Positions 1 to 64,000 of a stretch of 64,000 nucleotides of DNA are shown here, piece by piece. The first letter of the stretch is position 1, and every line of letters begins with the position of its first letter. Source of the DNA: Naegleria gruberi (lineage: Eukaryota). A program made the position numbers and the translations under genes. The notes below the pieces were generated by a model. That model saw only the letters and a program-made list of their open reading frames with translations, had not been told where the DNA came from and did no database searches. The stretch lies in the NCBI GenBank assembly GCA_000004985.1, contig GG738933.1; one strand, written 5' to 3'.

Positions 1-296
1 ATTATTAATTCATTCGAAACGATCCAATTTTCCCGCCATAAATATTTAATATAAACACAATTCACTTAAACCAGTCAACTGTGACTGTTTAGAAATTCCA
101 CCATGGATATTTTAATAGTCGTGTGCATAAATCCAAAGGCCTAGGGTGCACTTTTAAAATGGCCGTCATTTCTCTAAAACCAACTGAAAGATTATCCTAG
201 GTGCCTAGTGCGTACTAATTCAAACCTATTTAAGCAACAAAAACAATTATTGCAATTCTTCAAATAATAATTCAAAAAAACAACAACAACAACAAA

Positions 297-1052
297 ATGT
301 CTACAACAACAAACAAATTAGTCGTCATTACAGGTGCTTCCAGTGGTATTGGTGAAGCTACTGCAGTTTTATTCGCTCAGAAGGGTTACAAGTTGCTTCT
401 CCTTGCTAGAAGAAAGGACAGATTGGAAGAATTGGTGAATGATAGTCGTTACTCTTTCAATCAAGATAATACTCTCATTCATCAATGTGATGTCACCAAT
501 GTTGAAGATATTCGTACAGGAGTTGAATTGGCAACCAAAAAGTTCAATTTACCAGTTGACTGTTTCATTAACAATGCTGGAATTGGTCATTCTTCTCCAC
601 TTTCTGAGCAATCATTAGATAAGCAATATGCTGTCATTGATGTCAATATCAAGGGTGTCCTCAACGGCATTAACGTCGTTGCCAAGGACATGGTCCAACG
701 ACAAGCAGGAACCATCATTAACATCAGCAGTATTGCTGGAAGAAAGACCATGGATGGTGCCTCAGTTTATTGTGGTTCAAAGTTTGCAGTTCATGCCATT
801 AGTGAAACATTGAGAAGTGAGGTTGCTTCTTCCAAGGTCAGAGTTGTTGTAATTTCACCTGGAGTGACAGAGAGTGAAATTACTGGACACGATGAGAAAC
901 TACACGAAATGGTTGAAGGAATGAAGAAGGGACTTACTTTGGGTATTCTAAAGGCACAAGATGTTGCCGAATCTATTCTGTATGCCTATCAAGCTCCTCC
1001 ACATGTTTGTTTGAGAGAAATTGTTTTGGCACCAACAGAACAATCCCTTTAA
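297..1052 (+). CDS. short-chain dehydrogenase/reductase (SDR) family oxidoreductase, single exon, 251 aa
   Basis: N-terminal TGASSGIGEA Rossmann motif; catalytic YCGSK (YxxxK) motif; ATG in A-rich context (caaaATGtct); TAA stop. Confidence 0.85.
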   Translation: MSTTTNKLVVITGASSGIGEATAVLFAQKGYKLLLLARRKDRLEELVNDSRYSFNQDNTLIHQCDVTNVEDIRTGVELATKKFNLPVDCFINNAGIGHSSPLSEQSLDKQYAVIDVNIKGVLNGINVVAKDMVQRQAGTIINISSIAGRKTMDGASVYCGSKFAVHAISETLRSEVASSKVRVVVISPGVTESEITGHDEKLHEMVEGMKKGLTLGILKAQDVAESILYAYQAPPHVCLREIVLAPTEQSL

Positions 1053-1335
1053 AAACATCACAGTGATAAGGAATGAACATGATAACAATTATATGTATTA
1101 TATATGTAAAATAGCAATAAATTGTCGCAATACCTCTCTTTTTGGTGTTAGTTACAAGTCAATCCAATAGTTGTAGCGCTCCTAATAGTCAATTGAGTAA
1201 TCATACATATGAATTGGAACAACTAATCTCTTTAAAGAGATTCTAAGAAGAAAAACCTTTGAATTAGAGGAGTCATATGGAGTATTGAAAAACGTTCATG
1301 TATCCAACTCACTTTTGTTTCAACAAATAACAATT

Positions 1336-3196
1336 TTACTGCACAATAACATCACAAAACTTATTCTGTAAGGCACAATTTAACATTCCTCTTTTGGCAT
1401 GGTGATCTATACGAATCAAATGAACCATGAAAAACATTGGTGAGCTCTGAATATCCTCAATTTGCCACCACTTTCTATTGCTCTCTGGAAGAATCAAATC
1501 AGTTATATTGACAGGTTTGGAAATATTGAAATGTGCATTGCAGGTGAGAGGTGAAATCATGTCATAATCATTTGATCCAGCTGCATAGATTTCATTCTCT
1601 CTGGTGATAAAGAATGTTGTGCTTCCCTTGGTGCAAATAACCTTTTTGATAAATTCATTTCTGATATTAATATGAGTGGGTGAGGTCACTTTAGTTTGCT
1701 TGGAAGGGAGGCAACATTGTGAGAAAGTATTTTGTCCACACATGTAAACTTGTCCAAATTTGCTTAAAAAAGCACTATATTGAGGTCCACATGAAATATC
1801 GACAATCTTATCCTGTTGATATGCCAATTGGATGGCAATCTTTTTAAATTTTTCAAAAAGTGTTGCATTAGTATCTGGATCAATTTGATTATAGAGATTA
1901 TATCCACATCCATAGACATTTCCTAAATTTGATAAACATAATGAATGTTCATCTCCACAGGCAACCTTTACAATAAATTCTTGTTCAGATTCGTATGGGA
2001 ATTTTACAAGTGTAAAATCTAGGATTCTATCCAACAAGGCGTCAACTCCACATTGTCCTTTTTCATTAATTCCTACTGAGAATACTTGTCCATTACTGGT
2101 TAAAACCAGTACATGATCTTGACCTAGAGCCACATCCACGACTTGTTGATTTTGAAAATATTCTGCAGGGATGTGGAATGGAACAAATGAATCTGAAAGG
2201 TCCTTCTTTCCCTTTCCTAATTGACCAAAAGAGTTGCAACCTTGACTGAGTAAAGATCCATCCTTTGTCAAGTAATAAGAAAATGTTCCAGTCACTAAAC
2301 ATCCACTTGAAAAACATTTTACAATATTCAACTCCTTTACAGAAAATGGTATTCTCTCTGGAATTAATTTTCATTAATTTTCACTGATATCAGTTTTGAA
2401 ACTTACCAAGAGTAGTGATTGGAATTTCTTCCCTTCCTTTCATTTCCAAATACTTGTCGTAATTAGTCAGAGTATTGGTATTTGAAATTTCCTTTTGACC
2501 ATGAATGCCTGACATGAGTGCCTCCTTAGAACAATTCCAAACAGTTCCATCAGAAAGAGCAAGAAAGGCACCATTCTCATTGAGTTGCACATCCACAACC
2601 GAAAGATATCGATCTGATTCACTTTCCTCTCCATTAATTCCAACCAAATCAATAAAACCTTTCAAGTTGTGTTTTTTAAGAGGATTTTCCTTTCTAATGA
2701 ACCAATCAGTTCTATTCATATCAGAAAATTGTGAAGAATTAGCCAAAACCTTCAATTCTCTCTTTGCTTTAGTGTCTTTAAAGTCTATATGCAAATATTT
2801 ACAATTCTTTCCAAATTGACAAGCAGGAGTCAATTGATTCAAATTATTCTCGGAAGATATTGCCACTTGTTTATAATGTTTACAAACAGCACTATGTGAA
2901 AATAGACATCTATCACCATAGGAACATCCCTTGTTATGATTCTGATTCTGATTTGATGATTCACCACCTCTCCATGATGATGATGATGAATTCCTCTCTG
3001 TTGTTTTTCTCTTATTATTATAATGAAAAGAGCACGGATTCTTCTCATAGAAGGAAGTATAGAATGGAAGTGATGCGATCATCAAGACTTTGTGTTCTCT
3101 CTCGTACCGATTAAAAGTCGATGAAGTTGCCAAATGATTAGACATTAAATTTAATCTACTATTATTAGTAATTAATGATGAGGATGATGGAAGCAT
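1336..3196 (-). CDS. RCC1-repeat protein with N-terminal S/N-rich region and CCCH-like zinc-finger motifs; 2 exons (3196..2407, 2357..1336) joined by a 49-nt GTAAGT...CCAG intron
   Basis: C-terminal exon has repeated GQLG/GQCG RCC1 blade motifs (SFGQLGKG, EKGQCGV, YGCGYNLYNQ). N-terminal exon has CSYGDRCLFSH and CQFGKNCKYLH. Minus-strand donor cttgGTAAGTtt at 2406 and acceptor aattccAG at 2358 restore the frame. Confidence 0.7.
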
Positions 3197-3430
3197 TTTT
3201 TAATAAATTGTTTGAATGAAGAATTGAATATCGGATCATCATCTATTATTATTGATAATCAATTGAAGAATGAACGTTTTTTTGTTTTTATCTATTTATA
3301 CATTGGTATCAAGCTTGAAATTTATCTTTTGCAATTTTTCTTTTCATCTTTAAATTTCTGGCCGTTATATATAAAATGAAAAGCCAGTAAAAAAATTTGT
3401 AGCAAATTTCTACATGCTTCATCAGCAACA

Positions 3431-4339
3431 GTTGAACAACAAGAACAAGAACAACATGAAGAAAGTATTTCAATCCTCTCATATAATGTAAATTTTGCTG
3501 GATGTGGACGTCAAACAGGAACCTACTCGAAGAGAAGAGGAGGTAAGAGAGTTGAGCAAGCCATCGAAGAGGCTATGCATCCACATCCTCATCATAATCA
3601 TCAAGCTGGTTGCGACTTGATTTGCCTGCAGGAAACTCATAAAGGATGGGAAAAGGCTCTAAATACATCTCTGATAATTTCCACTCATTTTCCTCATCAA
3701 TATTGGGATCATTCCAATGTGGAGCAGTGCAAACCGAGTGGAGCTGCTGTGTTGGCTAGGAGTTATTTGGATATTAAGGTAAGTGTTCTGGAGAGTGGTG
3801 TAGAGGGTTCTGTCTTTCCTGCCCTGCATGTTCTTGTGAAGGATAGGAGGAATGGCCACTCTTTTCAAGTGTTGAGTGTTCACTTGAGACCACCTCTTGG
3901 ATTTGATGATAACCAGAGGGCGAATATTGAACTGTCAGCTCTGTGGACAACTAGCTCAATACGTTTGAAGGAGATGCAGAGCTATTTGGAACAAGCTCTC
4001 AGATTGAGTTCACTTCCCTTGTTAATTGTTGGAGATTTTAATGAATCTTTTGAATCTGGAAGTTGGCTCTCTCCATCCTATGCAGATTTCCTGATGGAAA
4101 AGAAGGTATGTTATTTAGAATTTGAATTGTCTTTTTCATTTGAATAGTTTGTTGATGCATTGGATAATGAAACGAGTTGGTATTGGCCATTAAGATGGAA
4201 TATTTCAATGTGGGCATCGTTTGATCACATTCTTTATAAGAAGGAGGAGTTTGAAGTGGTGGAAAAGAAGATATTGGTGGAATTTAAAGAGAATGCTTCA
4301 GACCATTTGCCTTGCTTGGCAAGATTGAAAACAAGGTGA
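3431..4339 (+). CDS. endonuclease/exonuclease/phosphatase (EEP) family protein; 3' part is 2 exons (..4106, 4148..4339) with a 41-nt GTATGT..AATAG intron; true start codon upstream not resolved
   Basis: EEP motifs LSYNVNFAG, LICLQETHK, LLIVGDFNE and, after the intron, SDHLPCLARL. The reading frame is open from 3380 with no ATG until 3575, so the 5' end is uncertain. Confidence 0.6.
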
Positions 4340-4405
4340 AAAATACAATCTCCCTTACAAATCTGTTTAAAATCAATTACGGTAATCTTTATTTATTGAT
4401 AAGAA

Positions 4406-4478
4406 GCCGACATAGCTCAGTTGGGAGAGCGTAAGACTGAAGATCTTAAGGTCCCTGGTTCGATCCCTGGTGTCGGCA
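4406..4478 (+). tRNA. tRNA-Phe (anticodon GAA)
   Basis: 73-nt cloverleaf. Acceptor GCCGACA/TGTCGGC plus discriminator A; D-arm GCTCAGTTGGGAGAGC; anticodon loop CTGAAGA; variable loop AGGTC; T-arm CCTGG-TTCGATC-CCTGG. One T/T mismatch in the T-stem relative to canonical Phe tRNAs. Confidence 0.8.
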
Positions 4479-4707
4479 AATTTTAGTTGCAAGATAAAGG
4501 CAATTTTTTGTGGATCCTTGGCTCTGTTAATTGTGGAGATTGAACATTATTCAAAATGATGTTTATTTTCTTGGTTTCTTTCTAGTTGTAAATCAAGTAT
4601 TTTGTCTTCCAATGACTTTGGAAATAATCTCATCTACTTGATCATAATTCAAAAATTGTCTCCCACTCTTTAATCACAATTTTCTTTTATTTACTATTTA
4701 CATGCAA

Positions 4708-5745
4708 CTACCTGTTCAAATACCATTCCAAGACAAGTCCTAAAACTAGTGAGGCCATTGAAAAAGCCAACATGTACCAGGTAATTTCCAAAAAGACATA
4801 GGCAAAGCCACCTACTGTTCTCTTTGCAATTCTGACCATGAGATACCTGAATATTTGAAACACCACCCTGATATAACTTGCCTTTGCTAGTCCTTCTCCA
4901 TTTCTAAACATTTCTATCAAGTTTTTGTGAGCTATCGAATTGAATCTTACTTGTTTAAACAATTCTAAGGATTTGAATGGATTTTTAGAAATGACACCGT
5001 CAGGAGAACCACTTCTCAAGAGGAGTGCTTGTTCCAAGATTGCCTTCTTGTAGTTTCTTGAAGCAGCAACATTAAAATGATCCATTGCCCTTTCGTATTG
5101 TTTAGTTTTAAGGTAAAACTTTCCCAATGCATAGTGAGCAAAATTGGAATCAAATATTTCAACCAATTCAATCAAATAGGTTTCAACAGTCGATTCAACA
5201 AGTTTCTGATTCGTCCAATCTCTGGATGCATCATATTTTGCAAGTAAGGTTTCGTATTTTCCAACTCTGACTGTCGAAACAAATCCCAAATAGGAAATAG
5301 TGGCCAGAAGTAATTGAGCTTGCTTTAATCCATTTTCAGAAGCCATTACAAGAGGTGACACATCATCAATAATTTGCTTTGAATCGAACAATAGTAAGCT
5401 ATGTAAATAGAGAGCAACTTGATTATTGTTTTGGAAAGTGTAGAATCCGAACCAATTTTTAGTAAATTCGCCAAGTTTCTTATTTGCATAGGCATAGTTT
5501 TGTTTTCTCATTTCTGAGGATATTTCTTGTACTAGATAGTCAGGCATGGAATAGTTGTGATAGGATCGGAATGTAGATGATCCACTAGTAGTATTGGTGA
5601 ATGAAATGTTGTGTGAAATAGGTTTCGTCGAGTTTCCTTTTTGTCCAAAGAAGATTAATCTCTTAACAAAGTTGAGAATAGGACCTGAACTTTCAGAAGC
5701 TTTGATTATATTTCTGACAATTGGTGTTGATGATCTTGATAACAT
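4708..5745 (-). CDS. hypothetical protein with Sel1/TPR-like repeats and a C-terminal hydrophobic segment, 345 aa
   Basis: ATG at 5745 with A-rich upstream. Repeats of the type YALGKFYLKTKQYERAMDHFNVAASRNYKKAILEQALLL resemble Sel1-like repeats. Confidence 0.5.
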   Translation of the reverse strand: MLSRSSTPIVRNIIKASESSGPILNFVKRLIFFGQKGNSTKPISHNISFTNTTSGSSTFRSYHNYSMPDYLVQEISSEMRKQNYAYANKKLGEFTKNWFGFYTFQNNNQVALYLHSLLLFDSKQIIDDVSPLVMASENGLKQAQLLLATISYLGFVSTVRVGKYETLLAKYDASRDWTNQKLVESTVETYLIELVEIFDSNFAHYALGKFYLKTKQYERAMDHFNVAASRNYKKAILEQALLLRSGSPDGVISKNPFKSLELFKQVRFNSIAHKNLIEMFRNGEGLAKASYIRVVFQIFRYLMVRIAKRTVGGFAYVFLEITWYMLAFSMASLVLGLVLEWYLNR

Positions 5746-6011
5746 TTTTTTTGTGTTGTTTCGTATTCAAACTTTTTCAAACTATTTATATTGTTTTTGG
5801 AATAGTTATAAATAAATCATTTTAATGATTGCAAGGACTTTCAATCAAAATCCTTTTTATAAAATTTCAACAAGTTATTTCTGTTTAATCACCTTGAGAA
5901 TCCAGAATACTAAATTTATCTCAGGTTTAGTATTTAAGTAAAAAGGAAATGAACATTTTCATCAAAATATTTATTTACAATACTTTACAATGTTAATATT
6001 TTACATTCCTG

Positions 6012-6782
6012 CTATTTTCTAAAAACAGGTTTTTCCAGAACTTTGATTTTTGTAATGTGAATTTCTTCCTCTAGCGGATAAATATTTTCACATCTTGTTC
6101 GAATTTCATTGCTCATTCCACATTTGATAGCCATTCGTTCAACAAATTCAAGGATTTTCATTTGGGATATTTTCTTTGAAATGACATCTGTCATAACAGT
6201 TCTGATTTTCTTGATTTGAGACTTGTTGGCATAGGATGTCTTTTTAAATTGCAAAGCTTTCATTCTTGTGCTTGCTATCATGAATATTCTAATCTTGTAT
6301 CCATCCAAACTCTTAAATTCATGATTCAAAGTGATGGTTGAGTGAAATCGTTTCGTCAAAGTTGCCAATTTATCTTTGGTCAATCTGAATCCATTAAATT
6401 CTGTGTCTGCATGTTGTGGTATCGGAATGTTATTGATCTTCAAGTTTACAATATTATAATTCATTTCCTCTTTGATTGATGGCATAATGTCAGGAGCCGA
6501 AACTTCCAATGTTCGATTGAGCACTTTTTCAAACGTTGGTGTATGGTTGACAGTTTTTTTCAATTTTTCCTGCAAGTGAATAGTGTGCTTTGATTCTGTA
6601 ATTGGTGTCACTAAAGGAGGATAGCTCCCTTGATTAGTGACAGTTGCAAATTCCATATACTTTGATTTTTCATAGCAAAGATATGGTGACTGGATGAGAA
6701 AGTATTGTTTTCTAAATTCAAATTGTGGTAATCTGTGCCTCACTTTCCTTCTAGATAGAAATGCGCTTTTTTTGGCAGGCAT
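6012..6782 (-). CDS. hypothetical protein, 256 aa (MPAKKSAF...)
   Basis: ATG in a taaaaaaaaATG context; no recognisable domain. Confidence 0.5.
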   Translation of the reverse strand: MPAKKSAFLSRRKVRHRLPQFEFRKQYFLIQSPYLCYEKSKYMEFATVTNQGSYPPLVTPITESKHTIHLQEKLKKTVNHTPTFEKVLNRTLEVSAPDIMPSIKEEMNYNIVNLKINNIPIPQHADTEFNGFRLTKDKLATLTKRFHSTITLNHEFKSLDGYKIRIFMIASTRMKALQFKKTSYANKSQIKKIRTVMTDVISKKISQMKILEFVERMAIKCGMSNEIRTRCENIYPLEEEIHITKIKVLEKPVFRK

Positions 6783-7140
6783 TTTTTTTTAATCTTCCAG
6801 TTCAAATTGCCAGTTTCTAATAATAAATTGAAACCATTTCGTAGTAATGGACGTATTTTCTGAAAATGAAAAGATAGTTTTTCGTTTGTTGTAATTTCTT
6901 ATTGAGAACTCAGTAACAAAGATGTCCCTTAATGTTGTTGAGTGGTGAACAATATTCATTTTGCTTGACTTCAATTGATCGAACATGGTAACTATCGCTG
7001 TCACGCGTCAAGAATCTATTTCAAGAAATAATTGTTGACAGAAGAATATTCAAACAAATCACAAAAAAACAAAGCCAACTAACATTCTCCACAAACCACT
7101 TCCAAGATTGGCATGTTTGCATACCATCTAATAACTTCCC

Positions 7141-7602
7141 ATGCCACATCACACAAGACAGGATTTATCCGAATCTTGTGATTCATCCAATAATAACAAT
7201 AACTCTTTCATTCCCTTCTATATGAGGGATGATTTACCAACCAACAGACAATCAAAAGCAAGAGTCAACCAGAGAAGAAGAAGAAAAACCGTTCAAGATG
7301 TTCTCCAACAAAAGGTTTCTGCTTCTCCTTCGAATAATAATAATTTGATATCAGCTGCTGCTGGACCTAATATTCAACATCCTTCCTCTAATAATATTAA
7401 TATTAATAATAATTTGAATAATAGTAATGGAGGTTTCTTGTCATCTCTTCAACAACAACAACAGAATAATAATAATAATAATTATACATCATCAACTAAT
7501 ATTCATCATCAACCTCCGTTGGCTCCCAAACCTCCTCAATTATTAAGTAATAATAATAATATTCTAATGGAATTCATTCGGTTGCAACAAATACACCACT
7601 GA
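7141..7602 (+). CDS. N-rich low-complexity ORF (153 aa) with a basic RRRRK motif; possibly the 5' part of the next gene
   Basis: ATG-initiated ORF with (AAT)n codon runs. It sits in a different frame from the downstream ORF, and I found no consistent intron to join them. Confidence 0.35.
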   Translation: MPHHTRQDLSESCDSSNNNNNSFIPFYMRDDLPTNRQSKARVNQRRRRKTVQDVLQQKVSASPSNNNNLISAAAGPNIQHPSSNNININNNLNNSNGGFLSSLQQQQQNNNNNNYTSSTNIHHQPPLAPKPPQLLSNNNNILMEFIRLQQIHH

Positions 7603-7622
7603 ATATTCTACCAAAGACTTTA

Positions 7623-10256
7623 ATGCAACAAACAAAACAAATTAATTCTCATCCTCATCCGCACCAACAACAACATCATCATCATGTACCAATTCTTCCA
7701 AAGCAACAACCTTCCATATCACCTCGACCTCCTCCGACTGCGCATGTTAATCCAAATCAATATCCTCTACCATTCCCTCCTTCTCCCCTCACCTACCAAC
7801 ACTACTATCAACAACAACAACAATACGCTCTCAATCAAAACAGCAGCAACAATAATCAACAATCCGTAACGACACCTCCTCAAGGCATTTTCCCCGCTCA
7901 AACTTTTACAGAAATTACAACAAAATTTGGCGGCAGTGTGCAATATAGAAATCGAAAAAGTTTGGGAAGCGAGCAAGAAAAATTGTCATCGTCATCTTCC
8001 TCCTCGCACTCAGATGTGATTCATCACCATCATCACAACATTAATAGTAGTAGTAACAATTTTAGTGGTGGAGAGAAACAACGAATTCAATTAGGGCTAC
8101 ATCAACAACAACAACATCATGGAATTATTTCTACGAGTGCTGCCTCGAATAATATTGAAAGTAGTGTGGTAATTATTGGAGAGAGTAGGAGACCAACAAT
8201 AGCAAATAGTATAAATAATAATGGAAAGGGTAGTGGAGAGGAAATGTTGATTGATTCAACTCCAACTCCAAAGGTATTTACACCAAGAACGACGAGTAGT
8301 AGCATGGTAAAGAAGGAAGAGCATGAAGGAAAGAAGCCATTGTCAATTTCATCATTTCTCTCTGCTCAATCTGGTAATCCTACGGCTTCAGCATCATCAG
8401 CAAGTAGAGCTCCAACTTCTCCACGTTCCAATTATATTAATGGAGTCAAGACTGTTTCTACAGCAGCTGTTCACAGATTGAAACGTTTGCAACAACAGAT
8501 TCGTTCCTCTGATTTGCATGCTATCAACTCATCTGCACAAGTATTGAACTATTTAAAGATGGTACAACAACAGCAACAAGCTTATATTCAACAAAGAATG
8601 ATGCTTCAATCAAGTTCCATTCCTTCCCTGAATATTTCTGTCAATCATATTAAGAATCAATTGTACAATCCTAACTCTGTAACTCCATCTTCCACAGCAA
8701 CAAATGCTGCTGCCAACAATAATTCACAAGAATATTTACCATCTACCTTTATACCTTCCTATCAATTGGATCCAACTGTGGATATGATGATTTCTAATTG
8801 GGAAAATCAAATCAGACAACGTCAACGACAACAGAAAATGCAAAAGTATAGAGTTCCAAATCTTCGTATTCCTCCACAAGATTTTGCCTCTAACTTTATG
8901 ATTGATTCCTCATCGAGTGGAGGAAGCAGTAAGGGATCTCATTCAGATCGTTCTGAAGCTTGGATGAGTGCACGATTTGCAAGCTCCACCATCAGTAGTG
9001 GAAGAGGAACACTAAGTAGTGGACTGGGAATTTCTCCACTCAATTCACCTAGTTCTTCTTGTGGAACTGTTAGTGACTGTGGTGTGCACTATACTGCCGA
9101 TCCAAATGATCTCATATCACCTAGGATTCAACATCATTCCAGACATAGTCACATGCTCATTACTGCCGAACAATTGTCTCCAGAGGATGGAGACAATGAT
9201 GACGAAGATGATGAGGATGGAGACACACTCATGATTGATGATTCTTCCCCAACAGCTCCTAACAAGGTTCTTCCACCAATTTCTACTTTGAATTTACCAC
9301 CACTCAACTTGCTCTCTATTTCTCCTAGTACTGGTGATCATCAACAAGATCATTCTAAGAGTTGTCCAAATTCTGTCTCTAATAGGGAAAGTGACCAAGG
9401 AATTCAAACACTGTTTGGTTCAGGAAGTCACAAATCAGTTCAACCAAATCCAATTTCACTCAACAATACACCACCAGTGAGTCATGGTACTACATATAGA
9501 CCAGAAGGATTCATTACACATCGTTCACATCAACAACACTATATCAATAATCATCATTCTAATTTAACATCATCGTCAGGAAAACAAATTCATCACCAAG
9601 TTCATTCTACCCAACGAAGAGTTGATTCTCAACATGTTGAAAGTTTAATTTCCTCAACCAATGTATGTCCATCTCCAAAACGTTCAAACCATCAATATCA
9701 TCCATATCCTCTCACCAGTCCTAGATCTAAAAAGAAGAAGGTATCCACTCAAGATCAACCAACAGAGATTGAATCTATTTCATTCAATTTCCCTCCACCT
9801 CCTACTTCAAATCCATCTGAGTCATCATCCAATGAACAAGTTGCCAATCAGGAAGAAATTCAACAACGTATGTCCATGCAACTTTTCCAAGCCATTTTCA
9901 GACATACACCTCTACCAATGTTCATTCTCAATTCCAAGGGTAAATTCATGTCTGTTAATCATGCCTTTGTTAACATGCTAGGTTATAATCAAGAGGATCT
10001 CTTTTCCAACAAGTTTGCCTCTGAATTTGTTTCGAATGAACACGAATTGATGCAACAAATTCACAAATGCTCACACGAGGGAGGACTGAACAATGGAGTA
10101 GCAAATCAACAACACTATTCATTGTCTTTTAAGGATTATGAAGGATTGGAAATTCAAGCAGAAAATACCATTTACGTTCTCAGAGATGTCATGTATGCAG
10201 GAGAATTCTTTGTATTCACAGTTACCAACTATCAATCTTCTGCCTCACGTGAATAA
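7623..10256 (+). CDS. large Q/N/H/S-rich low-complexity protein (877 aa) with a C-terminal PAS-like domain
   Basis: poly-Q/His/Asn tracts. The C-terminal segment AIFRHTPLPMFILNSKGKFMSVNHAFVNMLGYNQEDLFSNKF matches the PAS-fold pattern (...ILD.DG.I.YVN.A...LGY...EL.GK). Confidence 0.6.
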   Translation: MQQTKQINSHPHPHQQQHHHHVPILPKQQPSISPRPPPTAHVNPNQYPLPFPPSPLTYQHYYQQQQQYALNQNSSNNNQQSVTTPPQGIFPAQTFTEITTKFGGSVQYRNRKSLGSEQEKLSSSSSSSHSDVIHHHHHNINSSSNNFSGGEKQRIQLGLHQQQQHHGIISTSAASNNIESSVVIIGESRRPTIANSINNNGKGSGEEMLIDSTPTPKVFTPRTTSSSMVKKEEHEGKKPLSISSFLSAQSGNPTASASSASRAPTSPRSNYINGVKTVSTAAVHRLKRLQQQIRSSDLHAINSSAQVLNYLKMVQQQQQAYIQQRMMLQSSSIPSLNISVNHIKNQLYNPNSVTPSSTATNAAANNNSQEYLPSTFIPSYQLDPTVDMMISNWENQIRQRQRQQKMQKYRVPNLRIPPQDFASNFMIDSSSSGGSSKGSHSDRSEAWMSARFASSTISSGRGTLSSGLGISPLNSPSSSCGTVSDCGVHYTADPNDLISPRIQHHSRHSHMLITAEQLSPEDGDNDDEDDEDGDTLMIDDSSPTAPNKVLPPISTLNLPPLNLLSISPSTGDHQQDHSKSCPNSVSNRESDQGIQTLFGSGSHKSVQPNPISLNNTPPVSHGTTYRPEGFITHRSHQQHYINNHHSNLTSSSGKQIHHQVHSTQRRVDSQHVESLISSTNVCPSPKRSNHQYHPYPLTSPRSKKKKVSTQDQPTEIESISFNFPPPPTSNPSESSSNEQVANQEEIQQRMSMQLFQAIFRHTPLPMFILNSKGKFMSVNHAFVNMLGYNQEDLFSNKFASEFVSNEHELMQQIHKCSHEGGLNNGVANQQHYSLSFKDYEGLEIQAENTIYVLRDVMYAGEFFVFTVTNYQSSASRE

Positions 10257-10493
10257 ATTGATGACTTTGAATTTCTCATTAGATCATTTTACTGTTTGAA
10301 CTAAGCGCTTGGATTGATTGGGAAAATAATAATTAGCCAGACATGTAATGAAGTATTTGAAAAAGCTACTTTAAGAAAGTTAGACGAAACTTGTACATTC
10401 TAAAATAGGAAAAACACTTGACAATTCAAACGCTTCTTTGATATTTAAACAATCACATGTGGGAAGAACCAACAACATCATTATCAAAAAAAA

Positions 10494-11936
10494 ATGTTTT
10501 TTCAATTGATTAACAACTTGCCCATCTATGCAAAAAACTTCATTTCTCTAATGGGACGCTCAAACGTTCTTCCAATTGACTTGATGGTTCTTGTCAAGGA
10601 ATTTACAGAGGCACTCATTGTAACTATCTTCTATCCAGTTGTTACATTTGTTGGATTGTATCTCCAATTCATTAGATGGATTTGGGTCATGCTATTCAGA
10701 ATGACAGTTCCAGCTCCTCAACAATTGGCATCTGGCATTCAAATCAAATCATGTATCATTACTGGTATTGCATCCAATGAAGAAATGGGTAGCAATCTAT
10801 CCAACTCCAACACTGACAACACCATTGCCATGGCATACTCTTTGGCTAAGAGTTTGTGTTACAGTTGGATGAAAATCTTGGAACAAAACATTGGAGCCGA
10901 TCAGGAACATCGAATGATTACCTTGGTTGGACGTTCTGATGATTATTTGAGCGAGATGAGAGAAAGTTTGATTAAAGAGTTGGGAGAATCTTTCGTAAAG
11001 AATATTGAGATTCGTATTAAGGTTGGAGATGCTTCAGATGAAGACAAGATTAGAAAGATTGTTACTGAGTATGATTATGATTTGGTAATTGCTTGTCAAC
11101 CTTGTGGATTTGTAACCACTGCAGAAGAAGGAAAATCAAGACAACCTGTCAGAAGACGTGACATTAAGGGAACTTCTTTCAAGCAAGGTGAAGATAAGAA
11201 AGTTTCTCCTCGTCGTACTAACTCTACATCTTCATCATCCTCATCAACTGATCAAGATAGAGAAATTGACAATTCTTTCACCAATTTGACAATTATTGGA
11301 GAAGAAACCATTCGTCAACAATTCGCCAACATTATTCAACCAACTTTGAACACCATCTTGCCAGCAATTAAGCAAGCCAACGAAAGAGGAGTGATCAACT
11401 CACCAAAACATGTCGTTGTTGGTTTAGTTAATGAAGTAGATCCAACAGTTTCTAATCATTTCGTCAATGAATTTGCTCTCCAATTGCCAAGAGTTGTCTT
11501 TACACAAATTTCCTCATTGGTCAACCGTTCTCTCTCCACCGAAACTCTCTTTGGAAATCAAACTATTAGAAACCAAATCGTCGAAACTGACCTACCAACC
11601 AAATCTCAATTAGTTTTCCAAATGATTAATCCAATCACCAACATGACAGATAGGAGATTCAATCAATCTGTTTCCTCTACATATCAATTCTCCACCTCTG
11701 CATCAACTTCTTCAACCTCTCAAAATGGTAAAGATAAGAGATCTCTCACCAATCCAATTCTTCCTCAATTCTTGGATAGGATTCCATCTCAAATCTCCAA
11801 TCAAATTCTTAAGGAAATTTACAAGGGAATTGAAGTGATTGATGTTAATCTTCCAATTCGATATGCCTCCGAAAGATTCCTCTCCGTATTGCCTCATTCC
11901 ATTGGTCAATTCACAAGAACTATTTTTAATTTGTAA
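10494..11936 (+). CDS. hypothetical protein, 480 aa, N-terminal hydrophobic segment
   Basis: aaaaaaaATG start; long clean ORF; no recognisable domain. Confidence 0.55.
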   Translation: MFFQLINNLPIYAKNFISLMGRSNVLPIDLMVLVKEFTEALIVTIFYPVVTFVGLYLQFIRWIWVMLFRMTVPAPQQLASGIQIKSCIITGIASNEEMGSNLSNSNTDNTIAMAYSLAKSLCYSWMKILEQNIGADQEHRMITLVGRSDDYLSEMRESLIKELGESFVKNIEIRIKVGDASDEDKIRKIVTEYDYDLVIACQPCGFVTTAEEGKSRQPVRRRDIKGTSFKQGEDKKVSPRRTNSTSSSSSSTDQDREIDNSFTNLTIIGEETIRQQFANIIQPTLNTILPAIKQANERGVINSPKHVVVGLVNEVDPTVSNHFVNEFALQLPRVVFTQISSLVNRSLSTETLFGNQTIRNQIVETDLPTKSQLVFQMINPITNMTDRRFNQSVSSTYQFSTSASTSSTSQNGKDKRSLTNPILPQFLDRIPSQISNQILKEIYKGIEVIDVNLPIRYASERFLSVLPHSIGQFTRTIFNL

Positions 11937-12000
11937 TTTATATATAAAAAAAAATTTTGTAATTTCTAAATCCAAAAGCCTTAATAAGAAGTAAATGACC

Positions 12001-12020
12001 AAATCAAATCAAATCAAATC
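12001..12020. repeat. (AAATC)4 microsatellite
   Basis: aaatcaaatcaaatcaaatc read directly. Confidence 0.8.
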
Positions 12021-12119
12021 GCATTTTCGAGAAGGAGCAGAATCTTCTTGATAACTTCGATATGCGCGCGTTCACATTCAAATTGGTCTCTTGCGCTTAG
12101 ATTCCCTTAGTAAAAAAAA

Positions 12120-12773
12120 ATGCCACCAAAACAAAATCTCTCACGGATGGGATCTCGGCGAATCGATTCAAACAATAATCTTCAAATGCTATCTAATTTT
12201 AAACTTCCCTCAACGGCAACGCTTGGATCACTGCCCTCACAATATCATCAGAATAATCGATATGCTGTTTGCGATACTGATTCACAGTGTAGTGATGGAA
12301 TGAGCATTGCTAGCTCTGAGGAATCATCACCTGTTCCTACCCGACATTCATCACCTTCTAATAATGCAGCTGCAGCAGCCATGAGAAGTAAATATAATGC
12401 ATCACCTTTGCATAGTAGAACAGGAGGAGTATTGACCATGTCGATGAGTCCTTTGAATAATTTAAATAAGACTCCTCCACCTGGGATATTTATTGAGCAG
12501 AAATCATCAGCTGTCTTTTCAAAAACCAAGAACCTTAATACTAGTCCATCAAGCCCAAATACTTCTCCTCATAAGGATTTATCAAGTCCTTCCTTGTACT
12601 TTCAACGAAAACAATTATCACCCACACACCATCATCAGAGTCAGTATGTAAAGAAGGGATTGGAATTAGCCTCAGAGGTCTATCAAATAGCCCCAAAACG
12701 AAACCGCAGTTCAAAAACCAGACTCGTCACCAGAAGAACCTCCATGCAAAGCAGCACCCTAACTACAAAGTGA
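12120..12773 (+). CDS. hypothetical S/P/T-rich protein, 217 aa
   Basis: aaaaaaaaATG start; low-complexity ORF. Confidence 0.4.
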   Translation: MPPKQNLSRMGSRRIDSNNNLQMLSNFKLPSTATLGSLPSQYHQNNRYAVCDTDSQCSDGMSIASSEESSPVPTRHSSPSNNAAAAAMRSKYNASPLHSRTGGVLTMSMSPLNNLNKTPPPGIFIEQKSSAVFSKTKNLNTSPSSPNTSPHKDLSSPSLYFQRKQLSPTHHHQSQYVKKGLELASEVYQIAPKRNRSSKTRLVTRRTSMQSSTLTTK

Positions 12774-12964
12774 GTGTCCATGTGGAATGAGCTGTGATTT
12801 TGAGCTGAAGATATTGTTATTGTTGTGAAAAGTTCAAGAATGGGAACTATGAAAGAGCCTATTAAGTAAATTGCGGAGCGATAGAGGAGAAGATATTCTT
12901 AATAGATCCTGATGAATAAGATTTTCAGGAAATGCTAGAAATTGAGATCCAACTGTGAAATTTT

Positions 12965-13450
12965 TTAGTGTCTCTTTGAAGCACCACTGACTGTAAAATT
13001 TTCAATGACGTGATTGGTTTGTTTCTTAACAAAGGAAACAACAGTATCCATTGCCATCTTATTTCCCTTGACTTGTGGCAGTTGAGTGACATACAAGAGA
13101 TTGGCCTTGGTAGTGTTTTGTAAGAAACGATTCCATCCATAACCAATAATAGCATCTTCCACACGAGTAGCATGAGTAGGATCTGAATTATAACTCATTG
13201 GTTGATTTGGAACCATATAAACAATGGCAGTAACACTTTTAGTCGAAACTGCAGTATCATATACGAAAGTAGGAACATGAATTGGAGAAGCAGTCAAATC
13301 AGTAGCACCAGGGACTGCCAAATTATTATCACCATTAGAAATAAAGAATAAACTTTCACGATTATTCTTATTCAAAGGAATAATTAAATCTAAATTCATC
13401 ATTGAATTCTTGTTCTTTAATACAAGACAACCAATTAAAAGACGGTACAA
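12965..13450 (-). CDS. hypothetical protein; start uncertain (tool start is TTG; the first ATG-ATG is at 13403)
   Basis: open frame with a hydrophobic N-terminal stretch ILFLILYRLLIGCLVL; no domain recognised. Confidence 0.3.
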   Translation of the reverse strand: MYRLLIGCLVLKNKNSMMNLDLIIPLNKNNRESLFFISNGDNNLAVPGATDLTASPIHVPTFVYDTAVSTKSVTAIVYMVPNQPMSYNSDPTHATRVEDAIIGYGWNRFLQNTTKANLLYVTQLPQVKGNKMAMDTVVSFVKKQTNHVIENFTVSGASKRH

Positions 13451-13504
13451 GATAAGGAAAAGAATTTTAGCAAATCCACAAGTTCAATTGAAATAGGAAG
13501 ATGT

Positions 13505-14209
13505 TTAATTGCAAAGTGAAAGAGAATTATCATTTTGAGAACAAGCACCAATCTTACCAATTTGTTGACTATCAAAATTAGTGCATTGTGGACTTATATT
13601 ACGAGGAGCATACTTAATAGAGGAGAAATCAGTTGAGTTGCATCTATACATTTGTGTATATTCATACATGTCAAAGCAAGAGTCAGTTCTATAAGCAGAA
13701 GCACCAACTAACATGTCATTACCTGTTCTTCCACATTGATTATCCTTTGCATTCAAGTGGAGTTGATAATTCAATGTCCACAACAATTTAATTCCATACT
13801 TTTCTGAATTGACCACAAAATCAGGCAATTTACCACATCCATACATTTCATTGAGTGAATTACATTGATACAATTCGTAGCTACTATTGTCGACACAATC
13901 CTTGCAACCTTTCTTACATAAATTCTTAATGGTGGCTGTTTTAGAACTGCATTCATATTTGGCATAACCATATTCATAGCCAGTTCTTTCGAAACATGAT
14001 CCATTTAGTGGTTGTGATGGATTCAATGGTGAGATAATCTTATTTAAACCAATTGATTGAATAGTTTCTGGTTGACAAGTGGATGAACTGAATGAGATAG
14101 AGTAGAAGAAATCACCTTCTAGTTCTCTGATACGAGCACATGCACACATACATGCGCACAATAATAGAAATGCGAATGCAACTAATGTTCTCGGTTGAAT
14201 TGACTTCAT
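13505..14209 (-). CDS. secreted cysteine-rich protein, 234 aa
   Basis: N-terminal signal-peptide-like MKSIQPRTLVAFAFLLLCACMCACA; about 20 Cys spread through the mature part. Confidence 0.55.
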   Translation of the reverse strand: MKSIQPRTLVAFAFLLLCACMCACARIRELEGDFFYSISFSSSTCQPETIQSIGLNKIISPLNPSQPLNGSCFERTGYEYGYAKYECSSKTATIKNLCKKGCKDCVDNSSYELYQCNSLNEMYGCGKLPDFVVNSEKYGIKLLWTLNYQLHLNAKDNQCGRTGNDMLVGASAYRTDSCFDMYEYTQMYRCNSTDFSSIKYAPRNISPQCTNFDSQQIGKIGACSQNDNSLSLCN

Positions 14210-14393
14210 TTTTTTTGATGAGAGAATTAGTCCATTCGAAATCTATGGACTGTTTTTTTAGACCTGTTTTTTACTCCGTATGGGCTCCGAAACAATCTCC
14301 TGGAAGTAACTTACAATGAATTAATTAGTGTGAAAAAAGAAAGGATTCGGCATTCTGACCAATTTATTGCGCACCATCAATTTTGTTTACAAT

Positions 14394-15092
14394 TCATTCC
14401 ACCACTTTGTAAACTTCGAAATCTTCAACTAGGAAATTGAATCCTCCAAAATATTGTCTCTTTTCATCAGGGACAATATTATTAGGGAATTCATCATCAA
14501 ATACTTGATTAATCTCTCTCTGTGGTAATTTGCACTCTGGTAAAATGTAATCCTGGGTGGCATTGTGTGAACTAGAATAGGTAGATGTATTTGCATCACC
14601 ACACACCCAAAAGCAATAACCAAATGCAAACAAATACAATGAGCTATATCTGTACAATGCATGAATATTGTGGTCATGCATTAATCTGAAAATATACAAT
14701 GTGTTATCGTCAAATCTAAACGTAAATGATTCCTCATCCTTTACATTACTTCCTCTTTGATCAAGTTTCAAAGTTTCTTTCGTATATCCTCCAAATAAAT
14801 CTCCTCCTTTAGATTTAACAATAATTACAATTTTCCCCTGATCTTCGCAACGTTTACGAAATTCCACCTCTGAAAATCCATCCCTACTCGCTCTAAATAT
14901 TAATTTTGGACTTCGATGAGTCTTCAATTCTCCTCTAAATAATTGATAATATTGAGTGAAGGAAATCAATGGACTTTGAAATTTGGCATCATTCCGATAG
15001 AAATTAGTGAGTGAACGTGATCCGATGTGATGATCTAGCTTGATCACGACCGATTCTCCGATTGGTTCTTCGTAAAAGTTTGATTTTTGCAT
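14394..15092 (-). CDS. TLDc-domain protein, 232 aa
   Basis: LIFRASRDGFSEVEFRKRCEDQGKIVIIVKSKGGDLFGGYT matches the TLDc core pattern (RAS.DGFS...FH..CD..G.T..I..gg.iFGGY). Confidence 0.65.
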   Translation of the reverse strand: MQKSNFYEEPIGESVVIKLDHHIGSRSLTNFYRNDAKFQSPLISFTQYYQLFRGELKTHRSPKLIFRASRDGFSEVEFRKRCEDQGKIVIIVKSKGGDLFGGYTKETLKLDQRGSNVKDEESFTFRFDDNTLYIFRLMHDHNIHALYRYSSLYLFAFGYCFWVCGDANTSTYSSSHNATQDYILPECKLPQREINQVFDDEFPNNIVPDEKRQYFGGFNFLVEDFEVYKVVE

Positions 15093-15228
15093 TTTTTTTT
15101 TAAAATTGTAAAAAAACTAAAAATACAACAAGTTCAAATTTCATAATAATTTTACAAAAAAGTTCATTTATTGAATTTTTGTAAACTTTAGGGAAGATAG
15201 ATTGAATTTTTTAAATGATTTGTTTTAT

Positions 15229-17392
15229 TTAAGGATCTACGTTGGCAGATTTGAAAGAACCCAATAATGGAGATTCGACAAGTTTAGTTTCACTTAGTTT
15301 TCTTTCTAACATTCGAATTTTAGCTTGCATGTTTAGAATAGTTTTTCCACTTTCTCTATTTTCAACTGCCTTTCTCAAATCTTTAAGGAATGCAATTCTA
15401 AACTGTGCTGTCAGTGTCGAATTTGCAGATCCAACAAAAGTTGCAGATAATGGATCTTGAAGTTTCATATTTCTTACACGAATGTCAGCTCCCAAATCAA
15501 TTAGTTTCGTACAAATATCCTTTCTTCCAAGTTGTGAAGCTACATGAAGTGGCGTATCACTACTCAAATTCTTTTGATTCATCATGACATGAACATCCAT
15601 AGACGAATCTTCTGACATGTACGAAATGGCTATTTCCAACATTTCAACTCTTCCATAACCAGAAATCCAATGCAACATGTTATTCTTGTTCTTATCTCTC
15701 AAATTGGCAAGTTTTTGTCTATCAGAATAGAAATGATTCAAAATCCATTCGAATATTTGATCACAACCTTGTTTGTTTCCAATAGTTCTGATGGCAAACC
15801 AAATTGGTTCGTTCATGGTGATGGTTGTGTTGGTGGATGGGAAGGTTGGTTTGAAATCATAGTTGGAAATGAGTGATCCCAAAAAGTCTAATGTCTTTCG
15901 GCTAGTTTCTTGCTTGTCAGTACACAATAACATGCACAAGGTCAGTAAATTGTGAACTTCTTCCCGATCTTCCTTTGCTGCACACGATGTTGATGGACTT
16001 GAAACACCAAAACTTGAATCTAATCCATGTCTATTTCCAAATAAAGCCTTATTAACCATTGGATCAGATGCCTCAATTGAGCTACCATTGGAAGATGACA
16101 TTTTACAAGTGGCATTCATGTTAGCTCCTCGAGAAATCAAGAAGTGAGCAATATCAAAGTGACCTCTCAATATAGCCAAATGTAAAGCACTTGGAAAATC
16201 TCTACGTGATTGAGTTTCTGATTCTCTTGCTTCAACATCAACTTTGACTTCATCAATTAGATATTTGACAACATTGAATGCACCACCGAGAACTGCACTT
16301 GTCAATGGAGTATGATAATAATTATCCACATGAAGATTAACATCAATATTTGACTTTTCCAGCATTTTCTTGACGAGATGTAATCTGTTATATTTACAGG
16401 CATAGTTAATGAGAGAAACTCCTTGGTGGGTGATTCTGGCAAGTTGATCACCAGTGAGACCCATCTTGTCAAAGATGAAATCCATGCACTTGTCGTTTAA
16501 TTCTTGCTCCTTTTGGACAGTTTCGAATGATTTGGACGAAAGGGAATTATGAGGTGTACTTGTAATGATTAATTTGAACATTAACAAGTACATGTTCTTC
16601 TTACATCTTGGATCGAGATTTTCATGTTGGAGAGAAATGACACTAGATTCGTATTGAGTTTCGTATTCGTCTTGTAATCGAATAAGTTCTCTAAATAATT
16701 CTTCACTTTCATTGAAGAAACAGGCTGTGTGAATTGGTTGTAAACCTCTTGAATTGGTTCCAAAAAGGGATTTCTTGACAAGATCTTTGACTGATGGCAT
16801 TTCTTCTGATTTGAGAGTTTCTAATTTTTGTAAAGATTCGATTAATGATTTGAGGATTTTAGATTCTGCATTTGGAGTTTCACAAAGCAAGTGAACAATA
16901 TTACCATCATCAAGATAACTTGACAAGCCTTTGATCATTATTGGAAAACATGAATATTCTGTATAAATTTGCAAGTACTGATTATTCGAAAGGTAATACG
17001 AAAGTCCACTACAATCATTCTCATCAAAATAATCTCTCAGCCTCTCTGTCATCTTTTTGGTAACATATCTTTCATCCAAATTCAAAGCATACGAAGGATT
17101 AGTCTCCAAAAAAACATCAATCATCTGTTTGACAGTCTTATTAAACGAAAGGTTTGAATTCGGCAATTGTTCACCAGTTGTTGGATTAGTCTGACGTCTA
17201 ACTAACCATTCTTCAATAGCCTCTCTTTCAAAAGTATCACCAAGAGCAGTGACAACTGGATCACACATTATTCTTCTCGTAATTGGACAATATATCAAAT
17301 CTTTGATTGGATTCGAATCTGTTTGTTGCTGACCAAGTGATGGACTATTCATTCCTAAAGCAGGGCTGTTGCGATTTGACATTCTTTGTGTT
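15229..17392 (-). CDS. U-box E3 ligase-like protein with ankyrin repeats (about 720 aa from ATG 17392; the tool's upstream GTG start is rejected)
   Basis: U-box: IKDLIYCPITRRIMCDPVVTALGDTFEREAIEEWL. Ankyrin-like repeats: HLAILRGHFDIAHFLISRGANMN and TPLHVASQLGRKDICTKLIDLGADI. Confidence 0.75.
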
Positions 17393-17707
17393 GTTTTTTT
17401 TGTGTCGATTAATTTGATTAACAGCTGACAGTTCCTTACCACTCATTATTTATAACAAACACACAAACAGTTGCAGTTAGCATGAAAAACGCTCGATGAT
17501 GTGCTTGTGCAAACAAGTTTAAGTGGCAAGTAGAAAATGTGATGGAGAATTGAGAAGGTTGCCCTTTAAGGCAATAACAATTTTGGCGGGAAAGTTTGAT
17601 GTGAGGTGAAGTGTTTGCCTAGACAAAATGTATTGAGGTGCGTCGAGTTGTTTCTTGTTGATTTTAAAAGGCTTGTTAGAGGTGGGTATCTATCAGAAAT
17701 CAAAGAT

Positions 17708-17724
17708 GCGAATGAAAGAAAAAT
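17708..17724. repeat. 17-bp direct repeat gcgaatgaaagaaaaat (3'-side copy flanking the retroelement); candidate target-site duplication
   Basis: identical 17-mer also at 23137..23153. Extended similarity aaagNNgcgaatgaaagaaaaat on both sides. Confidence 0.55.
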
Positions 17725-17757
17725 CTTTTAATGCATTTTGGCGAATCTATTCAGATT

Positions 17758-20700
17758 CTATTTCTCACTTCGTTTGTAAATAGGTTTTGAATCAATTTGA
17801 TAAATAAGGAAGGCTCTTCCAATAAATTTGGAAATAGCAGCTTGGATCTCTGGCCATTTCTTTAAGACGTTATGGTTGGGGATCTTATCTATATATTCAT
17901 TCTCAAAAAAGGTTATGCCTGAGTGATGGAAATATAGCACATATGAGTATTGGAAAGGAATTTCTTGGATAGGGGAGAGTGAACACTCAGGTCTATCAAG
18001 TATTTCTGTTAATCTATTTTGACAATATCTTCTTTGATTGTCTAGTCTGGGGCATTCATGTATGTAATGTTCTAAATTTGAGGGACAATTACAATCTGAG
18101 CAGGTTGGATTCAATTCATCTTTCTTCTGTGTATATTTGATATGAGAATTTGAAGCGTTTCGCCAAATTTGATATTTGGTTTTAGGTGACAGTCGTGACT
18201 TGAGGTAGGCTACATTAATTGATGACCAGCTTTGGTTTGGAATAAAGTTGGGATTACTATCAATTGCTTCGTGCATCTCCTTAAGTTGGCGATTTACAGT
18301 CATTCTTTTGCAATCAAAGATCACAATATCGTTTTTCATAAGTAAATATTGGTTGGTTAGTAAGGATTTGATATCAAAGATCTTATCTCTTTCAGTTCCA
18401 TCTTTCGCAAGGCGATCTACTATTATATTTTCCTTATCTTCATGTCCTTTAACTTTGATTATATAAACTGAAATATTCTTTTCTTTTTGGATATTGAAAA
18501 ATTCAGTTTTGAAAGGGAGAAAGTTTCCTTTGTATTTTCTGGATAGGACATCTATTGCAACTTTGCTATCTGTGTGTATTCTAGCGGTTGTTCCATTTGG
18601 AAGTAGTTTCATTGCAGTGATAATTGCTCCTATTTCTGCAACATTGTTAGAGTATTCATTATTGATACGGAGTGAAAGGCTTTTACAAGGTGATAACCTT
18701 CCACCGGATTCATATATATTAATACCCATACCTGTTTTACCTGCAAGCTTGGATCCGTCTGTATGGATAATAAAGCATCTATTGGTTTCATTCACTTTCT
18801 TTAATCTGAATTTGGTATGATTCTTTTTGAAATCTAAATTATATTTCTGAAGTATTGACATCCATTGAATGAAAATGTTATTACTATTATCATTGGTATG
18901 ACTAATTCCAAATTTAAAAGCTTTCTGAACTAACTTGTTATTGGAATTTGCTATTAAGGAGAGAGTTCTTAAATTAAGTCTGTCTGTAAATTCTTCAATT
19001 GAGGGAACACCGAGTCCACCTTCTTCTAATGGTAGGTGGAAAAAAGCTGTTTTGGTGGTTCTGTCTAGTTTTAACTTTGTTCTGAGTACATTTCTAATGC
19101 AAATATCTATTCTTGATACCAGTGATGGAGGAATGACATTAAGTTTGGATAGATGTGTAAATAAACTAATCACTTTAGCATGAAGGACTTGTCTTAAATT
19201 ATGGGGTTGAAGTTTGAGTATTGGGAAATATTTCAGTGATTCATTGAATTTAGCTATCTTGCTTTCAATATCTTCTTTGACCAATTTATCTTCCCAAGGG
19301 TAGTGTCCGAGAACTCTAAGATTTTTCTGAATGGGAATTGGCACTTGTTTGATTTTTGGTATGATTTTGCTTTTTGTGGGAAGGAGAGTGGCAATTGACT
19401 TTTTTGCATTTAATTTGAAAAGCAATTGAGATAACCAGTCGTCGATGTTATCTAGTCTTCCATTATAATTTGTGAATCTGTCGCATACTATATTCATATC
19501 GTCAGCGAAACAACAAAGACCAATTTCGTTTGCATTCAATTCAGATGGTTCTATTGGTAGTTGCCATTGGTCTATTGCTTTGTCTATTATGAGTTGTGTA
19601 ATACAATCGTAAATAAGAGGTGCTAATGGGCAACCTTGAGGAATTCCTCGTGTTTTTGTGAAGTTATTTGATAGATGTTTGTCAATTTCTAATTGTAAAC
19701 TGTGATTGCTGTATGCATTAATTATAAAATCAGTTAGTGGTGTTGGGAATTTACAATGATTAAGGGCCATCCTAATAACCGGCATCTCCACTGCGTCGTA
19801 GGCACCTTCAATGTCAAGGTTGACTAATATAAATGTTCTTCGTCTAGTTTTCAAGGCCAGGGAGGAAAGTACTATTCCATGGTTCATTGTATTTCTATTA
19901 TTTATGAAGGCCTGTTGTCTCATATTAATCTGAGAGCTAGCCCATTCACATAATTTGTGGGCGATTAAATTAAAAAGGATTCTATAAAATATTGGTAGTA
20001 TTGTGATGGGTCTAATATCTCCTAATGTTTTAACTTCTCGCTTTGGAATCAGTTTAACCCAACCGTGTTTCCATTCTTGGGGGATATCTCCTTGTGTTAA
20101 ACATTTGTTAAACTCTTCAACTATTAAAGCTAATTTCTCTAATTTTAAGCCCTTGATGATATCTAATGAAATTTCGTCTTGTCCTGGTGTATTCGATTTC
20201 ATTCTTTTAATGGTTTCTTTTACATCTCTATATGAAATCCGACCTATATCTCTAGGACCTGAAGTGATAGTGGATGGACTTGGCATAAAGGTTGGTGTTT
20301 GATTGGAGGTTGTAAACTTTTTGGAAAAATAATCTAAAATTTCTTGTTCTCCAAATGGCAATTCTTTCCAGATAATTTCTTTAGAATGCAGTTTTCTATC
20401 AAATTGATACATGTGGGAGGCGTGACTATTGTTATATTTGTCAGTTAATTGTTCTTTGATTTCTTTACATGATTGGATGTGAGTCTCTTTAAGAATTGTT
20501 TGTAGTTCTGATATTTCATCAAGTCCAACATTTGGGTCTTCTAATTTACCCATAATCTTATTTTCTAATTTACGAATTTTACCTTTAAATATGGAGGAAA
20601 TAATGCTACCACCAAGTCTGTCAACTTTGGTTCCATATTTTGCAATGTTGTTTTGTATTTCTGCATTTAATTCTTGAAATGTATTGGCATTTGACGTATT

Positions 20701-21486
20701 TATCTCTTTGATCATTTCTTCTCTTTTCTTCTTACCAATATATGATCTCCAATTTAAATGTGATTTGAATTCAATATCAATGTAAAAAGGGATGTGATCA
20801 TTACTTGTGAGCGGTGGAAGGAGTTCTTCTTTGATAACCTTAATATCTTTAGACACGAAAATGTGGTCTAATCTTGAAGTGGTGATTCTATTCTGTTGTC
20901 TTCTAATGTAAGTCTTATTATTAGTCTTATATTCTGTTAGTTGGAGTAGATTAAATAGCCAGCACCATTCTTTATCTCTACCGTTTGAAGGATTAATGGT
21001 ATTGATATTAAGATCTCCATTAATTATGACATGTTCATCTCTACATGTCAGTACTGCATTTGTTATACTGTTCATGGCTTCAACATCATTTTCTTTATCA
21101 TCAACTCTTCCACTAAGATATGGAGTGAAAATATTAATTGGTATACCTTTGCTTTCGAATCGTGTCCATTGAAGAACACCTGGAATTAGATTGATATTAG
21201 TAATATTTCTCTTGTGAGGGTTGTTAAGGAAGTGCATAACAGCCGTCCCTTTTTTTCCTTTCGTTGTATTCATTAAGGAGTTAAATAATATATAGCCTGT
21301 TCCTGAATTTTTAACTTTATATTCTAGATCAGGAGTATTTAAATGAGTTTCGGTTAACGAAATCATGTGTATTTTATGATGAAGACACATTGATTTCACT
21401 TCTGGTGTAACCGATTTCTTACTAGCATGTTTATACAGGCCGTTTACATTGTAACACGCTAGTCGTAAATTACTATAATTACTCAT
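17758..21486 (-). CDS. retrotransposon ORF2: APE-type endonuclease, reverse transcriptase, RNase H and a C-terminal Cys/His motif, 1242 aa
   Basis: N-terminal LRLACYNVNG...ISLTETHL (EEP/APE). RT motifs including FADDMNIVCD. RNase H: IIHTDGSK...AEIGAI...HTDSK...KVKGHEDKENI..D.LAK. C-terminal CSDCNCPSNLEHYIHECP. Confidence 0.9.
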   Translation of the reverse strand: MSNYSNLRLACYNVNGLYKHASKKSVTPEVKSMCLHHKIHMISLTETHLNTPDLEYKVKNSGTGYILFNSLMNTTKGKKGTAVMHFLNNPHKRNITNINLIPGVLQWTRFESKGIPINIFTPYLSGRVDDKENDVEAMNSITNAVLTCRDEHVIINGDLNINTINPSNGRDKEWCWLFNLLQLTEYKTNNKTYIRRQQNRITTSRLDHIFVSKDIKVIKEELLPPLTSNDHIPFYIDIEFKSHLNWRSYIGKKKREEMIKEINTSNANTFQELNAEIQNNIAKYGTKVDRLGGSIISSIFKGKIRKLENKIMGKLEDPNVGLDEISELQTILKETHIQSCKEIKEQLTDKYNNSHASHMYQFDRKLHSKEIIWKELPFGEQEILDYFSKKFTTSNQTPTFMPSPSTITSGPRDIGRISYRDVKETIKRMKSNTPGQDEISLDIIKGLKLEKLALIVEEFNKCLTQGDIPQEWKHGWVKLIPKREVKTLGDIRPITILPIFYRILFNLIAHKLCEWASSQINMRQQAFINNRNTMNHGIVLSSLALKTRRRTFILVNLDIEGAYDAVEMPVIRMALNHCKFPTPLTDFIINAYSNHSLQLEIDKHLSNNFTKTRGIPQGCPLAPLIYDCITQLIIDKAIDQWQLPIEPSELNANEIGLCCFADDMNIVCDRFTNYNGRLDNIDDWLSQLLFKLNAKKSIATLLPTKSKIIPKIKQVPIPIQKNLRVLGHYPWEDKLVKEDIESKIAKFNESLKYFPILKLQPHNLRQVLHAKVISLFTHLSKLNVIPPSLVSRIDICIRNVLRTKLKLDRTTKTAFFHLPLEEGGLGVPSIEEFTDRLNLRTLSLIANSNNKLVQKAFKFGISHTNDNSNNIFIQWMSILQKYNLDFKKNHTKFRLKKVNETNRCFIIHTDGSKLAGKTGMGINIYESGGRLSPCKSLSLRINNEYSNNVAEIGAIITAMKLLPNGTTARIHTDSKVAIDVLSRKYKGNFLPFKTEFFNIQKEKNISVYIIKVKGHEDKENIIVDRLAKDGTERDKIFDIKSLLTNQYLLMKNDIVIFDCKRMTVNRQLKEMHEAIDSNPNFIPNQSWSSINVAYLKSRLSPKTKYQIWRNASNSHIKYTQKKDELNPTCSDCNCPSNLEHYIHECPRLDNQRRYCQNRLTEILDRPECSLSPIQEIPFQYSYVLYFHHSGITFFENEYIDKIPNHNVLKKWPEIQAAISKFIGRAFLIYQIDSKPIYKRSEK

Positions 21487-23123
21487 TTAGAAAGAGTACA
21501 AGATGATGAGCTTTTTGATTCTTCATCATCTTGCATAATAGAATTATTAGTACTATTATTTATATAATGGGAGATTTTGTCAATAAGTTCCATTGTATCA
21601 GCTAATGCTTTCTTAAAATCACGCAGTTCAGTTTCAATATTAGATAGTCTAGTTTCAAATAGATTGGTTGTTGTATTAATAGTAGGAGTAACTACAGAAT
21701 TAGTGGTTGAACTGGTATTATCGTTAGATTGTATAGGATTGATCATAGGATTAGTTACTTCCGGTAATTTAGAGTTAGTTAGAAATGGATATTGTTTTTG
21801 TTTTCTTTCAATTATTTCATCTAATTGTTTAATAGATGGTACGAAACAGTAACTGGTTCCATCAGTAATGTTTTGTTTGGTATTGAGAACAATTTTCTTG
21901 TCAATAAATAGATTCATTTCGTCAATATTTGAATGGACGACTTTACATAATTTAAAGGTAGTGGTATTGGATTTGTTTTTGGATTCAGTTATCATGCATT
22001 GGTTAGTATTGAAATCTTTTTTAATGCGTTCGTATACACGAGTAACACCATCGATGATTTCCTTGTTTGTAAAGGTAGGTGGAAATAAACATTCTGAAAC
22101 ATTAGTAGGAGTTTCATTACGCAATTGTTCAACAGATTTGTAATTAGTTAAATTAAGCTTCTTTCTAATAACTTCGCACACATCTTCGTTTTCGTATGAA
22201 ACTCTAATTATATATTTACCATGTGATTGGTTTGTATACATTTGGGAGATAAGTATAGTATTATCGTTATTAACTGAGTGTTTGATTAGTGATTTAATCA
22301 TATCAATGTGTTGTGAATATATGTGTGTAGAGTGAGTTAGAGCGTACAAGCTATGCTCGAATACAGCAGGTGATGGGAAGAATTTCAATATTAAATCATT
22401 GTGTACACTATCAAGCATATCTTTGCAAAGAATATAATTGTCATTACTATTGCAATGAAGATTAATGACATTACTAGTTTGGGGTCTTATTTTAATGGTG
22501 GCAAATTCCCCAAAGATGTCCATAATTTGTTCCATGAATTTGTTATTAATTCTTTCATAGCAGATAATATTAAGTGAATGTGTCAAATCGAATTTCTTAT
22601 TTTGCTTGACTGGTTTTTTACCATAGAATGAAATTGAGCGTTTCATTTTGATTTGTTTTGCTATAGTTTGTTTGATACTTGGTTGAGCTTTTATAGGGTG
22701 ATACTTCACCATATCCAAATATGGAGTAAGTTGTAGTTTGGTATTTTGCTCAATAGGGTTCTTACTACATTCATATTTTGGTTTAATATTACTAGTAATG
22801 GAATGAATTTGTTGATTTCTATTTTGGGGAGTTGACTTAATATTTTGGATTTCTGAAGTAGGTTTTTTAAATGAATCAGTAGAAATGTTAGTGGTAGAAG
22901 TATCTTCTTGATTAATATTATCAACTTTAACCTTTACATCTTTGTCTTGTACAAACTCGGATTTAAACATTATTTTGTCGTAAATCTTTTGCATAGTTTC
23001 CATGTATTTTTGAAGACGAATATTTTCAATCCGATATGAATCGACTGCTTGTTCTAACACAAGAATCCTGTTAGTCAGCTGCAGACAATTTATTGGATCA
23101 GGAGGGCGGTCATGTAAAGGCAT
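21483..23123 (-). CDS. retrotransposon ORF1 protein, 546 aa, N-terminal coiled-coil-like region
   Basis: ATG at 23123. Its TGA stop overlaps the ORF2 ATG (ATGA). No CCHC knuckle recognised. Confidence 0.75.
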   Translation of the reverse strand: MPLHDRPPDPINCLQLTNRILVLEQAVDSYRIENIRLQKYMETMQKIYDKIMFKSEFVQDKDVKVKVDNINQEDTSTTNISTDSFKKPTSEIQNIKSTPQNRNQQIHSITSNIKPKYECSKNPIEQNTKLQLTPYLDMVKYHPIKAQPSIKQTIAKQIKMKRSISFYGKKPVKQNKKFDLTHSLNIICYERINNKFMEQIMDIFGEFATIKIRPQTSNVINLHCNSNDNYILCKDMLDSVHNDLILKFFPSPAVFEHSLYALTHSTHIYSQHIDMIKSLIKHSVNNDNTILISQMYTNQSHGKYIIRVSYENEDVCEVIRKKLNLTNYKSVEQLRNETPTNVSECLFPPTFTNKEIIDGVTRVYERIKKDFNTNQCMITESKNKSNTTTFKLCKVVHSNIDEMNLFIDKKIVLNTKQNITDGTSYCFVPSIKQLDEIIERKQKQYPFLTNSKLPEVTNPMINPIQSNDNTSSTTNSVVTPTINTTTNLFETRLSNIETELRDFKKALADTMELIDKISHYINNSTNNSIMQDDEESKSSSSCTLSK

Positions 23124-23136
23124 TTTTTTAAAAGTC

Positions 23137-23153
23137 GCGAATGAAAGAAAAAT
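23137..23153. repeat. 17-bp direct repeat gcgaatgaaagaaaaat (5'-side copy flanking the retroelement)
   Basis: identical to 17708..17724; lies 13 nt upstream of the ORF1 ATG on the element strand. Confidence 0.55.
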
Positions 23154-23999
23154 GATTGGAGGATAAAGTTTACAATATTTGAGGTAATTTCAATGTTGTT
23201 GAAAGGGATCAAAAATAAGTATTTGGAGGTGATTTTGCTCCTATTGAAAAAGAGTGTTTACTTCCTGTTAAAAAAGAGTTTATTCCAATTAGTGTTACTT
23301 ATTAAAAAAATGTTTAATGAAACAATTGTTTCCTGTCACCTTAATCGCTCATCTTGCTCTTGCTGTCAAGATCATTAAAATTATAATTTAGTGGTTGTGA
23401 AACAGCTACCATCCTCCTATTTATACTAGAATCTGCCTTGTGTATGTTCATGCTCTTTTAAGAACTTTTTTAAACAACGTGAATGATCTAAACTTGAACA
23501 GAACTTTTTAAGATTTGTTTCAAATCAAATTACTCTTAATATTTAAAGCCCAAAAGCAATGGTTGTATATTGAAAGTTCAAAAATGTCTTTTAATATTAC
23601 CGTTACAATCAACAATTTAATGAAAATTGTAAACCAAGTCCGTCAAGTTCCCAATCAATTTTACCAAAAAAGATGCCGAAGAGATCAAACCGACAAATTC
23701 ATAAAAAAATCAAAAAAATTATCTCCACTCAATCAACCCACCCACCAACCTATCTTTTTTAATATTAACCTAACTTGCTCTCATAAATACAGAATTTGAG
23801 AAAATATATTATTCGGTTAGGAAAGAAGATTATATATTGTACTATTATAAATATTATTGAAGCTCTATTATACTAACTTGCATATATTGGGATTTATTGT
23901 TCGATCTAAATAGACACATATAATTCCTATCAAATATAATACAAAGGTTTAAATATATTGTAACATACCATTTAAGAAATATTGAATACTATTTAGAAA

Positions 24000-24617
24000 A
24001 TGCTTCGTTTTGCAAATCCAATAATAACAATTTCAACTCCTTCGAATTCACGAACGAATCCAGTCATTCAGTTAGCTCCTGGATCGACTCTTTCGAATAA
24101 TCAGCCGCAAATTTCTAATGAACAAATTGCCATGATCAATGCATTGGGTAATTATACAGGTGAATCTGAGGAGAAATGTCTTCGTTATTTGATCTTTTTT
24201 GGTTGGAACTTTGAGTTGGCATATAAGGCAACTGTTTTATTGAGCCAAGAGCTGTGTGAAAGAACCAAATTGTCTAATTTGTTTCTTGCGAGAAGAATTT
24301 TAGAAGAAGCACAATTTGATGTGACGTTGTGTCATCAGCGAATGGAATTAGTCTTGTATTTGATGAATAGAACTAATTTGGTTCATGTATTTGCCTATGA
24401 TTGCTTGCAACAATATCAATGGAATATCAACAGTGCTTTACAACGAGTTTTTGAGTTGGCTTCCATGAATAGATTACCTTCTCATGCATTTTCAACAATT
24501 CCTAATTTGCAAGTGCAACAACAATCGAATAACAATCAACCAGATTCTGCCAGATCACTGCTTGCTCTTCAAACTGCTTACCATAACCAATCGAGACACA
24601 ATTTATTTAAATTGTAA
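24000..24617 (+). CDS. protein with two UBA-like (TAP-C/NXF-C-like) modules, 205 aa
   Basis: ESEEKCLRYLIFFGWNFELAYKA and AYDCLQQYQWNINSALQRV resemble the ..KCLQDNNWDYTRSAQAF.. pattern of the UBA-like TAP-C fold. Confidence 0.5.
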   Translation: MLRFANPIITISTPSNSRTNPVIQLAPGSTLSNNQPQISNEQIAMINALGNYTGESEEKCLRYLIFFGWNFELAYKATVLLSQELCERTKLSNLFLARRILEEAQFDVTLCHQRMELVLYLMNRTNLVHVFAYDCLQQYQWNINSALQRVFELASMNRLPSHAFSTIPNLQVQQQSNNNQPDSARSLLALQTAYHNQSRHNLFKL

Positions 24618-24618
24618 T

Positions 24619-24672
24619 TGTAAATTATCAATCAATTGTAAATTATCAAAATATAAAAATGTAAATTACCAA
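24619..24672 (+). promoter_or_regulatory. three copies of TGTAAATTA(T/C)CAA in the 3' UTR of the preceding gene; PUF-binding-element-like (UGUA-NNN-UA)
   Basis: copies at 24619-24631, 24637-24649 and 24660-24672, immediately downstream of the TAA stop at 24615-24617. Confidence 0.25.
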
Positions 24673-24870
24673 ATAAAAAATAATTAACCGTGCAGGAAAG
24701 GTTGTAATCAAGAATAGGTTGGTTTCGTTTTGTTTAGGCAATCGAATCTGAATGATGGACCAATAATACATGTTTCCTTCCAACAACTCTCCATTATGGG
24801 TCTACTCTGAATCAAATTGGAAGATATATTCGCCTTAATTCAAAAATTAGGAAAAAAAAACACAATCATC

Positions 24871-25584
24871 ATGGCTGAATGCTTGGAATCCTTGTTATTA
24901 GCAGTGCAATGCTGTGCTGAAGTGGCAACTATTGTGCGGGAAATTGATGAAACAGATGGAGAAAATAGAAAGGAAATTGTTAAACTAAAGGCAAAGAAAA
25001 TTGGCATACTGTTGGTGGTAATTAGTTCGTGTTTAGTTTGCTTTCTGTTAGGTGTTGGATCGTTGTATTTGGTCGCGACGAGGTTGAGTGAGCAAATAGA
25101 TGTGCAATATGTTCATAATTGTTGTTTTGCTGTTGGAACGAGTTATTGTTATATGAATTCACATGATTCCAATTATGAATATTGTGAATATAAAGTTTCG
25201 TATGCAAAATTGAGTCCAACAATTGTTTCAAATCCAAACCAGTTCAATTCATCATTCATTTCTGAGCAATGTCAGCAAATCATGCCCAGTAACACTCATG
25301 CCATCACCACTTTCAATTATTTAAAGAAATTCACACCAAACAATTCAACCATTTGCTATTCGAATGCTGAAGAAACAATATTTACCTTCAATGAGCCAAT
25401 CCACACTACCACAATAAGCACTACTCAACAAGTGCTATTTTACTTCATCGTGATTTCAGTGTTAGCATTCTGTTTCTTTATGGTAATGGTATTAGTGTTG
25501 GGATTTTATTTCGTAGAAAGAAAGGGCGAAAAGAAAGATAAATCTCAATACGAAGAAATAAAGGAGGGAGAAGATAATCTGTAA
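24871..25584 (+). CDS. hypothetical membrane protein with two TM segments (about 237 aa from ATG 24871; the tool start at 24817 is TTG)
   Basis: hydrophobic segments IGILLVVISSCLVCFLLGVGSLYLV and VLFYFIVISVLAFCFFMVMVLVLGFYF. Confidence 0.45.
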   Translation: MAECLESLLLAVQCCAEVATIVREIDETDGENRKEIVKLKAKKIGILLVVISSCLVCFLLGVGSLYLVATRLSEQIDVQYVHNCCFAVGTSYCYMNSHDSNYEYCEYKVSYAKLSPTIVSNPNQFNSSFISEQCQQIMPSNTHAITTFNYLKKFTPNNSTICYSNAEETIFTFNEPIHTTTISTTQQVLFYFIVISVLAFCFFMVMVLVLGFYFVERKGEKKDKSQYEEIKEGEDNL

Positions 25585-25703
25585 TTGAGGCCTCAATGAT
25601 CGCTCAATAAACAAATGTACATAGTCAACTTGTAGAAATTTTCAATTTCATCCAACTAATATTGAATATCTAGTTATCATATTATTTAATAACTAGATTG
25701 TAT

Positions 25704-26929
25704 TTACAAGAACATTGGGTTATAGGCATCTTTGGTTTCTTTTTGCTTTTCTAAAACTTCATTAAGCTTAATTCTGATAGCTTCTCCAGTCTTTTCAAGT
25801 TTATCAGTCTTGATAAATAATTCCTCTCCCAACAATTTATCGATTGCATGAACAATAGAAATGATTGGTTTGGTTGACAAAATTTCTTGAGTTAATGAAA
25901 TTGGTGCAAATAATCCAACAACCACCAAATCAGTGAATGGAGCCTTTCCTAAAACAACAGAACTAATTCCACTTAGCACAATATTATCCTTAATTGGGAA
26001 ATGGCCATATTTCACCAAAGTATCAGCCATTTCTTGATCATTTGTAATAAAGTAAATGCTATCACTTTGGTCACTAGTATCTTCATTACTAGCAGCTGTT
26101 AACAATTTCAATAATTCCTCACGGGATGGTGGATGAATTGGAGTTTGAATATCTTCATGTGTGTTAATAATAATTGGTGTGAAATTAAATTGCCATACCT
26201 TCAACATCTTCTCCTGCAATTAATCTCTTCTTCTTTTCATCCATTGGAATAGCTTCCAAACTAACAATACATTTACATCCATGTCTCTTTCCAAATTCAA
26301 ACAAGGCATTCACCATTTGATGAGAAACGAATGGATCCTTTCTAATAATAATTTACAAAAATTATTCTCCACATTACAAGAAATACTTACAATTCATATT
26401 CACTTGTGAATACAACAATCTTGTTATTACCATATATTCTGACTCCACTTTGTGGTGTGTAATCTATTCATTGACGATAATATTAAACCATTCAATTTGT
26501 CATTAATCCAAATTGTAAACTACATACTATTAATCAAACAAACAGGTGGAAATACCTCACTGATCACATCTCCAATCAATCTATCATTCCATAAAATCAT
26601 CAAATCATCATCCATATATTAATCATCATCAATTAAAAACCTACGGAAGATCCAATTGTTCAACCACATATCCAGCAGCAGTCGAAATTGTAGTTGCCCC
26701 ACTCGGAAAGCCTTCAATTAATACAGCACCCTATTTACAAGATTCTCAATCGTCATCATCATCATCAATTCATCAATTCGATCAAAAAATTACAAACCTT
26801 GAGATCAAACTCTCCAAATTCTCTCACGATCAAATTCTTCTCCGCACTCCCATAGGTAAAAGTTTGAGAGATTTGATAGCGTTGGGAGGAAATCTTCTTT
26901 CCGAGGCCAGCCTTTTGATTTTCTGCCAT
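25704..26929 (-). CDS. PAC2-family (proteasome assembly chaperone 2-like) protein. Multi-exon: ATG at 26929, at least 4 short introns, large 3' exon at about 26340..25704
   Basis: hand-spliced N-terminus MAENQKAGLGKK...GAVLIEGFPSGATTISTAAGYVVEQLDLPLIGDVI fits the PAC2 pattern LvEGfPG.G.vG.iA..YLie.L. Introns seen: GTTTGT..AAATAG near 26780-26713, GTAGGT..GATAG near 26640-26577, and GTAAGT..ATTAG at 26388-26340. Confidence 0.45.
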
Positions 26930-27125
26930 TTTTTTTGGTTAGTATTTTAGCGAGAAATCCTTTTTTGGTCCTGATTTCAGTTTGGAAAATTCAAAACGAC
27001 CGAGAATGGAAAATTGGTTTTTTGTAAACAAATATTTTATTTATTTAGACATTACTTGAATAAAAATTAAAAGATGATTTGAAAAATTAATATTTTATGG
27101 ATATAGTTTATGAGTTTCGAATATT

Positions 27126-28302
27126 TTACAAATTGAAAGATAATCTTTCCCATTCACCAACAGCACTTCTATTGACAACAATATCTCCACTTGGTTCCAC
27201 ACAAACATAGGTATTATGTTCAGATTTCAATGCAATAGCTCCATTTCCATGCAATTCAACACTAAATTGTTCCCAAGGTCCAACAGCATCACGATTAGCA
27301 ACCAACAAACCACTTGGTTCAGCACACATCAATTTACCATGAGCAGATCTGAATGCATTCTTTCCAGCTCCATGATGTTCAACAGTGAATTGTTCCCAAG
27401 GACCAACTGCATCACGATTGGCAACCATTGAATGATTTGATTCAGCACACAACAATTTACCATGATGATGTCTCAATGAAATGCTCTGATTTGGAGCCAA
27501 TGAAAATTGGAACTGTTCCCAAGGTCCCAAAGCATCTCTATTAGCAATAACTAATCCAGATGGCTCAGCACACAAGAATTTACCATGAGCTGATTTGAAT
27601 GCCACTTGATTTCCAGATTGAACCAATGAGAAAGTTTCCCACGGACCCAAAGCATCTCTATTGGCAATAATTTCACCACTTGGTTCAGCACACATGAATT
27701 TTCCATGAGCTGATTTGAATGCATAATCATTTCCAGAAATGTGAATCAAAGTCATTGCTTCCCAAGCTCCACTGGCATCACGATTGGCGACAACTTGACC
27801 ACTTGGTTCGATACAGAAGTATTTGGAATGACAAGATCTGAGATTGGCCAATAGGGAACGATGTTTGGCTGAGTGGATAGTGTAGGATCCATGTGGACCA
27901 GAATAATTGGTTCCTGGATAGGACATGCCACCTCCAGTGACGAAAAGATAGACATTGATAAAGTCGGAGAGGGAAATGGACTTGCTCTTGGCATGATCAA
28001 CGAGTTTAAATAAGAATCTAATGAAATTTTGATTATTCGAAAGTAAACTATTTCTGTACTTACTTGATTTCTTCCTTGGCGAGACCAATATCTTGAGCAG
28101 CTTTCTTCCATTCCTTCTTATTCATGGAATTGGAGTGATCCTTGTCGTATTGTTGGAAAGTAGATTGTGCTTGAGAGATGAGTTGTTGATCTTGACCATG
28201 TTGAGGCTAAAGTAGAGTAAACTAGACGAAAGTATGAGAATGCGTACTTACAATTTGGAAACCAGAAGGTGCCCATGATGGTTGTTGTCCTTGATACCAC
28301 AT
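27126..28302 (-). CDS. EF-hand protein with six tandem hisactophilin/fascin-like beta-trefoil repeats. 3 exons: 28302..about 28252, middle exon about 28205..28062, last exon about 28015..27126, separated by introns of about 45 nt
   Basis: N-terminus MWYQGQQPSWAPSGFQI. EF-hand loop YDKDHSNSMNKKEWKKAA. Six repeats of the form AFKSAHGKFMCAEPSGEIIANRDALGPWETF, similar to hisactophilin AFKSHHGHFLSAE.. and fascin trefoils. Donors GTAAGTACGC and GTAAGTACAG read on the minus strand. Confidence 0.7.
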
Positions 28303-28540
28303 TTTGTAGAGTTTCGAATGGATCTGTTGTGAATTTTTTTTTGAGTTTTGTGTGATTGGTTTTTGATGAGATTTATTTTAGGTAAGAGATGTTACTTTCA
28401 ATGTTTAGGATAAGTTCATTCAGTGTTGCATCTTTGTGAAAGAAAGGGCAATCTCTCGAATCTCCACTATTCGAAATGTTTACAATAATTAAGTTCCTAT
28501 TCGAAAGGAATAGTTTCTCTCAGTTTTATTCAATTATTAA

Positions 28541-31210
28541 TTAGAATTTGAATGGAACAACAGTTTTGTTACTATAAGTCTTGATAGGTAATTGAGGATA
28601 AAGTGTTAAATCTGTTGTTGAATCTCCTTCTTGTTCAATGACAAGTCGTTTAACTTTTAAAATTTTCAAATTAGTTTCCAAATCCGAAAGTGGAAATTCG
28701 TCTGATAATAGATCAAATAGTCTCTCCTTGGATATTCCTTTTTGAGTTGTTTCCTTCTTCTTAATTTTGTAAATAGTTTGAATTATTCTAGTTTCGATTA
28801 AATTTTCCACAAAATTCGAATTCCTATATTCGTAATCCAGATAGGCATCTTGATACTTTTCATAACAATTCAATCGTTTCAAACATGATAGACAGAGCGT
28901 ATTAGTACTTGGATTAAAATTATCTTTTGTAATTTCCTTATTTTCCAAATATTGAATAATAAAATGTCCATTACAATCATTAATTATTCTTTGTTTCCTT
29001 AATAGTAAAGAATTGAATGGAGAATAAAAGTAAGTAGAACAGTATTGGCAGCGTACAATGCTAAATTTGCAAACTAAATGTCCATATGAATATTTAGATT
29101 TCACAAGATTTTGATTTTCTGGTAGAATTTGAAATAAATCTGAAGGTCTTTTCATAAATTCATATTCGTCAAGTTTCAATCGTTTGAGAATATCTGCTTC
29201 TGCTTCTGCTTCTTGTTCTGGTTCAAAGTTAAGAGATTGGTTACATTTTCTGCGTGATTGTTCCTTGACAGTAAATAGAATGCCATTTGTCAAACATTTT
29301 TCCACAAATTGAAAGGAAACACTCTTCAATACGACAGGATAAAGCAAATTGGATTCATCTATATCTTTCGAATTGTAGGCGTCTGGAATATATCCTTCAT
29401 TACCCTTCACAAATAATTCAACCAATGGATTATTTCCCATTATGATACCTTCAGTTTGAATTCGGTTTGCATATTTATCAATGAGTGACTTTCGAATTCT
29501 TTCCACAATAAAATCACAATGCATTGCGTGAAAGAGAGGATGAAAGGAATCAGCAACAATGGTTAAGAAACCTCTTTTTCCATATTTCAAAGCTCTTTCG
29601 TGGTGGACTTCACTGGTTCCTCCTGATTCTCTATTGATGAAATTAATCTTATACTTGAGAGATCGCAAACATTCCAAAACTGTCAATATTCTCTCGCCAT
29701 CATACACAAGTTTACAACAATCCAAATCAAAAAATAAAAGTAACTCCTCAATGGTCTCATAGTTCAGTAATACTATTTGAATATTTGCATTTCCTTCTTG
29801 GCAAATATTAATAGAAGCTTTGGAGCTCATCATATTGTACTTTAAATGTGAGGTTTTCTCTTCCAATTTCAATAAAACTTGTTTGATTGCTTGACTGATA
29901 ACCTCTGCCGATTCTCCATTATTAATGACAAATAAATCAAAATCACTGAAACCACAACCTGTCAATGTGTGAAGTAGAGATCCTCCTGAAATGACAAAAC
30001 GTTCTCTTGTCTTGGTAGTTTTGTTATGTTCAAATGCACATTCATAGAATAAAATTCTAGCCAATTCGTAATCTTTCAAAATTTCATTCTTGAATCGATG
30101 TTGAAAATCTGAAAATGTCATTTCATATGGATTCTTGAAAAATCTCACAATTCTTTCACATTTTGTGGCATTTGGACTTGTTTCTTTATCCATATAATAA
30201 TGATAATCACGAGCACGGTTGTTAAATTCGTATGAATATTCCAACATATTTGGAAGGATTACACAATCTACTTTTGGCAACCCAGAAACCACATTATACC
30301 ATGGTTTTTTATCAAAGTTCATAAATGAGCATCTTCTCTTGACCAATTCATCGAAAGTGAGATAATAAGTGTCTGGTTGAGTAAATATTCCATAGGGAAA
30401 TACTGGAATGGCTTCTTCCTGTATTTTAATAATCTCTTCAAATTCCTTATTCGAAAAAATTTTCGCCTCCTCAATGGCCTGTGAATTGATCGCATCAATC
30501 ATTGGATCTCCCACCTTAAATGTTCTAAATTTCAAATGGTCATGAAAATACCTCACTGGCCACTTGACAGTACTCTTCATCCTAAAATATTGATCATAGG
30601 TCATCATGACATTCTCATTCGAATCCTGATGATAAACTAAACTCTCATTCCAACACGGTTCTCGTACCGTATTGGAGAATAAATCCACCAATCGATTCAC
30701 ATTCCTAATATCCCTTCTCTTATTGAGAATATCAATTCTTAATCTTTCAATACTTTCTCCATAAACTCGATCAAACAAATCATAAACTCCACGACAAGTC
30801 TGAATGAAATTAAACAATGCATACTTGTCCATATAAAACATCAAATCGAGTAGAATTTCAGATGGAAGTAATTTGATTAAATTTCGATTCGGATTTTGAA
30901 ATTCTCTCAAAACATTTTGTCCATTATTTTCAACAAGTGAATTTTCATGACGATTTCCTGACCATGAATAAATATCTCGTTGTTTTCTTCTCTTTTCGTA
31001 TCTATCACAAAAGTATGGATTTACAAGATTTTTAGAGGAAATTGATTCGGGTTGAATTTGATCGAATGTGAAAGTTGTGAATTCGTCGTTTTGGTTAGTG
31101 TCGAAACTTGGAACTAACAAGGCAACGGGTTGAGGTCCTCGAGGAGAATCGTAAAAGTTATTGGAAAGTGTGGCAGTTTCTAATAGAATATCATCCCATG
31201 ATCGTTTCAT
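28541..31210 (-). CDS. F-box protein with a Pol-beta-type nucleotidyltransferase-like core and a C-terminal Cys-rich (CxxC...CxxC) region, 889 aa
   Basis: F-box-like LPSEILLDLMFYMDKYALFNFIQTCRGVYDL. NTase signature FVISGGSLLHTLTGCGFSDFDLFVIN (GS-x11-DxD) followed by LLFFDLDCCKL. C-terminal VRCQYCSTY...LCLSCLKRLNC. Confidence 0.65.
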   Translation of the reverse strand: MKRSWDDILLETATLSNNFYDSPRGPQPVALLVPSFDTNQNDEFTTFTFDQIQPESISSKNLVNPYFCDRYEKRRKQRDIYSWSGNRHENSLVENNGQNVLREFQNPNRNLIKLLPSEILLDLMFYMDKYALFNFIQTCRGVYDLFDRVYGESIERLRIDILNKRRDIRNVNRLVDLFSNTVREPCWNESLVYHQDSNENVMMTYDQYFRMKSTVKWPVRYFHDHLKFRTFKVGDPMIDAINSQAIEEAKIFSNKEFEEIIKIQEEAIPVFPYGIFTQPDTYYLTFDELVKRRCSFMNFDKKPWYNVVSGLPKVDCVILPNMLEYSYEFNNRARDYHYYMDKETSPNATKCERIVRFFKNPYEMTFSDFQHRFKNEILKDYELARILFYECAFEHNKTTKTRERFVISGGSLLHTLTGCGFSDFDLFVINNGESAEVISQAIKQVLLKLEEKTSHLKYNMMSSKASINICQEGNANIQIVLLNYETIEELLLFFDLDCCKLVYDGERILTVLECLRSLKYKINFINRESGGTSEVHHERALKYGKRGFLTIVADSFHPLFHAMHCDFIVERIRKSLIDKYANRIQTEGIIMGNNPLVELFVKGNEGYIPDAYNSKDIDESNLLYPVVLKSVSFQFVEKCLTNGILFTVKEQSRRKCNQSLNFEPEQEAEAEADILKRLKLDEYEFMKRPSDLFQILPENQNLVKSKYSYGHLVCKFSIVRCQYCSTYFYSPFNSLLLRKQRIINDCNGHFIIQYLENKEITKDNFNPSTNTLCLSCLKRLNCYEKYQDAYLDYEYRNSNFVENLIETRIIQTIYKIKKKETTQKGISKERLFDLLSDEFPLSDLETNLKILKVKRLVIEQEGDSTTDLTLYPQLPIKTYSNKTVVPFKF

Positions 31211-31957
31211 TTTTTTGGTTGACCAAAGATTGCAAGGATGGTGAGGAAATTAATAACTATCTTTTGCACGAAATTGTAACCTTTCTAATAAACTTTCGAA
31301 TAACAAATCATGCTAAAACTTTCTTCAACATTCTAACCAATACTAAAGCACCACCTCTTCATTATTTCCTTCCGATAATTTCTACCATCACAGACATTAT
31401 TTTTCTGTCAAACTTCAATTTATTCGATATCTTTCGTTCACACAAAATGTTCCCGCATCAATTAAACAATAAAAACATCCTTTTCCACCAAATAAACAAA
31501 ACCGGGAACGAAATCTACTTCCAAAACCATTTATTGAGCTTTAGTTTTTAGTAGTATTAGAACTTGGACCAACACTAAAGGTCAGTTTATTCACATTTTT
31601 CGAAAACCAACTTTCACAACAAAACACATCTGCATCCATTATGATGATGCCGTAGTACCATCAAACTTGTCAACCGCCACTTGTCAAAAATGCTCAAACA
31701 AGCAAAGAAGGGGTAACAAACAATGTTTTCAAGGCTTTGACCAAATTTCATTCATTTAGCAAACCATTTCTTTAGAATGTAACCAGATTCGACAAAGTTT
31801 GGGAAAGGAGGTATTAAAGAGCACAACAAATGAATCTGAAAGGGCCATTTTTCGAAAGGTTATCCGAAACTTGAAACACAAAACAGCAAGAAATCAATAG
31901 ATGTCATAACACAATTTAACAACAATTATTCACTTTCAAAAAAAACAAAACAACAAT

Positions 31958-33200
31958 ATGAAATCAATCTTTTTAACTGTCCTTCTCCTTGTACTTTCGT
32001 TTAGTTTCGTCCACTCACAAGTTTACGTTACTGAAAAGTATACATCTGCTGTCGATGCTGCCATCAAAACATTAGTCAACGATGTTGATTTCCAAGCAAT
32101 GATGCTCAATTTGACCTATACCCCAGTTCCAGTTTGTGGTGATGACTATGCCTATCCATCCACAAATCCAATTGCCTCTGGAAAGACTGTTTGGAATATG
32201 TGTTATCAAGAAGCTGAATATATTACCTATCCTTGGGGTTACATTTATGAGTAAGTAGAATAGTTTCGGATAATTGTGTTCGAAACCTGTAACAGATATG
32301 TCGGTAATGGTATTGTTAAAAATATCAATAAGCAATATGGACTCGCTCTGACTGCCAAATTCTTTTCTATCAATACTACTGATGGTTTCTTTGAATCACT
32401 GAAGGCTGCTGTTGATAGTGGAAAATGTGACGTTGTCGTTGCTGATGGTAAGTTTGTGAAATTTTCAACAACAGATAGATTTTCTAATTTATTCAAATGA
32501 TGATTTGATTATTTAACTGACACTGATTTCATATTCACATTAATTTTACAATATATTGTTTATAACATTATAATTATTACAAAACATTGTACACACAAAA
32601 ACAGTTACTCCATCAACTGAAAGAACTACAAAGGTTCACTTCCAAGGTTGTCAATACGGAGCTGTTTCTGATGCCTATCTCCGTGGACCATTGGCCAGTA
32701 ATCTCACAATTAACAGACACACTGATTTGAATCGTACTGGAATTATCGTTGCCGTCTATCAGGGAACCACTCACGAAGAATATGCTCGTGCCAATTTCCA
32801 AGCTGCTACCATTCTTGCTGTTTCCTATGATGATGCTTTCTTATATGTTGCCAATAGTAAGGCCCATGCTATGATTGGTAATTTGTTGGATGTTAATGCT
32901 TGGCTTTCTAATAATCCAGGTGTTTGTAAATCTTGTAGTGTTAAGGTTTGTAATATATTTGAAGCAAATTGTGTTTCTGACCATTTTTATATATTAATTA
33001 ATGATGATATCATATCAAAATGAATTATTTGAATTGTGTAATTATTTGGTGGAATTATAATAATATAGACATATGGTGCTCCAAGTCCTTTCGGAAGTTT
33101 CACAACAGCATATATCATTTCGAGTGGATCTGCATTGACCATGAATTGGCTCATGATTGGTTTGTCATTCATTGCCACAATGATTGCCTTCCTCTTGTAA
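31958..33200 (+). CDS. secreted solute-binding-protein family 3 / glutamate-receptor ligand-binding-like protein with a GPI-anchor-like C-terminus. 4 exons: 31958..32250, 32296..32447, 32605..32945, 33069..33200
   Basis: signal peptide MKSIFLTVLLLVLSFSFVHS. FFESLKAAVDSGKCDVVVADG resembles the SBP_bac_3 motif ALQSGKIDVIISGMT. Introns GTAAGTAG..TAACAG (45 nt), GTAAGTTT..AAACAG (157 nt), GTTTGT..ATATAG (123 nt). C-terminal SSGSALTMNWLMIGLSFIATMIAFLL is a hydrophobic tail. Confidence 0.7.
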
Positions 33201-33458
33201 AACAAATCATTCTGCTGCAACGGATTTAAATTCGACTTGTCTCAAAAACTAAATATTGAGATAAAAATTTTGTAAAATCTATTTAATTTATAACTTTTTC
33301 CACATTTTTGTTTTTTTTGCTAGAAGATAATTTGATGATTTAAATATTATGAACTTTACAATATTTAAATAGTTATTGTAAAAATATTTAATAATTTCGG
33401 ACAACAATAATCCAAAGAGGAGATGACAATGAGACGTGCACATTGACCAACACAAAAA

Positions 33459-36343
33459 ATGTCCACTAGTGATGGCATAATGTCATCATCATCATCTTCC
33501 ACTCCTAACAACAATCTTTCCCTCATCACCACAAACAACATCAACCCCAACAACAATACCATCCCTAGTACCATTTCCAATAATAACAATACCATCAATG
33601 CATCTTCTTCTTCATCTCCACTGCAATTCTCTCCTTCCAATGCTTCATCTTCATATTTCCCGCGCACTCATTCTCAAACTCTTCTTGAACAACAGCAAGA
33701 ACAATCATTAAAAAGAATACAAACGAGTGGTGTTGCTGCTACCGGGCAAGGAAATAGTAGAAATTCTTTAGAGGGTGGTGTGTTTGCCAAGACTACGAGC
33801 AATAGCAGTAGTAATAGTCTGAGTGAGCAGAGTACTATTGGAAGTTTGAGTACGAGTGGTAGTTGTTATGGAGGAAGACAATCATTGGAAGGAATTCAAT
33901 ATCAACAAACAATTATGAATAATAATAGTAATAACATGAATAATAGTGTAAATAATAATAGCAATAATAATAATATGAATATGAATAATAATTCTAGTGT
34001 GGAAGGAGAGAGAAGGTCCATCACTCTCAAAAGGCAAAATAGTAATAATAATAATAACAAGGATGATGAAAATATATCAAATTCAATTTCATTGGATAGG
34101 ATTGTTGATAATGATACTCATCATGGTCATCATCATCATGTAGATTTTCATATTGATGATGATACACATCATCATTTTGAAAATCCCTTGCTCATGATGA
34201 GTAAGATGAATTCAATGCCGAGTATTGAGAGCAATCTTTCGAGGGTAGCTTCATCAGTACCTCTCAATGCTGGATATCATTCCGACATCGATTCTGTGGA
34301 GGAACCACACAAAACAAGCCATCCTGCTCAATTCTTTGATCAACAATGTTTTATGGAATGGAAGAGTATCACCTTTCCGATGGGATCTCCAAAGCCAATT
34401 TTGAAGAATATTAATGGCTTTGTTGCTCCAGGTAAATTGACTGCAATTTTAGGACCTATGGGTATGTTTTGGGTTGTGAAAATTAATTATCAATTTATAA
34501 CAATATCAATGAATTTCAAATATTCATCACAAAAATAATTAATTACAAAGGAAGTGGAAAATCGACACTACTGAGAATTTTATCTGGACGAGGAGCTAGG
34601 ATTTATAGTGGAGATATTTATATTAATGGACAACTTGCAATGAATAGTGAGAAACAGTTCATTCGTATTGACTCTGGTCGATTCAAATCCCTAGTTTCCT
34701 TTGTGGCTAAAGATTTTACACCTTCTAACATGTCTCTAACTGTTAAGGAAATTTTACAATTTGCTGTGAGACTGAAATTGCCATCCAAATCTCAAAATCC
34801 ACTTTGGACAACAAGAGACGATCGTCTGGCATTACTATTATCGAGTTATGGATTGAGAGGTAAGGAACATAGTCTTTATTCTTCTCTCTCCTCTGGAGAA
34901 AAGAGAAGACTTACTATTGCCGTGCAGAATGTTCTCTTCCATAGAATTGTCTTGTTGGAATATCCTACAGAGTTTATGGAATTTGGTGAATCATTCCTAT
35001 TATTGAAAAGAATGAAAAAATTGGCTGATTTGGGAGTTTCTATTGTTGTATGTTTGCACAAACCTTCAGTGCAAGAGATTGAAATTTTTGATTACGTATC
35101 AATTTTGAATAAGGGAAGACAATTATATTTTGGTAGACCTACAGAGATTGTCACCTATTTTAATACAATTGGAGTGAGATTTCCTCATGATAGACAAAAC
35201 ACAATAGCAGCTGTTTTGGAGCTATTGCTGCTGAGTGACATGTACAATTCGAACAATGAGGATGATAAAAAGTATGCAATCAGACACATGACCGAAACCG
35301 AGCTAAAGAGGGTCGACACTCTCGATAAGGAGTATGAAGAAAAGCTGGATGAATATTACATCCCTCAAAAACATAGGGAAGAATTGCCATACTTACAAAA
35401 TACCATAGAATCCATTCAAACAGAAAAGTACTATTCGAACTATTGGTTTTCAATACTGATTCTGTTACAAAGAATTTACACTGTCAAGTTTAGAAATTGG
35501 AAGACTGAAATATTGTCACCATTATTGGAAAAGGTTATTATTTCAGTAGTAATTGGAATTCTCTTCCTTCAAATCGATCCAACTAATATGAGTATGAAGG
35601 GTAAAATATTCTCCTTCTTGAATTTGAATATTTCGCTCACTTTTGGTCTTGGATTGAAAACACTTGTTGGACAAATACCCAACCTAATGCAGGAACGAAA
35701 TTCGACCAGCTATCGGGTTAGTGCATTTTTTATTGCAAAATCTATTGAGGATACTATTGATTTTACCGTTTATCCAACAGTATTTGGAATTATAGTTTAT
35801 TTCATGTGTGGATTGGACTATGATCCAGGAAGAGTTTTCAGTTTCATCCTGATTTTTGCTCTGTTCAATTTGACTTCAATGAGTGTTGCTCAAGCTCTCG
35901 TCTCTCTAATTCCTGTCCCTTCATTCTTGAACTTTATTTCACCTGTAATCAGTTTGGTATTTATTCTCCTCTCTTCTGCTTATGGTATTACTAAGACTGA
36001 TTATATAACTTGGATGGGATACTTCTCGTACCTGTATTACGCTTTCAGAGCATTGGCAATCAATGAATTCAAAGGAGATATCATTGACATTCCACCAAAT
36101 CAGAATGGAACAATTATCATTCCATCAGGTCAATACACCAATGGCACTCTCTTCTTGGAAAAGGCATATGGAATTACTGAACCATACTACATGATGTGGA
36201 TTTATACAGCCATTCTCTTCTTGTACTTTATTTTTTGTAAGATATTGGCATATATTGGATTGAGATTTGTCTATGGAAAGAAATCACCCAAGAGAACATT
36301 GAAGAATATTCTCTCCCATTTCAAGACTTGTTGTAAAAAATAA
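33459..36343 (+). CDS. ABCG (White)-type half-transporter, NBD then TMD, with a long N/S/H-rich N-terminal extension. 2 exons: 33459..34461 and 34551..36343
   Basis: Walker A GPMG|SGKST is split by an 89-nt GTATGT..ACAAAG intron. ABC signature LSGGEKRRLTIA. Six hydrophobic TM segments of the ABC2 type follow. Walker B, D-loop and H-loop are degenerate (see findings). Confidence 0.85.
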
Positions 36344-36400
36344 ATATTTCTTTCTTCAACAGGAATTAATTCCCGCCAAATACTGAAAAAAAATACCAAA

Positions 36401-38656
36401 ATGCAATCAGAGCCTTTAACGTATCAATTTTTTAATCAGTGCATTGATCTGCGGAGGGAGGATGATAAATTCTTCATGATTGATCTTTCCGATGCCGATA
36501 ATATTGTTAAACGATTGGTCTTTAATATTATTGACAATAATGTGGAGACTGGATATTCGGTTGAACATTTGGTGTGGGATTGGGAGAGTGATTTGATGAA
36601 TCAATTGTTGGATGGAACGAAGAGACCTATCAGAGCTTCTGCTAGGTATATAACCATGAAGAATAGATGTTGTTCTGGAGAGTATTGTCATTTCATGTGG
36701 AATGGTGTCGAAACATTTGATGAAATGTTACTTTCTCCAGTGCCAAAAGCTAATGAGAAGGGATCTGCATTTGTTGGTGATGGTGAATTATTGATGATTT
36801 CCACAAGTGAAGTTCCATTTATTGAGAGAGGAAAGAGCAAAATTTTCACAATGGAGAAATGTACTGAGGTGCCAAGTGTCACATATAACACGACTGATTT
36901 TTGCACTGTTATTACCATTCCATGCAGTAATGTTTTGGAACGAGATTATTCATTGACTGCCTTTTATGCAAGTTCAAATGTTTTTTTATTTGATTTGAAG
37001 AGTGACAAGTTTTCAACTACACCAATTCAATTCATTCATCCAGACAATTTATTTTACTTTAAAGAGGCATTTATTGAATCATGCATTGTTCCATACTTGG
37101 AGGGGAGTAGAATGAGAGTTTTTGTTTGCCAAAAAGAAAGATTATTTGAATTAGTTTGGTCTGGAGAGGAATTTAAAAGTCCACTACAAATGATTAGACA
37201 TTTAGAATTTGTCCAATCAGTGTTTTCTATTACAAGGATGGACAATATTGGTCTTTTAGTTAGATCTAAAGATATTAATCAGAAAATTCAATATCATATC
37301 TATGAACCAGAACTATACAACTCCAATCAATCTCAGAAGGAAGGTATTTGGAGATTTATCACAAATGTTGATGGAAATCTCTCCTCATATCTGTATGCTC
37401 CAAAATCAAAATCACTTGTCTATAGGAAGGGCATTGAGTATACCAAATATTTATCGTTTGAGGAAATTATGAAAATGCCTTCTAATAGAATTAGAGAAGT
37501 TTTTGATGAAGAGAATTTTGAAAAATTCAAAGAATACGATGCCTCATTTAATGTTTACACACCACGTTGTAAAAGTAAAGCCATTGAAAAGGTTACCTTT
37601 GTTAAACCAAACCAGAGAATCAATGAGGCCTATCAAATCAAATTAGAACATATAGACCATATTGAAATAGTTGCAGGAATTAATTGTAAGGAGTTTGCGG
37701 AGAAACTTGGACAATTTATTTCAAAGGACTATGTGGAATTGACTCCAACAGACTTGGCTGATTATCTTGGAGCTCCATTAGTCTACCTCCATAAATGGGG
37801 AGGAAATAATTTAAGTCATGAATACTTTATTAGAGACATGCAATATCACAAAAGAACTAGCTCAGTTATTGAGCTAGGTAAATGTTTAAATGGGGGACTA
37901 GGAGGAAGTACAACAGACATTTCAAATCTCACATTCCTTGGAATCGTACAAGGTAAGCCATTTGATAGTTCTGAGGAGGATAATGCAGTTGAAGAAGAAG
38001 AAGAAGCTGAATATCAACAATTGTTTAAAAATACGCAATTTCGAATGGAGTCCAATACAATGCTCGCTACTGATCCCTTCCTTTCGGATGGTGGCGTTTA
38101 TTTTGAAAATGTAAGGGAAGGTCTGTGGCAATGGAATACCACAAACAAGCAACAGGGTTATTGTGATGGCGGATATTTCGACCCTAATGTTACTGCTCAA
38201 TTTGTTGCTGTACACACTGATTATTTGCATCTACTCAATACATCAAATATTTGGCTAATACCCAAAGATAGAACTGAAGAGTATGGTGGTGAGTATAACA
38301 GAAATGAATACCTTAATTATGAGATGGAGGGAGGATGGTTCCAAATGAGGTTGGGTGTTTCCTCAGATTGTGCAGTTGTTGGTCTATTTGACCAAAAGTA
38401 TTTTAATGATGAGAATGTTTTACCTGCCAGTAAGGTTAGACAAAAAAGTCTTCTCGAAGCTAATTTCAAGTTATGCTATGAACCTCCATACCAAGAATAT
38501 CTCACAAAGAAAATGGAGGAAGAAGGATTTCCTGATAAAATGGAAATGCCTTATGGTATCATTACATCATCAGGTTATGGAGATGGCTATTATCCAACAT
38601 TGTTCAAAAAATCAGAGAAGGGAGATGTGATTGCTGTCAAGATATTCTTTGCTTAA
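36401..38656 (+). CDS. hypothetical protein, 751 aa; starts only 58 bp after the ABCG stop on the same strand
   Basis: accaaaATG start; long clean ORF; no recognisable domain. Confidence 0.6.
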   Translation: MQSEPLTYQFFNQCIDLRREDDKFFMIDLSDADNIVKRLVFNIIDNNVETGYSVEHLVWDWESDLMNQLLDGTKRPIRASARYITMKNRCCSGEYCHFMWNGVETFDEMLLSPVPKANEKGSAFVGDGELLMISTSEVPFIERGKSKIFTMEKCTEVPSVTYNTTDFCTVITIPCSNVLERDYSLTAFYASSNVFLFDLKSDKFSTTPIQFIHPDNLFYFKEAFIESCIVPYLEGSRMRVFVCQKERLFELVWSGEEFKSPLQMIRHLEFVQSVFSITRMDNIGLLVRSKDINQKIQYHIYEPELYNSNQSQKEGIWRFITNVDGNLSSYLYAPKSKSLVYRKGIEYTKYLSFEEIMKMPSNRIREVFDEENFEKFKEYDASFNVYTPRCKSKAIEKVTFVKPNQRINEAYQIKLEHIDHIEIVAGINCKEFAEKLGQFISKDYVELTPTDLADYLGAPLVYLHKWGGNNLSHEYFIRDMQYHKRTSSVIELGKCLNGGLGGSTTDISNLTFLGIVQGKPFDSSEEDNAVEEEEEAEYQQLFKNTQFRMESNTMLATDPFLSDGGVYFENVREGLWQWNTTNKQQGYCDGGYFDPNVTAQFVAVHTDYLHLLNTSNIWLIPKDRTEEYGGEYNRNEYLNYEMEGGWFQMRLGVSSDCAVVGLFDQKYFNDENVLPASKVRQKSLLEANFKLCYEPPYQEYLTKKMEEEGFPDKMEMPYGIITSSGYGDGYYPTLFKKSEKGDVIAVKIFFA

Positions 38657-38874
38657 TTTCAAATTTCACAAACCATATGATTTAACCATTTGATGAAATG
38701 GATATGAACTAACCTCTCTTTTGTTGTGGTCATTTCACCGATTCACTGATTCACACCCTCATGGCTGCAAAACAAATGGTCGCTCCACATCTTTAAAACC
38801 AAGCATGATCTAACCATCATTAAATTCCATAACAAAAAAAACAAATTTAATTCCCCAACAAAATAATCATCAAC

Positions 38875-39033
38875 AATGGCAAAGTGTGATTGGTGTTCGT
38901 TCAATGCTTCAACATTGTCTTCAATTAGCTGCAAGAATGGTTGCTCACACAAGGTTTGTCCTGGATGCAAGAGTTCTCCATCTGGAAAGGTCGGATTGAA
39001 ATGTCCAACTTGTGGTAAGCCAGCTGGTTGGTA
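38875..39033 (+). CDS. candidate small Cys-rich (zinc-ribbon-like) protein, 52 aa: MAKCDWCSFNASTLSSISCKNGCSHKVCPGCKSSPSGKVGLKCPTCGKPAGW
   Basis: not in the ORF track (<60 aa). ATG in aacaATGgca context. Eight Cys arranged CxxC, CxxxC, CxxC, CxxC. An overlapping 102-aa minus-strand ORF (38743..39051) is the alternative reading. Confidence 0.3.
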
Positions 39034-39060
39034 AAAGTGATTCCTGCCCATTTCGTCTAT

Positions 39061-39240
39061 TTGATATTGAACTATTTGATATCATTCACAACATGAAATG
39101 TTTAATTTCTTCCACAAACTTGTAAATAAAATTTAATACATTATCCACAATTGATATTGAGCTATTATCAAAATTATTCAAAACATGAAATGTTTTATTT
39201 TCTTCCACAAACTAAGTAAAAATTACCCCAAATTCAATAC
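39061..39240. repeat. imperfect tandem duplication of a roughly 90-bp unit in the convergent 3' region between the small Cys-rich ORF and the SBP-like paralog
   Basis: ttgatattgaactatttgatatcattcacaacatgaaatgtttaatttcttccacaaact.. (39061..) versus ttgatattgagctattatcaaaattattcaaaacatgaaatgttttattttcttccacaaact.. (39151..). Confidence 0.5.
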
Positions 39241-40311
39241 AAATGAAACAATGAATATAATCATAGAAATAAAGGTCAACTGAACATTCCACTCAAACGA
39301 AGCATTTCCTCCAGAAGTTCCAGTAATATTCATAGTGATAAAAGTTCCAAATTGAGTTGAATCTCCAAAGAATGAAACCCTACATCCCTGACAAATATTT
39401 CTATTATTTCCAAGCCAAATAAACAAATCCAAAACATCAGCAATATAGGCATGGACAGTTCTATTCGAAACCATGGCCCATGCATCATCGTAACCACCAA
39501 TGACCTTGATAGTTGCCTTTTTAAAGGTGTTTTTCACGAAATTCTCATAGGAAGTATCAGCAGAAACGACAATAATAACTCCAGTGTTATCCAAATCTTC
39601 AATATTTTTGAAAATTAGAGTTTCGTTTTGGAGTTCACTTCTGAGCCAACCTTGATAACTAGTTCCATAAGCACCTGTGATAATTATGATAAAATATAAC
39701 AAATTTAGGTCAATCAAGTAGTAGTGAAAGTGAATTATTAACATGAATTTCACATTCATCCAAAAAAGGAAATGAATATCATATTAGAAACAAACCGAAA
39801 CTTTTTGAAACCTACATTGAAAATGAGCCTGTGCCAATCTTTCTGCATTCCAATTCGTTGCTCCCACAATCACATCACACTCTCCACTATCCACTCCCTT
39901 CTTCATAGTTGCAAAATATCCATTATCTGTTGGAAAGGTCTTGTAAACAGGATTCAATATTGGAATGTTATATTGTTTCTTGATGGTATCCAACAGGAAA
40001 ACACCTGAAGCTTTGTGGATTGTTATCCATGGCTCAAAAGCTTCGTAATCATAACAGAGATTCATAAAAGTTCTGTTAAAATCAAAAGTTTTAGGGAAAT
40101 CAAGTTTTTGGCAGGTTGGGATTTTGACAAAGATGTTGTTTTTGGCGAGGACGTCTTGCCATTCTTTGGTTGCTACGTATTGACTAGTGGCAGCATCAAT
40201 GACATCTGCAAAGTTTTTTGATACCTGACAGGTTATGAAATGATGAAGAGAAATAAGTAACAGTAGTGAAGAGACCACTAGTAAAGTGAGACTTTGAAAT
40301 CTTGGTTTCAT
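39223..40311 (-). CDS. paralog of the 31958 gene: secreted SBP-family-3-like protein with a hydrophobic C-terminal tail. 2 exons (40311..about 39816, about 39674..39223); the intron of about 141 nt has an ambiguous exact junction
   Basis: signal peptide MKPRFQSLTLLVVSSLLLLISLHHFITC. KKGVDSGECDVIVGATNWNAERL matches the SBP_bac_3 core. The C-terminal half aligns with the paralog (FGTFITMNITGTSGGNASFEWNVQLTF versus FGSFTTAYIISSGSALTMNWLMIGLSF). Candidate donor T|GTAGGT and acceptor tatcacAG|GT put a Cys at the conserved position. Confidence 0.65.
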
Positions 40312-41380
40312 GATTTTTTTTTCTGTTTGATTGGACCTGTCATGTCTACGATGATAATCATTGATTAGTGGCAGGTAGGGTGACTGGTTTTAAGTTGTTC
40401 CATAGCGAGTGTGCCCTTGGCTATTATTGAAAATAGTTTTACATCAATTAAAATGTATTTGAATATCATAACAAAGTTTCTAATATGGAATACTTTCTCC
40501 ATTTCACAGCCACAGCAAAATTTTACCCGCCAATTTGAATGACATCTTTTTTGTGTTCACTTCTTACTGTAATTCATCTGTGTTTCATCTCAACATCCTA
40601 AATCCTAATCATCTTATTTTGAACCAGCACACTATGTTTCGTCTCCTTTCCCTTAATATATGCGAACTAAACTTTTGGAAACCTGTCTTTCTGATGCTTT
40701 CTCCTCTTACGCTCATCAAACAGTGAAGGTGAATCATCTTCAGTTTGAGTTTCGTCTGTAAACAACTAAACTAATCTGCGGACTATGAAAATAGATGAAA
40801 AGATTGATGAAGTCTGTTATCTTTGAAACAGTTGAAGAAAAATAATGACCGTTCGAATGCTACCTTTAGAACTTGGCACCACATTCAGTTTCTCAGTTTC
40901 GAATAAATTTTATTGGACTACTAATTCGAATTGATTTGAGAATCATCATCTTAATGGATTCCGTTCAACATCAAATCGTTTTAACAGAACATCCTAAACC
41001 ACTCCATTCTTAGGCTAACTATCTTATTTGAAACAGCATGAATCTGTCACCATTCAACTTTATGTCATCCTTCATTTGAACGTATGGTAAGATTTTCACC
41101 AAAACACACATCTCCTTGCACTATCCTTTCAAGTGTCTCCTTTCCATTCTCAGAAATTAAAAATCCTTTCACTGCAGAATTTCAAAAACTTGAAAAAACT
41201 CGACAGTAAAAAATATTCAAAAAAAACACACAAACACCTGCAGCATCAACTTTGCTATCTTTGTTTTCCCTCCAAAATTTTCCCTCGCAAATTGTAGTTT
41301 TTTCAAGCCTTTCTTCTAATTTAATTGAGTTAAAGAACATCATTATCATCGAGAAGGCTTTTTAAAAGAAGAGAAGAAGG

Positions 41381-43714
41381 ATGTTTCTATCGGCAGCTGA
41401 AGGAAAATCGAGTAGTAAATCGGCTTCTCATGGTTCTCTTCATAATCAAGGTGGTAATAATAATAATGGAGGAGTAGTTGCCATGTCGAAATTAACTGTA
41501 ATGAATTCTTCACGTGGTTTGGGATTATTATCCTCCTCGAAACGATCTTCGAGTTATGGTGATGAATTTTACAGACAATACGATCAGGATTCGAATAATT
41601 CGAATAATTTAATGATAACAACGACCACGACAAGTAATGTAGTTCCTGGATCTCCGAATATGAAGGGTAGTGTTGGAGTTGGAGGATTGTATTATGCAAA
41701 TTCTGTTTTGAATAATAATTTTGAATGGAGCTACAAAGTGGAGACACAGAAGGATGGTAGGAAACGGGCCAATAGTTTCAAAGATTTGTGTTTCATGTTA
41801 CCGCTGCTTTCAATCATTAATACAAGTGCTTTCAATGTGGTGATGCAAAATGCTGGTCAACTGTTAGGAACAAATTCCGAAAATGGAAATATTTATACCA
41901 ATGACAAAAGTTTATTTACAGTTTATCACCAAATAGATCGAGAGTTATCAAAATCATTAACTGGTGATGCTGTAAGTCCTGCAACATCTTCTCCTATCAA
42001 TGCCATTTTGATGCCGAATTCACCAGGCAGTTCACAAGATGTGTTGAGTGATTGCAATTCTGACTTGGTATTGTCGATACCAAATAGTCCTTCATCAGGT
42101 TCCTTACATCTCTATATGGAATCTCAACAAAAACAGCACTCACCAAGTGAATCTAACAGTAATATTCTAAATTTGAGAGAGAAATTCATTCTTTTCATTG
42201 TAAATAATCACCCAAACCATTTAGGAAAACAATTTACCATGCATGCACACTTGAAAGAAGGTATAAGTGGTAAACAGTTGGCAGAAGTCTCTGTAAGAAC
42301 CAAGCTCATGTTTCTCGACTTGTTTTATGGTTGCAGTAGAGTACATGCCAAGAAGCCAATTCAAAACTGTACAGATATTGTAGTATTGCTAGAGCAATTA
42401 ACATACAATTTAGTTAGAACGAGTGGGGATGTAATTCTCGAAGAAATGGACATTGACATGATGAATCATATGGTTGAACAACAAACTTCATTGCCCTATT
42501 ATAGACACATGTCTGAGGCAAAGAATTTCGACTGTGTGCAAAACGAAAGATTGAAAAACTTCCTAAACAATACTTTTTCCCGAATTTTCAAATCACCAGA
42601 CGAATCAGAAAATCAAGATTCCATTTTTGCAGAACTTCTTTTAGAAATACGTTACATTTCTGATATGATTTATTTGGAAATGGAAGACATTTATTCAATC
42701 TTTCAATCTATTGCACCATTCAAAGAAGCTGTAGAAGAATTTCTTGGCAAAGGAATTCAAGAAAATACACTTCCAATGCACATTGTTCAAATGTATAAGA
42801 AGAAACTAGAGGAAGAGAAAGCTTTCCAAACTGAAAAGAACCATCTCCTCTTAAGGGATCAAGATTTTCAAGCAAAGAACATTATCGACAAGGATTGGAA
42901 TTTGGTAAAGCACCTTTCGAGAGGACATGCCACCGATTGGAAGGTAGTTCACTCCCAAAGCCACAACGAATATAAGAAGAAACATTTGAAATCGCAAAAC
43001 AATGATGAACAATTAATTAACCTATTCCCATACTCAATGATAGTGTACAATACCAAGCGACCATATCATACTGGAATAGATAGCAAGGATCTCAAGTCTA
43101 GTAAGATGGTTACAACTTTGGATTATTCGATTGAACAAGTGGCTAAAACATTTGGTCATGATTATGCTCTATCTGAAGAATTTTCAGAAGTGGAATTCAC
43201 TGAATTCATTCCTCTCAATGAATCAAACTCACTACACAAATACCCTAGTTTTACCTTCAATGCCTCTGTTGAACTTGGATCCTCAAGTAAGAAGAAGAAA
43301 ATGGAAGGAATCCTCTCTACCAAAATCTCCCTTGTAAATACACCAGGTAGAGGAAACGAATTGAATGAAATATGCTTTGTCTACAAGTCGTGTCAGGCCT
43401 CCTCGAATAAGAAGGAATCCATTATCATTTGGTGTGCCAGAGTTTTCACTAGAATCGACAATCATAGAACGAGACTATTCCAATTCAAGCTTTCGAATAT
43501 TGGATCACTTTCATCCTCATTCCTCTCCTCCTCTAAGGCATTCCTTAAAAAGAATATATCTGAAGACCATTCTCGTATTCTAAAAGAATTACAATCAGCT
43601 GAAAAGGATGAATTCCCAACTCCATCCGAATCAAATCACATCATGAGAACAATGCGAGATTATTGCCTGCATTATCACAACACGGAACTCAAAGATTTAA
43701 TTCGAAACAATTGA
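41381..43714 (+). CDS. hypothetical protein, 777 aa, N/S-rich N-terminus
   Basis: long clean ORF with ATG start; no domain recognised. Confidence 0.6.
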   Translation: MFLSAAEGKSSSKSASHGSLHNQGGNNNNGGVVAMSKLTVMNSSRGLGLLSSSKRSSSYGDEFYRQYDQDSNNSNNLMITTTTTSNVVPGSPNMKGSVGVGGLYYANSVLNNNFEWSYKVETQKDGRKRANSFKDLCFMLPLLSIINTSAFNVVMQNAGQLLGTNSENGNIYTNDKSLFTVYHQIDRELSKSLTGDAVSPATSSPINAILMPNSPGSSQDVLSDCNSDLVLSIPNSPSSGSLHLYMESQQKQHSPSESNSNILNLREKFILFIVNNHPNHLGKQFTMHAHLKEGISGKQLAEVSVRTKLMFLDLFYGCSRVHAKKPIQNCTDIVVLLEQLTYNLVRTSGDVILEEMDIDMMNHMVEQQTSLPYYRHMSEAKNFDCVQNERLKNFLNNTFSRIFKSPDESENQDSIFAELLLEIRYISDMIYLEMEDIYSIFQSIAPFKEAVEEFLGKGIQENTLPMHIVQMYKKKLEEEKAFQTEKNHLLLRDQDFQAKNIIDKDWNLVKHLSRGHATDWKVVHSQSHNEYKKKHLKSQNNDEQLINLFPYSMIVYNTKRPYHTGIDSKDLKSSKMVTTLDYSIEQVAKTFGHDYALSEEFSEVEFTEFIPLNESNSLHKYPSFTFNASVELGSSSKKKKMEGILSTKISLVNTPGRGNELNEICFVYKSCQASSNKKESIIIWCARVFTRIDNHRTRLFQFKLSNIGSLSSSFLSSSKAFLKKNISEDHSRILKELQSAEKDEFPTPSESNHIMRTMRDYCLHYHNTELKDLIRNN

Positions 43715-43853
43715 ATCAACAATAACTCTGTAATTAAACAATATTTCAATACCTCAATACCTCCTTCAAGTACCAAGAATTCTTCTTCTCTATTTCCAAC
43801 TTTACAACAATTTTATTGTAAAGTATAAATATTATTTAACCAATCAAAAAAAA

Positions 43854-45401
43854 ATGGGCAACAAACTATCATCACCACTCTCCTATTTTTCTAACGGCAC
43901 AAATAATAATGATAGTAATGATAACAATGATGATAACGATGATGAATATTCATCAAGTTCCGATCATCATAAACGTCGTCAAAAAATAGAAGCAAAAGGT
44001 GGTTATGTATCGGTTCTCTCATATCATGATCAATTATTATTGGATCATTCACAAGTGTTGCAATGTAAAGCATTATTTCAGGCATTTGGTGAACATCAAT
44101 TTGAAATTCAGGGAAATATCAATGCAAATATTTCAAAATATGTGCAGGGAAGTGAATATATTGTGAAAATTGCAAGTGGTGGGCATCATACTGTATTATT
44201 GACGAGTTTGGGAAGGATTTTATCATTTGGAAAGAATTTGGATGGTCAAGTTGGATGGAAAACTGAGCTCAATCATTCGAATGATATTGGAGAAGCAAAA
44301 CCACTTTACAAATATACAAATGAGTTTGCTGTGGATGTGTGTTGTGGAAATAATCATACTGTCATTTTGACTAATCTTGGAAATTTAATGGGATGTGGTT
44401 GGAATGCATATGGTCAACTTGCAGAAGGTCCACACAGTTCTCAATCATTGGATTATATCAAATTTAAAGCAAAAATTAGAATGGTTAGAGCTGGTAATAA
44501 TGCTACTTGTATTTTAGATGCGGATGGAAGACTTTATTTGAGTGGAACTTTGCACATGACAGAATGTAGACTTGGAGAATTTACTTTAATGGATGATTTC
44601 TCTGCCAAGCTGTCAAAACATGAAAAAATTGTGGATTTTCAAGTTGGTGGCAGACAGGTAGTGGCTGTCTCATCAAAAAATAAGGTTTTCATCTTGGGAG
44701 AGGATTATATTGACAGAGGAGGTTCCAATTATAAGAGATTTACCAATGTGACAAGCAAGTTAGGATTTGATCCAATAGAATTGAAAAGCTTTTCTGTTGG
44801 TCTCTATCATTGTCTGTTCCTCACACATTCTGGAAGAATGTATGCAACTGGCTATAATGGATATGGTCAACTTGGAACTGGTGATTTTCAAGATTTGAAT
44901 ACACCAAAAGAAATTACCAAATTTTACAAAGTTGACCCAGAAAGTATCAAGAAAGGCATCACTGCAGAACAAGATAAGATTGAATATTATGAATGTGCAG
45001 TTGCAAAAGATCCTGAATTCTACTCTGATGTTCACTTTATTGAGAAGAATGAATTTATAACAAGTATTCTCGCTGGATCATGTCATAGTTTGTTTGTGAG
45101 TAATTTGGGAACTATTTACGGTTGTGGTTATAATGCTTATGGTCAATTGGTGCTTCCACTCGAAGTGGTGGATGAATATGACGATGATGCCGTTCCAGAA
45201 CCAAAGGAAAAGAATCCAGATGTGAAACAGTTATTAATCGATACCACCCGTTCCAGTAATTTCATACTCTTTTCAAACTCTGCTGCAAATATTACTATTT
45301 TGGCTGAGAAACAAGCTATTAATCTTTGGATGTACAAGTGCTTGAAAAACAGAGCTATTGGAGGGGAATTGGGCGATGTTGTCTTTTCTTTTGATCAATA
45401 A
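43854..45401 (+). CDS. RCC1-repeat (regulator of chromosome condensation-like) protein, 515 aa
   Basis: repeated blades GGHHTVLLTSLGRILSFGKNLDGQVG, CGNNHTVILTNLGNLMGCGWNAYGQL, LYHCLFLTHSGRMYATGYNGYGQLGTG, GSCHSLFVSNLGTIYGCGYNAYGQL. aaaaaaaaATG start. Confidence 0.8.
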   Translation: MGNKLSSPLSYFSNGTNNNDSNDNNDDNDDEYSSSSDHHKRRQKIEAKGGYVSVLSYHDQLLLDHSQVLQCKALFQAFGEHQFEIQGNINANISKYVQGSEYIVKIASGGHHTVLLTSLGRILSFGKNLDGQVGWKTELNHSNDIGEAKPLYKYTNEFAVDVCCGNNHTVILTNLGNLMGCGWNAYGQLAEGPHSSQSLDYIKFKAKIRMVRAGNNATCILDADGRLYLSGTLHMTECRLGEFTLMDDFSAKLSKHEKIVDFQVGGRQVVAVSSKNKVFILGEDYIDRGGSNYKRFTNVTSKLGFDPIELKSFSVGLYHCLFLTHSGRMYATGYNGYGQLGTGDFQDLNTPKEITKFYKVDPESIKKGITAEQDKIEYYECAVAKDPEFYSDVHFIEKNEFITSILAGSCHSLFVSNLGTIYGCGYNAYGQLVLPLEVVDEYDDDAVPEPKEKNPDVKQLLIDTTRSSNFILFSNSAANITILAEKQAINLWMYKCLKNRAIGGELGDVVFSFDQ

Positions 45402-45430
45402 ATGTACATATTTCAAGAATTGGTGCCGAA

Positions 45431-48189
45431 TCATTGTTGGTTTCCTTTATTCAATCTTCTCATAATCTTAACCAACAGTTTGGGTGATACATGCTCAAAA
45501 GCTTCGTCTGGGTAGGTTTGCAAAATGATTGTGGCATATTTGCTGGCAAACTCTACCAAATGTTTTCCAAATAAAGTTACAAACTCGTCATTTTGATTTT
45601 CCTCTCTAGAATAACAGCTTGCCATCAATATAAAGCTCTCCACTGTGATATAACCCTCAATAGAATTAATAATATGATTTGATAATTCTGGAAATCCAAA
45701 TATCCGCGACAAGTTCAGCAAGGGAAGTAAAAGATGAACTGGAGGATCTTCCCACAACCCATAACAAAATTTGAGTAAAATTGTGCAAATCTCCATCAAG
45801 GTATTTGGATCTATAGTTTTCCCATCAATACCATTAAGTTTTGCAATTTCTGGCTGTATGCAGTGGATCAAATTGAAATTTGTAGCGTGTATCATGGCTT
45901 TCAATTCAGAAAGTAATGAACAACGTGAACAAATAACTGTCTTGTGTAGTCTCATATGTTTTTCCTCGGTTAAGAATATATTAATGTCAGTATTTACAGC
46001 ATTGTAGTGCAATTTTTGAAGAGCAATACGAACGTTTGGCTCACTCACAGGATTCAATATTGGAATGTTGAGCTTGAATTTTGATAATTGATCGGCAGAG
46101 AGGAAGAATTTGAACTTGTTCAGCCTTCCAGCAAAGCAAATATGATTTTCACCATAGCATCTAACAATATCAAAACAATACTTTAGAGCATAGTGAAGCA
46201 ATGCGTCGTCAGCTATTTGGACTTTCTCGTACAGGCATTCTATAGTTGTACTAATGTTAAGTGGTGAAAGCTTGTCAATTAGAATATTTACAAGACAACT
46301 CTTGAGCTGAATAAATGTATCTCTGAAAAAGGATAATACATAGATGATTTCCACAATCTCCACAGTATCCAGAGTCATTATTGGTTTGGAATAGAGTAGA
46401 ATATCTATCAAATTCTGCACATGTTTTAAATTGGATTCCTTATCATCTTTGACTAATTTTTCTAGAATTGATACAAAATCTGGTGCAATAAAGGGAAGAA
46501 TTGGGCCAAATGCTATACACTGCAATCTATCGTTAAAGTCCTGACTGTATTTGTGCAGAGGTATCGATGAATATCTACTAGAAGGAGAGTAGTATACCAT
46601 TGGATTATTATCTTTGCATACTACACGATTAACATAAAAATTACCACTAGTGTCCACAACCTCAAACACTGATCTCTTCTTTTCTCCACAACAAACAACT
46701 TCATGAAGACATGTTATAGCAAATGTACAATTTTTACCACTCGAAAAATCAATAAAAGGAATTCTCGAAGGAACCTTTTCAAAAGCTTCTCTATTGTTAA
46801 AATCTCCCAAACCTAGCTGTCCACACGAATTATCGCCACATACCCACAATTCTCCCATACTATTGAGAATGCATGTATTTGTCGTGCAGTCGATTTTTTG
46901 AATCGTGCCATACGTCCAGTTAATAACATTGGCCCCTGTTGTCATTGTTTGTTTACATGCAAGCTGTCCCAAATTGTTATTACCTCCCAAGACCAATTTT
47001 GTAGCTCCTTCTGCTGTTGTAATATGAACTACATAATGTTCCAATCCTAGATGAAAGTTTTCCACTCGATCATTCTTGGCTATATTTTCCAAGACCATAA
47101 ATTCATTAGTTACACTAGTTTTCAAATAAATATGATTATTTTCAGTTAGAAAGGCAACATGGCCGTATCCAACAAATATTCTCTTTGGAATAATGTTTGG
47201 AGTTGGTAGGTCTTTCTTGGGCACTTTGGTAAATTTTCCAACACTGAAAGAAGCCCAAATTTCATCCTCTGTCGACAGGTAGTACCTAGTAACACCTCTT
47301 CCCTCTGCAATAATTTTCGGAGTAAATGGAAGAGTAATCTTTTTCAAGTTTTTCAAATCATTGTTCAATTCTTCCGATGAAATTGGAGTGCACTCAAAGA
47401 GCTCATTCTTAATTGTTTGAAGAAATATATAGGAAGAACTGTAAATTTCCTTAATTTCCTCTCCTTTTAAGATTTGTTTCAGGTTGACACTTCTATTAAT
47501 GGTTGGTCTACTTAGCCCTTTCAGTGTTTGTTTGGAACAACACATGATTGTGAAAGGACGTTCCAAATCATCAACTACCAATTGATTACTATTTGTATTT
47601 ACACCATTCGGATCCGAATCATCAGCTGTAGAGAAGGACGGAATAACAACATTCTGTCTTCCTTGTGAATTTTCTGATTTCATTTGGGAAGAACTGGACA
47701 AGATTGGACTCGAATTTGCTTCCACACCTCTCCTCGAAGAACTCCCTAGCGAAGGAGAACCATTCATCAGTACAGGACTGCTCACTGTAGTTGTTGCTGC
47801 TGATGTTTCCTTCATCTTCTTTGATGGTGTGCTGCTCTCCAATCGTTCTTGATGATTATTACTATTATTATCGGATGATGATGAAGGCAAGGATCTCTTT
47901 CTTGTATTCTCATGATTATTAAAAGAAGGAATAACAACAGGGGGAGTGTTATTAACTACAGCAGAAGTAGACGGAAGAATAGAAGAGGCTGATGATGAAG
48001 CCTTCTTCTTCTTTTCCTTTTGATGATCAATAACACCAATAATTTCAACACCCTGCGAGGATGAACAAATCTCATCGACATCATAATCGTCCAAATTAAT
48101 ATCTAACTCATCTTCTTCATCTTCCAAATCAATTGTTGCTATAGGAGTTTGTGATTTTGTATTATTTAGTGATGATGAATGTGGTAGCA
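45431..48189 (-). CDS. RCC1-like repeat and BTB/POZ domain protein (RCBTB/IBtk-like architecture), about 919 aa from ATG 48189
   Basis: S-rich N-terminus. RCC1-like LGGNNNLGQLACK and VCGDNSCGQLGLGD. C-terminal BTB-like segments, e.g. the region containing HATNFNLIHCIQPEIAKL and the LLKFCYGLWE block. Confidence 0.7.
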
Positions 48190-48499
48190 TCTCTTTATCC
48201 TCCAACCTATTTAGTTTAATAGTAGCAGTACAACAACACAATAACAAGCCTGGAAATTACATGAGCGGCAAGGAGAACTAGCCGTTGCTTATTTTTGTTT
48301 GTTTTTTTATTAAAATTTTTTTAAATTCAAAAAAAATATCAGTACAATTGTCTTCCACTTCTTCGTCTCTTGATTGTCAACATGTATTAGCTTACTAGAA
48401 GAAGTTTGCAGATTGGGATGTACTTTTGACATGATTCTCTTGTTGGAATTTTACCTTCTCAATTTTGATGTTTGTTGTTATCATCAAGATGGCAAATAA

Positions 48500-50352
48500 T
48501 TACTGGTCGGGCAGGAAGGAAATTGGTGAATCATATCTAATGTTGAACAATTGATGAATCTCCTCATAATTGATATATCCTTCAAATGTATCGGCATTGG
48601 TTCCTTCCATTATTGGATGAGCAACATTATTAAAGTTTGTCAAAAAGCTATTCACATTATGTTCGTATTCCAATCTTTCCTTCTTCCTCTCTTCTGTATT
48701 AATGTTGGTTTCAGAGGCTCCATTTTGATTGTTGCCATTGGTTATGAATTGGAAAAAGTCCTTTGTTGTGGTCATGTTTTCAAACTCGGTGAAATCGTGA
48801 TTATTGCTACTGGTCTCAGTGTTAGTGTTGGTTTTGGAGATTAGCTCAGATAGGGCATTATAAAATTGTTTTCTCTCAATGATGGCTTCCATTTCTTTCA
48901 TCATTGATGCATGCACTAGATTGACCTTTTTGAAACGTTTGGCCATTGTTTTGATGGCTCTCAAATCCTTTGCCAATACTTGAAAGTAATCAATTGGTCC
49001 AAGAGGAGAAGCAGCATCACAATTCTTCCTCTCACCAAGTTCAATTGATTTAGCAATGTGGAGATGAACCTTACATGCTACTGCAATTGGAGTTACAATA
49101 AATGAGGGACAAAAGATAAAGTGATCTGACTCGGATTTCATTGTAATTTTCATTGCTGAATCCTCAATCATATCCTTTCCACGATTGAGTTCGCTGAGAA
49201 CCCTAATACGAATTCCATGATAAATATATTCAGCCAGCTCATCATATAATCTCAATCTCTTGATATTTCCAGAGTCTTTCAAGTGTATTCTTCCAACAGA
49301 AATCATTGCATCAATCATGTTAATTACAACGAGGCAATTATCATAGGTAAGGTCTTGATTGATTAAATCTTTCCAAGCTAATGGAAGAGTAATTCCCAAA
49401 TACTTTTCATAAATATCATACCAATCGTGAAGGATTGTTTTTAGAGAAGTTTCACTCCTCGATTCAGTTGTTAAAAATTGCTTGCATTTCCTCAAATTCT
49501 TTTGATATTTAGTCATTGACTTTTCGTCTTCCTGCAATTCATCGAAATAAAAATCCAAACATCTCACATAGAATCGAGCATTTCTAAAACGTCCACATCC
49601 AATTTCATAACTTGCCAGATGTGCATACGCACACGCCACATAAAAATTAGATTCATCAAAGAGTTTGCTGAGCTCTTCTCTTGCTTGAACAGCAGTTTCT
49701 TCAGCTCCAGCAAAACACAAGCTTTGTTCTAATTGAGCTTTGAGACAAAGTGACATGGCAATAATTTCTCTCTTGTTGGGCAGATTTTCATCGGCATGGG
49801 AAAAGAGAAATCTCTCCAAATCATTTCTCTCAATCGTGTGACAATCATCAAACAAATCCGAATAATAAATATCCAATAATCTTGTCCAATTTAAATGAGT
49901 TTGATCCAATACAGGTCTTTGAACTGGTTCATAAGGAATAGCACCAGATGGAGTAGAATGTGAAGATCCACTCGATGGAGGAGATGAAACAATCTTTCCA
50001 CTCGATTGACTCTTTTTCATTTCAAATTCCTTTCTCTTAGATACTCTTCCTTTCTTCTGTGGAGCATCATAAACACATTCTACACCTCTCCATTGGCACC
50101 CACTTGAAAAATTCAATATAATTTTCATCGTTGTAATGAAAAATCAAATTCCAACAATTTTACAAACCTGCATGCTGGTAATTCCTTACTACAAACTTTA
50201 TGCAACTTTTTACAGTGCCTACAACTGATTGGATGAAACTTGGCTTCATTCAATGTAACCTCTCCAGTGGCTGCAGGATTATCCAATGAATCATGATCGG
50301 ATAAAGAGGACGATGATTTATTTCCTTCCATTTTCCATATAAAAATTTCCAA
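48500..50352 (-). CDS. Gal4-type Zn(II)2Cys6 binuclear-cluster transcription-factor-like protein. 2 exons (50352..50168, 50102..48500) with a 65-nt GTTTGT..TCAAG intron inside the zinc cluster
   Basis: spliced: C-RH-C-KKLHKV-C-SKELPA-C-SG-C-QWRGVE-C = CX2CX6CX6CX2CX6C, followed by a basic linker KKGRVSKRKE. Start could also be the second ATG at 50331. Confidence 0.7.
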
Positions 50353-51178
50353 CTCTAATTAAATCTAATTTATAATAAATTTTAACTGAAGGAATTGAAA
50401 AATAGTTAGAATAACAAGCTGGGACAAGAAGGAAAAGAAGAATCCCTCAGTGATGATTGTTTGGTTTTTTTTGTTTTGTTATTTGGAACTTGTTTTGTGG
50501 CGGGTATATTCCAAAAGGAGGTTGGAGATTTTGAGCGGGTTCATTGGACGGATTGTTTTTTTAATCTCCTCGAATGGAATTGGAAGATGAAAGAATGGAT
50601 TCTGTTGACAGAATTCAGTGGTGATGTTGCTGATAATGTGTTGCACATTTCTTAATTCCTTGGTAGTCAATTTTGAGGAGAATTTGCAGTTTCGAATAAT
50701 GATAAACTTGTTGAAAGAAAATGAAGAAAAGCGAAAATCAGTTCACTGTTCTAAACATTAAGCAACATATGATAAAATATAAAAGGAACGACCTGGAGGA
50801 ATGATTCCAGCACAGCAATCTTGGCCAGGTTTCCACTCAGCTATGAAAGCTGTTAACAATTTTAAATTTAAAGTGTTTGCCGATAGATCACTAGAAACAT
50901 TCCCAAATATCAATGATCCCAAACAACGATCATGAATGGCCAATATTAAAGTATATTGCTCAAGTTTTGGTTCCAAACAATTTGATAATTATCTATTTTT
51001 ACATATTATAATAATCCATTCAATTAATATATTGAGTTACATCCATGTTCCAATATTGTAAACAATTTAACAAGTTAATAAATTAATTATTTGATCATCA
51101 TCATTGTAGTGGTATTATAATTCTTATCAATTAAATTCTTTTAATTTTTTATTTTTTAAAATTCCTAATTTTCAAAAC

Positions 51179-51733
51179 TTATTTTGATGGTTGTTTTGGT
51201 TCCTTTCCTTTCAAATTTTCACTCAAGAGTTTTGGCATTTTGAAAACAAGCCAATAATACATGACAGCATCCAAAATCCACAAAATATAACTTCCAATTC
51301 CACCAACGAACTTTAACTTGGAATTTGGCCATTCTTGCATGGTTTCATGGAAGATAACAGCTGACACATAACCAACAATGAATTCAGTAACATATCCAGC
51401 AGTTCCAGTAATTACAAATCCCAACCAAATGTTAATCTTTTTTGGAATTAAGAAAAAGTAATAAATGGTGAAAAATAAAATTGGCATTATGGCCCATGAT
51501 TTGACAGAATCGAATGTAAAATAATTGTATGGAGAGGTTGGGTAGATCCATCCGTAACTATTAATGATCAATTTCATGTTAATTTGTTGTTAAATTGTTT
51601 ACAATTATTGTAAATTATGTAATACAAACCTTCCAGTAACAAGGAGGTATAAATTGTTTTGGATCAACTCGACGAACCAATAGACGAATGGAATGTAGGT
51701 AAGCTGGCAGAGAACTGAAGTGATGAAAGCCAT
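51179..51733 (-). CDS. small multi-pass membrane protein. 2 exons (51733..51630, 51557..51179) with a 72-nt GTTTGT..TTAATAG intron
   Basis: exon 1 MAFITSVLCQLTYIPFVYWFVELIQNNLYLLVTG joins in frame to SYGWIYPTSPYNYF...; 3-4 hydrophobic helices. Confidence 0.5.
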
Positions 51734-52281
51734 TTTTTTTTGTGTTTTTTTTGTAAATATTTGTCAACACAATGTGAAAATGTCAAAAGTCGTGAATTAA
51801 CACGATTCTTTTTGGACAAGTCTTTCCAAAACAACCAAGATTGCAGCCATCATACAATCACTGATAAATGGACCGCCTCTGTGAAATACAATATTTACAG
51901 GAAACTTTACAATGTTTAATACAACCATGATTAAATTACACAGTTGACTACAGTGCTCTTTACAATGACACATTGGCAACATGCAACTTTCCAAATCAGC
52001 ACATGTTTTTATGTTGTTCTTGTTAACTTCCACAGAAAATCAACAATAATGACGAAGAATAACATTCAAAAAAAAATAGACGAAATTGGCCTATTCTAAT
52101 TCACGCTATTTTGTCAAACATTTATTAGGATTGGAAAACTATTCTAAAACAACATGATGGAAAGTAAGAAGGAAGTTTTCCCTGATATATCGTATTCGAA
52201 ATAATTTCCTTTCTTTTCAATGATGACAATTTATATTGGAAAGAAAATTTATTAAATTGTGCATTAATTTCAAAACAATGG

Positions 52282-53559
52282 TTGAAAATCATCAAGGAAC
52301 GAAAAGATCTTTCTCTGATCATGATTGACAAACCAATTTCGAATCGATTAATGAATTTGACTAATAGTCAATTCTTGAAATGTTTTACAAAAATTCAATT
52401 TATTTGTGTTTCGATAGAGATGATGAATTTTATGAAAGTTTTCGAAAGAATGGAAAGATTGAATGAACTTACACTTGAAACAAATGATACTAGCAGTAGT
52501 ATTGAGGCGATTAGTGAGATGAGACAGTTGACTAAATTGGGAATTAATGGAATTCAAGATAATGATATGAGACAGATTGGCATGATGAGTCAGTTGACTG
52601 AACTAGATATTGAGAGGTGTGATATTAGTGGAGAAGGAATCAAATTTTTGATTGTAATGCCTCAATTGACCAGTCTTAACGGTGGTTACAATTATTTACA
52701 ATGTGGTGATGCCAAGCTCATTAGTGAAATGAGCAAATTGACCAAATTAGATATCAACACAAACGAAATAGGTACGGAAGGTGCAAAATATATATCCACA
52801 TTGAACCAATTAACTGAGCTCGATATTGGAAACAATAATATTTTGAGTGAGGGAGCAAAATTTATTAGAAACTTGAAGAATTTGGTCAAGCTCAATGTGG
52901 AAAGAAACAACATTGGAGACGAGGGTGCTAATTACATAAGCGAAATGAAACAGTTGACTGCTCTTGACATTGGATTCAACATGTTTGGTTTTGAAGGAAT
53001 TAAAGCTATCAGTCAATTGAACCATTTGATAGAACTTTCTATACAAGGCAATGAAATAACTATTAATGGAGTGAAATTGATTACTGAAAAGAAGAATTTA
53101 ACCTCTCTTAACCTTGGAAATATTTTCTACGATACAAAAACTCCTGAACTTTCACAACTTGTAAGCCAAATGCACCAATTGACCACATTGGACATTGAAA
53201 ATAATAACATTGGACCAGAAGTAGCAAATTTATTAGCAGAAATGAAAAATCTCAAACATCTCAACATTGCATTCAATAATATTGAAAAGGAAGGTCTATC
53301 TCACATTACTCAATTGACACAATTAACATCTCTTAATGTTTGTGGAAATCAAATAGATGATGAAGGAGCTAAAATTGTGAGCTCAATGAAACAACTCTTA
53401 AAATTGAATATTGAGGAGAATTTTCTAAATGAGGGCGGATGTGAAACAATTATTGAGATGCCTCAATTGACACAACTTTATATTTCTTCCAATCGAATTG
53501 GAGAAAAACAAGTGGAAATGATTTGTGGAAAGAAAAATTTGAGAGATATAAGGATATAG
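52282..53559 (+). CDS. leucine-rich repeat protein (RNI-like LRR), about 425 aa; start uncertain (the tool start is TTG; an ATG lies at about 52318)
   Basis: about 12 repeats of the type LTELDIGNNNILSEGAKFIRNLKNLVKLNVERNNIGDEGANYISEMKQ. Confidence 0.65.
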   Translation: MKIIKERKDLSLIMIDKPISNRLMNLTNSQFLKCFTKIQFICVSIEMMNFMKVFERMERLNELTLETNDTSSSIEAISEMRQLTKLGINGIQDNDMRQIGMMSQLTELDIERCDISGEGIKFLIVMPQLTSLNGGYNYLQCGDAKLISEMSKLTKLDINTNEIGTEGAKYISTLNQLTELDIGNNNILSEGAKFIRNLKNLVKLNVERNNIGDEGANYISEMKQLTALDIGFNMFGFEGIKAISQLNHLIELSIQGNEITINGVKLITEKKNLTSLNLGNIFYDTKTPELSQLVSQMHQLTTLDIENNNIGPEVANLLAEMKNLKHLNIAFNNIEKEGLSHITQLTQLTSLNVCGNQIDDEGAKIVSSMKQLLKLNIEENFLNEGGCETIIEMPQLTQLYISSNRIGEKQVEMICGKKNLRDIRI

Positions 53560-53651
53560 ACTGTGGGCAGTGCCATTTATGCGTTGTTCCAACCATATGT
53601 TCTAATAAAGATTTAGATTGATCAGAACTAATCTATCCTAAACTTTAAAAA

Positions 53652-55433
53652 ATGTTTAAACGAAAGTTTGGCGTTATTAAAAGTAAAATTTTAAACAGTG
53701 AGGAGTCTCAACCTGCCATCACTGATCAACAAACAAATATTGTCGGAAAACAATCTGGAATAATTTCCAAAATGTTTGGTGGAAATGTTTCGAATAGAAA
53801 CGTTTCGTATAGTAATTGGCATAATATTGAATTAATTATTTTAAATATTTTACAATTTATCGGAGAAGGATTAAGAATTGATGAAATTCTTGACTTTTCT
53901 CAAGTGTGTTCTTGTTGGAGAACAGTTTGCAAATTAGAAACAGTTTCGTTAACATTTTCGAATAGATTTACATACCTTGTTACGAAACCAGTCAAATGTT
54001 ATTCACTGGAGGGCAATTTCCCTAATCTAGAGTTCATTCAATTCTTTTCCAAAGCAGTTATTGAATTAGAAAGAGATGTTTCAATTAAAATTATTGAAAA
54101 GTTTACAAAATGTAAAGAATTAGAAATTAGATTTAATTGGAAACTTGATTGGAATTCAATAGAAAATAGTTTGGAAAGAATCGAGTCGTTGAAACTTGTT
54201 TGTAAATTTTGTGAAACAAATGATTCATGGATGAATCAAGTCACAAGAATTTTTCCAAATTTGAGACATTTGACAGTCAAATATTTATACATGTCGAATA
54301 GATCAGTTGAAGTTCTCATCAATGATTTGTATCCCAAGTTGGAAAGTTGCAAAATTTATATTCATCATCAAAATACCGAATGCCCAATTGAGAAATTATT
54401 AGATTCGAATAGATTATGTGAAAAAATGAAAGATTTCGCTTGTGTGTTTGATGATGGTTCCAAGACGACCTTAAAAATTCCAAATGAGAAGTATTTTCCA
54501 AATCTTGAATGTCTCTCTACTCAAACATCCTCTTCCCCAATTTCATTTCAAAATTTGGTAAAATTGCGAGTTCATTGCATTTCAATTTTGGAAAAGAGTA
54601 ATCTTCCAAATTTGGAAGAATTGGAATTGAGGCCACGATCTCTCCCATTGGATGAAATTATAATTCCAAAATCTATGAATGCACCAAAATTGAAATTTAT
54701 TTACATGAAAACTTTGAATGGTGGCTTGAAGAATTTTGATCAATTTACAAATTTGGAAAAATTAATTATTCACAGTTCATCTTCATTAGGAAAAACTCCA
54801 TTGACCATTCTTGAAAATTTACCAAAACTCAATGATATAAGAATTTATTCATATTTTGGAGGTAATTCATTTTCAAAACTTTCCAAACAAATCAAATTTA
54901 CCAAATTAGTAATTAAACCAAAGTATGGGTATGATGAAAAACCTTATTTGGACATGGAGGATGTGAAATACATTTCAAAATTGGAATCCTTACAATATTT
55001 AGAATTGAATGTAGCGGATCAGGAACAATTTGATATTCTAATCAATGCAAATTTACCAAATTTAACACAACTCAATTTCAATAATCATTTGACAAGTGAA
55101 AATATCATTTCAATTTTACAATCTAAATTTCACAAACTCAAAACGTTGGGGATTACTCAAGCTGATAAGCCAATGATGAAATTATTTAAAAAATATTCAC
55201 TTCCTAATTTGGATACTGTGAAATTTAGAAAGAGAAGAGCTTGTACTCCATTTAAAGCTTTGAAACCATTGTTGAAATCAAATTATATTCGAAACATTAA
55301 GTATTATTGTGGAAAACGAGATTTACTCAAGTTGGAAAAGTTTTGTGAAAGAAATCAGAGAATCAAATTGGAATTGTTTAGTGAGGCAACCTCTGTTTAT
55401 CCAAATTTTATTTGTAAAATTACTAAGATTTAG
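53652..55433 (+). CDS. F-box-like and LRR protein, 593 aa
   Basis: aaaaaATG start. N-terminal IELIILNILQFIGEGLRIDEILDFSQVCSCWRTV is F-box-like; leucine-rich segments follow. Confidence 0.65.
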   Translation: MFKRKFGVIKSKILNSEESQPAITDQQTNIVGKQSGIISKMFGGNVSNRNVSYSNWHNIELIILNILQFIGEGLRIDEILDFSQVCSCWRTVCKLETVSLTFSNRFTYLVTKPVKCYSLEGNFPNLEFIQFFSKAVIELERDVSIKIIEKFTKCKELEIRFNWKLDWNSIENSLERIESLKLVCKFCETNDSWMNQVTRIFPNLRHLTVKYLYMSNRSVEVLINDLYPKLESCKIYIHHQNTECPIEKLLDSNRLCEKMKDFACVFDDGSKTTLKIPNEKYFPNLECLSTQTSSSPISFQNLVKLRVHCISILEKSNLPNLEELELRPRSLPLDEIIIPKSMNAPKLKFIYMKTLNGGLKNFDQFTNLEKLIIHSSSSLGKTPLTILENLPKLNDIRIYSYFGGNSFSKLSKQIKFTKLVIKPKYGYDEKPYLDMEDVKYISKLESLQYLELNVADQEQFDILINANLPNLTQLNFNNHLTSENIISILQSKFHKLKTLGITQADKPMMKLFKKYSLPNLDTVKFRKRRACTPFKALKPLLKSNYIRNIKYYCGKRDLLKLEKFCERNQRIKLELFSEATSVYPNFICKITKI

Positions 55434-55451
55434 TTTACTTTCTATTCGATT

Positions 55452-56593
55452 TTAAATTTCAAATATTTCATTCAGCATTTGATAAACTTGTTCAGTTTTA
55501 AATGCAGATATTACATAATACTTGACAACTCTCCTCTTCACATCCAATTCCAAATACTTTTTCACGATAAACTCAACAATGCTTTCAATACTCGTTTCGT
55601 CTCCTTTAAATTCTGAAACAAATCTCGAAAAGGAAATTCCCTTTTTAATCTTTTCTTCCAATACTTCAAATTTACTGAATATCAAATAGAGTGTATGCTC
55701 TGAAACCAATGGGGATCCATACCATTCCTCAAAATTCGATAATCCTTCATTGAATCTTGGAGTAATGTCATCTTCATAACACAACTCATCAAATTCACTT
55801 AGAGAAATGACGAATCCAATGTGGAGTTTTTGAGAGTAAGTATTATGGAGTCTGTTCCATTTGGAACGTTCGGTACGTTGTCCACCTGTTAGAGTATTCG
55901 AATTGTTGAGTTCATTAAAAATGTCAACTTACCAGTGTCAATAATTGCCTTTTTGTGATTGTTGACATATTTGAAGGGTGAAATTCCAGTTGTTTTGCGA
56001 GAAGCAAAGAAGAAATCATCAAAATTGAGTTGAAAATCATTTTTTAACAATCTTGAAGAGTTTTTCTTGTCAGTAAAATAATTAATACTTTCCAAAAATG
56101 GAATTCTTTGCCTATTCTGGAATAATTCATTTTGAAATCCTTCATCTTGATACATTTGAAATATCAATTTTGCTAATTCATTGTTCCACACACTCTCTGG
56201 AAAAAGAGAATACTCCTGACCAGAGAGTAGTTTCACCCTATTCAAATAATTATTCGAATTTTCCTTTTCCTTAAATTTCATTTCTAATCCTTCAAAATTC
56301 AATAAACAAGATAAAAGCAACGAGTAAATATTTCTATTAAATCGATTAATATTACTTTCAATCCCAGCTCTCTTCAATATCGAAGCTGTCAAAAATCAAG
56401 TTCACCAAATGTGTCAATAATTCAACAACCTACTCTTTCCACACCCACCAGTCCCTATCAATGCCAAAATACAATCCGTTTCAGCAATCACATTCTCAAC
56501 AAGTGGTGATTTCACTTCAGGTTCCTCCACCATTGAAAAAACTTCACTTTCTGAACTTGGAAAGAATTTCAAGAGTTTTGTGAGTTGTTTCAT
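55452..56593 (-). CDS. divergent heterotrimeric G-protein alpha-subunit-like protein. 3 exons (56593..56434, 56385..55933, 55885..55452); introns of 48 nt (GTAGGT..GACAG) and 47 nt (GTAAGT..TAACAG)
   Basis: spliced P-loop ALIGTGGCGKTSILK aligns with G-alpha LLLGAGESGKSTIVK. SRKTTGI aligns with RVKTTGI (switch I). DTGGQRTERSKW aligns with DVGGQRSERKKW (switch II). LIFSKFEVLEEKIKK aligns with LFLNKKDLFEEKIKK. Confidence 0.65.
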
Positions 56594-56812
56594 TTTTTTT
56601 ATTGCATTTTGTTAGGCGGTTAGTGCTGTTGTTGATGTGTAGTGAGAGAGATGAAATTTTTAAGTTTTTTCAGTGAAGATTTTTGTAGTTCAGTTCCATC
56701 ACTGAACAGCAGACCCAAAAAAGGAAAAGTTTGACAAATAAAATGTTCATGTTTAAACAATTGTTTAAATTTATTACAATAATTGATGGTTGTTTAAAAA
56801 TTTATTAATTAT

Positions 56813-57895
56813 CTAATATAGAAAGTTGGGATTGAAGACGCCAGGTAAAAGAGATGAACAGTACATGACCGGAGTTATGTCATGATCTCTTTCGAATAGA
56901 TGATCTTTCCATAGAGAGTGAATATTCTCAACAATTCGTCTAGTTTCTCCATCTTTTTCATTTTCTGGAATAGTTTGCAATCCAATCGAAACACCAAAGT
57001 CTCTGAAACCTAATCTTCTTCTAGTACTCTTAATCGTGCTTTCGAATATCTCTTCAATATTAGAAATGGCAACTTTTCTCATATGATTCGCCCAATCTTC
57101 ATCAGGAAACCAACTGGTCAACCAAAGAGTTTCTCCCAAATCCAGAGGATCCGAACTCTGATACATTAAATACTTTCCCATCACCATTCCCTTCATTTCT
57201 TCAATTTCTCTATTCAAAACACTTCCATCCACATTCTTTCCTTCTTTTAATTGCTGGTTGACCAATTGTAAAAGTCTATAAGTAACATAACCATCATACG
57301 GATCCAAATTTCCTTCAGATCTCACAACTGGTCTCGAGCCATCAATGGAAATCTTCCAGAACATCCTCAATCCACGTGAAGAACTATGATTGATAAACTT
57401 GTTATGCATGGATTGAGCCATTTCAATTGCCCATTCATTGTATTTCACATCTCGAGTGATTAGTGACGTTCTGTTGAGGGCAAACATCCATTTGGTGAGA
57501 TAGTGAAAGTATTGACCATCGCCATCTTCGTCATCTTCATCGGCTTCCTTGCCAATTCGTAAACCTCCCAACAGGGGATGTTCAGCATTGGATTTTCCTT
57601 TCGAATAATTTAGTAGATTAGTTATTAGAAACTGCATGTACTTACCCAAATAATGTTGCAATGAACGATCCTTTCCAAGAACTTGATGCACCTCTTCAAT
57701 AAGTGCCTTAGCTTGTTCCAAATACGAATCTTGACCACTTTCCACATGCAACGAAAGGAAATTACAAACTGCAAACGCATCAGTCCACAAGTATCGAGTT
57801 TGTGTTTCAGATTTCAATGGTTTGGGTTTGTAGTGTGCTCCACTGAAATTGCCATACACTTGTTCCATCACTTCAATGCATTTATCTTTTAACAT
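56813..57895 (-). CDS. hypothetical protein, 360 aa, possibly an (alpha/alpha)-barrel glycosidase-like fold
   Basis: ATG start; clean ORF; W/Y-rich helical repeats (RYLWTDAFAV...); no confident family assignment. Confidence 0.5.
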   Translation of the reverse strand: MLKDKCIEVMEQVYGNFSGAHYKPKPLKSETQTRYLWTDAFAVCNFLSLHVESGQDSYLEQAKALIEEVHQVLGKDRSLQHYLGKYMQFLITNLLNYSKGKSNAEHPLLGGLRIGKEADEDDEDGDGQYFHYLTKWMFALNRTSLITRDVKYNEWAIEMAQSMHNKFINHSSSRGLRMFWKISIDGSRPVVRSEGNLDPYDGYVTYRLLQLVNQQLKEGKNVDGSVLNREIEEMKGMVMGKYLMYQSSDPLDLGETLWLTSWFPDEDWANHMRKVAISNIEEIFESTIKSTRRRLGFRDFGVSIGLQTIPENEKDGETRRIVENIHSLWKDHLFERDHDITPVMYCSSLLPGVFNPNFLY

Positions 57896-58254
57896 TTTTT
57901 TTTTGAGAGTTGTTGTTTTTGATTTTGGAGAATTAGTAGAATTGCTTTAAAAGGAAATTTATAAAATATCAAATTACTTGATTTGGTAGAGTCTACAATT
58001 AGAATGAGAATATCAAAACCCAGTTTGTTTAAGGGTCCCTAGAGAGCGACGCTTATCTTCCTCACTTTAATGAATTTATCAAGTGTTGACAGAATTTCTT
58101 TAAATGTCAGTTATTTTTTTTGACAATTATGGAGAATCTTATGAGCTATGATATTCTTATTATGAAATACATAATATTGCTCATTAAAGAACTTGAGATT
58201 TTTGTAACCAAGTTCACAGTCAACTCAAAAACAAAAATTATCAAAAAAAAAAAA

Positions 58255-59439
58255 ATGCTCAAAATCTACCACCACGATCACGCCAACGATAGATCATCAA
58301 CCAATCACCAAGAACCCTTTCATATTGTAAATACGAACACTTGCAAAACCATTAACATTCCCAATTTTGAGAGAATTAAAAAAGTTGTAATCAATCAGAC
58401 AAGTGTACATGTCCTATCGGAGAGTGGTCAGGTTTATATTTTTAAAGATGGTTTTGATAGTAGTAGTAGCAGTAGTAACATAACAATTCAAGTTCCTTAT
58501 CTTCTCGACACTACAACAAATGGAAAATTATTGATTGAAGATGTTTCGACATTTTCGGAGGGATCAACACTTTATTTGGTTCGTGATGAGATGAATAATA
58601 CATTTCTCTATGGAAGTGGCAGTACGGCCTATGATTGTTTTGGAGGTAATCGTCAGTGTATGAATGAGGATGGTACGGAGAAATTTACTCTCCTTTACAC
58701 TCCTCCGACCGTAAATGGATACAGACATCAAATTACACATATTGCATCATGTTATTCCTTTACAATAATCGTTTTGGATTACTGTGATATTAGAATTTCA
58801 GGTCAGGATTGGGTGAATTCTGTTCACACGGTAATGGGTTGGCATGTAAGCCAGTTTTATTGTGAAAAGAAAATTAAGAAAATTGAATGTGGAAGCTTTC
58901 AATTTTTTGTAATATTTGAAGATGATACTGTAATGTTTTGTGGAGATAATGGAAGTAATCAGATGCCACATACTGAAGGTACCGCACATTTTTCTGTGGA
59001 TTATGAAATGAAAATTTCTGAAGCTTTTGGAGGATACGATTGCTCGGTAGTGAGATTTGCAAACACTACTCCAACTTATGAGAATTACATGTTATATGGA
59101 AGTGCAATGCTGGAATATAAGAATTTGAAACAGTTTTTGAGCTGTTATCCAAAATTTTCTGAATCCAATTCAGACAATGCAAAGATTAGATATATTAAGG
59201 ATATATTCTTTATTGAATTCAATGGCTTATTTTATGCGATAAGCAATAGTCATAATATGAGATTTGTGGTGGATGCTTCAAAAGAATTTGATGGAATTCC
59301 TGGAAACAATTATCAAATTACTGCACATTCAAGTACAGTTGTTTTTTACAAAACATTTTCAGCAGTCATTTATCCCAAGTTAGCTACTTATCTTAGAAAT
59401 CAATCAATACTCACTGATTGCTATTTTCAGTTTGAATGA
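58255..59439 (+). CDS. hypothetical protein (about 394 aa from ATG 58255; the open frame extends back to 58120)
   Basis: a13-ATG start context at 58255; no domain recognised. Confidence 0.45.
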   Translation: MLKIYHHDHANDRSSTNHQEPFHIVNTNTCKTINIPNFERIKKVVINQTSVHVLSESGQVYIFKDGFDSSSSSSNITIQVPYLLDTTTNGKLLIEDVSTFSEGSTLYLVRDEMNNTFLYGSGSTAYDCFGGNRQCMNEDGTEKFTLLYTPPTVNGYRHQITHIASCYSFTIIVLDYCDIRISGQDWVNSVHTVMGWHVSQFYCEKKIKKIECGSFQFFVIFEDDTVMFCGDNGSNQMPHTEGTAHFSVDYEMKISEAFGGYDCSVVRFANTTPTYENYMLYGSAMLEYKNLKQFLSCYPKFSESNSDNAKIRYIKDIFFIEFNGLFYAISNSHNMRFVVDASKEFDGIPGNNYQITAHSSTVVFYKTFSAVIYPKLATYLRNQSILTDCYFQFE

Positions 59440-59705
59440 TTTGTTATGTGAATATTGCAATCATGTCTTTAATTATGAATACTAATGAAACACTCTATTT
59501 CATGTGGAAAAACCCTTTCTTCTTGCAGCATCCAATACCTGTGTAATGGTTTCCACTTTAAGTACATATTTAATTCAATTTTATTAATTAAGTATTTAAT
59601 TGGCAGTTTATGTTAATTGCCATGTAGAATTGTTCAACTCAGCTTTCCAATCATCAGGAGTGAATTGGCTTCCAATTAAACATTGCAATAATTCACCAAA
59701 AAAAA

Positions 59706-60175
59706 TGCAAGCCCTCATTCCTTTCGATAGATCTGCAAAGCAATTTACCAGCGAATTTCCTTCCCAGTTTTCAAGCATTCTCGCTCCAGAGACCTTCGAC
59801 TCACACTTGGAACAAATTAATAAGTGTGCCATAAAACATGTTGGGCCAATTACAATTCAAACAATATCGGTTTCCACCCTCGTGACAATTAATTCTCTCG
59901 CTTTGATGGCTGCTGTTAGTGGTTTTTCTACCTTGAAGAAGTATGATACTTCACAACCAATTTTGGTCGGTTCTCTATTGGCAATAGGTATTTCCTTGCT
60001 TTTAATTGCTCACTCTATTGCTCTCATTTTAATGTCAATTAAATATAAACAAGAATTGAGAAGTGTTTTACAGAGATTATCTCAAGAGTCTGATGTTACT
60101 TATGTATTAGAGAATTCATGGTTTTCCCAAAAGATTAGAATGGAAGGAAATCAATATTCAGCTCATGAAGTTTAG
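59706..60175 (+). CDS. hypothetical small membrane protein (about 156 aa from ATG 59706; the tool start at 59600 is TTG)
   Basis: aaaaaaaATG context. Two hydrophobic segments: TISVSTLVTINSLALMAAVSGF and ILVGSLLAIGISLLLIAHSIALILMSI. Confidence 0.4.
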
Positions 60176-60247
60176 AAACAATAAAATAACAATTAAAAGA
60201 ATATAAAATCAAAAATATAGAATTTCTATAATGTAATATTTAATAAT

Positions 60248-63181
60248 TTACTTAATTTGGTAGAGTCTCCAATCGATTAAAGTACTTGTGTTGATTGAAT
60301 GCCAGATCCACTCAGAAGAAACTACATTGACTTGTGGATTTTCTGAAACAAGTTTGGCAATCTCTGGTGTAATTCTCGATGATGATGTGATAATATGAGT
60401 GATATCATCACTAAATGATGATTCTACAATTCCATCAAATGCAATAATATATCTAGTGTGCATCTTGAGAGCAGGAACATCCTTATGAATGTACATGACC
60501 ATATCAGTGAATAAATCACACAATGAAGTAAGTTCTGGTGGTGCAGTGAGAGAGGAGCTTTCTGCTTTCACTATTGTTGGTTTAACAAGTTGAGCCTTCT
60601 TGGTAGGATAATGATATGGTAATGTATCAACCAAATATCCTTTGGTGGCACATTCAAAGACCCAATATTTGGTAACAATGAGAGATCCAAGATTGAAACA
60701 ATGTTTAAAATCTTCAGTTTCTGATTCACAAATGAGGTGAGTATTTGCATTTCCAATAATGTTCCAATTATTTGTTACACTTCCTCCATTGTTGGTGATA
60801 AACTTGCTAATTGCCTCCTTCTCAGAATTGCTGTAACCAGAAATTAAAGCAACAACATTTCTGAAAAAAGTGTTATTGCTGGAACTATCTTGCTCTTCAA
60901 CTTTGATTGATGTTTGTGAAGATGATTTGGTCATCTTATTTGTTGATGTTGTTGGAGCATTATCATCAGATGTATCCATCTTATGAGATGAATCTGAGGC
61001 AGCAGCCGAGTTATCAGTTGTAGGTCTATTAGCCAACTTATTTTTTGATTCATTAACTCTATCCTTATCATCTCTATCCTTTGTATAGATGAAAACAGCA
61101 AATCCCTTGTTTGAAAGATTTTCCTTCAAAAGTTGTTCAACTCTATTCCAATCCAAACCAGAAATGGCGTGATGCAATCTATATAAATGGAATGTACCAA
61201 TCTTTTTTTGATTCATGTAGGTAGCACATTTCTTTAAACATTCATCCAAAGCATGATAGTCAACTTTTGGTGCAGATCCTTTCTTGACAAATTGAAGACA
61301 TACCATATTACATAAATGATTTGGTAATGCTACAACAATTTGAGCATCACCAATTATGTTCATATCATCAGTGTAAGCCTTCTTAATATCTTCACCATAC
61401 AAGAGTTCAATATTTCCCATTGATCCTTTATCTGACCATCTACTAGAGTCATCTACACAATGTGAAATTAGTTTTTCTTCCTTATTCATTGGCATTTTCA
61501 TAAAATCACCATAAATGTAATAGATTTGTTCTGGAGTAGAAGAGTTATTAATAGTATCAATATCAGATAATTTGATACCAATAGTTGACTTTTTAGCTTT
61601 CTTTGCTTTTGGATCATCATCATCATCAGAATTATCTGAGGATTTTGATTTTTTCTTATCATTAGGCTTTTTAGCTGACTTTTTATCATCCTCATCATCT
61701 TCATCATCTGAGGAATTTATCTTCTTCTTTCTTGAATTTTTCTTTTTCTTTGAGCTTGAATCTGATTCATCATCTTCATCATCAGATTTTGACTTTTTAG
61801 CTCTGGAACGTTTCTTTTTATCTTTTACATCTACACTTTCATCAGAATCATCTCCTGCATCTCCATCTCCAAAAATAGGTACTAAACCTTTTCTATTACT
61901 TTCATTTTTCAATTTGATAATTTCTTGATAATTGGTATGATCTAAAACATCCTTATCATCTCTAATTTTTGTAACTCTAGGGAATCTGACAGAAATTGGT
62001 CTGTCTTTTCTTGAGGAAACTGAAAATTCAGCTCCTTGAATTTCCCAAACAACACTCTTTTTTGGATCTTTAACAATAAAATCAGGTACAAGAGCATTAG
62101 TATGAATATCAATATCATCTGGAACCAATGAAGGATCCTTACTGATTCTTTTCATATTTGATTTCAATTCTTCATTCAATGTTTCAATAGTTTGATCATC
62201 GTGTCCGTTACCACATTTACAAATAATTCTCCACTTTCCTAATTTCTTGTCAAAAGAACCCATCATGAATACAGACATTAAACCACCTTTACTACCTGTA
62301 CCAAGATAAGCTCCTAGAACAACAAGATCTACACTATCTGCCATACCTTTCAAGTAATCTTTTTTCATTTTAAGCCAATGTCTAGCATTAGGTTCATATG
62401 GAGAACATAAATCTTTTAACTAATATGTAAAATTGTTAATAAAAAAATTAATAATAAATTTGAAAATAATACATACCACTAAACCTTCTTCACCCTTCTT
62501 AATCATTGCACTCATTTCAGCAGAAACAATAGCTTCTCTTGTTTGTTTTGAACCCTTTACAACCAAATATTCACCTAACATTACTCTATGTTTGATTGGA
62601 TTTACAATTTTAGTCATTAATGCCTTTCTCTTATATAAAGGAACTGAAAGGAGTGATTTACCATTATAATACAATATATCAAATAAAAATATAGTTGTTA
62701 CAGCATCTTTGTGATCTTGTCTAACATTTTTACCAAGTGTACCAAATGGAAGAATCTTATTTGTCTTTGTATCCATCATTAAAATTTCACCATCTAAAAT
62801 TACAGATTCAACCTTTTCCTTAATAGCTTTAGAAATATACTTTTTTACAGATTTGATCTTATACTCTTGAACATCTTTCAAATTTCTACTAAAATATTTG
62901 ATTTCATCATTTTTTCTATCATAGTGAATTTGAATTCTTTCACCATCATATTTAAGTTCAGAATAAAAACCATTTGGACAACGAGCAATAACATCATCAT
63001 AAGTCTTACTTGGACGAGCAAGCATTGGTTTGACAGGATGGAAAAGTTTCATCTTGGTTGATATTTTAATCTTCTTAGGAGCCTTCTTATTCTTCTTTTT
63101 CTTTTTAGAATCATCCTCTGATTCTTCATCTACAAGTTCATCATCCCATGATGAAGATGTCACCAAAACAGATAAATCCAA
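60248..63181 (-). CDS. ATP-dependent DNA ligase with two C-terminal BRCT domains. Exons ..63181..62477 and 62419..60248 with a 57-nt GTATGT..TATTAG intron. 5' end unresolved; the coding region appears to begin near the adenylation domain
   Basis: motif I ELKYDGERIQIH. Motif III VILDGEIL. FLFDILYYNG. Motif V EEGLV|LK across the intron. Motif VI HWLKMKKDYL. OB-fold region ISVRFPRV. D/E/S/K-rich linker. BRCT1 FFRNVVALISGYS...LICES and BRCT2 RYIIAFDGIV...WIWHSI. Confidence 0.85.
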
Positions 63182-63474
63182 TGTAGGTTGTATTTAAATC
63201 AATTAATTAACTTTTCAAAAGGATGTTCGACATCCAAACAATTTGATTGTGGAAGTATACAAACATGATGATCCTAATGTTTTCAAATTATTGGAAGAAA
63301 ATACGAAGAGAGAGAACAAGCCTTCCTCTACAATTAAAATTGACTGGGATAAATTCAAGTTTGTTCCAAATAATAATTCAATTCCCAAAAATCAAAACAA
63401 GATGAAGAGAAATATTAAATAAATCAAATAATATTAATTCACTGCACTATTGATTTACTCAACCCAACTAAAAA

Positions 63475-64000
63475 ATGACCAGTAAGCAATCCTCCAATCC
63501 GTTGATGAAAGAATACAAGCTCTTTGTAAATGCCAAGGCTAAGAACTTGCTTATAGAAGGTGTCTTGTATTCACTGGATCCATCAGTTCCGATACAGGTT
63601 ACAAAAGTAAGTTTAAAGAGTTTGAAAGTATTAATATGTTGAAGGTTGGTTCCAAGAAGAAGTCTTCTCCAATTGAAAAGAAGGAGGGAAAGTCATCAAG
63701 AGAGAATAGATCAGGTAAGGCATCCTCAAGCAGGAGAAATCAAAAAGAAGAAGAGGAATTATCCATTGAGGAGGAAGATGATGTATTCTCTGAGGAAGAT
63801 GAGATCATTTCAAGCAAATTAGGTAAAGTTTCCAAGAAGAAGCCCTCTTCAGGTAGTAAGGAGGTAAGTTTCATTTTTGAGGGAGCCTCAATTATTGTTT
63901 TTCATTTTTGTGATAAGAGATTGAATGGTATAGGTAAGGTGTCTGAGAAGAAGCCCTCTTCAGGTAGTAAGGAGGTAAGTTTTATTTTTGAGGGAGCCTC
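63475..64000 (+). CDS. 5' part of a K/S/E-rich protein gene running off the window. Exon 1 is 63475..63606, followed by short exons that include tandemly repeated 42-nt mini-exons
   Basis: ATG at 63475 (MTSKQSSNPLMKEYKLFVNAKAKNLLIEGVLYSLDPSVPIQVTK). Donor AAAA|GTAAGT at 63607. Repeated exon GKVS(K/E)KKPSSGSKE followed by a GTAAGTTT..GTATAG intron. Confidence 0.4.
63822..64000 (+). repeat. tandem repeat with a roughly 111-bp unit (42-nt mini-exon plus about 70-nt intron); at least 1.6 copies, truncated by the window end
   Basis: ggtaaagtttccaagaagaagccctcttcaggtagtaaggaggtaagtttcatttttgagggagcctc... recurs at 63933 as ggtaaggtgtctgagaagaagccctcttcaggtagtaaggaggtaagttttatttttgagggagcctc. Confidence 0.7.

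Follow-up and report, generated by a model that had tools for sequence, protein, structure and literature searches.

Several described retrotransposons offer points of comparison for the Naegleria gruberi element reported here. L1 consists of two ORFs, the second encoding a protein (ORF2p) with an N-terminal APE-type endonuclease, a reverse transcriptase (RT) and a C-terminal CCHC motif, and nicks its target on a T-rich strand (TTTT|AA). The RNase H-bearing APE LINE clades (I, Tad1, Ingi, Loa, R1, Nimb) combine APE, RT and RNase H with a Cys/His motif, and typically carry CCHC knuckles in a gag-like ORF1; Tad1 has been reported without an A-rich tail and with target-site duplications (TSDs) of 14-17 bp. 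R1Bm, TRAS1 and SART1 target one defined multicopy sequence; for precise initiation such sequence-specific elements, like R2 with its 3' UTR, rely on 3' read-through or on a structure in the 3' UTR. The TREs of Dictyostelium, protist APE LINEs with two ORFs, integrate beside tRNA genes, within about 100 bp. Naegleria genomes are TE-poor, and no description of Naegleria LINEs or non-LTR elements was found in the searchable literature. Zorro3 of Candida albicans, a member of the L1 superfamily, is 5763 bp long, has two ORFs and a very short 5' UTR, and inserts itself into homopolymer tracts, with the same tract found at both sides of the element (PMC7175516).

The stretch of DNA analysed here (64 kb, hereafter the window) very probably contains an APE-type non-LTR retrotransposon of N. 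gruberi that is full length (5412 bp) and apparently coding-competent, located on the minus strand and flanked by a 17-bp TSD. In kind it is an ordinary LINE. By description, it resembles Zorro3 in size, in its two ORFs, in its short 5' UTR and in its homopolymer flanks.

Organization of the element

The element body consists of a 13-nt 5' UTR, ORF1, ORF2 and a 33-nt 3' UTR without a tail. Its features, in the order of the element strand, are as follows.

23137..23153, minus strand: 5' TSD copy, 17 bp, ATTTTTCTTTCATTCGC on the element strand; the flank before it ends ...ATC
17725..23136, minus strand: element body, full length, 5412 bp, boundaries set by the TSD
23124..23136, minus strand: 5' UTR, 13 nt, GACTTTTAAAAAA, an A-rich leader resembling host-gene leaders
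21483..23123, minus strand: ORF1, 546 aa
17758..21486, minus strand: ORF2, 1242 aa, with APE, RT, RNase H and CCHC
20785..21453, minus strand: APE-type endonuclease, ORF2 aa 12-234, motifs YNVNG, LTETH, GDLNI, SRLDH, NDH
19303..20049, minus strand: reverse transcriptase, ORF2 aa 480-728, RVT_1 2.9e-26, FADD box intact
18394..18774, minus strand: RNase H, ORF2 aa 905-1031, RNase_H 6.4e-14
18052..18102, minus strand: CX2CX7HX4C zinc-knuckle-like motif, ORF2 aa 1129-1145, CSDCNCPSNLEHYIHEC from aa 1129
17743..17758, minus strand: 3' UTR hairpin GAAUCU-GAAU-AGAUUC, beginning with the third base of the stop codon
17725..17733, minus strand: element 3' end ...CATTAAAAG, with the hexamer ATTAAA, which resembles a poly(A) signal, 2 nt before the terminus
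17708..17724, minus strand: 3' TSD copy, 17 bp

This layout agrees with the original prediction, which had described two uninterrupted ORFs of 546 and 1242 aa with an ATGA overlap, next to no 5' UTR and a tail-less 3' end. The ORF2 ATG and the ORF1 stop codon share the sequence ...tct aaA TGA gt..., and ORF2 may be translated by termination-reinitiation at the AUGA. As the 5' UTR comprises only 13 nt, compared with about 900 nt in L1, the window element would require an internal promoter. The element ends without a poly(A) or simple-repeat tail, ...CATTAAAAG directly abutting the TSD. No LTRs or TIRs were found at the element, the 17-mer being the sole terminal repeat, and its Pfam domains include no integrase, tyrosine recombinase or GIY-YIG domain. 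Searches by tblastn and blastn returned no further copies inside the 64-kb window.

These properties are those of an APE-type LINE, namely a non-LTR RT with an intact box, an APE domain N-terminal to the RT and no LTRs or TIRs; copy-specific TSDs and a 5'-truncated copy (L011) come from the sister family in N. fowleri described below. The 3' poly(A) or simple-repeat tail, which is common but not universal among LINEs, is missing.

Proteins encoded by ORF1 and ORF2

ORF1 is identical to the annotated N. gruberi 'predicted protein' P0025 and is homologous to the ORF1 of the related element L001 (28.6%) and to that of N. fowleri (hmmsearch 1.5e-21). No known domain was detected by Pfam (E<=10) or by a PDB sequence search, thresholds as permissive as E=10 or E=1 yielding no match, and the translation contains no C-x-C-x-H/C-x-C pattern of a CCHC knuckle. 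An AF2 single-sequence model (pLDDT 35.6) places long helices at both ends with low confidence. ORF1p is lineage-specific; no Transposase_22/RRM signature of the L1 type was detected in it, and it differs from the RNase H-bearing clades by the absence of the CCHC knuckles typical of their gag-like ORF1.

ORF2 matches the N. gruberi protein models P0001/P0024; in the public ORF2 model, the RT domain is spliced out. Pfam matches and the CX2CX7HX4C motif bear out the predicted APE-RT-RNase H protein with a C-terminal Cys/His motif, with the APE domain scoring under the curated cut-off for both Exo_endo_phos_2 (2.9e-05) and Exo_endo_phos (3.7e-04). The APE catalytic motifs N..E..D.N..D..DH are legible in the ORF2 translation, and the APE domain of relatives lies above the precomputed Pfam thresholds. 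Used as the sole query, the APE domain retrieved matches limited to generic ExoIII and sphingomyelinase. Within the RT box, A661, D662 and D663 are invariant in both alignments (A1 and A2), and F660 in A1 only. The best PDB matches of the RT are the R2 and L1 ORF2p RTs (1e-16 to 8e-21), with R2 scoring 76.6 bits and L1 61.8 bits in a comparison where the PDB RTs are L1 and R2 only. D910, E951 and D1024 of the RNase H and C1129, C1132 and H1140 of the C-terminal motif are invariant in A2.

The element thus described resembles L1 in its two ORFs, in an ORF2p with N-terminal APE, RT and C-terminal CCHC, and in its RT (1e-16 to L1 ORF2p structures), but differs from it in having an RNase H and in ending without poly(A). 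An RNase H C-terminal to the RT is a feature of I/Tad1/Ingi-type elements, and by domain order (APE-RT-RNase H plus Cys/His) the element resembles the RNase H-bearing clades as a whole.

The 17-bp repeat and its origin

Allowing up to two mismatches, GCGAATGAAAGAAAAAT occurs exactly twice in the 64 kb (17708-17724 and 23137-23153), and its two copies stand, as originally reported, 13 nt before the ORF1 ATG and 33 nt after the ORF2 stop. The region is AT-rich (~32-36% GC) and the public annotation labels the ORFs 'predicted protein', as would suit a chance repeat in intergenic DNA beside an old, immobile retroelement-derived gene pair. This reading is extremely improbable. Two matches of the 17-mer were reached in 0/100 shuffles, and the longest word common to the 100-nt ORF flanks is 17 nt compared with a maximum of 14 in 2000 shuffles, none of which (0/2000) reached the observation. 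The repeat also sits exactly at the element ends of the family, and a near-identical second N. gruberi copy is present among the protein models (812/813 identical positions in ORF2, 386/387 in ORF1) on the scaffold with NAEGRDRAFT_54134, where the ORF1 model starts at M160. This close identity also points to recent activity. N. gruberi also has 53%-identical paralogues.

A 23-bp match with two mismatches had also been noted and is confirmed between 17702-17724 and 23131-23153. Beyond the 17-mer it sets 6 nt of flank at one end against the element's initial 6 nt at the other, so just 4 bases (CTTT) agree. The shared cttttaaaa, thought to lie further out, is located inside the element and reflects a 7-nt inverted complementarity of its ends (5' GA-CTTTTAA / 3' TTAAAAG), which is absent from the N. 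fowleri relatives. Because neither is conserved in relatives, we judged the 4-nt extension and the 7-nt complementarity to be chance.

The nature of the repeat was assessed in a sister family from N. fowleri, with an ORF2p 42-51% identical to that of the window, rather than in another copy of the window family. Over 5592 bp the N. fowleri copies share 99.0-99.7% identity; they represent six independent insertions, one of them 5'-truncated, with common element ends GACGCAAAAAAAATG... and ...CTAATTAG. Each insertion has its own distinct direct repeat of 15-17 bp (6/6).

L002 TSD: ATTTTTTTTTGATATTA
L007 TSD: ATTTTTTTTCTTACTA
L008 TSD: ATTTTTTTATGTCGGCT
L006 TSD: ATTTTTT(T)GAAATGAC
L010 TSD: ATTTTTTTTTAATTT
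L011 TSD: ATTTTTTTTGTTTTCC, 16 bp, copy 5'-truncated at reference position 3951

The original prediction had favoured a TSD of a full-length insertion, had named terminal modules of the element as the alternative, and had proposed comparing other copies. In this sister family the element ends are constant and the repeats differ between near-identical copies, as expected of TSDs; the six different flanking repeats contradict terminal modules. They also argue against an LTR, DIRS or Penelope-like identity. The window element starts with GAC 13 nt before the ATG, at the same position as the N. fowleri GACGCAAAAAAAATG, and its 3' end ...AG matches ...TTAG; both ends also align with L001, whose ORF2p is only 52% identical. 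Since the window ends are homologous with those of N. fowleri, the 17-mer lies outside the element.

A different view would treat the 17-mers as the element's own terminal direct repeats, an R-like redundancy regenerated in every cycle. The window and L002 repeats are indeed equal in length (17) and in distance from the ORF1 ATG (13 nt upstream of it) and agree at 11/17 bases, and the L001 contig ends resemble parts of the 17-mer. The 99.0-99.7% identical N. fowleri copies, however, bear six repeats that share the A+T-run only, and the truncated L011 keeps its 16-bp repeat directly beside internal element sequence, an arrangement incompatible with a terminal module. On the sequences compared, we reject terminal modules for the N. 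fowleri family and consider them very unlikely for the window copy. We attribute the 11/17 agreement to target preference, with the reservation that seven sites give a thin consensus. The repeat opens with 6-10 nt (ATTTTT...) that are common to copies and species, which we read as preferred target and not as element sequence.

In a hybrid of the two views, the 3' ATTTTT(C)TTT would be a U-rich tail templated by the element RNA, the true TSD only the remaining ~7-10 nt, and the upstream T-run present because the element picks T-runs by homology. An A+T6-9 stretch follows every relative, the L006 run is T6 upstream and T7 downstream, and the poly(A)-signal-like hexamer near the end suggests that transcripts run into the flank. 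Against this, the T-run is equal within the pair in 5/6 insertions (the sixth, L006, is off by one T), yet measures 7, 8 or 9 among insertions, as expected for a duplicated target and not for a templated tail. The L006 mismatch also vanishes in L009, which has the same 5' flank with T7. We regard the hybrid as very unlikely and the T-run as target DNA.

Two of the eight N. fowleri copies (L005 and L009) have no matching repeats past the T-run. As they have their entire 5' flank and element in common with L010 and L006, we provisionally ascribe them to duplication, recombination or joins made during assembly. Most N. fowleri copies contain frame disruptions, which possibly stem from assembly error. 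None has a poly(A) tail; all end ...CTAATTAG.

Target site and proposed integration mechanism

In the window and the six N. fowleri insertions, the TSDs begin with A+T5-9 and are preceded by C, usually TC, which places the first nick at 5'-A(n)T|GA-3'. Immediately 3' of this nick, 7/7 sites have G and 6/7 have GA. Because that side of the nick does not supply the primer, the endonuclease itself must help to choose the site. The short degenerate nick consensus, the TSDs of ~15-17 bp, the 5' truncation and the extra bases at the 5' junction are reminiscent of L1, whereas the nicked strand is A-rich in Naegleria and T-rich in L1. Zorro3 differs in its sense-strand poly(A) flanks and A tail, the Naegleria elements having sense-strand T-runs and no tail.

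We postulate classical target-primed reverse transcription. The ORF2p endonuclease would nick the strand reading 5'-A(5-9)T|GA-3', and the A-rich 3'-OH would prime cDNA synthesis right from the terminal base of the element (...AG), so that no poly(A) is copied. The other strand would be cut 15-17 bp away, with repair yielding the TSD, and the 5' junction would often gain one or two extra bases. This order of nicks is the presumed one.

Precise initiation at the 3' end might be achieved by the conserved 3' hairpin or by pairing of the A-run primer with read-through AUUUUU. ATTTTT follows every genomic copy and the poly(A)-signal-like hexamer stands just before the end; AATAAA occurs 0-13 nt before the 3' ends of relatives, and the hexamer may function as a poly(A) signal. 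The 16-nt hairpin motif AATCTGAATAGATTCG is identical in L001 and pairs into a 6-bp stem in the MFE structure as well as in the centroid. The 3'-region folds of the window, L001 and L004 are not significantly stabler than shuffles (z -0.24 to -0.42), while the N. fowleri 3' segment stands out (z -2.1). As the folds are mostly no stabler than shuffles, the case for the hairpin rests on sequence conservation, which suggests a possible role in recognition by the RT. Precise tail-less 3' junctions and a conserved small 3' UTR hairpin recall the 3' UTRs of R1Bm, TRAS1, SART1 and R2. As in R1Bm, TRAS1 and SART1, the flank after every Naegleria copy could pair with the target primer, such pairing and hairpin recognition being presumptive; unlike their single defined target, that of Naegleria is a scattered, degenerate A-run+TGA.

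Insertions at host start codons

An A-run followed by ATG is the usual start context in the N. gruberi genome, and the A(n)T|GA motif in Naegleria is largely an A-rich leader plus start codon. The sites preferred by the family, an A-run followed by TG, resemble host-gene starts. Four of the six N. fowleri insertions hit a host ATG exactly (the TELO2, Nas2, DUF4211 and TPR genes); the window copy does not lie on the ATG of a host gene. It is conceivable, if doubtful at present, that the endonuclease specificity matches leader plus ATG and that copies land head-to-head on start codons, making this a tail-less, promoter-rewiring LINE. An insertion on the ATG separates the host gene from its promoter by 5.6 kb, so that a gene cut off in this way, if still expressed, would need an outward (antisense) promoter supplied by the 5' end of the element.

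Lineage and implications

The original prediction had listed a TRE-like placement among its options. The Naegleria element does share with TREs the two-ORF organization of a protist APE LINE, but differs in showing no tRNA-gene targeting. No tRNA genes are present in the eight N. fowleri loci or within several kb of the window copy, the nearest in the window (4406-4478) lying ~13 kb away. A TRE identity is ruled out by this lack of tRNA genes near any insertion.

The nearest non-heterolobosean RTs are only ~25-27% identical, and the names of distant matches are uninformative on clade. Scans of JGI metagenomes with the ORF2 profile, and with the 3' hairpin motif plus ATTTTT, returned no relatives. 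The lineage has so far been found only in Heterolobosea (Naegleria, Willaertia).

Taken together, the comparison settles the reading of the 17-mer in favour of a TSD, and on the evidence of its sequence the pair of 'predicted protein' genes is one intact LINE that was probably active recently. The start-codon hits bear on gene annotation and strain variation in the pathogen N. fowleri. A tail-less lineage with an A(n)T|GA target would be a compact system in which to study the precise initiation of reverse transcription by APE LINEs in the absence of a poly(A) tail.

Architecture of the window element and its N. gruberi copies

The element at 17725–23136 (minus strand, 5412 bp) is a full-length LINE, intact and young, and is flanked by a 17-bp target-site duplication (TSD). 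It consists of the following features, with the ORF1 TGA and the ORF2 ATG overlapping as ATGA.

Features of the window element
23123–21483, minus strand: ORF1, 546 aa
21486–17758, minus strand: ORF2, 1242 aa
ORF2 aa 12–234: APE (exo-endo-phosphatase) domain, Pfam, under the curated cut-off
ORF2 aa 480–728: RVT_1, Pfam 2.9e-26
ORF2 aa 905–1031: RNase_H, Pfam 6.4e-14
ORF2 from aa 1129: CX2CX7HX4C motif, read in the translation

The APE catalytic motifs YNVNG, LTETH, GDLNI, SRLDH and NDH are legible in the ORF2 translation. ORF1 has no match in Pfam or PDB, and no zinc knuckle is found in its sequence. The 5' UTR comprises 13 nt, which is the distance from the adjoining 17-mer to the ORF1 ATG, and 33 nt separate the ORF2 stop from the other 17-mer; these coordinates agree with the spacings in the original prediction. 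No terminal repeat other than the 17-mer was found at the window element, nor a poly(A) or simple-repeat tail, and the sequence-level description made earlier (two ORFs, their domains, the 17-bp repeat, no tail) holds in full. A 7-nt complementarity between the element ends (5' CTTTTAA at 23128–23134, 3' TTAAAAG at 17725–17731) could allow a small panhandle; as N. fowleri lacks this complementarity, it is probably due to chance.

A 'predicted protein' of N. gruberi (P0025, on a 99,287-bp scaffold) is identical to ORF1. The counterparts of ORF2 are the N. gruberi models P0024 and P0001, from which the RT domain was removed as a false intron. These 813-aa models fuse ...QEWKH to EEGGLG..., omitting about 345 aa with the whole RT domain, and the public annotation consequently masks the nature of the element (window 17758–21486, minus strand). 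The window holds one copy of the family. A second N. gruberi copy lies on a 182,562-bp scaffold; its ORF2 departs from the window protein at a single position in 813 aa and its ORF1 at a single position in 387 aa, the ORF1 model beginning at M160. These one-residue differences indicate a young family of at least two copies.

Flanking repeats as probable target-site duplications

Within the 64-kb window, the 17-mer GCGAATGAAAGAAAAAT occurs only at 17708–17724 and 23137–23153 (at most 2 mismatches allowed). Two such matches arose in none of 100 shuffles, and the longest word common to the 100-nt flanks is 17 nt, compared with a maximum of 14 in 2000 shuffled trials. The original prediction preferred a TSD and named as its alternative that the repeats are terminal modules of the element itself. 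The relatives compared, with 42–53% ORF2p identity to the window element, comprise a whole element on a 5279-bp Logan contig (L001), two ENA metagenome contigs (L003, L004) and eight N. fowleri loci (L002, L005–L011). The N. fowleri copies are 99.0–99.7% identical over 5592 bp. Full-length copies always start with GACGCAAAAAAA(A)TG, every copy finishes with ...CTAATTAG, and L011 is 5'-truncated, starting at reference position 3951. Direct repeats adjoin these constant ends directly, and their sequence varies by copy.

Flanking direct repeats of the N. fowleri insertions (length in bp)
L002: ATTTTTTTTTGATATTA, 17
L007: ATTTTTTTTCTTACTA, 16
L008: ATTTTTTTATGTCGGCT, 17
L006: ATTTTTT(T)GAAATGAC, 15–16
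L010: ATTTTTTTTTAATTT, 15
L011: ATTTTTTTTGTTTTCC, 16

All six independent N. fowleri insertions, the truncated L011 among them, thus have different TSDs of 15–17 bp, a pattern that we read as the signature of target-primed reverse transcription. Different repeats beside constant ends lead us to reject terminal modules at the family level. The 5' TSD of L010 contains a 10-N gap. The two remaining N. fowleri loci, L005 and L009, show no matching repeat past the T-run. L005 and L010, and likewise L006 and L009, lie on different contigs and have at least 1.5–2.7 kb of 5' flank and the entire element in common (98.7–99.8% identity), parting only inside the 3' TSD, just past the T-run. From this shared flank and element, L005 and L009 are judged not to be independent insertions, and would represent duplications, ectopic recombinants or assembly joins at the repeat.

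The window element begins with GAC and finishes with ...AG, and both ends correspond by homology to those of the N. fowleri copies. This homology to a sister family, rather than a same-family copy, supports placing the 17-mer of the window copy outside the element. Comparing the ends of other copies, as originally proposed, therefore upheld the TSD with six different repeats, and the preferred reading of an intact full-length LINE with a 17-bp TSD proved right, for the window copy by homology. Under a TSD, the pre-insertion site would have read ...CCAATC-ATTTTTCTTTCATTCGC-ATCTTTG..., with a single 17-mer.

Target site and start of reverse transcription

The TSDs open with A followed by T5–9 in seven of seven cases (six from N. 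fowleri and the window). The preceding flank base is always C, and TC in 6/7. Read along the first-nicked strand, six of the seven sites are 5'-A(5-9)T|GA-3' and one has |GC. As GA falls on the side of the nick away from the primer, site choice must, on this sequence pattern, involve endonuclease specificity and not primer-template pairing alone. The T-run is equal in length within the pair in 5/6 insertions and varies across insertions (T7, T8, T9); the L006 pair is off by one T, and L009, with the same 5' flank, has matching length. We interpret the T-run as duplicated target DNA, not as a templated tail. No poly(A) or simple-repeat tail was found in any copy of any lineage compared.

Directly 3' of the stop codon, the window element and L001, with ORF2 proteins only 52% identical, share an unchanged 16-nt motif, AATCTGAATAGATTCG, which folds as a 6-bp hairpin. 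N. fowleri has a different 6-bp hairpin, GCACCA-GUG-GUGC..., at a comparable distance from the end. Taken whole, the 3' region is more stable than shuffles only for the N. fowleri segment (z -2.1). AATAAA or ATTAAA lies 0–13 nt ahead of each element end, and transcripts may therefore extend into the flanking AUUUUU. Such a read-through AUUUUU would be able to base-pair with the A(n)T-3' primer at a subsequent target. This pairing and hairpin recognition are two candidate explanations for the precise initiation of reverse transcription at ...AG.

ORF organization in N. fowleri

In the N. fowleri family, no in-frame ATG for ORF2 was found past the ORF1 stop (L002 9201–9300; likewise in L005, L007 and L008). 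The ORF2 frame (+1) stays open over the 42 nt that precede the ORF1 TAA, and after this stop comes an ATG-TAA mini-ORF. In contrast to the ATGA overlap of N. gruberi, N. fowleri ORF2 may be expressed via frameshifting or non-AUG reinitiation. Most N. fowleri copies (the bodies of L002, L007 and L008) have ORF1 and ORF2 in 2–5 pieces, though they are 99.6% identical to one another; among the N. fowleri copies, only L005 keeps a 1212-aa ORF2. The broken ORFs may reflect homopolymer errors of long-read assembly rather than true decay.

Relatives and known LINE clades

A profile-free search run exhaustively against 1.84 billion representatives returned only 29 proteins at E<=1e-30. The checked hits among them belong to Naegleria or Willaertia magna, with a few arthropod genes containing nested LINEs; other matches are generic LINE RTs with about 25–27% identity. 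Further diverged sub-families occur in both N. gruberi and N. fowleri (protein models P0004, P0027, P0028), and ORF1 is homologous across the three sampled lineages at 23–29% identity. The ORF2 order APE-RT-RNase H-CCHC resembles that of the I, Tad1 and Ingi-type clades; these clades usually have ORF1 zinc knuckles, which the window ORF1 lacks. A TRE-like affiliation, one of the options originally offered, was rejected: no tRNA gene lies near any insertion in the window or in N. fowleri, the sole tRNA gene of the window being tRNA-Phe (GAA) at 4406–4478, plus strand. The nearest functional analogue documented, Zorro3 of Candida albicans, belongs to the L1 superfamily; its 5' UTR is very short and its integration sites are poly(A) tracts (PMC7175516). 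The Naegleria elements share the very short 5' UTR and homopolymer-tract insertion, with the opposite polarity of the tract. No published description of Naegleria LINEs was found in the literature searched.

Insertion at host start codons

A run of at least six A followed by TG opens ORFs of at least 100 aa at 15 of 23 motifs in the window and at 7 of 14 in the N. fowleri flanking sequence (86 kb), so that in Naegleria this motif is largely gene leader plus start codon. Most long ORFs of the window begin at such an A-run plus ATG, with examples at 10494, 12120, 43854 and 58255 (plus strand) and at 57895, 15092 and 6782 (minus strand). Leaders appear very A-rich, and A-run plus ATG appears to be a good start-codon predictor in the N. 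gruberi genome. As the nick motif corresponds to leader plus start codon, the ATG across the nick is the start of a flanking divergent gene in four of the six independent N. fowleri insertions.

Gene starts at the nick in N. fowleri
L002, 7370–7387: TELO2
L007, 2720–2736: DUF4211 gene
L010, 3032–3047: Nas2_N gene
L011, 6968–6984: TPR gene

Three of these ATGs coincide exactly with the annotated start; the remaining one lies in frame, 11 codons ahead of it. The 4/6 rate matches the base rate of the motif, and sequence preference suffices as an explanation. No long ORF starts at the window insertion (A5T|GA), where the translation is MIGG*. The insertion lies about 280 bp upstream of a U-box/ankyrin gene, and the element occupies what was the shared 1.1-kb intergenic region of the two neighbours.

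Neighbours of the window insertion
15229–17442, minus strand: gene for a U-box and ankyrin-repeat-like protein, beyond the element 3' end, on the same strand
24000–24617, plus strand: 205-aa Q/N-rich ORF, beyond the element 5' end

The window LINE belongs to a well-known kind of element and is of modest interest. The absence of a tail, the 13-nt 5' UTR, the fixed 15–17-bp stagger and the A(n)T|GA nick site, which coincides with host start codons, are family traits based on seven insertion sites, with an inferred mechanism, and might repay follow-up. At the start-codon insertions the outcome is striking, as 5.6 kb of element separate each gene hit from the sequence formerly upstream of it.

What the first reader, a model, noticed from the sequence alone, without database searches (positions are those of the whole stretch)
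28541..31210. F-box protein carrying a Pol-beta-type nucleotidyltransferase-like motif
The 889-aa product has an N-terminal F-box-like helix bundle (LPSEILLDLMFYMDKYALFNFIQTCRGVYDL). About 350 aa in, FVISGGSLLHTLTGCGFSDFDLFVIN matches the minimal NTase signature hG[GS]x9-13DhDh, as in Cid1/PAP/CD-NTase-like enzymes. A candidate third acidic strand (LLFFDLDCCKL) follows about 60 aa later, and a zinc-ribbon-like CxxC..CxxC sits at the C-terminus. An SCF-adaptor fused to a nucleotidyltransferase fold is an unusual architecture.
Basis: partly seen in the sequence, partly recalled or inferred. Interest (0 to 1): 0.5.

Follow-up and report, generated by a model that had tools for sequence, protein, structure and literature searches.

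The report
F-box protein with Gad2-type nucleotidyltransferase
This amoeba (Naegleria gruberi) gene encodes a protein that joins a ubiquitin-ligase docking module (F-box) to a nucleotide-transferring enzyme domain of the same family as Gad2, a phage protein that disarms the bacterial Gabija defence and whose mechanism is still unknown.

Summary

GG409-410, D423 and D425 are kept in at least 99% of about 150 distant relatives. The domain belongs to Pfam PF26128, "Gad2". A profile comparison with phage Gad2 (Gabija anti-defence 2) gives 98.7% probability, E=3e-16.

The proposed "third acidic strand" FDLDCC is not a strand. It aligns with motif B (RRD) of class II enzymes. The conserved Gln478 probably sits where the third carboxylate would be.

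The F-box scores below the Pfam cut-off here. It is nonetheless homologous (E=1e-18) to N-terminal modules of relatives, two of which pass the cut-off. The four cysteines are conserved.

The family is large, with 1272 clusters in protists and structural matches in giant viruses. It is repeatedly fused to F-box or BTB adaptors. No member has a known biochemical activity.

The parts
28541..31210 (-). Complete single-exon CDS, 889 aa plus stop. Equals N. gruberi NAEGRDRAFT_60034.
   Evidence: ORF list. 100% identity and 100% coverage to P0001.
30761..30871 (-). Divergent F-box, aa 114-150 (LLPSEILLDLMFYMDKYALFNFIQTCRGVYDLFDRVY). A clade-conserved helix (ERLRIDILNK) follows.
   Evidence: Pfam F-box E=0.0047, 17.2 bits, below the cut-off of 20.5. 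The same module in relatives gives F-box hits, and P0015 (23.5 bits) and P0020 (21.4 bits) pass the cut-off. hhalign of this module against theirs gives 99.1%, E=1e-18. UniRef names the protein 'F-box domain-containing protein'. A profile of this region found no F-box protein in PDB sequences.
30116..30613 (-). Clade-specific conserved region of unknown fold, aa 200-365. Motifs include MTYDQYF, WP..YFHD, PYG, DTYYLTFD..VKR and DYHxY.
   Evidence: Invariant columns in alignment A1. No Pfam hit. AF2 confidence is low here.
29441..30115 (-). Gad2-family (Pfam PF26128) Pol-beta-type nucleotidyltransferase domain, aa 366-590.
29921..29998 (-). Motif A, aa 405-430 (FVISGGSLLHTLTGCGFSDFDLFVIN). GGS sits at the strand1-helix turn and D423/D425 at the start of strand 2.
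   Evidence: DSSP of the model shows E404-408, H410-417 and E423-429. Conservation: G409 92/92, G410 91/92, D423 115/116, D425 115/116, F427 112/116.
29759..29788 (-). Strand ANIQIVLLNY, aa 475-484, carrying conserved Gln478. This is the likely occupant of the third-carboxylate position.
   Evidence: Q478 is conserved in 140/143 relatives. It lies on a strand in the model. In the Pandoravirus homologue the equivalent Gln overlays the third carboxylate of a CCA-adding enzyme. The equivalence to Q478 is inferred from motif spacing.
29696..29740 (-). LLFFDLDCCKLVYDG, aa 491-505. This is the equivalent of class II motif B, not a third acidic strand.
   Evidence: F494 137/144, D495 142/144, D497 138/144, D504 121/144, G505 119/144. 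The model shows a loop and a short helix here. It aligns with RRDLTINA of E. coli CCA and with FDFTVC of Gad2. Gad2's FDFTVC in turn aligns with RRDLTIN.
29567..29605 (-). HHERALKYGKRGF, aa 536-548. A conserved basic helix that aligns with the motif D region of class II enzymes.
   Evidence: R539 140/140, K542 138/140, Y543 137/140. It aligns with LRVQKY..KGY of Gad2 and with the LRVARFAAR..LGF region of CCA.
28874..29059 (-). Conserved four-cysteine module, aa 718-779 (C721xxC724 ... C773xxC776). Presumed zinc site; fold not settled.
   Evidence: All four Cys are invariant in six homologues. Two CxxC pairs with variable spacing are kept in five further heterolobosean-type relatives. In the whole-protein model the first pair lies on a hairpin and the second at a helix start, at pLDDT 44-79.
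28595..28813 (-). C-terminal helical region plus hairpin, aa 800-872. Possibly a winged helix. Present only in the N. gruberi paralogues.
   Evidence: The whole-protein model shows a helix-helix-helix-helix-hairpin at pLDDT 60-83. There is one weak Foldseek match to the ArsR repressor 6j05 (prob 0.99, E=0.16, 72 columns). Alignment A1 shows the region only in P0001-P0003. This is a lead, not a finding.

Best explanation
The gene encodes a multidomain protein whose core, aa ~366-590, is a probably active Pol-beta-superfamily nucleotidyltransferase of the Gad2 family (Pfam PF26128). This family is a distant offshoot of the class II CCA-adding / poly(A) polymerase head domain.

Proposed catalytic layout:
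- GG409-410, at the strand-helix turn, hold the NTP triphosphate.
- D423 and D425, on the next strand, bind the catalytic metals.
- Gln478 replaces the usual third carboxylate.
- D495, the motif B equivalent, and the R539/K542/Y543 helix line the nucleotide pocket.

By analogy with its structural neighbours, the enzyme would transfer a nucleoside monophosphate to a hydroxyl acceptor, most plausibly a nucleic-acid 3' end.

The divergent N-terminal F-box (aa 114-150) would dock the enzyme to Skp1-Cul1. The NTase, together with the Cys4 module and the C-terminal helical domain, would then either bring a bound target to an SCF ubiquitin ligase or be controlled itself by SCF-dependent turnover.

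Shown here: the fold, motif conservation, homology to Gad2, homology of the F-box module to Pfam-significant F-boxes, and recurrent fusion of this NTase to F-box and BTB adaptors. Inferred: catalysis, substrate and Skp1 binding.
For: Fold:
- The AF2 model of aa 365-600 has pLDDT 92.5.
- GGS and DxD sit at the canonical strand1-helix turn and at the start of strand 2.

Conservation:
- G409, G410, D423 and D425 are kept in at least 99% of distant relatives. Q478, D495, N523, R539, K542 and Y543 are kept in at least 97%, and F494 and D497 in about 95%.
- This pattern is expected of an enzyme, not a scaffold.

Family:
- The protein carries a precomputed PF26128 hit, and that family is called Gad2.
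- hhalign against phage Gad2 homologues gives 98.7%, E=3.1e-16 over 143 columns.
- Gad2 against a CCA/PcnB profile gives E=4e-4, so Gad2 bridges this family to the class II enzymes.
- Gad2 is needed for phage SPbetaL7 to escape Gabija, and AF2 predicts it to be an NTase.

F-box:
- Pfam gives E=0.0047 here.
- Eleven clade members give F-box-family hits at the same N-terminal position, and two pass the cut-off.
- hhalign of this module against theirs gives E=1e-18.

Architecture: among 147 family representatives, 29 carry BTB_2 and 5 carry an F-box, both cullin-ligase adaptor modules. Giant-virus structural matches include BTB fusions.
Against: - No member of the family, Gad2 included, has a demonstrated biochemical activity. 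A February 2026 review lists Gad2's mechanism as unresolved.
- The canonical third carboxylate is probably absent, with Ser463 and Gln478 at the candidate positions.
- Class II motifs B (RRD) and D (EDxxR) are not kept.
- Direct profile comparison with CCA/PcnB is not significant (E=0.035-0.058, probability ~1%).
- The F-box scores below Pfam's cut-off in this protein, has Val/Tyr where the usual Trp falls on my by-eye match to the F-box consensus, and its profile finds no F-box protein among PDB sequences.
- The whole-protein model is poor (pLDDT 42), so domain packing is unknown.
- SDR (short-chain dehydrogenase) fusions in 21 relatives hint that some members act on small molecules rather than nucleic acids.
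- I could not read model coordinates, so the active-site geometry was not measured.
Confidence: 0.6

Rival explanations
1. The NTase fold is a catalytically dead scaffold, as in NF45/NF90 DZF domains or MiD49/51. It would serve only as the substrate-recognition domain of an F-box protein.
Against: GG and DxD are kept in at least 99% of relatives across a family spanning protists, phage and (by structural match) giant viruses. By my recollection, known pseudo-NTases have lost these residues. By the cited preprint's account, class II CCA-adding enzymes work with only the two motif A carboxylates.
Confidence: 0.12
2. It is a signalling-nucleotide synthase of the cGAS / CD-NTase / OAS (Mab21-like) kind. 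It would make a cyclic or linear oligonucleotide messenger.
Confidence: 0.08
3. It nucleotidylates a small molecule or a protein side chain, in the manner of aminoglycoside/lincosamide NTases or adenylylating enzymes, rather than a nucleic-acid end.
Confidence: 0.2
4. The motif is a chance match in an otherwise unrelated protein.
For: The relaxed motif occurs in 1.7% of shuffled versions of the protein, and the strict motif is not literally met.
Against: High-confidence NTase fold. Near-invariant motif residues in relatives. Significant homology to Gad2.
Confidence: 0.01

Closest known systems
Phage Gad2 (Gabija anti-defence 2), Pfam PF26128
   Same: The NTase domains are homologous: hhalign 98.7%, E=3.1e-16 over 143 columns, and a precomputed PF26128 hit. 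The motif order is shared: AGG, DxDxF/Y, Q-x-I strand, FD-x-(T/D)-x-C, then R..KY..(K/R)G(F/Y).
   Different: Gad2 was reported almost only in phages and prophages, as a ~400-aa protein with no F-box, and it counters the bacterial Gabija system. This protein is eukaryotic. It carries an F-box, a Cys4 module and other C-terminal domains, has FDLDCC where Gad2 has FDFTVC, and shares only ~17% identity with Gad2. I know of no Gabija system in eukaryotes (background knowledge, not checked here). Gad2's own mechanism is unknown.
Pandoravirus 'cluster 7' BTB-nucleotidyltransferase proteins (A0A2U7UAG2; bioRxiv 10.1101/2023.12.02.569716)
   Same: A cullin-ligase adaptor module precedes a class II-like NTase with conserved motif A. 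The third carboxylate is replaced by a conserved Gln, RRD is replaced by xFD, and a conserved basic pair lies downstream. The spacings Q->FD (16) and basic pair (3) are the same as here. Pandoravirus BTB proteins are structural hits of my model.
   Different: The adaptor there is BTB (Cul3-type), not F-box (Cul1-type), and the proteins are viral, not cellular. The preprint proposes tRNA maturation and does not mention Gad2 or eukaryotic homologues. I inferred that the families are the same from motifs and structural hits. I did not test it by direct sequence alignment.
Class II nucleotidyltransferases: CCA-adding enzymes and bacterial poly(A) polymerase I (Pfam PolyA_pol PF01743)
   Different: RRD and EDxxR are not kept, and there is no GGxVRD. 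No body or tail domains are detected. Sequence-profile similarity is not significant (E=0.035-0.058). Pfam PolyA_pol matches 1 of 45 family members at E=0.12.
TENT5 / FAM46 non-canonical poly(A) polymerases
   Different: No sequence-level relationship was detected. Sequence searches of the PDB returned no TENT5 chain, and the Pfam tables list no FAM46 family. The domain contexts differ.
Cid1 / canonical PAP / cGAS-CD-NTase-OAS
   Same: Same Pol-beta superfamily fold and the same G[GS]...DxD logic.

Membership tests
Pol-beta nucleotidyltransferase superfamily | Alpha-beta-alpha-beta-alpha-beta core with a mixed sheet | tested here: met
Pol-beta nucleotidyltransferase superfamily | hG[GS]x9-13Dh[DE]h, with G[GS] at the strand1-helix turn and the two carboxylates on strand 2 | tested here: met
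   GGS409-411, then 11 residues, then D423-F-D425-L. The positions in the model are canonical. Conservation is at least 99%. The leading 'h' is Ser/Gly in this protein and Ala in most relatives.
Pol-beta nucleotidyltransferase superfamily | Third catalytic carboxylate on a neighbouring strand | tested here: inconclusive
   No conserved acidic residue lies on the strands after helix 3. S463 (S/T in 77 of 117 relatives) and Q478 (140/143) are the candidates, and they match T461/Q508 of the Pandoravirus homologue. D495/D497 lie in a loop and align with motif B. Model coordinates could not be inspected, so distances were not measured.
Gad2 family (Pfam PF26128) | Significant match to the family profile | tested here: met
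   All six close homologues, this protein included, carry a precomputed PF26128.2 hit. The short name is Gad2. My own hhalign against nine Gad2 homologues from the original paper's Supplementary Table 10 gives 98.7%, E=3.1e-16. The local Pfam copy lacks this model, since genuine Gad2 proteins get no hit. That explains the empty result.
Gad2 family (Pfam PF26128) | Anti-Gabija function in a phage context | not testable with these tools
   The protein is from a eukaryote, and this function is not expected to carry over. PADLOC models give no hit to this protein.
Class II CCA-adding enzyme / PAP I (PF01743) | Head-domain fold | tested here: met
Class II CCA-adding enzyme / PAP I (PF01743) | Motif B (RRD) and motif D (EDxxR) | tested here: not met
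   The aligned positions read F-F-D-L-D and H-E-R-A-L-K-Y in this protein. The family consensus is GFDLDCC and Y-E-x-R-L-x-K-Y.
Class II CCA-adding enzyme / PAP I (PF01743) | Significant sequence-profile match | tested here: not met
   Pfam PolyA_pol matches 1 of 45 members at E=0.12. A PDB profile search gives CCA enzymes at E=0.063. hhalign gives E=0.035/0.058, probability ~1%. The link is indirect, through Gad2 at E=4e-4.
F-box proteins (SCF substrate adaptors) | Match to F-box profiles (PF00646 / PF12937) | tested here: inconclusive
   This protein gives E=0.0047, 17.2 bits, against a cut-off of 20.5. Relatives P0015 (23.5 bits) and P0020 (21.4 bits) pass at the homologous position, and seven others give E of 0.001-0.07. 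The modules are homologous, hhalign E=1e-18. A profile search of PDB sequences found no F-box protein.
F-box proteins (SCF substrate adaptors) | Binding to Skp1 | not testable with these tools
cGAS / CD-NTase / OAS (Mab21-like) | Closest fold and sequence match to these enzymes | tested here: not met
Zinc ribbon / zinc finger | Four conserved metal ligands in two CxxC knuckles | tested here: met
   C721, C724, C773 and C776 are invariant in six homologues. Two CxxC pairs are kept in five further relatives despite variable spacing.
Zinc ribbon / zinc finger | Zinc-ribbon fold (two hairpin knuckles) | tested here: inconclusive
   In the whole-protein model the first pair is on a hairpin and the second at the start of a helix, which looks more like a treble clef. 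Confidence is only 44-79. No Pfam hit.

The most novel reading that the evidence does not exclude
Gad2-type nucleotidyltransferases are not just a phage anti-Gabija device. They would be an old, widespread conflict enzyme that protists and giant viruses have wired many times to cullin-RING ubiquitin ligases, through F-box adaptors in Heterolobosea and BTB adaptors in giant viruses and other protists. In these fusions, nucleotidylation of a target (a nucleic-acid end or a protein) and its ubiquitination would be mechanistically coupled. This would define a new type of eukaryotic immune or counter-immune effector. It would also give a tractable eukaryotic handle on the unknown chemistry of Gad2.
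Probability: 0.12. Interest if true: 0.8.

Novelty: new variant of a known kind. Interest (0 to 1): 0.5.

Why it matters
Gad2 is one of the few phage anti-defence proteins predicted to be an enzyme, and its mechanism is still unknown. Its original description reported homologues almost only in phages and prophages.

This work shows that the same NTase domain forms a large family in free-living protists. A profile built from the Naegleria clade finds 1272 clusters at 50% identity. Named members come from Naegleria, Willaertia, Acrasis, Vannella, Soliformovum and a dinoflagellate. Giant-virus proteins match it structurally.

About a quarter of the closest representatives fuse the domain to cullin-ligase adaptor modules, either F-box or BTB. 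This suggests that a nucleotidyl-transfer reaction is linked to ubiquitin ligases in host-virus conflict or regulation in eukaryotes.

It also offers many natural variants and domain contexts from which to deduce the substrate of the Gad2 fold. I found no paper that describes the F-box version or the link between eukaryotic proteins and Gad2. The link is visible only as an automatic Pfam assignment.

Tried and rejected
- **Local Pfam, NCBIfam and PADLOC scans of the protein.** They gave only a weak F-box hit and a probably spurious TIGR02088 hit. The local Pfam and NCBIfam copies lack a Gad2 model, because genuine Gad2 proteins also get no hit.
- **Whole-protein AF2 with a six-sequence alignment.** It gave pLDDT 42. 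It was usable only for secondary structure and, cautiously, for the C-terminal third. Its Foldseek search gave only weak NTase hits and one ArsR-like hit.
- **Sequence searches of the PDB.** phmmer with the whole protein found nothing. A profile search gave only sub-threshold CCA-enzyme and CD-NTase hits.
- **hhalign of the family against E. coli CCA alone, and against a CCA+PcnB profile.** Neither was significant. The CCA homologues I retrieved were all at least 71% identical, so that profile was shallow.
- **tblastn against phage genomes.** I used the whole protein, the core domain and a short family member. Nothing relevant was found. The Gad2 link is too distant for BLAST.
- **The search for homologous proteins with the family alignment.** It returned only 4 hits.
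- **The look-up of encoding contigs for the protein itself.** Nothing is on record.
- **The afdb50 fold library.** Not installed.
- **F-box region profile against PDB sequences.** No F-box protein was found.
- **Literature searches.** PF26128, the locus tag, F-box+NTase+Naegleria and mimivirus R883 gave nothing relevant.
- **Considered and rejected.** A giant-virus origin for the window, suggested at first by dense intron-poor ORFs and 31-38% GC. The window is the N. gruberi nuclear genome.
Full report
**1. The observation**

The window holds an 889-aa ATG-to-stop ORF at 28541..31210 on the minus strand. It is 100% identical over its full length to the Naegleria gruberi protein NAEGRDRAFT_60034, which UniRef calls 'F-box domain-containing protein'. 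The window is therefore N. gruberi nuclear DNA and the ORF equals the annotated gene.

- the F-box-like stretch starts at aa 115;
- FVISGGSLLHTLTGCGFSDFDLFVIN starts at aa 405, not at about 350;
- LLFFDLDCCKL starts at aa 491;
- the CxxC pairs lie at 721 and 773.

The strict NTase pattern with a hydrophobic residue before G[GS] is not literally met. The relaxed pattern is met, but it also appears in 1.7% of shuffles of the protein. The motif alone would therefore prove little.

**2. Homologues and conservation**

A word-indexed search found five close relatives. They are two N. gruberi paralogues, N. lovaniensis, N. fowleri and one metagenomic protein. All carry a precomputed Pfam hit to PF26128. 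GGS409-411, D423, D425, D495, D497 and all four cysteines are invariant among the six.

An exhaustive profile search of 1.84 billion cluster representatives found 1272 proteins at E<=0.001, and 97 at E<=1e-10. The shared region is aa ~403-545. Conservation in 148 relatives outside the Naegleria clade:

| Residue | Kept |
|---|---|
| G409 | 92/92 |
| G410 | 91/92 |
| D423 | 115/116 |
| D425 | 115/116 |
| F427 | 112/116 |
| Q478 | 140/143 |
| F494 | 137/144 |
| D495 | 142/144 |
| D497 | 138/144 |
| N523 | 139/143 |
| R539 | 140/140 |
| K542 | 138/140 |
| Y543 | 137/140 |

Named members come from Naegleria, Willaertia, Acrasis, Vannella, Soliformovum and the dinoflagellate Durusdinium.

**3. Fold**

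The whole protein modelled poorly with only six sequences (pLDDT 42). Residues 365-600 with a 45-sequence alignment (A2) gave pLDDT 92.5 and pTM 0.86.

The secondary structure is the canonical NTase core. A helix is followed by strand 404-408, then the GGS turn, helix 410-417 and strand 423-429, which carries DxD. Helix 435-452 and three further strands follow.

The nearest relatives are class II enzymes and TENT5, not Cid1 or cGAS.

Sequence-level hints agree but are weak. A PDB profile search put human CCA-adding enzyme first (E=0.063). Seven of 45 family members gave sub-threshold NTP_transf_2 hits.

**4. Which family: Gad2**

The local Pfam copy gave no hit to PF26128. A context look-up for a homologue printed the family's short name, 'Gad2'.

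Gad2 is Gabija anti-defence 2 (bioRxiv 10.1101/2023.05.01.538930):
- Knocking it out of Bacillus phage SPbetaL7 makes the phage sensitive to Gabija.
- A Brevibacillus prophage homologue blocks Gabija.
- The SPbetaL7 copy is toxic when expressed in bacteria.
- AlphaFold predicts an NTase domain.
- Its 170 homologues were 'almost always' in phages and prophages.

A February 2026 review still lists its mechanism as unknown.

I took nine Gad2 homologues from that paper's Supplementary Table 10 and aligned their N-terminal domains (A7). I then compared profiles:

| Comparison | Result |
|---|---|
| A2 (this family) vs A7 (Gad2) | 98.7%, E=3.1e-16, 143 columns |
| A2 vs CCA+PcnB profile | E=0.058 |
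| A7 (Gad2) vs CCA+PcnB profile | E=4e-4 |

The Naegleria domain is thus a true, if distant (~17% identity), member of the Gad2 family. Gad2 in turn links the family to class II enzymes.

The motifs line up as follows:

| This family | Gad2 | CCA-adding enzyme |
|---|---|---|
| AGG | AGG | GGxVRD |
| DxDxF | DxDxY/F | DxD |
| Q-I-I | Q-x-I | no clear counterpart |
| GFDLDCC | FDFT(V/I)(C/N) | RRDFTINA |
| R..KY..RGF | R..KY..KGY | LRxxRFxx..LGF |

Genuine Gad2 sequences get no hit in the local Pfam or NCBIfam libraries. This explains the null result.

**5. The 'third acidic strand'**

In the model, F494-D495-L496 are coil and D497-C499 form a short helix after helix 487-493. This is not a strand. 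In every profile alignment the segment pairs with motif B of class II enzymes.

A 2023 preprint on Pandoravirus BTB-NTase proteins (10.1101/2023.12.02.569716) reports the same pattern:
- motif A is conserved;
- no third carboxylate is present;
- a conserved Thr aligns with the third-carboxylate position and a conserved Gln overlays it;
- RRD is replaced by DFD;
- two conserved basic residues lie downstream.

The spacings match ours. Q to FD is 16 residues in both, and the basic pair is 3 apart in both. On that basis I equate S463, Q478, F494-D495 and R539/K542 with their T461, Q508, F524-D525 and R565/R568. This equivalence is inferred, not aligned directly. Pandoravirus BTB proteins are, however, among the structural hits of my model in BFVD.

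**6. F-box**

Pfam gives F-box E=0.0047 (17.2 bits, cut-off 20.5) at aa 114-149. A profile of this region found no F-box protein in PDB sequences.

The same N-terminal module, LPxE(I/L/V)(I/L)..I followed by IRLxYLN, is present in most close relatives. Their Pfam F-box-family hits at that position are:
- P0015, 23.5 bits, and P0020, 21.4 bits, both above the cut-off;
- P0005, P0011, P0127, P0010, P0024, P0060, P0004 and P0021, with E from 0.001 to 0.07.

hhalign of the Naegleria-clade module (A4) against theirs (A8) gives 99.1%, E=1e-18. I conclude that this is a real but divergent F-box. Skp1 binding is untested.

**7. Other parts**

- The four cysteines are conserved as two CxxC pairs in all eleven heterolobosean-type relatives examined (six, five more). 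In five of those relatives a short-chain dehydrogenase follows directly.
- In the low-confidence model the first pair sits on a hairpin and the second at a helix start. 'Zinc-binding' is well supported. 'Zinc ribbon' is not settled.
- The last ~90 residues, found only in N. gruberi paralogues, look like a winged helix. The evidence is the secondary structure and one weak ArsR match.
- Residues 200-365 are conserved only within the clade and have no recognisable fold.

**8. Architectures in the family**

Among 147 representatives:
- 29 have BTB_2;
- 21 have a short-chain dehydrogenase;
- 5 have an F-box at E<=0.001, the best being 6.2e-9;
- 4 have ankyrin repeats;
- single members have PARP+WGR, a ResIII helicase or WD40 repeats.

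Giant-virus structural matches carry ankyrin, BTB and VWFA domains. One N. gruberi paralogue adds RGS and START domains. The NTase is thus a mobile module, joined again and again to cullin-ligase adaptors.

**9. Mechanism**

The best-supported reading is an active NTase tethered to SCF. The strict retention of GG and DxD across phage and protist sequences, and probably giant-virus ones, argues for catalysis. The closest folds add nucleotides to RNA 3' ends. The Cys4 and winged-helix-like parts would fit nucleic-acid binding.

What remains inferred is the activity itself, the acceptor and the SCF link. The rivals are set out separately:
- a dead scaffold;
- a cGAS-like messenger synthase;
- a small-molecule or protein nucleotidyltransferase, the last supported by the dehydrogenase fusions.

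**10. Novelty**

The protein is in public databases as hypothetical, and Pfam assigns its core to Gad2 automatically. A preprint has described the BTB-fused viral version as a class II-like NTase.

I found no paper that notes any of the following:
- the F-box version;
- the large protist branch of the family;
- the link between these eukaryotic or giant-virus proteins and Gad2.

I rate it a new variant of a known kind, of moderate interest.

Noticed in passing
window 17758-21486 (-) and 21483-23123 (-): A 1242-aa ORF carries endonuclease/exonuclease/phosphatase, reverse transcriptase and RNase H domains. It is a non-LTR (LINE-like) retrotransposon. A 546-aa ORF with no Pfam hit lies directly upstream and overlaps it by 4 nt, so it may be the element's ORF1.
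   Followed up: partly
window 27126-28088 (-): The gene next to the target encodes a 320-aa protein made of repeated FRG1/fascin-like beta-trefoil units (FRG1 E=3.7e-33 in 4 stretches; Fascin E=7.6e-25).
   Followed up: no
window 24000-24617 (+), 34640-36343 (+), 36401-38656 (+): Other neighbours are a small protein with a TAP_C/UBA-like domain, an ABC-2 type transporter, and a 751-aa protein ending in DUF4241. None has an evident link to the target gene.
   Followed up: no
paralogue P0003 (N. gruberi, 1374 aa): This paralogue has the same F-box-like start and Gad2-type NTase core. It then adds an RGS domain (E=3.6e-9) and a START-like domain (E=2.6e-4, just under the cut-off) at the C-terminus.
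   Followed up: no
relatives P0010, P0011, P0014, P0018, P0021, P0027, P0039 and others: Many relatives place a short-chain dehydrogenase/reductase right after the Cys4 module. Named ones come from Willaertia, Naegleria, Acrasis and Vannella. In all, 21 of 147 representatives have one. This hints at small-molecule chemistry in that branch.
   Followed up: partly
family representatives P0091-P0153: Single family members combine the NTase with a PARP catalytic domain plus WGR and PARP_reg, with a ResIII helicase, with WD40 propellers or with DUF1604. I did not work out which proteins these are.
   Followed up: no
phage Gad2 homologues (alignment A7): In Gad2 of Enterobacteria phage 4MG and Klebsiella virus KpS8 the motif reads KFD(F/Y)TINMGA. 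This is almost the class II CCA-enzyme motif B, RRDFTINA. The eukaryotic branch has GFDLDCC. Gad2 therefore looks like a sequence intermediate between the two.
   Followed up: partly
window 29552-29924 (aa 429-553 of the protein): NCBIfam TIGR02088 (isopropylmalate/isohomocitrate dehydrogenase) gives a repeatable weak hit. E is 0.014 for the whole protein and 0.0012 for the core, at 15-18 bits against a cut-off of 410. It is most likely chance.
   Followed up: no

What the first reader, a model, noticed from the sequence alone, without database searches (positions are those of the whole stretch)
31958..40311. Inverted pair of paralogous secreted solute-binding-protein-like genes flanking an ABCG half-transporter
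The 31958..33200 (+) and 39223..40311 (-) products are clear paralogs. Both have a signal peptide, a bacterial SBP-family-3 / iGluR ligand-binding-like core (..D.GKCDVVVADG.. / ..DSGECDVIVGATNWN..) and a hydrophobic GPI-signal-like tail. They sit in opposite orientation about 6 kb apart. Between them lie an ABCG-type transporter (33459..36343), a 751-aa unknown protein that starts 58 bp after the ABC stop (36401..38656), and a candidate 52-aa Cys-rich peptide (38875..39033). Co-localisation of SBP-like receptors with an ABC transporter resembles prokaryotic importer logic. In a eukaryote it may instead mark a locally duplicated sensing/transport module.
Basis: partly seen in the sequence, partly recalled or inferred. 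Interest (0 to 1): 0.6.

Follow-up and report, generated by a model that had tools for sequence, protein, structure and literature searches.

The report
Surface-tethered permuted amino-acid-binding proteins, Naegleria
Two Naegleria gruberi genes flanking an ABC transporter encode secreted, probably lipid-anchored relatives of bacterial amino-acid-binding proteins whose chain order is rearranged; they belong to an undescribed amoeba gene family, and nothing shows that they feed the neighbouring transporter.

Summary
The window is Naegleria gruberi. NAEGRDRAFT_76040 (31958-33200, +, 4 exons, 305 aa) and 76043 (39223-40311, -, 2 exons, 315 aa) are paralogues (32% identity, E 2e-47). Each has a signal peptide, six conserved Cys and a C-terminal GPI-type signal. 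Between them lie an ABCG half-transporter, a DUF4241 protein and an unannotated 52-aa Cys-rich ORF.

New here:
- The domain is circularly permuted: the canonical C-terminal helices sit at the N-terminus.
- The genes belong to a multigene family found in several heteroloboseans (three Naegleria species, Willaertia, strain BB2).
- Ligand-anchoring Arg/Thr/Asp are conserved and pocket residues vary, which fits surface-tethered amino-acid-type binders.

The importer-module reading fails. ABCG has the exporter architecture with degenerate ATPase motifs. Its orthologues in N. lovaniensis and N. fowleri have no SBP-like gene in the DNA available. The two SBP genes are old paralogues, not a local duplication.

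One lead remains open: SBP-like genes abut ABC transporters of three subfamilies in three species.

The parts
31958..33200 (+). SBP-like gene A (NAEGRDRAFT_76040), 305 aa. Exons 31958-32250, 32296-32447, 32605-32945, 33069-33200.
31958..32017 (+). Signal peptide of A (MKSIFLTVLLLVLSFSFVHS | QVY).
   Evidence: Read from the sequence: basic n-region, 14-residue hydrophobic core, V-H-S before the predicted cleavage site. No predictor was run.
32027..32125 (+). N-terminal two-helix segment of A (aa 24-56). It is homologous to the C-terminal helices of canonical family-3 SBPs and marks the circular permutation.
   Evidence: A profile of 27 such segments hits PDB amino-acid SBPs only at their C-terminal ends. 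Re-permuted profiles and sequences align collinearly to the end of the SBPs and of the Pfam model. The model shows helices at 26-40 and 43-53.
32622..32624 (+). Codon of Arg155 in A, in the ...TPSTER motif. It is equivalent to the alpha-carboxylate-binding Arg of GlnBP/HisJ.
   Evidence: Invariant in the 21-sequence alignment. Arg in 71 of 73 representatives. It aligns with the ...TITPER Arg of AncCDT-1.
33120..33197 (+). GPI-type C-terminal signal of A: SSGSA small-residue cluster, short spacer, then the 17-residue hydrophobic end WLMIGLSFIATMIAFLL with no cytoplasmic tail.
   Evidence: Tail analysis of the family: 19 of 21 sequences share this design on reading the tails. Inferred from sequence only.
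33459..36343 (+). ABCG-type half-transporter, 931 aa. Exons 33459-34461 and 34551-36343. It has a 290-aa Asn/Ser/His-rich N-terminal extension.
   Evidence: ABC_tran plus ABC2_membrane. Nearest non-Naegleria relatives are ABCG2-like. Q-loop Gln is Lys, Walker B Asp is Glu, catalytic Glu is Tyr, and the D-loop is altered; all this is conserved in the orthologues.
36401..38656 (+). 751-aa protein with a C-terminal DUF4241 domain, starting 57 nt after the ABCG stop.
   Evidence: Pfam DUF4241 E 8.5e-23 at aa 547-747. No PDB relative by sequence. No relative found next to the ABCG orthologues.
38876..39034 (+). Unannotated 52-aa Cys-rich ORF (8 Cys, 1 His; CxxC...CPxC pattern), a possible small zinc-ribbon-like protein.
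   Evidence: GC 44% against 33% for the whole 38657-39222 intergenic interval (which contains the ORF), and an A-rich start context like the neighbouring genes. Only weak zinc-finger-like matches. This exact sequence is not in the protein collection. Status unproven.
39223..40311 (-). SBP-like gene B (NAEGRDRAFT_76043), 315 aa. Exons 40311-39816 and 39674-39223.
   Evidence: Splice model. Same 90% cluster as XP_002669055.1. The AF2 model from a shallow alignment (pLDDT 67.7) has the same order of secondary-structure elements and hits AncQR at E 4e-9.
39226..39321 (-). GPI-type C-terminal signal of B: TSGGNAS cluster, spacer, then the hydrophobic end LTFISMIIFIVSFVLNLG.
   Evidence: Inferred from sequence only.

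Best explanation
The two genes are old paralogues of a heterolobosean multigene family. Each encodes a single, circularly permuted family-3 solute-binding (Venus-flytrap) domain.

Predicted route and fold: the protein enters the secretory pathway through an N-terminal signal peptide and is probably stabilised by up to three disulfides (six conserved Cys). The hydrophobic C-terminal signal is most likely exchanged for a GPI anchor directly after the last beta-strand of lobe 1. The two helices that close a canonical SBP at its C-terminus are encoded at the N-terminus instead. This frees the C-terminus for the anchor.

Predicted ligand binding: the cleft keeps the residues that clamp the alpha-carboxylate and alpha-ammonium groups of an amino acid (Arg155, Thr/Ser203, and Asp at the position of A-Asn241 / B-Asp245). 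The side-chain pocket positions vary between paralogues. The most likely mechanism is therefore a set of cell-surface, lipid-tethered binders. Each would close on a different amino acid or similar small carboxylate outside the amoeba, for sensing through an unknown transmembrane partner or for capture and endocytic uptake.

Status of the steps: shown here are the fold, the permutation, the residue conservation, the family distribution and the gene models. Inferred are GPI anchoring, surface location, ligand class and any downstream signalling or uptake.

The ABCG gene between the two is an independent neighbour. It belongs to a Naegleria-specific ABCG clade with degenerate ATPase motifs and is not an SBP-dependent importer.
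For: Homology and fold:
- A+B profile versus PDB, E 8.5e-8.
- 21-sequence family profile versus PDB, E 8e-22 to AncCDT-1, 3.5e-16 to AncQR and about 1e-8 to GlnBP.
- AF2 model of A, pLDDT 91.7.
- Foldseek E about 1e-12 to Trp-, Arg- and Gln-binding proteins.
- The B model hits the same proteins.

Permutation:
- The N-terminal segment profile matches nine SBPs, each only at its C-terminal helices.
- The re-permuted family profile aligns in one stretch to within a few residues of the SBP C-termini, whereas the native profile stops at about residue 170-200.
- Family member P0075 scores 62.8 bits in two stretches when native, and 68.7 bits in one stretch covering Pfam positions 10-131 of 132 when re-permuted.

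Ligand residues over about 70 representatives: Arg 71/73, Thr/Ser 68/72, Asp/Glu 61/70. Positions 148-150 are variable.

Secretion and anchor: signal peptides, 4-5 N-glycosylation sequons, six Cys each conserved in at least 90% of representatives, and C-terminal hydrophobic tails with 0-3 trailing residues and upstream small-residue clusters in 19 of 21 sequences on reading the tails.

Family distribution: 205 cluster representatives at E<1e-3. Every named one is from N. gruberi, N. lovaniensis, N. fowleri, Willaertia magna or Heterolobosea sp. BB2; the BB2 member is a transcript.

Precedent: a GPI-anchored flytrap protein in another amoeba, EhVFT, affects motility and phagocytosis (PMC12965686).
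Against: - No experiment shows GPI attachment, surface location or any ligand.
- No GPI predictor was available, and I did not check whether Naegleria has the GPI transamidase.
- A itself has Asn instead of the ammonium-binding Asp (3 of 70 representatives do), so A may bind something other than an alpha-amino acid.
- Cyclohexadienyl dehydratases, which are enzymes derived from this fold, are among the top hits, and I did not map their catalytic residues.
- A conserved cleft does not exclude a mainly structural or coat role.
- The repeated adjacency to ABC genes is not explained by this model.
Confidence: 0.6

Rival explanations
1. SBP-ABC functional module. The SBP-like proteins work with the adjacent ABC transporter. 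They would either deliver substrate to it, as in bacterial importers, or act as extracellular acceptors of what it exports.
For: Gene A lies 258 bp upstream of the ABCG gene on the same strand. In N. lovaniensis the SBP-like gene P0004 lies 385 bp upstream of a 1526-aa ABC_membrane x2 transporter. In Willaertia magna a complete ABCB half-transporter lies directly upstream of an SBP-like gene, and the two were merged into one gene model, P0016. Rough Poisson estimate for three such adjacencies in a family of about 40 genes: P about 0.0007-0.015.
Against: - The three transporters belong to three different subfamilies. All have exporter-type architectures, and none has the BPD_transp_1 permease that family-3 SBPs dock on (established knowledge; domain content).
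- The orthologues of this ABCG in N. lovaniensis and N. fowleri have no SBP-like gene in the DNA available.
- Five other SBP-like loci have no ABC gene within 10 kb.
- Two of the three positive cases were found because of the ABC gene, so the sample is biased. In the unbiased sample only 1 of about 7 genes is adjacent (P about 0.03-0.07).
Confidence: 0.08
2. Surface coat or variable-antigen family. The proteins mainly form a protective or adhesive GPI-anchored coat, and the flytrap fold is only a scaffold.
For: Large, fast-diverging multigene family (30-40% identity between paralogues). Predicted GPI signals and glycosylation sites. Some environmental members carry Thr/Ser-rich stalks or Cys-rich extensions (P0122, P0082, P0092).
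Against: The ligand-clamping Arg, Thr/Ser and Asp are kept in 87-97% of representatives across very divergent members. A pure scaffold would not need this.
Confidence: 0.12
3. Secreted or surface enzyme derived from the SBP fold, such as a cyclohexadienyl/arogenate dehydratase-like activity.
For: Cyclohexadienyl dehydratases and their reconstructed ancestors are among the best sequence and fold matches.
Confidence: 0.04
4. Type I membrane proteins rather than GPI-anchored ones. The C-terminal hydrophobic stretch would be a permanent transmembrane anchor.
For: AF2 draws the tail as a 24-residue helix. No GPI predictor or experiment was available.
Against: The tails are 14-21 residues long and end the protein with 0-3 residues after them, with no basic cytoplasmic stop-transfer segment. 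Each is preceded 8-12 residues upstream by Ser/Gly/Ala/Asn clusters, in 19 of 21 sequences on reading the tails.
Confidence: 0.12

Closest known systems
Bacterial polar amino-acid-binding proteins of SBP family 3 (GlnBP, HisJ/LAO, ArtJ, ArgBP; reconstructed AncQR and AncCDT-1)
   Different: Circularly permuted, with the C-terminal helices moved to the N-terminus. Six conserved Cys. Eukaryotic signal peptide, N-glycosylation sequons and a GPI-type tail. No cognate importer permease nearby. Single sequences fall below the Pfam threshold.
Ligand-binding domains of ionotropic glutamate receptors, including bacterial GluR0
   Different: No channel is inserted between the two lobes, and the only membrane segment is the C-terminal tail. 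Sequence is closer to bacterial SBPs (E 1e-22) than to NMDA LBDs (E 4e-4).
EhVFT of Entamoeba histolytica (GPI-anchored Venus-flytrap protein; PMC12965686)
   Same: A free-standing flytrap domain tethered to an amoeba surface by a GPI anchor instead of being fused to a receptor. In Entamoeba it affects motility and phagocytosis, and its ligand is unknown.
   Different: EhVFT is a type I PBP (ANF-receptor / class C GPCR-like), a different branch of the superfamily. It is described there as one protein rather than a large family, and it is from an unrelated supergroup.
PfVFT1 of Plasmodium falciparum (PDB 5jkq)
   Different: No identifiable membrane anchor, and reported as probably not GPI-anchored (PMC13199436). 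I did not examine it for permutation.
VFT sensor domains of BvgS/EvgS-type histidine kinases and tandem SBD arrays such as GlnPQ
   Different: Those domains are fused to transmembrane signalling or transport modules. The Naegleria proteins are single domains with only a lipid-anchor signal.
ABCG2 / White-type half-transporters (for the gene between the pair)
   Same: NBD-TMD order, ABC_tran plus ABC2_membrane, 23-26% identity to vertebrate ABCG2.
   Different: Q-loop Gln is Lys, Walker B Asp is Glu, catalytic Glu is Tyr, and the D-loop is changed. The Walker B/catalytic change (LLEYPT) is shared by the orthologues and by the gruberi paralogues P0160/P0161. P0158/P0159 have LEDPT, and P0160/P0161 also alter Walker A and the signature motif. 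Long low-complexity N-terminus.

Membership tests
SBP family 3 (Pfam SBP_bac_3, PF00497) | The single sequence scores above the Pfam gathering threshold. | tested here: not met
   A scores 19.1 bits and B 15.9 bits against a cutoff of 26.4. Relatives in the same family do pass: P0075 62.8 and P0005 32.3.
SBP family 3 (Pfam SBP_bac_3, PF00497) | Profile-level homology to solved family-3 binding proteins. | tested here: met
   Family profile A2 versus PDB: E 8e-22 to AncCDT-1, with 73 hits at E<=0.01; the 60 shown are nearly all family-3 SBPs, their enzyme or sensor derivatives, or iGluR LBDs.
SBP family 3 (Pfam SBP_bac_3, PF00497) | Bilobed type II periplasmic-binding-protein fold. | tested here: met
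SBP family 3 (Pfam SBP_bac_3, PF00497) | Canonical order of elements, ending in the two C-terminal helices on lobe 1. | tested here: not met
   These helices are encoded at the N-terminus. Shown by the segment profile and by the re-permutation tests. The domain is a circular permutant.
SBP family 3 (Pfam SBP_bac_3, PF00497) | Arg, Thr/Ser and Asp that bind the alpha-carboxylate and alpha-ammonium groups of amino-acid ligands. | tested here: met
   Arg 71/73, Thr/Ser 68/72, Asp/Glu 61/70 across representatives. B has all three; A has Asn at the Asp position.
Prokaryote-type SBP-dependent ABC importer | An importer-type permease (BPD_transp_1) and ATPase encoded with the SBP. | tested here: not met
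   The only transporter in the interval is ABCG-type with ABC2_membrane. None of the window ORFs scanned with Pfam carries an importer permease domain; about seven smaller ORFs of 200-270 aa were not scanned. The rest of the genome could not be searched.
Prokaryote-type SBP-dependent ABC importer | SBP-transporter linkage kept in related genomes. | tested here: not met
   The ABCG orthologues in N. lovaniensis (L002) and N. fowleri (L003) have no SBP-like gene in the fetched DNA. Caveat: both lie 3-6 kb from a contig end.
GPI-anchored proteins | N-terminal signal peptide plus a C-terminal signal: small omega-region residues, a spacer, and a terminal hydrophobic stretch without a cytoplasmic tail. 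| tested here: met
   By rule-based inspection: in both genes and in 19 of 21 aligned sequences on reading the tails. No dedicated predictor was available.
GPI-anchored proteins | Demonstrated GPI attachment (PI-PLC release, anchor mass spectrometry) and presence of the transamidase in the organism. | not testable with these tools
   No experimental data were found. Literature searches gave nothing specific for Naegleria.
ABCG half-transporters | NBD before TMD, with ABC_tran plus ABC2_membrane. | tested here: met
ABCG half-transporters | Canonical catalytic motifs: Q-loop Gln, Walker B Asp followed by the catalytic Glu, and the D-loop. | tested here: not met
   The window protein has VAKD, LLEYPT and FME in place of VVQD, FLDEPT and GLD. 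The LLEYPT form is conserved in its orthologues and in the paralogues P0160/P0161.
Ionotropic glutamate receptor | A ligand-binding domain split by an ion-channel module. | tested here: not met
   The domain is continuous, with no internal transmembrane segments.

The most novel reading that the evidence does not exclude
Heteroloboseans couple lipid-anchored, permuted solute-binding proteins to ABC transporters. The binding protein would be an extracellular donor or acceptor for the transporter encoded next to it. That would make it a eukaryotic counterpart of bacterial SBP-dependent transport, built on exporter-type ABC proteins, and would explain why SBP-like genes abut ABCG, ABCB and ABCB/C-type genes in three species.
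Probability: 0.07. Interest if true: 0.85.

Novelty: new variant of a known kind. Interest (0 to 1): 0.5.

Why it matters
Free-standing bacterial-type amino-acid-binding domains are rare in eukaryotes, and I found no paper on this family. If the prediction holds, Naegleria and its relatives display a diversified set of lipid-tethered flytrap binders on their surface.

That would give concrete candidates for how these bacterivorous amoebae, including the brain-eating N. fowleri, detect or scavenge amino acids. It would also be a natural example of circular permutation that frees a terminus for membrane anchoring. Engineered glutamate sensors display the related GltI domain on cell surfaces (from memory, including GPI-anchored versions), so a natural counterpart would interest that field.

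The proteins have no close animal homologue among the database hits. As predicted surface molecules they could also be diagnostic or antibody targets in N. fowleri.

The ABC adjacency, if it survives a genome-wide test, would be of wider interest.

Tried and rejected
- Word-indexed homologue search with protein A found nothing, not even A itself. The same search with the family alignment returned only 8 hits. The exhaustive HMMER search was what revealed the family.
- Exact look-ups of the DUF4241 ORF and of P0151 found no contig. The look-up of P0257 also failed.
- L001 (P0003) and L004 (P0004) were tested as syntenic orthologous loci and rejected. Only the SBP-like gene and weak RCC1-repeat matches are shared. 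The 890-aa gene upstream of N. fowleri P0005 is not related to the 889-aa gene upstream of A.
- Metagenome scans for more loci failed or found nothing.
- A bacterial/archaeal genome scan with P0097 (acidic, with an archaeal-looking tail and the N-terminal motif) returned only bacterial loci. Nearly all matched just the core, query residues about 70-305, and I did not check their domain order. So I could not establish a prokaryotic source for the permutation.
- The afdb50 fold library was unavailable.
- Rfam found no RNA gene in 31000-41500.
- Literature searches for the family, the locus tags, Naegleria with SBP_bac_3, and natural permutation of these proteins found nothing relevant.
- A recent inverted duplication was considered and rejected. 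Identity is 32%, intron positions differ (A is split after residue 148, B at the position equivalent to A residue 163/164), and each gene has closer relatives elsewhere.

Full report
**What is there.** The window is eukaryotic: GC about 34%, short GT..AG introns and Asn-rich low-complexity coding sequence. Exact protein look-ups identify it as a 99-kb scaffold of Naegleria gruberi.

Gene A has four exons (31958-32250, 32296-32447, 32605-32945, 33069-33200, + strand) and encodes 305 aa. My spliced product is identical to XP_002669026.1 / NAEGRDRAFT_76040.

Gene B has two exons (40311-39816, 39674-39223, - strand) and encodes 315 aa. It clusters at 90% identity or more with XP_002669055.1 / NAEGRDRAFT_76043.

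The two proteins align over 287 residues at 32% identity, E 2e-47. There is no third copy in the window.

Three features lie between them:
- an ABCG-type half-transporter (33459-34461 + 34551-36343, 931 aa);
- a 751-aa ORF with a C-terminal DUF4241 domain, starting 57 nt after the ABCG stop;
- a 52-aa Cys-rich ORF (38876-39034) that is not annotated.

**Is it a solute-binding protein?** Single-sequence Pfam matches to SBP_bac_3 are below the gathering score (19.1 and 15.9 bits against 26.4). Deeper methods settle the question:
- A profile of A plus B hits solved amino-acid-binding proteins at E 8.5e-8.
- A 21-sequence family profile hits them at E 8e-22. That list also contains AncQR, GlnBP, ArgBP, GluR0 and, more weakly, NMDA-receptor ligand-binding domains.
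- An AlphaFold model of A built on the family alignment is confident (pLDDT 91.7, pTM 0.83).
- A weaker model of B (pLDDT 67.7, from only six sequences) has the same order of secondary-structure elements and finds the same proteins.

**The family.** An exhaustive HMMER search of 1.84 billion cluster representatives found 205 relatives at E<1e-3, 94 at E<1e-10 and 36 at E<1e-30. Every member that carries a name comes from N. gruberi, N. lovaniensis, N. fowleri, Willaertia magna or Heterolobosea sp. BB2. The BB2 member is a transcript, so at least one member is expressed. The rest are unnamed environmental sequences of the same design.

UniProt labels some members 'Solute-binding protein family 3/N-terminal domain-containing protein'; the others are 'predicted' or 'hypothetical' proteins. 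Full-text searches found no paper on the family, its locus tags, or Naegleria together with SBP_bac_3.

Members are about 300-340 aa. They share six Cys, each present in at least 90% of representatives, and near-invariant Pro67, Tyr112 and Arg155.

**Circular permutation.** The roughly 35 residues after the signal peptide form two helices (model helices 26-40 and 43-53). Their motif, clearest in distant members such as P0075 (LRTAISAALKEVMANSEWDTIYYKWFNES), is the signature that normally ends a family-3 binding protein. Three tests support a permutation:

1. A 40-position profile of 27 such N-terminal segments, searched against all PDB sequences, returned ten hits. Nine are amino-acid-binding proteins, and each is matched only at its extreme C-terminus. 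Examples: 5eyf 209-235 of 245 (E 5.5e-4), GlnPQ SBD 195-223 of 225, 4kpt 221-249 of 251.
2. I moved the segment behind the core in 15 family members and rebuilt the profile. Alignments to solved proteins then ran in a single stretch to within a few residues of their ends: 4zv1 58-229 of 233, 5eyf 75-234 of 245, 4i62 90-260 of 269. With the native profile they stop at about residue 170-200.
3. P0075 scores 62.8 bits in two stretches against Pfam SBP_bac_3 when native. Re-permuted, it scores 68.7 bits in one stretch covering profile positions 10-131 of 132.

A plausible origin is a tandem SBD array that was truncated at both ends; tandem-array proteins (P0103, P0105) are among the distant hits. 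This is inference. I could not find a permuted prokaryotic source.

**Secretion and anchoring.** Both proteins start with a typical signal peptide and have 4-5 N-glycosylation sequons. On reading the C-terminal tails of the 21 aligned sequences, 19 end in a hydrophobic stretch of about 14-21 residues. These tails have no charged cytoplasmic extension, at most a few trailing residues, and a cluster of Ser/Gly/Ala/Asn 8-12 residues upstream (SSGSA in A, TSGGNAS in B). The two exceptions are P0013, whose tail looks mispredicted, and P0095, which has a longer 28-residue uncharged run.

This is the textbook design of a GPI-attachment signal. It remains an inference: no predictor or experiment was available, and I did not verify the Naegleria GPI machinery.

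**Likely ligand class.** Alignment to AncCDT-1 and related proteins places family Arg155 on the Arg of the ...TITPER motif. It places Thr203 on the GT(T/S) turn of lobe 2, and the Asp of ...HAxIxD... on the ammonium-binding Asp. The roles of these residues come from established knowledge of GlnBP and HisJ.

Across about 70 representatives these positions are Arg 71/73, Thr/Ser 68/72 and Asp/Glu 61/70. Positions 148-150, which line the side-chain pocket in the bacterial proteins, vary widely. B has all three anchors; A has Asn in place of the Asp.

This pattern, a conserved clamp with a variable pocket, is what one expects from a diversified set of amino-acid-type binders. It argues against a purely structural coat.

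**The ABCG gene and the 'module'.** The transporter has the reverse (NBD-TMD) ABCG architecture with an ABC2_membrane domain, and its nearest non-Naegleria relatives are ABCG2-like. Family-3 binding proteins dock on type I importer permeases (BPD_transp_1). ABCG proteins have an unrelated exporter fold (established knowledge). None of the window ORFs I scanned has an importer permease domain.

The ATPase site is unusual. The Q-loop Gln is Lys, the Walker B Asp is Glu, the catalytic Glu is Tyr and the D-loop is altered. The LLEYPT form is conserved in the orthologues and in two N. gruberi paralogues (P0160, P0161). Another paralogue pair (P0158, P0159) has LEDPT. Weak hydrolysis or obligate heterodimerisation is therefore likely.

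The clear orthologues in N. lovaniensis (60% identity) and N. fowleri (59%) have no SBP-like or DUF4241 gene in the 10 kb downstream, nor upstream to the contig end. The caveat is that only 3-6 kb exists upstream in those assemblies.

A and B are not a recent local duplication. A's nearest relatives are P0006, N. fowleri P0005 and N. lovaniensis P0009 (37-40% identity). B's are N. lovaniensis P0003 (41.5%), N. gruberi P0001, P0011 and N. lovaniensis P0004. A and B rank about eleventh in each other's lists, and their intron positions differ.

N. lovaniensis also has an A-like gene (P0009) and a B-like gene (P0004) 11 kb apart with two unrelated genes between them, an S8 peptidase and a myosin. 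An old A-like/B-like pair may therefore be ancestral, while the intervening genes are not.

**An open lead.** In N. lovaniensis, P0004 is followed 385 bp downstream on the same strand by a 1526-aa ABC_membrane x2 transporter. In Willaertia magna a complete, canonical ABCB half-transporter sits directly upstream of an SBP-like gene, and the annotators merged the two into one model, P0016.

Together with the window, that makes three species and three ABC subfamilies. Five other loci show no ABC gene within 10 kb.

A rough Poisson estimate assumes 33-100 ABC genes among about 15,700 genes. The figure of 33 is from PMC9928731; the total gene count is from memory. It gives P about 0.0007-0.015 for three adjacencies in a family of about 40 genes. 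Two of the three cases were ascertained through the ABC gene, however. The unbiased sample (1 of about 7 genes) gives only P about 0.03-0.07. I treat this as suggestive and untested.

**Comparison with what is known.** In sequence and fold the proteins are relatives of bacterial polar-amino-acid-binding proteins. They fail two membership features: the single-sequence Pfam threshold and the canonical order of elements. They also lack the importer context.

Functionally, the nearest described case is EhVFT of Entamoeba, a GPI-anchored flytrap protein that affects motility and phagocytosis (PMC12965686). It belongs to the type I branch of the superfamily and is described as a single protein.

From memory, and not tested here: melanotransferrin is a GPI-anchored protein of the wider type II fold, and engineered glutamate sensors display the related GltI domain on GPI anchors.

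**Verdict.** The importer-module interpretation is not supported.

What is new relative to the databases and the searchable literature is the circular permutation, the family-wide GPI-type design and the distribution across several heteroloboseans.

I rate it a new variant of a known kind, of moderate interest (0.5). Function is still inferred, and the one really surprising possibility, coupling to ABC transporters, has only weak support.

Noticed in passing
window 33459-36343; also P0155, P0156, P0158-P0161: This ABCG and its Naegleria relatives form a clade with non-canonical ATPase motifs. The Q-loop reads VAKD, Walker B plus the catalytic residue reads LLEYPT (LEDPT in P0158/P0159), and the D-loop reads FME/GIE. 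Walker A is intact in the orthologue and P0158/P0159 groups, and the H-loop His is kept throughout. This suggests ATP binding with poor hydrolysis, or obligate heterodimers.
   Followed up: partly
window 36344-36400: Only 57 nt (GC 28%) separate the ABCG stop from the ATG of the 751-aa DUF4241 ORF. That leaves very little room for a terminator and a promoter. Either the real start is further downstream or the two genes share a transcript.
   Followed up: no
window 38876-39034 (+): Unannotated 52-aa ORF with 8 Cys and 1 His in CxxC/CPxC pairs. GC is 44% against 33% for the surrounding intergenic interval, and the start context is A-rich like the neighbouring genes. It may be a small zinc-ribbon protein gene. 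Only weak zinc-finger-like matches were found.
   Followed up: partly
window 39093-39130 and 39184-39222: An imperfect direct repeat of about 40 bp (ACATGAAATGTTT.ATTT.CTTCCACAAACT...) lies just downstream of the stop codon of gene B. It looks like a duplicated 3' end or polyadenylation region.
   Followed up: no
window 17758-23123 (-): A LINE-like non-LTR retrotransposon. A 1241-aa ORF carries endonuclease, reverse transcriptase and RNase H domains, and a 545-aa ORF overlaps its start by 4 nt.
   Followed up: no
window 1336-2331, 43854-45401, 45431-48247, 58120-59439; also 52282-55433: Four RCC1-repeat genes and two adjacent LRR genes lie in the same 64 kb, so the region is rich in repeat-protein families.
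   Followed up: no
L005 10001-13229 (Willaertia magna JBEGDK010000064.1): Gene model P0016 (557 aa) merges a complete ABCB half-transporter (10001-11899, canonical Walker A, signature and Walker B) with a separate SBP-like gene (about 12200-13229). This looks like an annotation error.
   Followed up: yes
P0001 (N. gruberi NAEGRDRAFT_68554, 462 aa): The model contains one partial and one complete SBP-like unit that are nearly identical in sequence. It is either a very recent tandem duplication merged into one gene model or an assembly artefact.
   Followed up: no
L009 5860-9293 and 10001-15603 (N. lovaniensis PYSW02000035.1): A tandem pair of SBP-like genes sits beside a TnpB/Fanzor-like gene (OrfB_IS605 plus Cas12f1-like_TNB, 359 aa) and a DDE_Tnp_4 transposase, and is followed by an S8 peptidase. 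An S8 peptidase also follows the SBP-like gene P0009 in L006, which suggests a duplicated SBP-peptidase block.
   Followed up: no
L010 11177-13515 (N. fowleri VFQX01000013.1): A 742-aa protein with a NIT (nitrate/nitrite-sensing) domain lies convergent to, and 160 bp from, the SBP-like gene P0010.
   Followed up: no
L002 and L003 (contig starts): The ABCG orthologues of N. lovaniensis and N. fowleri both lie within 3-6 kb of a contig end, and the P0004/P0009 locus lies 10-40 kb from one. These families may sit in subtelomeric or hard-to-assemble regions, which could by itself bring multigene families together.
   Followed up: no
P0097 (Logan contig, 336 aa): A very acidic relative with the same N-terminal placement of the helices. 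Its tail resembles an archaeal PGF-CTERM sorting signal (my reading; no sorting-signal model was run). It hints that the permutation also exists outside eukaryotes, but its source organism could not be identified.
   Followed up: partly
P0074, P0082, P0092, P0122 (environmental): Distant family members add other modules: two permuted domains in tandem (P0074), Cys/Pro-rich or Thr/Ser-rich stalks (P0082, P0122), and a 1013-aa protein with many Cys-rich, EGF-like-looking repeats, judged by eye (P0092).
   Followed up: no

What the first reader, a model, noticed from the sequence alone, without database searches (positions are those of the whole stretch)
34880..35080. ABCG nucleotide-binding domain with degenerate catalytic motifs (Walker B DEPT replaced by EYPT)
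Against ABCG2 (ILFLDEPTTGLD...SIHQPR), this protein reads RIVLLEYPTEFMEF...CLHKPS. The Walker-B Asp is Glu, the catalytic-base Glu is Tyr, the D-loop (TGLD) is EFME, and the H-loop Gln in HQP is Lys. Walker A (GPMGSGKST) and the signature LSGGEKRRL are intact. A homodimeric half-transporter with these changes would have two hydrolysis-deficient sites. That suggests a non-canonical, possibly regulatory or channel-like, ABC protein.
Basis: seen in the sequence. Interest (0 to 1): 0.55.

Follow-up and report, generated by a model that had tools for sequence, protein, structure and literature searches.

The report
Naegleria ABCG transporter lacking ATPase residues
This Naegleria gruberi gene encodes a membrane transporter of the ABCG type that keeps its ATP-binding residues but has lost those needed to split ATP; related amoebae, including the pathogen N. 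fowleri, keep the same altered version under selection, so ATP probably acts on it as a switch rather than as fuel.

Summary
The core observation is real. The window is Naegleria gruberi, and the gene (33459-36343, two exons, 931 aa) is the annotated 'predicted protein' NAEGRDRAFT_82264 / D2W3R6.

Aligned to ABCG2:
- Walker B Asp210/Glu211 are Glu471/Tyr472.
- The D-loop TGLD is EFME.
- The H-loop HQP is HKP, with the His kept.

- The signature is LSSGE, not LSGGE, so it is degenerate too.
- The LLEYPT codons lie at 34952-34969, not 34954-34971.

Two further losses were missed: the Q-loop Gln is Lys, and the ABCG NPxDF motif is gone.

This is neither a sequencing error nor decay. A second strain has identical motif codons, with 14 synonymous and 0 replacement changes in exon 2. 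All nine relatives share the degeneracy: three N. fowleri and two N. lovaniensis proteins, a second N. gruberi paralogue, two unnamed metagenome proteins and one from Willaertia magna. NBD dN/dS is about 0.09. Canonical ABCGs in the same genomes keep every motif. None of 302 other ABCG NBDs has Tyr at the catalytic position.

The defects do not follow the complementary pattern of ABCG5/G8 or PDR transporters. I therefore favour a self- or paralogue-dimer with two non-hydrolytic ATP sites. That mechanism is inferred, not shown. It is a new variant of a known kind.

The parts
33459..36343 (+). Whole gene: ABCG half-transporter, 931 aa, NAEGRDRAFT_82264 / XP_002669027.1 / UniProt D2W3R6 (Naegleria gruberi)
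   Evidence: Spliced translation is an exact match to the annotated protein. Pfam ABC_tran + ABC2_membrane.
33459..34461 (+). Exon 1. The first ~291 aa are a low-complexity Asn/Ser/His-rich N-terminal extension. It is followed by the start of the NBD.
   Evidence: All indels against the second strain are multiples of 3. The equivalent region in the paralogue clade evolves fast, dN/dS 0.47.
34462..34550 (+). Phase-1 GT..AG intron that splits the Walker A Gly335 codon (GPMG|SGKST)
   Evidence: The same intron position occurs in the N. lovaniensis orthologue L004.
34551..36343 (+). Exon 2: rest of the NBD, the linker and the transmembrane domain, including the stop codon
   Evidence: 14 substitutions against strain contig L001, all at third codon positions. 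The 12 from 34640 onward are shown to be silent.
34452..34567 (+). Walker A GPMGSGKST (aa 332-340), canonical, with Lys338 and Ser339/Thr340 kept
   Evidence: Lys-Ser/Thr is kept in every family member whose sequence covers the motif.
34709..34711 (+). Q-loop position: Lys388 in place of the conserved Gln (ABCG2 Gln126)
   Evidence: alignment. Lys in all family members with the region. 246 of 302 other NBDs have Gln.
34886..34900 (+). Signature LSSGE (aa 447-451). The first Gly of SGG is Ser449. Ser448 and Gly450 are kept.
   Evidence: The family has S-S/T-G, except P0007. 201 of 302 other NBDs have SGG.
34943..34969 (+). Walker B RIVLLEYPT (aa 466-474). Glu471 replaces the Mg-binding Asp. Tyr472 replaces the catalytic Glu.
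   Evidence: The AF2 model puts IVLL in a beta strand, as expected for Walker B.
34970..34981 (+). D-loop EFME (aa 475-478) in place of S/TGLD
   Evidence: The last residue is Glu in all Naegleria members and Asp in 289 of 302 other NBDs.
35051..35068 (+). H-loop CLHKPS (aa 502-507). His504 is kept. Lys505 replaces Gln.
35198..35212 (+). Position of the ABCG NPxDF motif, here NTIAA. Only the Asn is kept.
   Evidence: Canonical heterolobosean ABCGs mostly have NPADF/H/Y at this position.
35453..36277 (+). Transmembrane domain (Pfam ABC2_membrane aa 636-841, continuing to the last predicted helix at about aa 909)
   Evidence: Whole-chain TM-score 0.73-0.79 to ABCG2, ABCG5 and ABCG16. In the paralogue clade the TMD is 93% identical, dN/dS 0.07.
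36137..36148 (+). TNGT in the loop before the last TM helix. It is an invariant N-glycosylation-type sequon in the family.
   Evidence: Invariant columns T573 N574 G575 T576 in alignment A2.
36329..36334 (+). Cys-Cys pair in a basic C-terminal tail (..KTCCKK). Present in six of the seven family members whose sequence reaches the C-terminal tail (absent in P0007 and in P0008).
   Evidence: Alignment A1. Any function such as lipidation is only a guess.

Best explanation
The gene encodes a functional member of a subfamily of ABCG half-transporters found only in Naegleria and Willaertia.

Its nucleotide-binding domain keeps the parts that hold ATP:
- Walker A Lys and Ser/Thr.
- An aromatic Trp at the A-loop position.
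- The signature Ser and second Gly.
- The H-loop His.

It has lost the parts that split ATP and couple that step to Mg2+:
- Walker B Asp->Glu.
- Catalytic Glu->Tyr.
- Q-loop Gln->Lys.
- First signature Gly->Ser.
- D-loop Asp->Glu.
- NPxDF lost.

The Walker B defect and the signature defect sit on the same chain. The most likely assembly is therefore a dimer with itself or with a paralogue, in which both composite ATP sites are non-catalytic. ATP binding and release, not hydrolysis, would then close and open the NBD dimer. The strongly conserved membrane domain would act as a nucleotide-gated facilitator or as a regulatory or lipid-handling device, not as a primary pump.

Shown: motif homology, conservation, purifying selection, retained ABCG fold, and misfit to the classical asymmetric pattern.
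Inferred: ATP binding, lack of hydrolysis, dimer partner and what crosses the membrane.
For: - Motif homology to ABCG2.
- The exact gene model is annotated in N. gruberi.
- A second strain at 96.5% nucleotide identity has 14 third-position and 0 replacement changes in exon 2, and identical motif codons.
- All family members with the region share Glu at the Walker B Asp position, a non-Glu residue at the catalytic position (Tyr, Asp or Ala) and Lys in the Q-loop. All but P0007 have an S-S/T-G signature. This includes Willaertia magna P0032.
- dN/dS between N. fowleri and N. lovaniensis paralogues is 0.094 for the NBD and 0.069 for the TMD.
- Canonical ABCGs in N. gruberi, N. fowleri, N. lovaniensis, Willaertia and Acrasis all keep Gln in the Q-loop, SGG, Asp-Glu and HQP, and most also match GPSGAGKT[ST] and NPAD.
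- AF2 model with pLDDT 85.8 and pTM 0.80. Foldseek TM-score 0.73-0.79 to ABCG2/G5/G16/G25.
- In 48 Glu-less NBDs of two-NBD ABCGs, the own signature is SGG in 45, the partner signature is non-canonical in 48, the own Walker A Lys is lost in 43 of 47 and the own H-loop His is lost in 47. The family shows the opposite on three of these four features. Only itself or a paralogue supplies the non-canonical signature that the rule predicts for the partner.
- Precedent: a single D-loop mutation turns TAP into a nucleotide-gated passive facilitator (PMC4242082, as summarised in PMC7756269).
Against: - There is no biochemical evidence for ATP binding, ATPase activity or oligomeric state.
- In my reading of the literature, every characterised ABC membrane protein with a degenerate site keeps one active site.
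- Ser for the first signature Gly is a mild change and may still support hydrolysis in trans. LSSGE and ISTGE also occur in 5 of 302 other NBDs that have a canonical Walker B.
- The retained H-loop His, and Asp at the catalytic position in the P0005/P0006 clade (LEDPT), could allow slow hydrolysis.
- dS between the compared species is near saturation (1.1-1.5), so dN/dS values are approximate.
Confidence: 0.5

Rival explanations
1. It is the non-catalytic subunit of an obligate heterodimer with a canonical ABCG half-transporter, as in ABCG5/ABCG8 or a PDR pump split into two genes. One site only binds ATP. The other site, made of the partner's Walker A/B and this protein's LSSGE, hydrolyses ATP and drives transport.
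For: - Canonical half-size ABCGs exist in the same genomes: N. gruberi P0187, N. fowleri P0184, N. lovaniensis P0192 and P0201.
- Known ABC proteins with degenerate sites keep one active site (PMC7756269).
- ABCG5, a working subunit, has the similar signature ISTGE.
- Q-loop Lys recurs in the dead NBD1 of PDR-type full-size ABCGs, in 11 of 12 cases.
Against: - The pattern is not complementary. In 48 of 48 Glu-less NBDs of two-NBD ABCGs the partner signature is non-canonical, and in 45 of 48 the own signature is SGG. Here the own signature is altered and all candidate partners have ISGGE.
- With a canonical partner, neither site would be fully canonical.
- No ABC gene lies next to a family member in five loci.
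- The family is only about 23-28% identical to canonical ABCGs and has lost NPxDF and the D-loop Asp, which lie at NBD contact and coupling regions.
Confidence: 0.27
2. It is still an ATP-driven pump that hydrolyses ATP slowly by an unconventional route. That route would use the retained H-loop His as linchpin, Glu471 for Mg2+, and Tyr472 (or Asp in the sister clade) positioning water.
For: - The H-loop His is invariant in all Naegleria members, and the Walker A Lys is kept.
- The Asp->Glu change at Walker B is conservative.
- The clade with LEDPT simply swaps the two acidic residues.
- From my own knowledge, not checked here: some ABC ATPases keep residual activity after Glu mutation.
Against: - Four motifs that act together in catalysis are changed at once.
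- The catalytic position varies within the family (Tyr, Asp, Ala), and the Willaertia member has also lost the His (MQQPT). This looks like a position released from catalytic constraint.
- ABCG2 E211Q and the equivalent ABCG1 and ABCG25 mutants are used as hydrolysis-dead traps in solved structures.
Confidence: 0.18
3. It is a sequencing error or a decaying pseudogene with no function.
For: - Many catalytic motifs are lost.
- The gene is annotated only as 'predicted protein'.
Against: - Intact 931-codon reading frame with a conserved intron position.
- Identical motif codons in an independent assembly of another strain, with 14 silent and 0 replacement changes.
- The same substitutions are conserved across two genera.
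- dN/dS is about 0.07-0.09 in the NBD and TMD.
Confidence: 0.01

Closest known systems
Human ABCG2 (BCRP) and other homodimeric ABCG half-transporters (ABCG1, AtABCG25, AtABCG16)
   Same: - NBD-then-TMD order.
- ABC_tran + ABC2_membrane domains.
- Same predicted fold (TM-score 0.73-0.79).
- Best sequence match in the PDB, E=3e-44.
   Different: - Only about 22-24% identity.
- Walker B Asp-Glu, Q-loop Gln, first signature Gly, D-loop Asp and NPxDF are all replaced.
- No Cys in the last extracellular loop.
- Long low-complexity N-terminus and a basic Cys-Cys tail.
ABCG5/ABCG8 sterol transporter
   Same: - A half-transporter with a naturally degenerate ATP site.
- The ABCG5 signature ISTGE resembles LSSGE.
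   Different: - In G5/G8 the defects are split between the two chains, so one site stays fully canonical. Both chains keep Asp-Glu in Walker B (PMC7756269).
- Here one chain carries both the Walker B and the signature defects.
- No adjacent partner gene was found.
Degenerate NBD1 of full-size PDR-type ABCGs (Pdr5, Cdr1 and protist relatives)
   Same: - Loss of the catalytic Glu.
- In a subset, Lys at the Q-loop position.
   Different: - PDR NBD1 normally also loses the Walker A Lys and the H-loop His but keeps a canonical SGG signature.
- This family keeps the Lys and the His and alters the signature.
- It is a single-NBD protein.
CFTR and sulfonylurea receptors (ABCC7/8/9)
   Same: ABC membrane proteins in which ATP binding at a non-hydrolytic site serves gating or regulation rather than transport (PMC7756269).
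   Different: - Different fold class (type I exporter, ABCC) and full-size.
- They keep one hydrolytic site.
- No sequence relationship beyond the NBD.
TAP D-loop mutant (engineered nucleotide-gated facilitator)
   Same: Shows that an ABC exporter with an altered D-loop can work as a passive, nucleotide-gated facilitator (PMC4242082).
   Different: - An engineered type I heterodimer.
- Not a natural protein and not an ABCG.

Membership tests
ABCG (White/WBC) half-transporter | Reverse domain order: one NBD N-terminal to one ABC-2 type membrane domain | tested here: met
   Pfam ABC_tran aa 315-474, then ABC2_membrane aa 636-841.
ABCG (White/WBC) half-transporter | ABCG-type (type II/V exporter) three-dimensional fold | tested here: met
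   AF2 model pLDDT 85.8. Foldseek top hits are all ABCG chains, TM-score 0.73-0.79, E about 1e-29.
ABCG (White/WBC) half-transporter | Canonical catalytic motifs: Walker B hhhhDE, Q-loop Gln, signature SGG, D-loop Asp, H-loop His | tested here: not met
   Glu-Tyr, Lys, SSG and Glu respectively. Only Walker A and the H-loop His are canonical.
ABCG (White/WBC) half-transporter | NPxDF motif after the NBD | tested here: not met
   NTIAA here. Most canonical heterolobosean ABCGs have NPAD followed by F, H or Y.
ABCG (White/WBC) half-transporter | ATP-driven export as a dimer | not testable with these tools
   Needs biochemistry.
Asymmetric ABC transporter with one degenerate and one consensus site (ABCG5/G8, PDR) | One NBD lacks catalytic residues | tested here: met
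   Tyr472 at the catalytic Glu position.
Asymmetric ABC transporter with one degenerate and one consensus site (ABCG5/G8, PDR) | Complementary degeneracy: the Glu-less NBD keeps a canonical signature, and the partner NBD carries the degenerate signature | tested here: not met
   Reference set: own SGG 45/48, partner non-canonical 48/48. Here the own signature is LSSGE, and candidate canonical partners all have ISGGE.
Asymmetric ABC transporter with one degenerate and one consensus site (ABCG5/G8, PDR) | Partner fused or encoded next door | tested here: not met
   No second ABC gene in the 64-kb window or within about 10 kb in L002, L003, L004 and L005. Adjacency is not obligatory, so this is weak evidence.
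Asymmetric ABC transporter with one degenerate and one consensus site (ABCG5/G8, PDR) | Physical heterodimer with a hydrolytic subunit | not testable with these tools
   Needs co-purification or multimer modelling.
ATP-gated or regulatory ABC proteins (CFTR, SUR) | ABCC type I exporter fold with a regulatory or channel function | tested here: not met
   The fold is ABCG type. The resemblance is functional only, and function was not tested.
Pseudogene | Disrupted frame or neutral evolution (dN/dS near 1) | tested here: not met
   Intact frame. 14 silent and 0 replacement differences between strains. dN/dS 0.07-0.16.

The most novel reading that the evidence does not exclude
This would be the first natural family of ABC membrane proteins with no hydrolytic site in any dimer combination.

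The invariant pair Walker B Glu plus Q-loop Lys would replace the Mg2+ ligands with a built-in positive charge. ATP would then bind without metal and without turnover, and would act purely as a ligand that gates an ABCG membrane domain (facilitator, channel, or lipid or sterol sensor).

The recurrence of Q-loop Lys in the dead NBD1 of unrelated PDR-type pumps would then reflect a general rule for building non-catalytic ABC sites.
Probability: 0.3. Interest if true: 0.75.

Novelty: new variant of a known kind. Interest (0 to 1): 0.5.

Why it matters
- ABC transporters are taken to need at least one working ATPase site. A naturally selected half-transporter family in which every possible dimer lacks a consensus site would test how far ATP binding alone can drive or gate an ABCG membrane domain. 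It would give a natural counterpart to the engineered Glu-to-Gln and D-loop mutants.
- The family is confined, in current data, to Naegleria and Willaertia. It has three copies in the brain-eating amoeba N. fowleri and no close human counterpart. That makes it a candidate lineage-specific membrane marker or target.
- The proteins are deposited only as 'predicted', 'hypothetical' or 'unnamed' proteins, and no paper found here mentions them.

Tried and rejected
- Sequencing error at the EYPT codons: rejected. The metagenome contig L001 (96.5% identical strain) has identical codons there.
- Pseudogene: rejected.
- Misalignment of motifs: rejected. The phmmer alignment to ABCG2 and Cdr1, the HMM alignment of 315 NBDs and the AF2 secondary structure agree.
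- A neighbouring partner ABC gene: none in the window by tblastn or in four related loci.
- Conserved Walker A intron as a family marker: shared by N. gruberi and N. lovaniensis. It is absent in the intronless P0005/P0006 genes, and the Willaertia intron I located lies in the membrane domain, not in Walker A.
- Locus of the N. gruberi paralogue P0007: not on record.
- Literature: four searches for Naegleria ABC/ABCG proteins or the accession numbers found nothing relevant.
- Bacterial-code ORF listing splits the gene at the intron into 359-aa and 567-aa ORFs, so it had to be spliced by hand.
- I could not read model coordinates, so the Glu471-Lys388 proximity was not measured.
Full report
**What is in the sequence**

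The window is 34% G+C and eukaryotic. The bacterial-code ORF list shows two adjacent same-strand ORFs, 33459-34538 and 34640-36343. Removing a GT..AG intron at 34462-34550 joins them into one 931-codon frame. The intron is phase 1 and splits the Gly codon in Walker A (GPMG|SGKST). This spliced protein is an exact match to an annotated Naegleria gruberi protein: EFC36283.1 / XP_002669027.1 / UniProt D2W3R6, locus NAEGRDRAFT_82264, named only 'predicted protein'. Four neighbouring ORFs match N. gruberi proteins on the same 99-kb scaffold. The N. lovaniensis orthologue has an intron at the same Walker A position.

Pfam finds ABC_tran (aa 315-474) followed by ABC2_membrane (aa 636-841). That is the reverse order typical of ABCG half-transporters. 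The first ~291 residues are an Asn/Ser/His-rich low-complexity extension.

phmmer against all PDB chains gives ABCG2 and Cdr1 at E=3e-44. The printed alignment places RIVLLEYPTEFMEF opposite SILFLD(Q)PTTGLDS of the ABCG2 E211Q chain. It places CLHKPS opposite SIHQPR. The equivalences, with exact coordinates, are:

| Motif | ABCG2 | This protein |
|---|---|---|
| Walker B Asp | Asp210 | Glu471 |
| Catalytic Glu | Glu211 | Tyr472 |
| D-loop | Thr-Gly-Leu-Asp217 | Glu-Phe-Met-Glu478 |
| H-loop His | His243 | His504 (kept) |
| H-loop Gln | Gln244 | Lys505 |

- The signature reads LSSGEKRRL, not LSGGEKRRL. The first Gly of Ser-Gly-Gly is Ser449.
- The LLEYPT codons are at 34952-34969, two bases upstream of the stated range.

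Two further losses were missed:
- The Q-loop Gln (ABCG2 Gln126) is Lys388.
- The ABCG-specific NPxDF motif is NTIAA.

Walker A is canonical. The aromatic residue upstream of it (Trp301 in ..MEWKS..) is kept across the family.

**Not an error and not decay**

A metagenome contig from another strain (L001) is 96.5% identical over 3.6 kb. In exon 2 it differs at 14 positions, and all 14 are third codon positions. The 567-residue product encoded from 34640 onward is identical, and 12 of the 14 differences lie in it. No difference falls in the LLEYPT codons. All indels in exon 1 are multiples of three.

**Relatives**

A word-indexed search of 5.8 billion proteins found close relatives only in Naegleria:
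- N. lovaniensis P0002 (60% identity) and P0006.
- N. fowleri P0003, P0004/P0179 and P0005.
- N. gruberi P0007, which is a second paralogue, NAEGRDRAFT_72648.
- The fragment P0008.

The next hits are plant and insect ABCGs at 23-28% identity.

An exhaustive HMM search of 1.84 billion cluster representatives, using the family profile, gave the same set at 675-1292 bits. It added one more distant member at 541 bits, P0032 from Willaertia magna. Scores then fell to 369 bits for full-size PDR-type proteins. In current data the family is therefore confined to Naegleria and Willaertia. A neighbour-joining tree puts the Willaertia protein at the base.

**Conservation of the degenerate state**

The motif table from an HMM alignment of all NBDs shows the following for the family:
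- Every member has Glu at the Walker B Asp position.
- Every member has Lys at the Q-loop Gln position.
- The catalytic position is Tyr (the window clade and P0007), Asp (P0005/P0006, LEDPT) or Ala (Willaertia, LIEAPT).
- The signature is Ser-Ser/Thr-Gly, except in P0007 (LGVAE).
- The D-loop ends in Glu in all Naegleria members.
- The H-loop His is kept in Naegleria and is Gln in Willaertia.
- The Walker A Lys-Ser/Thr is kept in all.

The intronless N. fowleri and N. lovaniensis paralogues give the dN/dS values below. dS is about 1.1-1.5, so the ratios are approximate but far below 1.

| Region | dN/dS |
|---|---|
| Whole gene | 0.155 |
| NBD | 0.094 |
| TMD | 0.069 |
| N-terminal extension | 0.47 |

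Canonical ABCG half-transporters from the same genomes, plus Willaertia, Acrasis and Pharyngomonas, all keep Gln in the Q-loop, the SGG signature, Asp-Glu in Walker B and HQP in the H-loop. Most also match GPSGAGKT[ST], [ST]GLD and NPAD.

**How unusual it is**

- 249 have Asp-Glu.
- 48 have Asp followed by another residue.
- One has Glu at the Asp position.
- None has Tyr at the catalytic position.

Every non-Asp-Glu case sits in a full-size, two-NBD protein. All but one of them are NBD1. Of the 36 single-NBD proteins outside the family, 35 have Asp-Glu. The 36th is a fragment that lacks the Walker B region and belongs to the same 90% cluster as family member P0008.

**Fold**

AlphaFold2 on a 27-sequence alignment gives pLDDT 85.8 and pTM 0.80. 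IVLL and SIVVCL form the strands that precede Walker B and the H-loop. Foldseek against the PDB returns only ABCG chains at the top (ABCG16, ABCG25, ABCG2, ABCG5/G8, ABCG1), with TM-score 0.73-0.79. The transporter architecture is intact.

**Which dimer**

In the 48 Glu-less NBDs of two-NBD ABCGs, the pattern is as follows:

| Feature | Reference set | This family |
|---|---|---|
| Own signature canonical SGG | 45 of 48 | altered (S-S/T-G) |
| Partner NBD signature non-canonical | 48 of 48 | candidate canonical partners all have ISGGE |
| Own Walker A Lys lost | 43 of 47 | kept |
| Own H-loop His lost | 47 of 48 | kept in Naegleria |

The reference pattern is the classical arrangement: one dead composite site and one untouched site. 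ABCG5/G8 follows the same logic. The ABCG5 signature is ISTGE on a chain with a canonical Walker B, and the review PMC7756269 describes the matching Walker A change in ABCG8.

The Naegleria family does the opposite. It keeps the Lys and the His and alters its own signature. The only proteins in these genomes known to supply the non-canonical signature that the rule predicts for the partner are family members themselves. The canonical Naegleria ABCGs all have ISGGE. With any partner, no site would be fully canonical. No ABC gene lies next to a family member in five loci.

This favours a self- or paralogue-dimer with two symmetric, non-catalytic ATP sites. It does not exclude a canonical partner, because Ser for Gly is a mild change and S-S/T-G signatures occur in 5 of 302 other NBDs.

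**Mechanism proposed (inferred)**

ATP would still bind and bring the two NBDs together, through the Walker A Lys, the Trp, the signature Ser and second Gly, and the His. Without the catalytic base, and with both Mg2+ ligands changed (Asp->Glu, Gln->Lys), it would not be hydrolysed, or only very slowly. The very strongly conserved membrane domain would then be gated by ATP binding and release.

An engineered precedent exists: a D-loop mutation makes TAP a nucleotide-gated passive facilitator (PMC4242082).

The invariant Glu/Lys pair may act as a built-in substitute for Mg2+. Outside the family, Q-loop Lys occurs in 12 NBDs, and 11 of these are Glu-less NBD1s of PDR-type pumps. That suggests a recurrent solution for non-catalytic sites. 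I could not measure distances in the model.

**Rivals**

- A G5/G8-like silent partner of a canonical ABCG (0.27).
- A slow, unconventional ATPase using the retained His (0.18).
- Pseudogene or sequencing error (0.01, refuted).

**Novelty and score**

The protein is already in the databases, but only as a 'predicted protein'. Four literature searches for Naegleria ABC/ABCG proteins or the accession numbers found no relevant description, and the accession search returned no papers at all. It belongs to the ABCG fold and architecture but fails the catalytic-motif and NPxDF criteria. It also does not fit the known asymmetric class. I rate it a new variant of a known kind, with interest 0.5. The pattern is well supported and unusual for specialists. 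The functional claim still rests on sequence inference.

Noticed in passing
window 17758-23123 (-): Apparently intact non-LTR (LINE-like) retrotransposon. ORF2 (1242 aa) carries endonuclease, reverse transcriptase and RNase H domains. It is preceded by an overlapping 546-aa ORF1 with no Pfam match.
   Followed up: partly
window 4406-4478 (+): tRNA-Phe (GAA), the only tRNA gene in the window.
   Followed up: no
window 36401-38656 (+): A 751-aa ORF with a C-terminal DUF4241 domain starts only 57 nt after the ABCG stop codon on the same strand. The N. lovaniensis orthologue has different downstream genes, so linkage is probably not conserved.
   Followed up: partly
window 36137-36148 and 36329-36334: - Family-invariant TNGT sequon in the last extracellular loop, which lacks the Cys residues seen in canonical ABCGs.
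- Cys-Cys pair in a basic C-terminal tail (KTCCKK; CGCCFAKRK and CCGKCK in relatives), present in six of the seven members that reach the tail.
- These could be glycosylation and lipidation sites.
   Followed up: no
L001 (metagenome ERZ929261) vs window 33202-36834: An environmental contig from a different N. gruberi-like strain is 96.5% identical. Differences are concentrated in non-coding DNA and in in-frame repeat-length changes of the low-complexity N-terminus.
   Followed up: yes
P0012, P0014, P0018 (legume ABCG11-like) and P0027 (Wolffia): - The legume half-size ABCGs have a non-canonical signature (LSEGQ) and Q-loop (His).
- P0027 has an LSSGE signature, Arg in the Q-loop and has lost the H-loop His (MNQSS).
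- All keep Asp-Glu in Walker B.
- Partial degeneracy of half-size ABCGs is therefore not unique to Naegleria.
   Followed up: no
window 7623-10256, 15229-17442, 45431-48247, 60248-62368: Other genes in the window:
- A PAS-domain protein.
- A U-box plus ankyrin protein.
- An RCC1-like protein.
- A DNA ligase III-like C-terminus with BRCT domains.
None is related to ABC transport.
   Followed up: no
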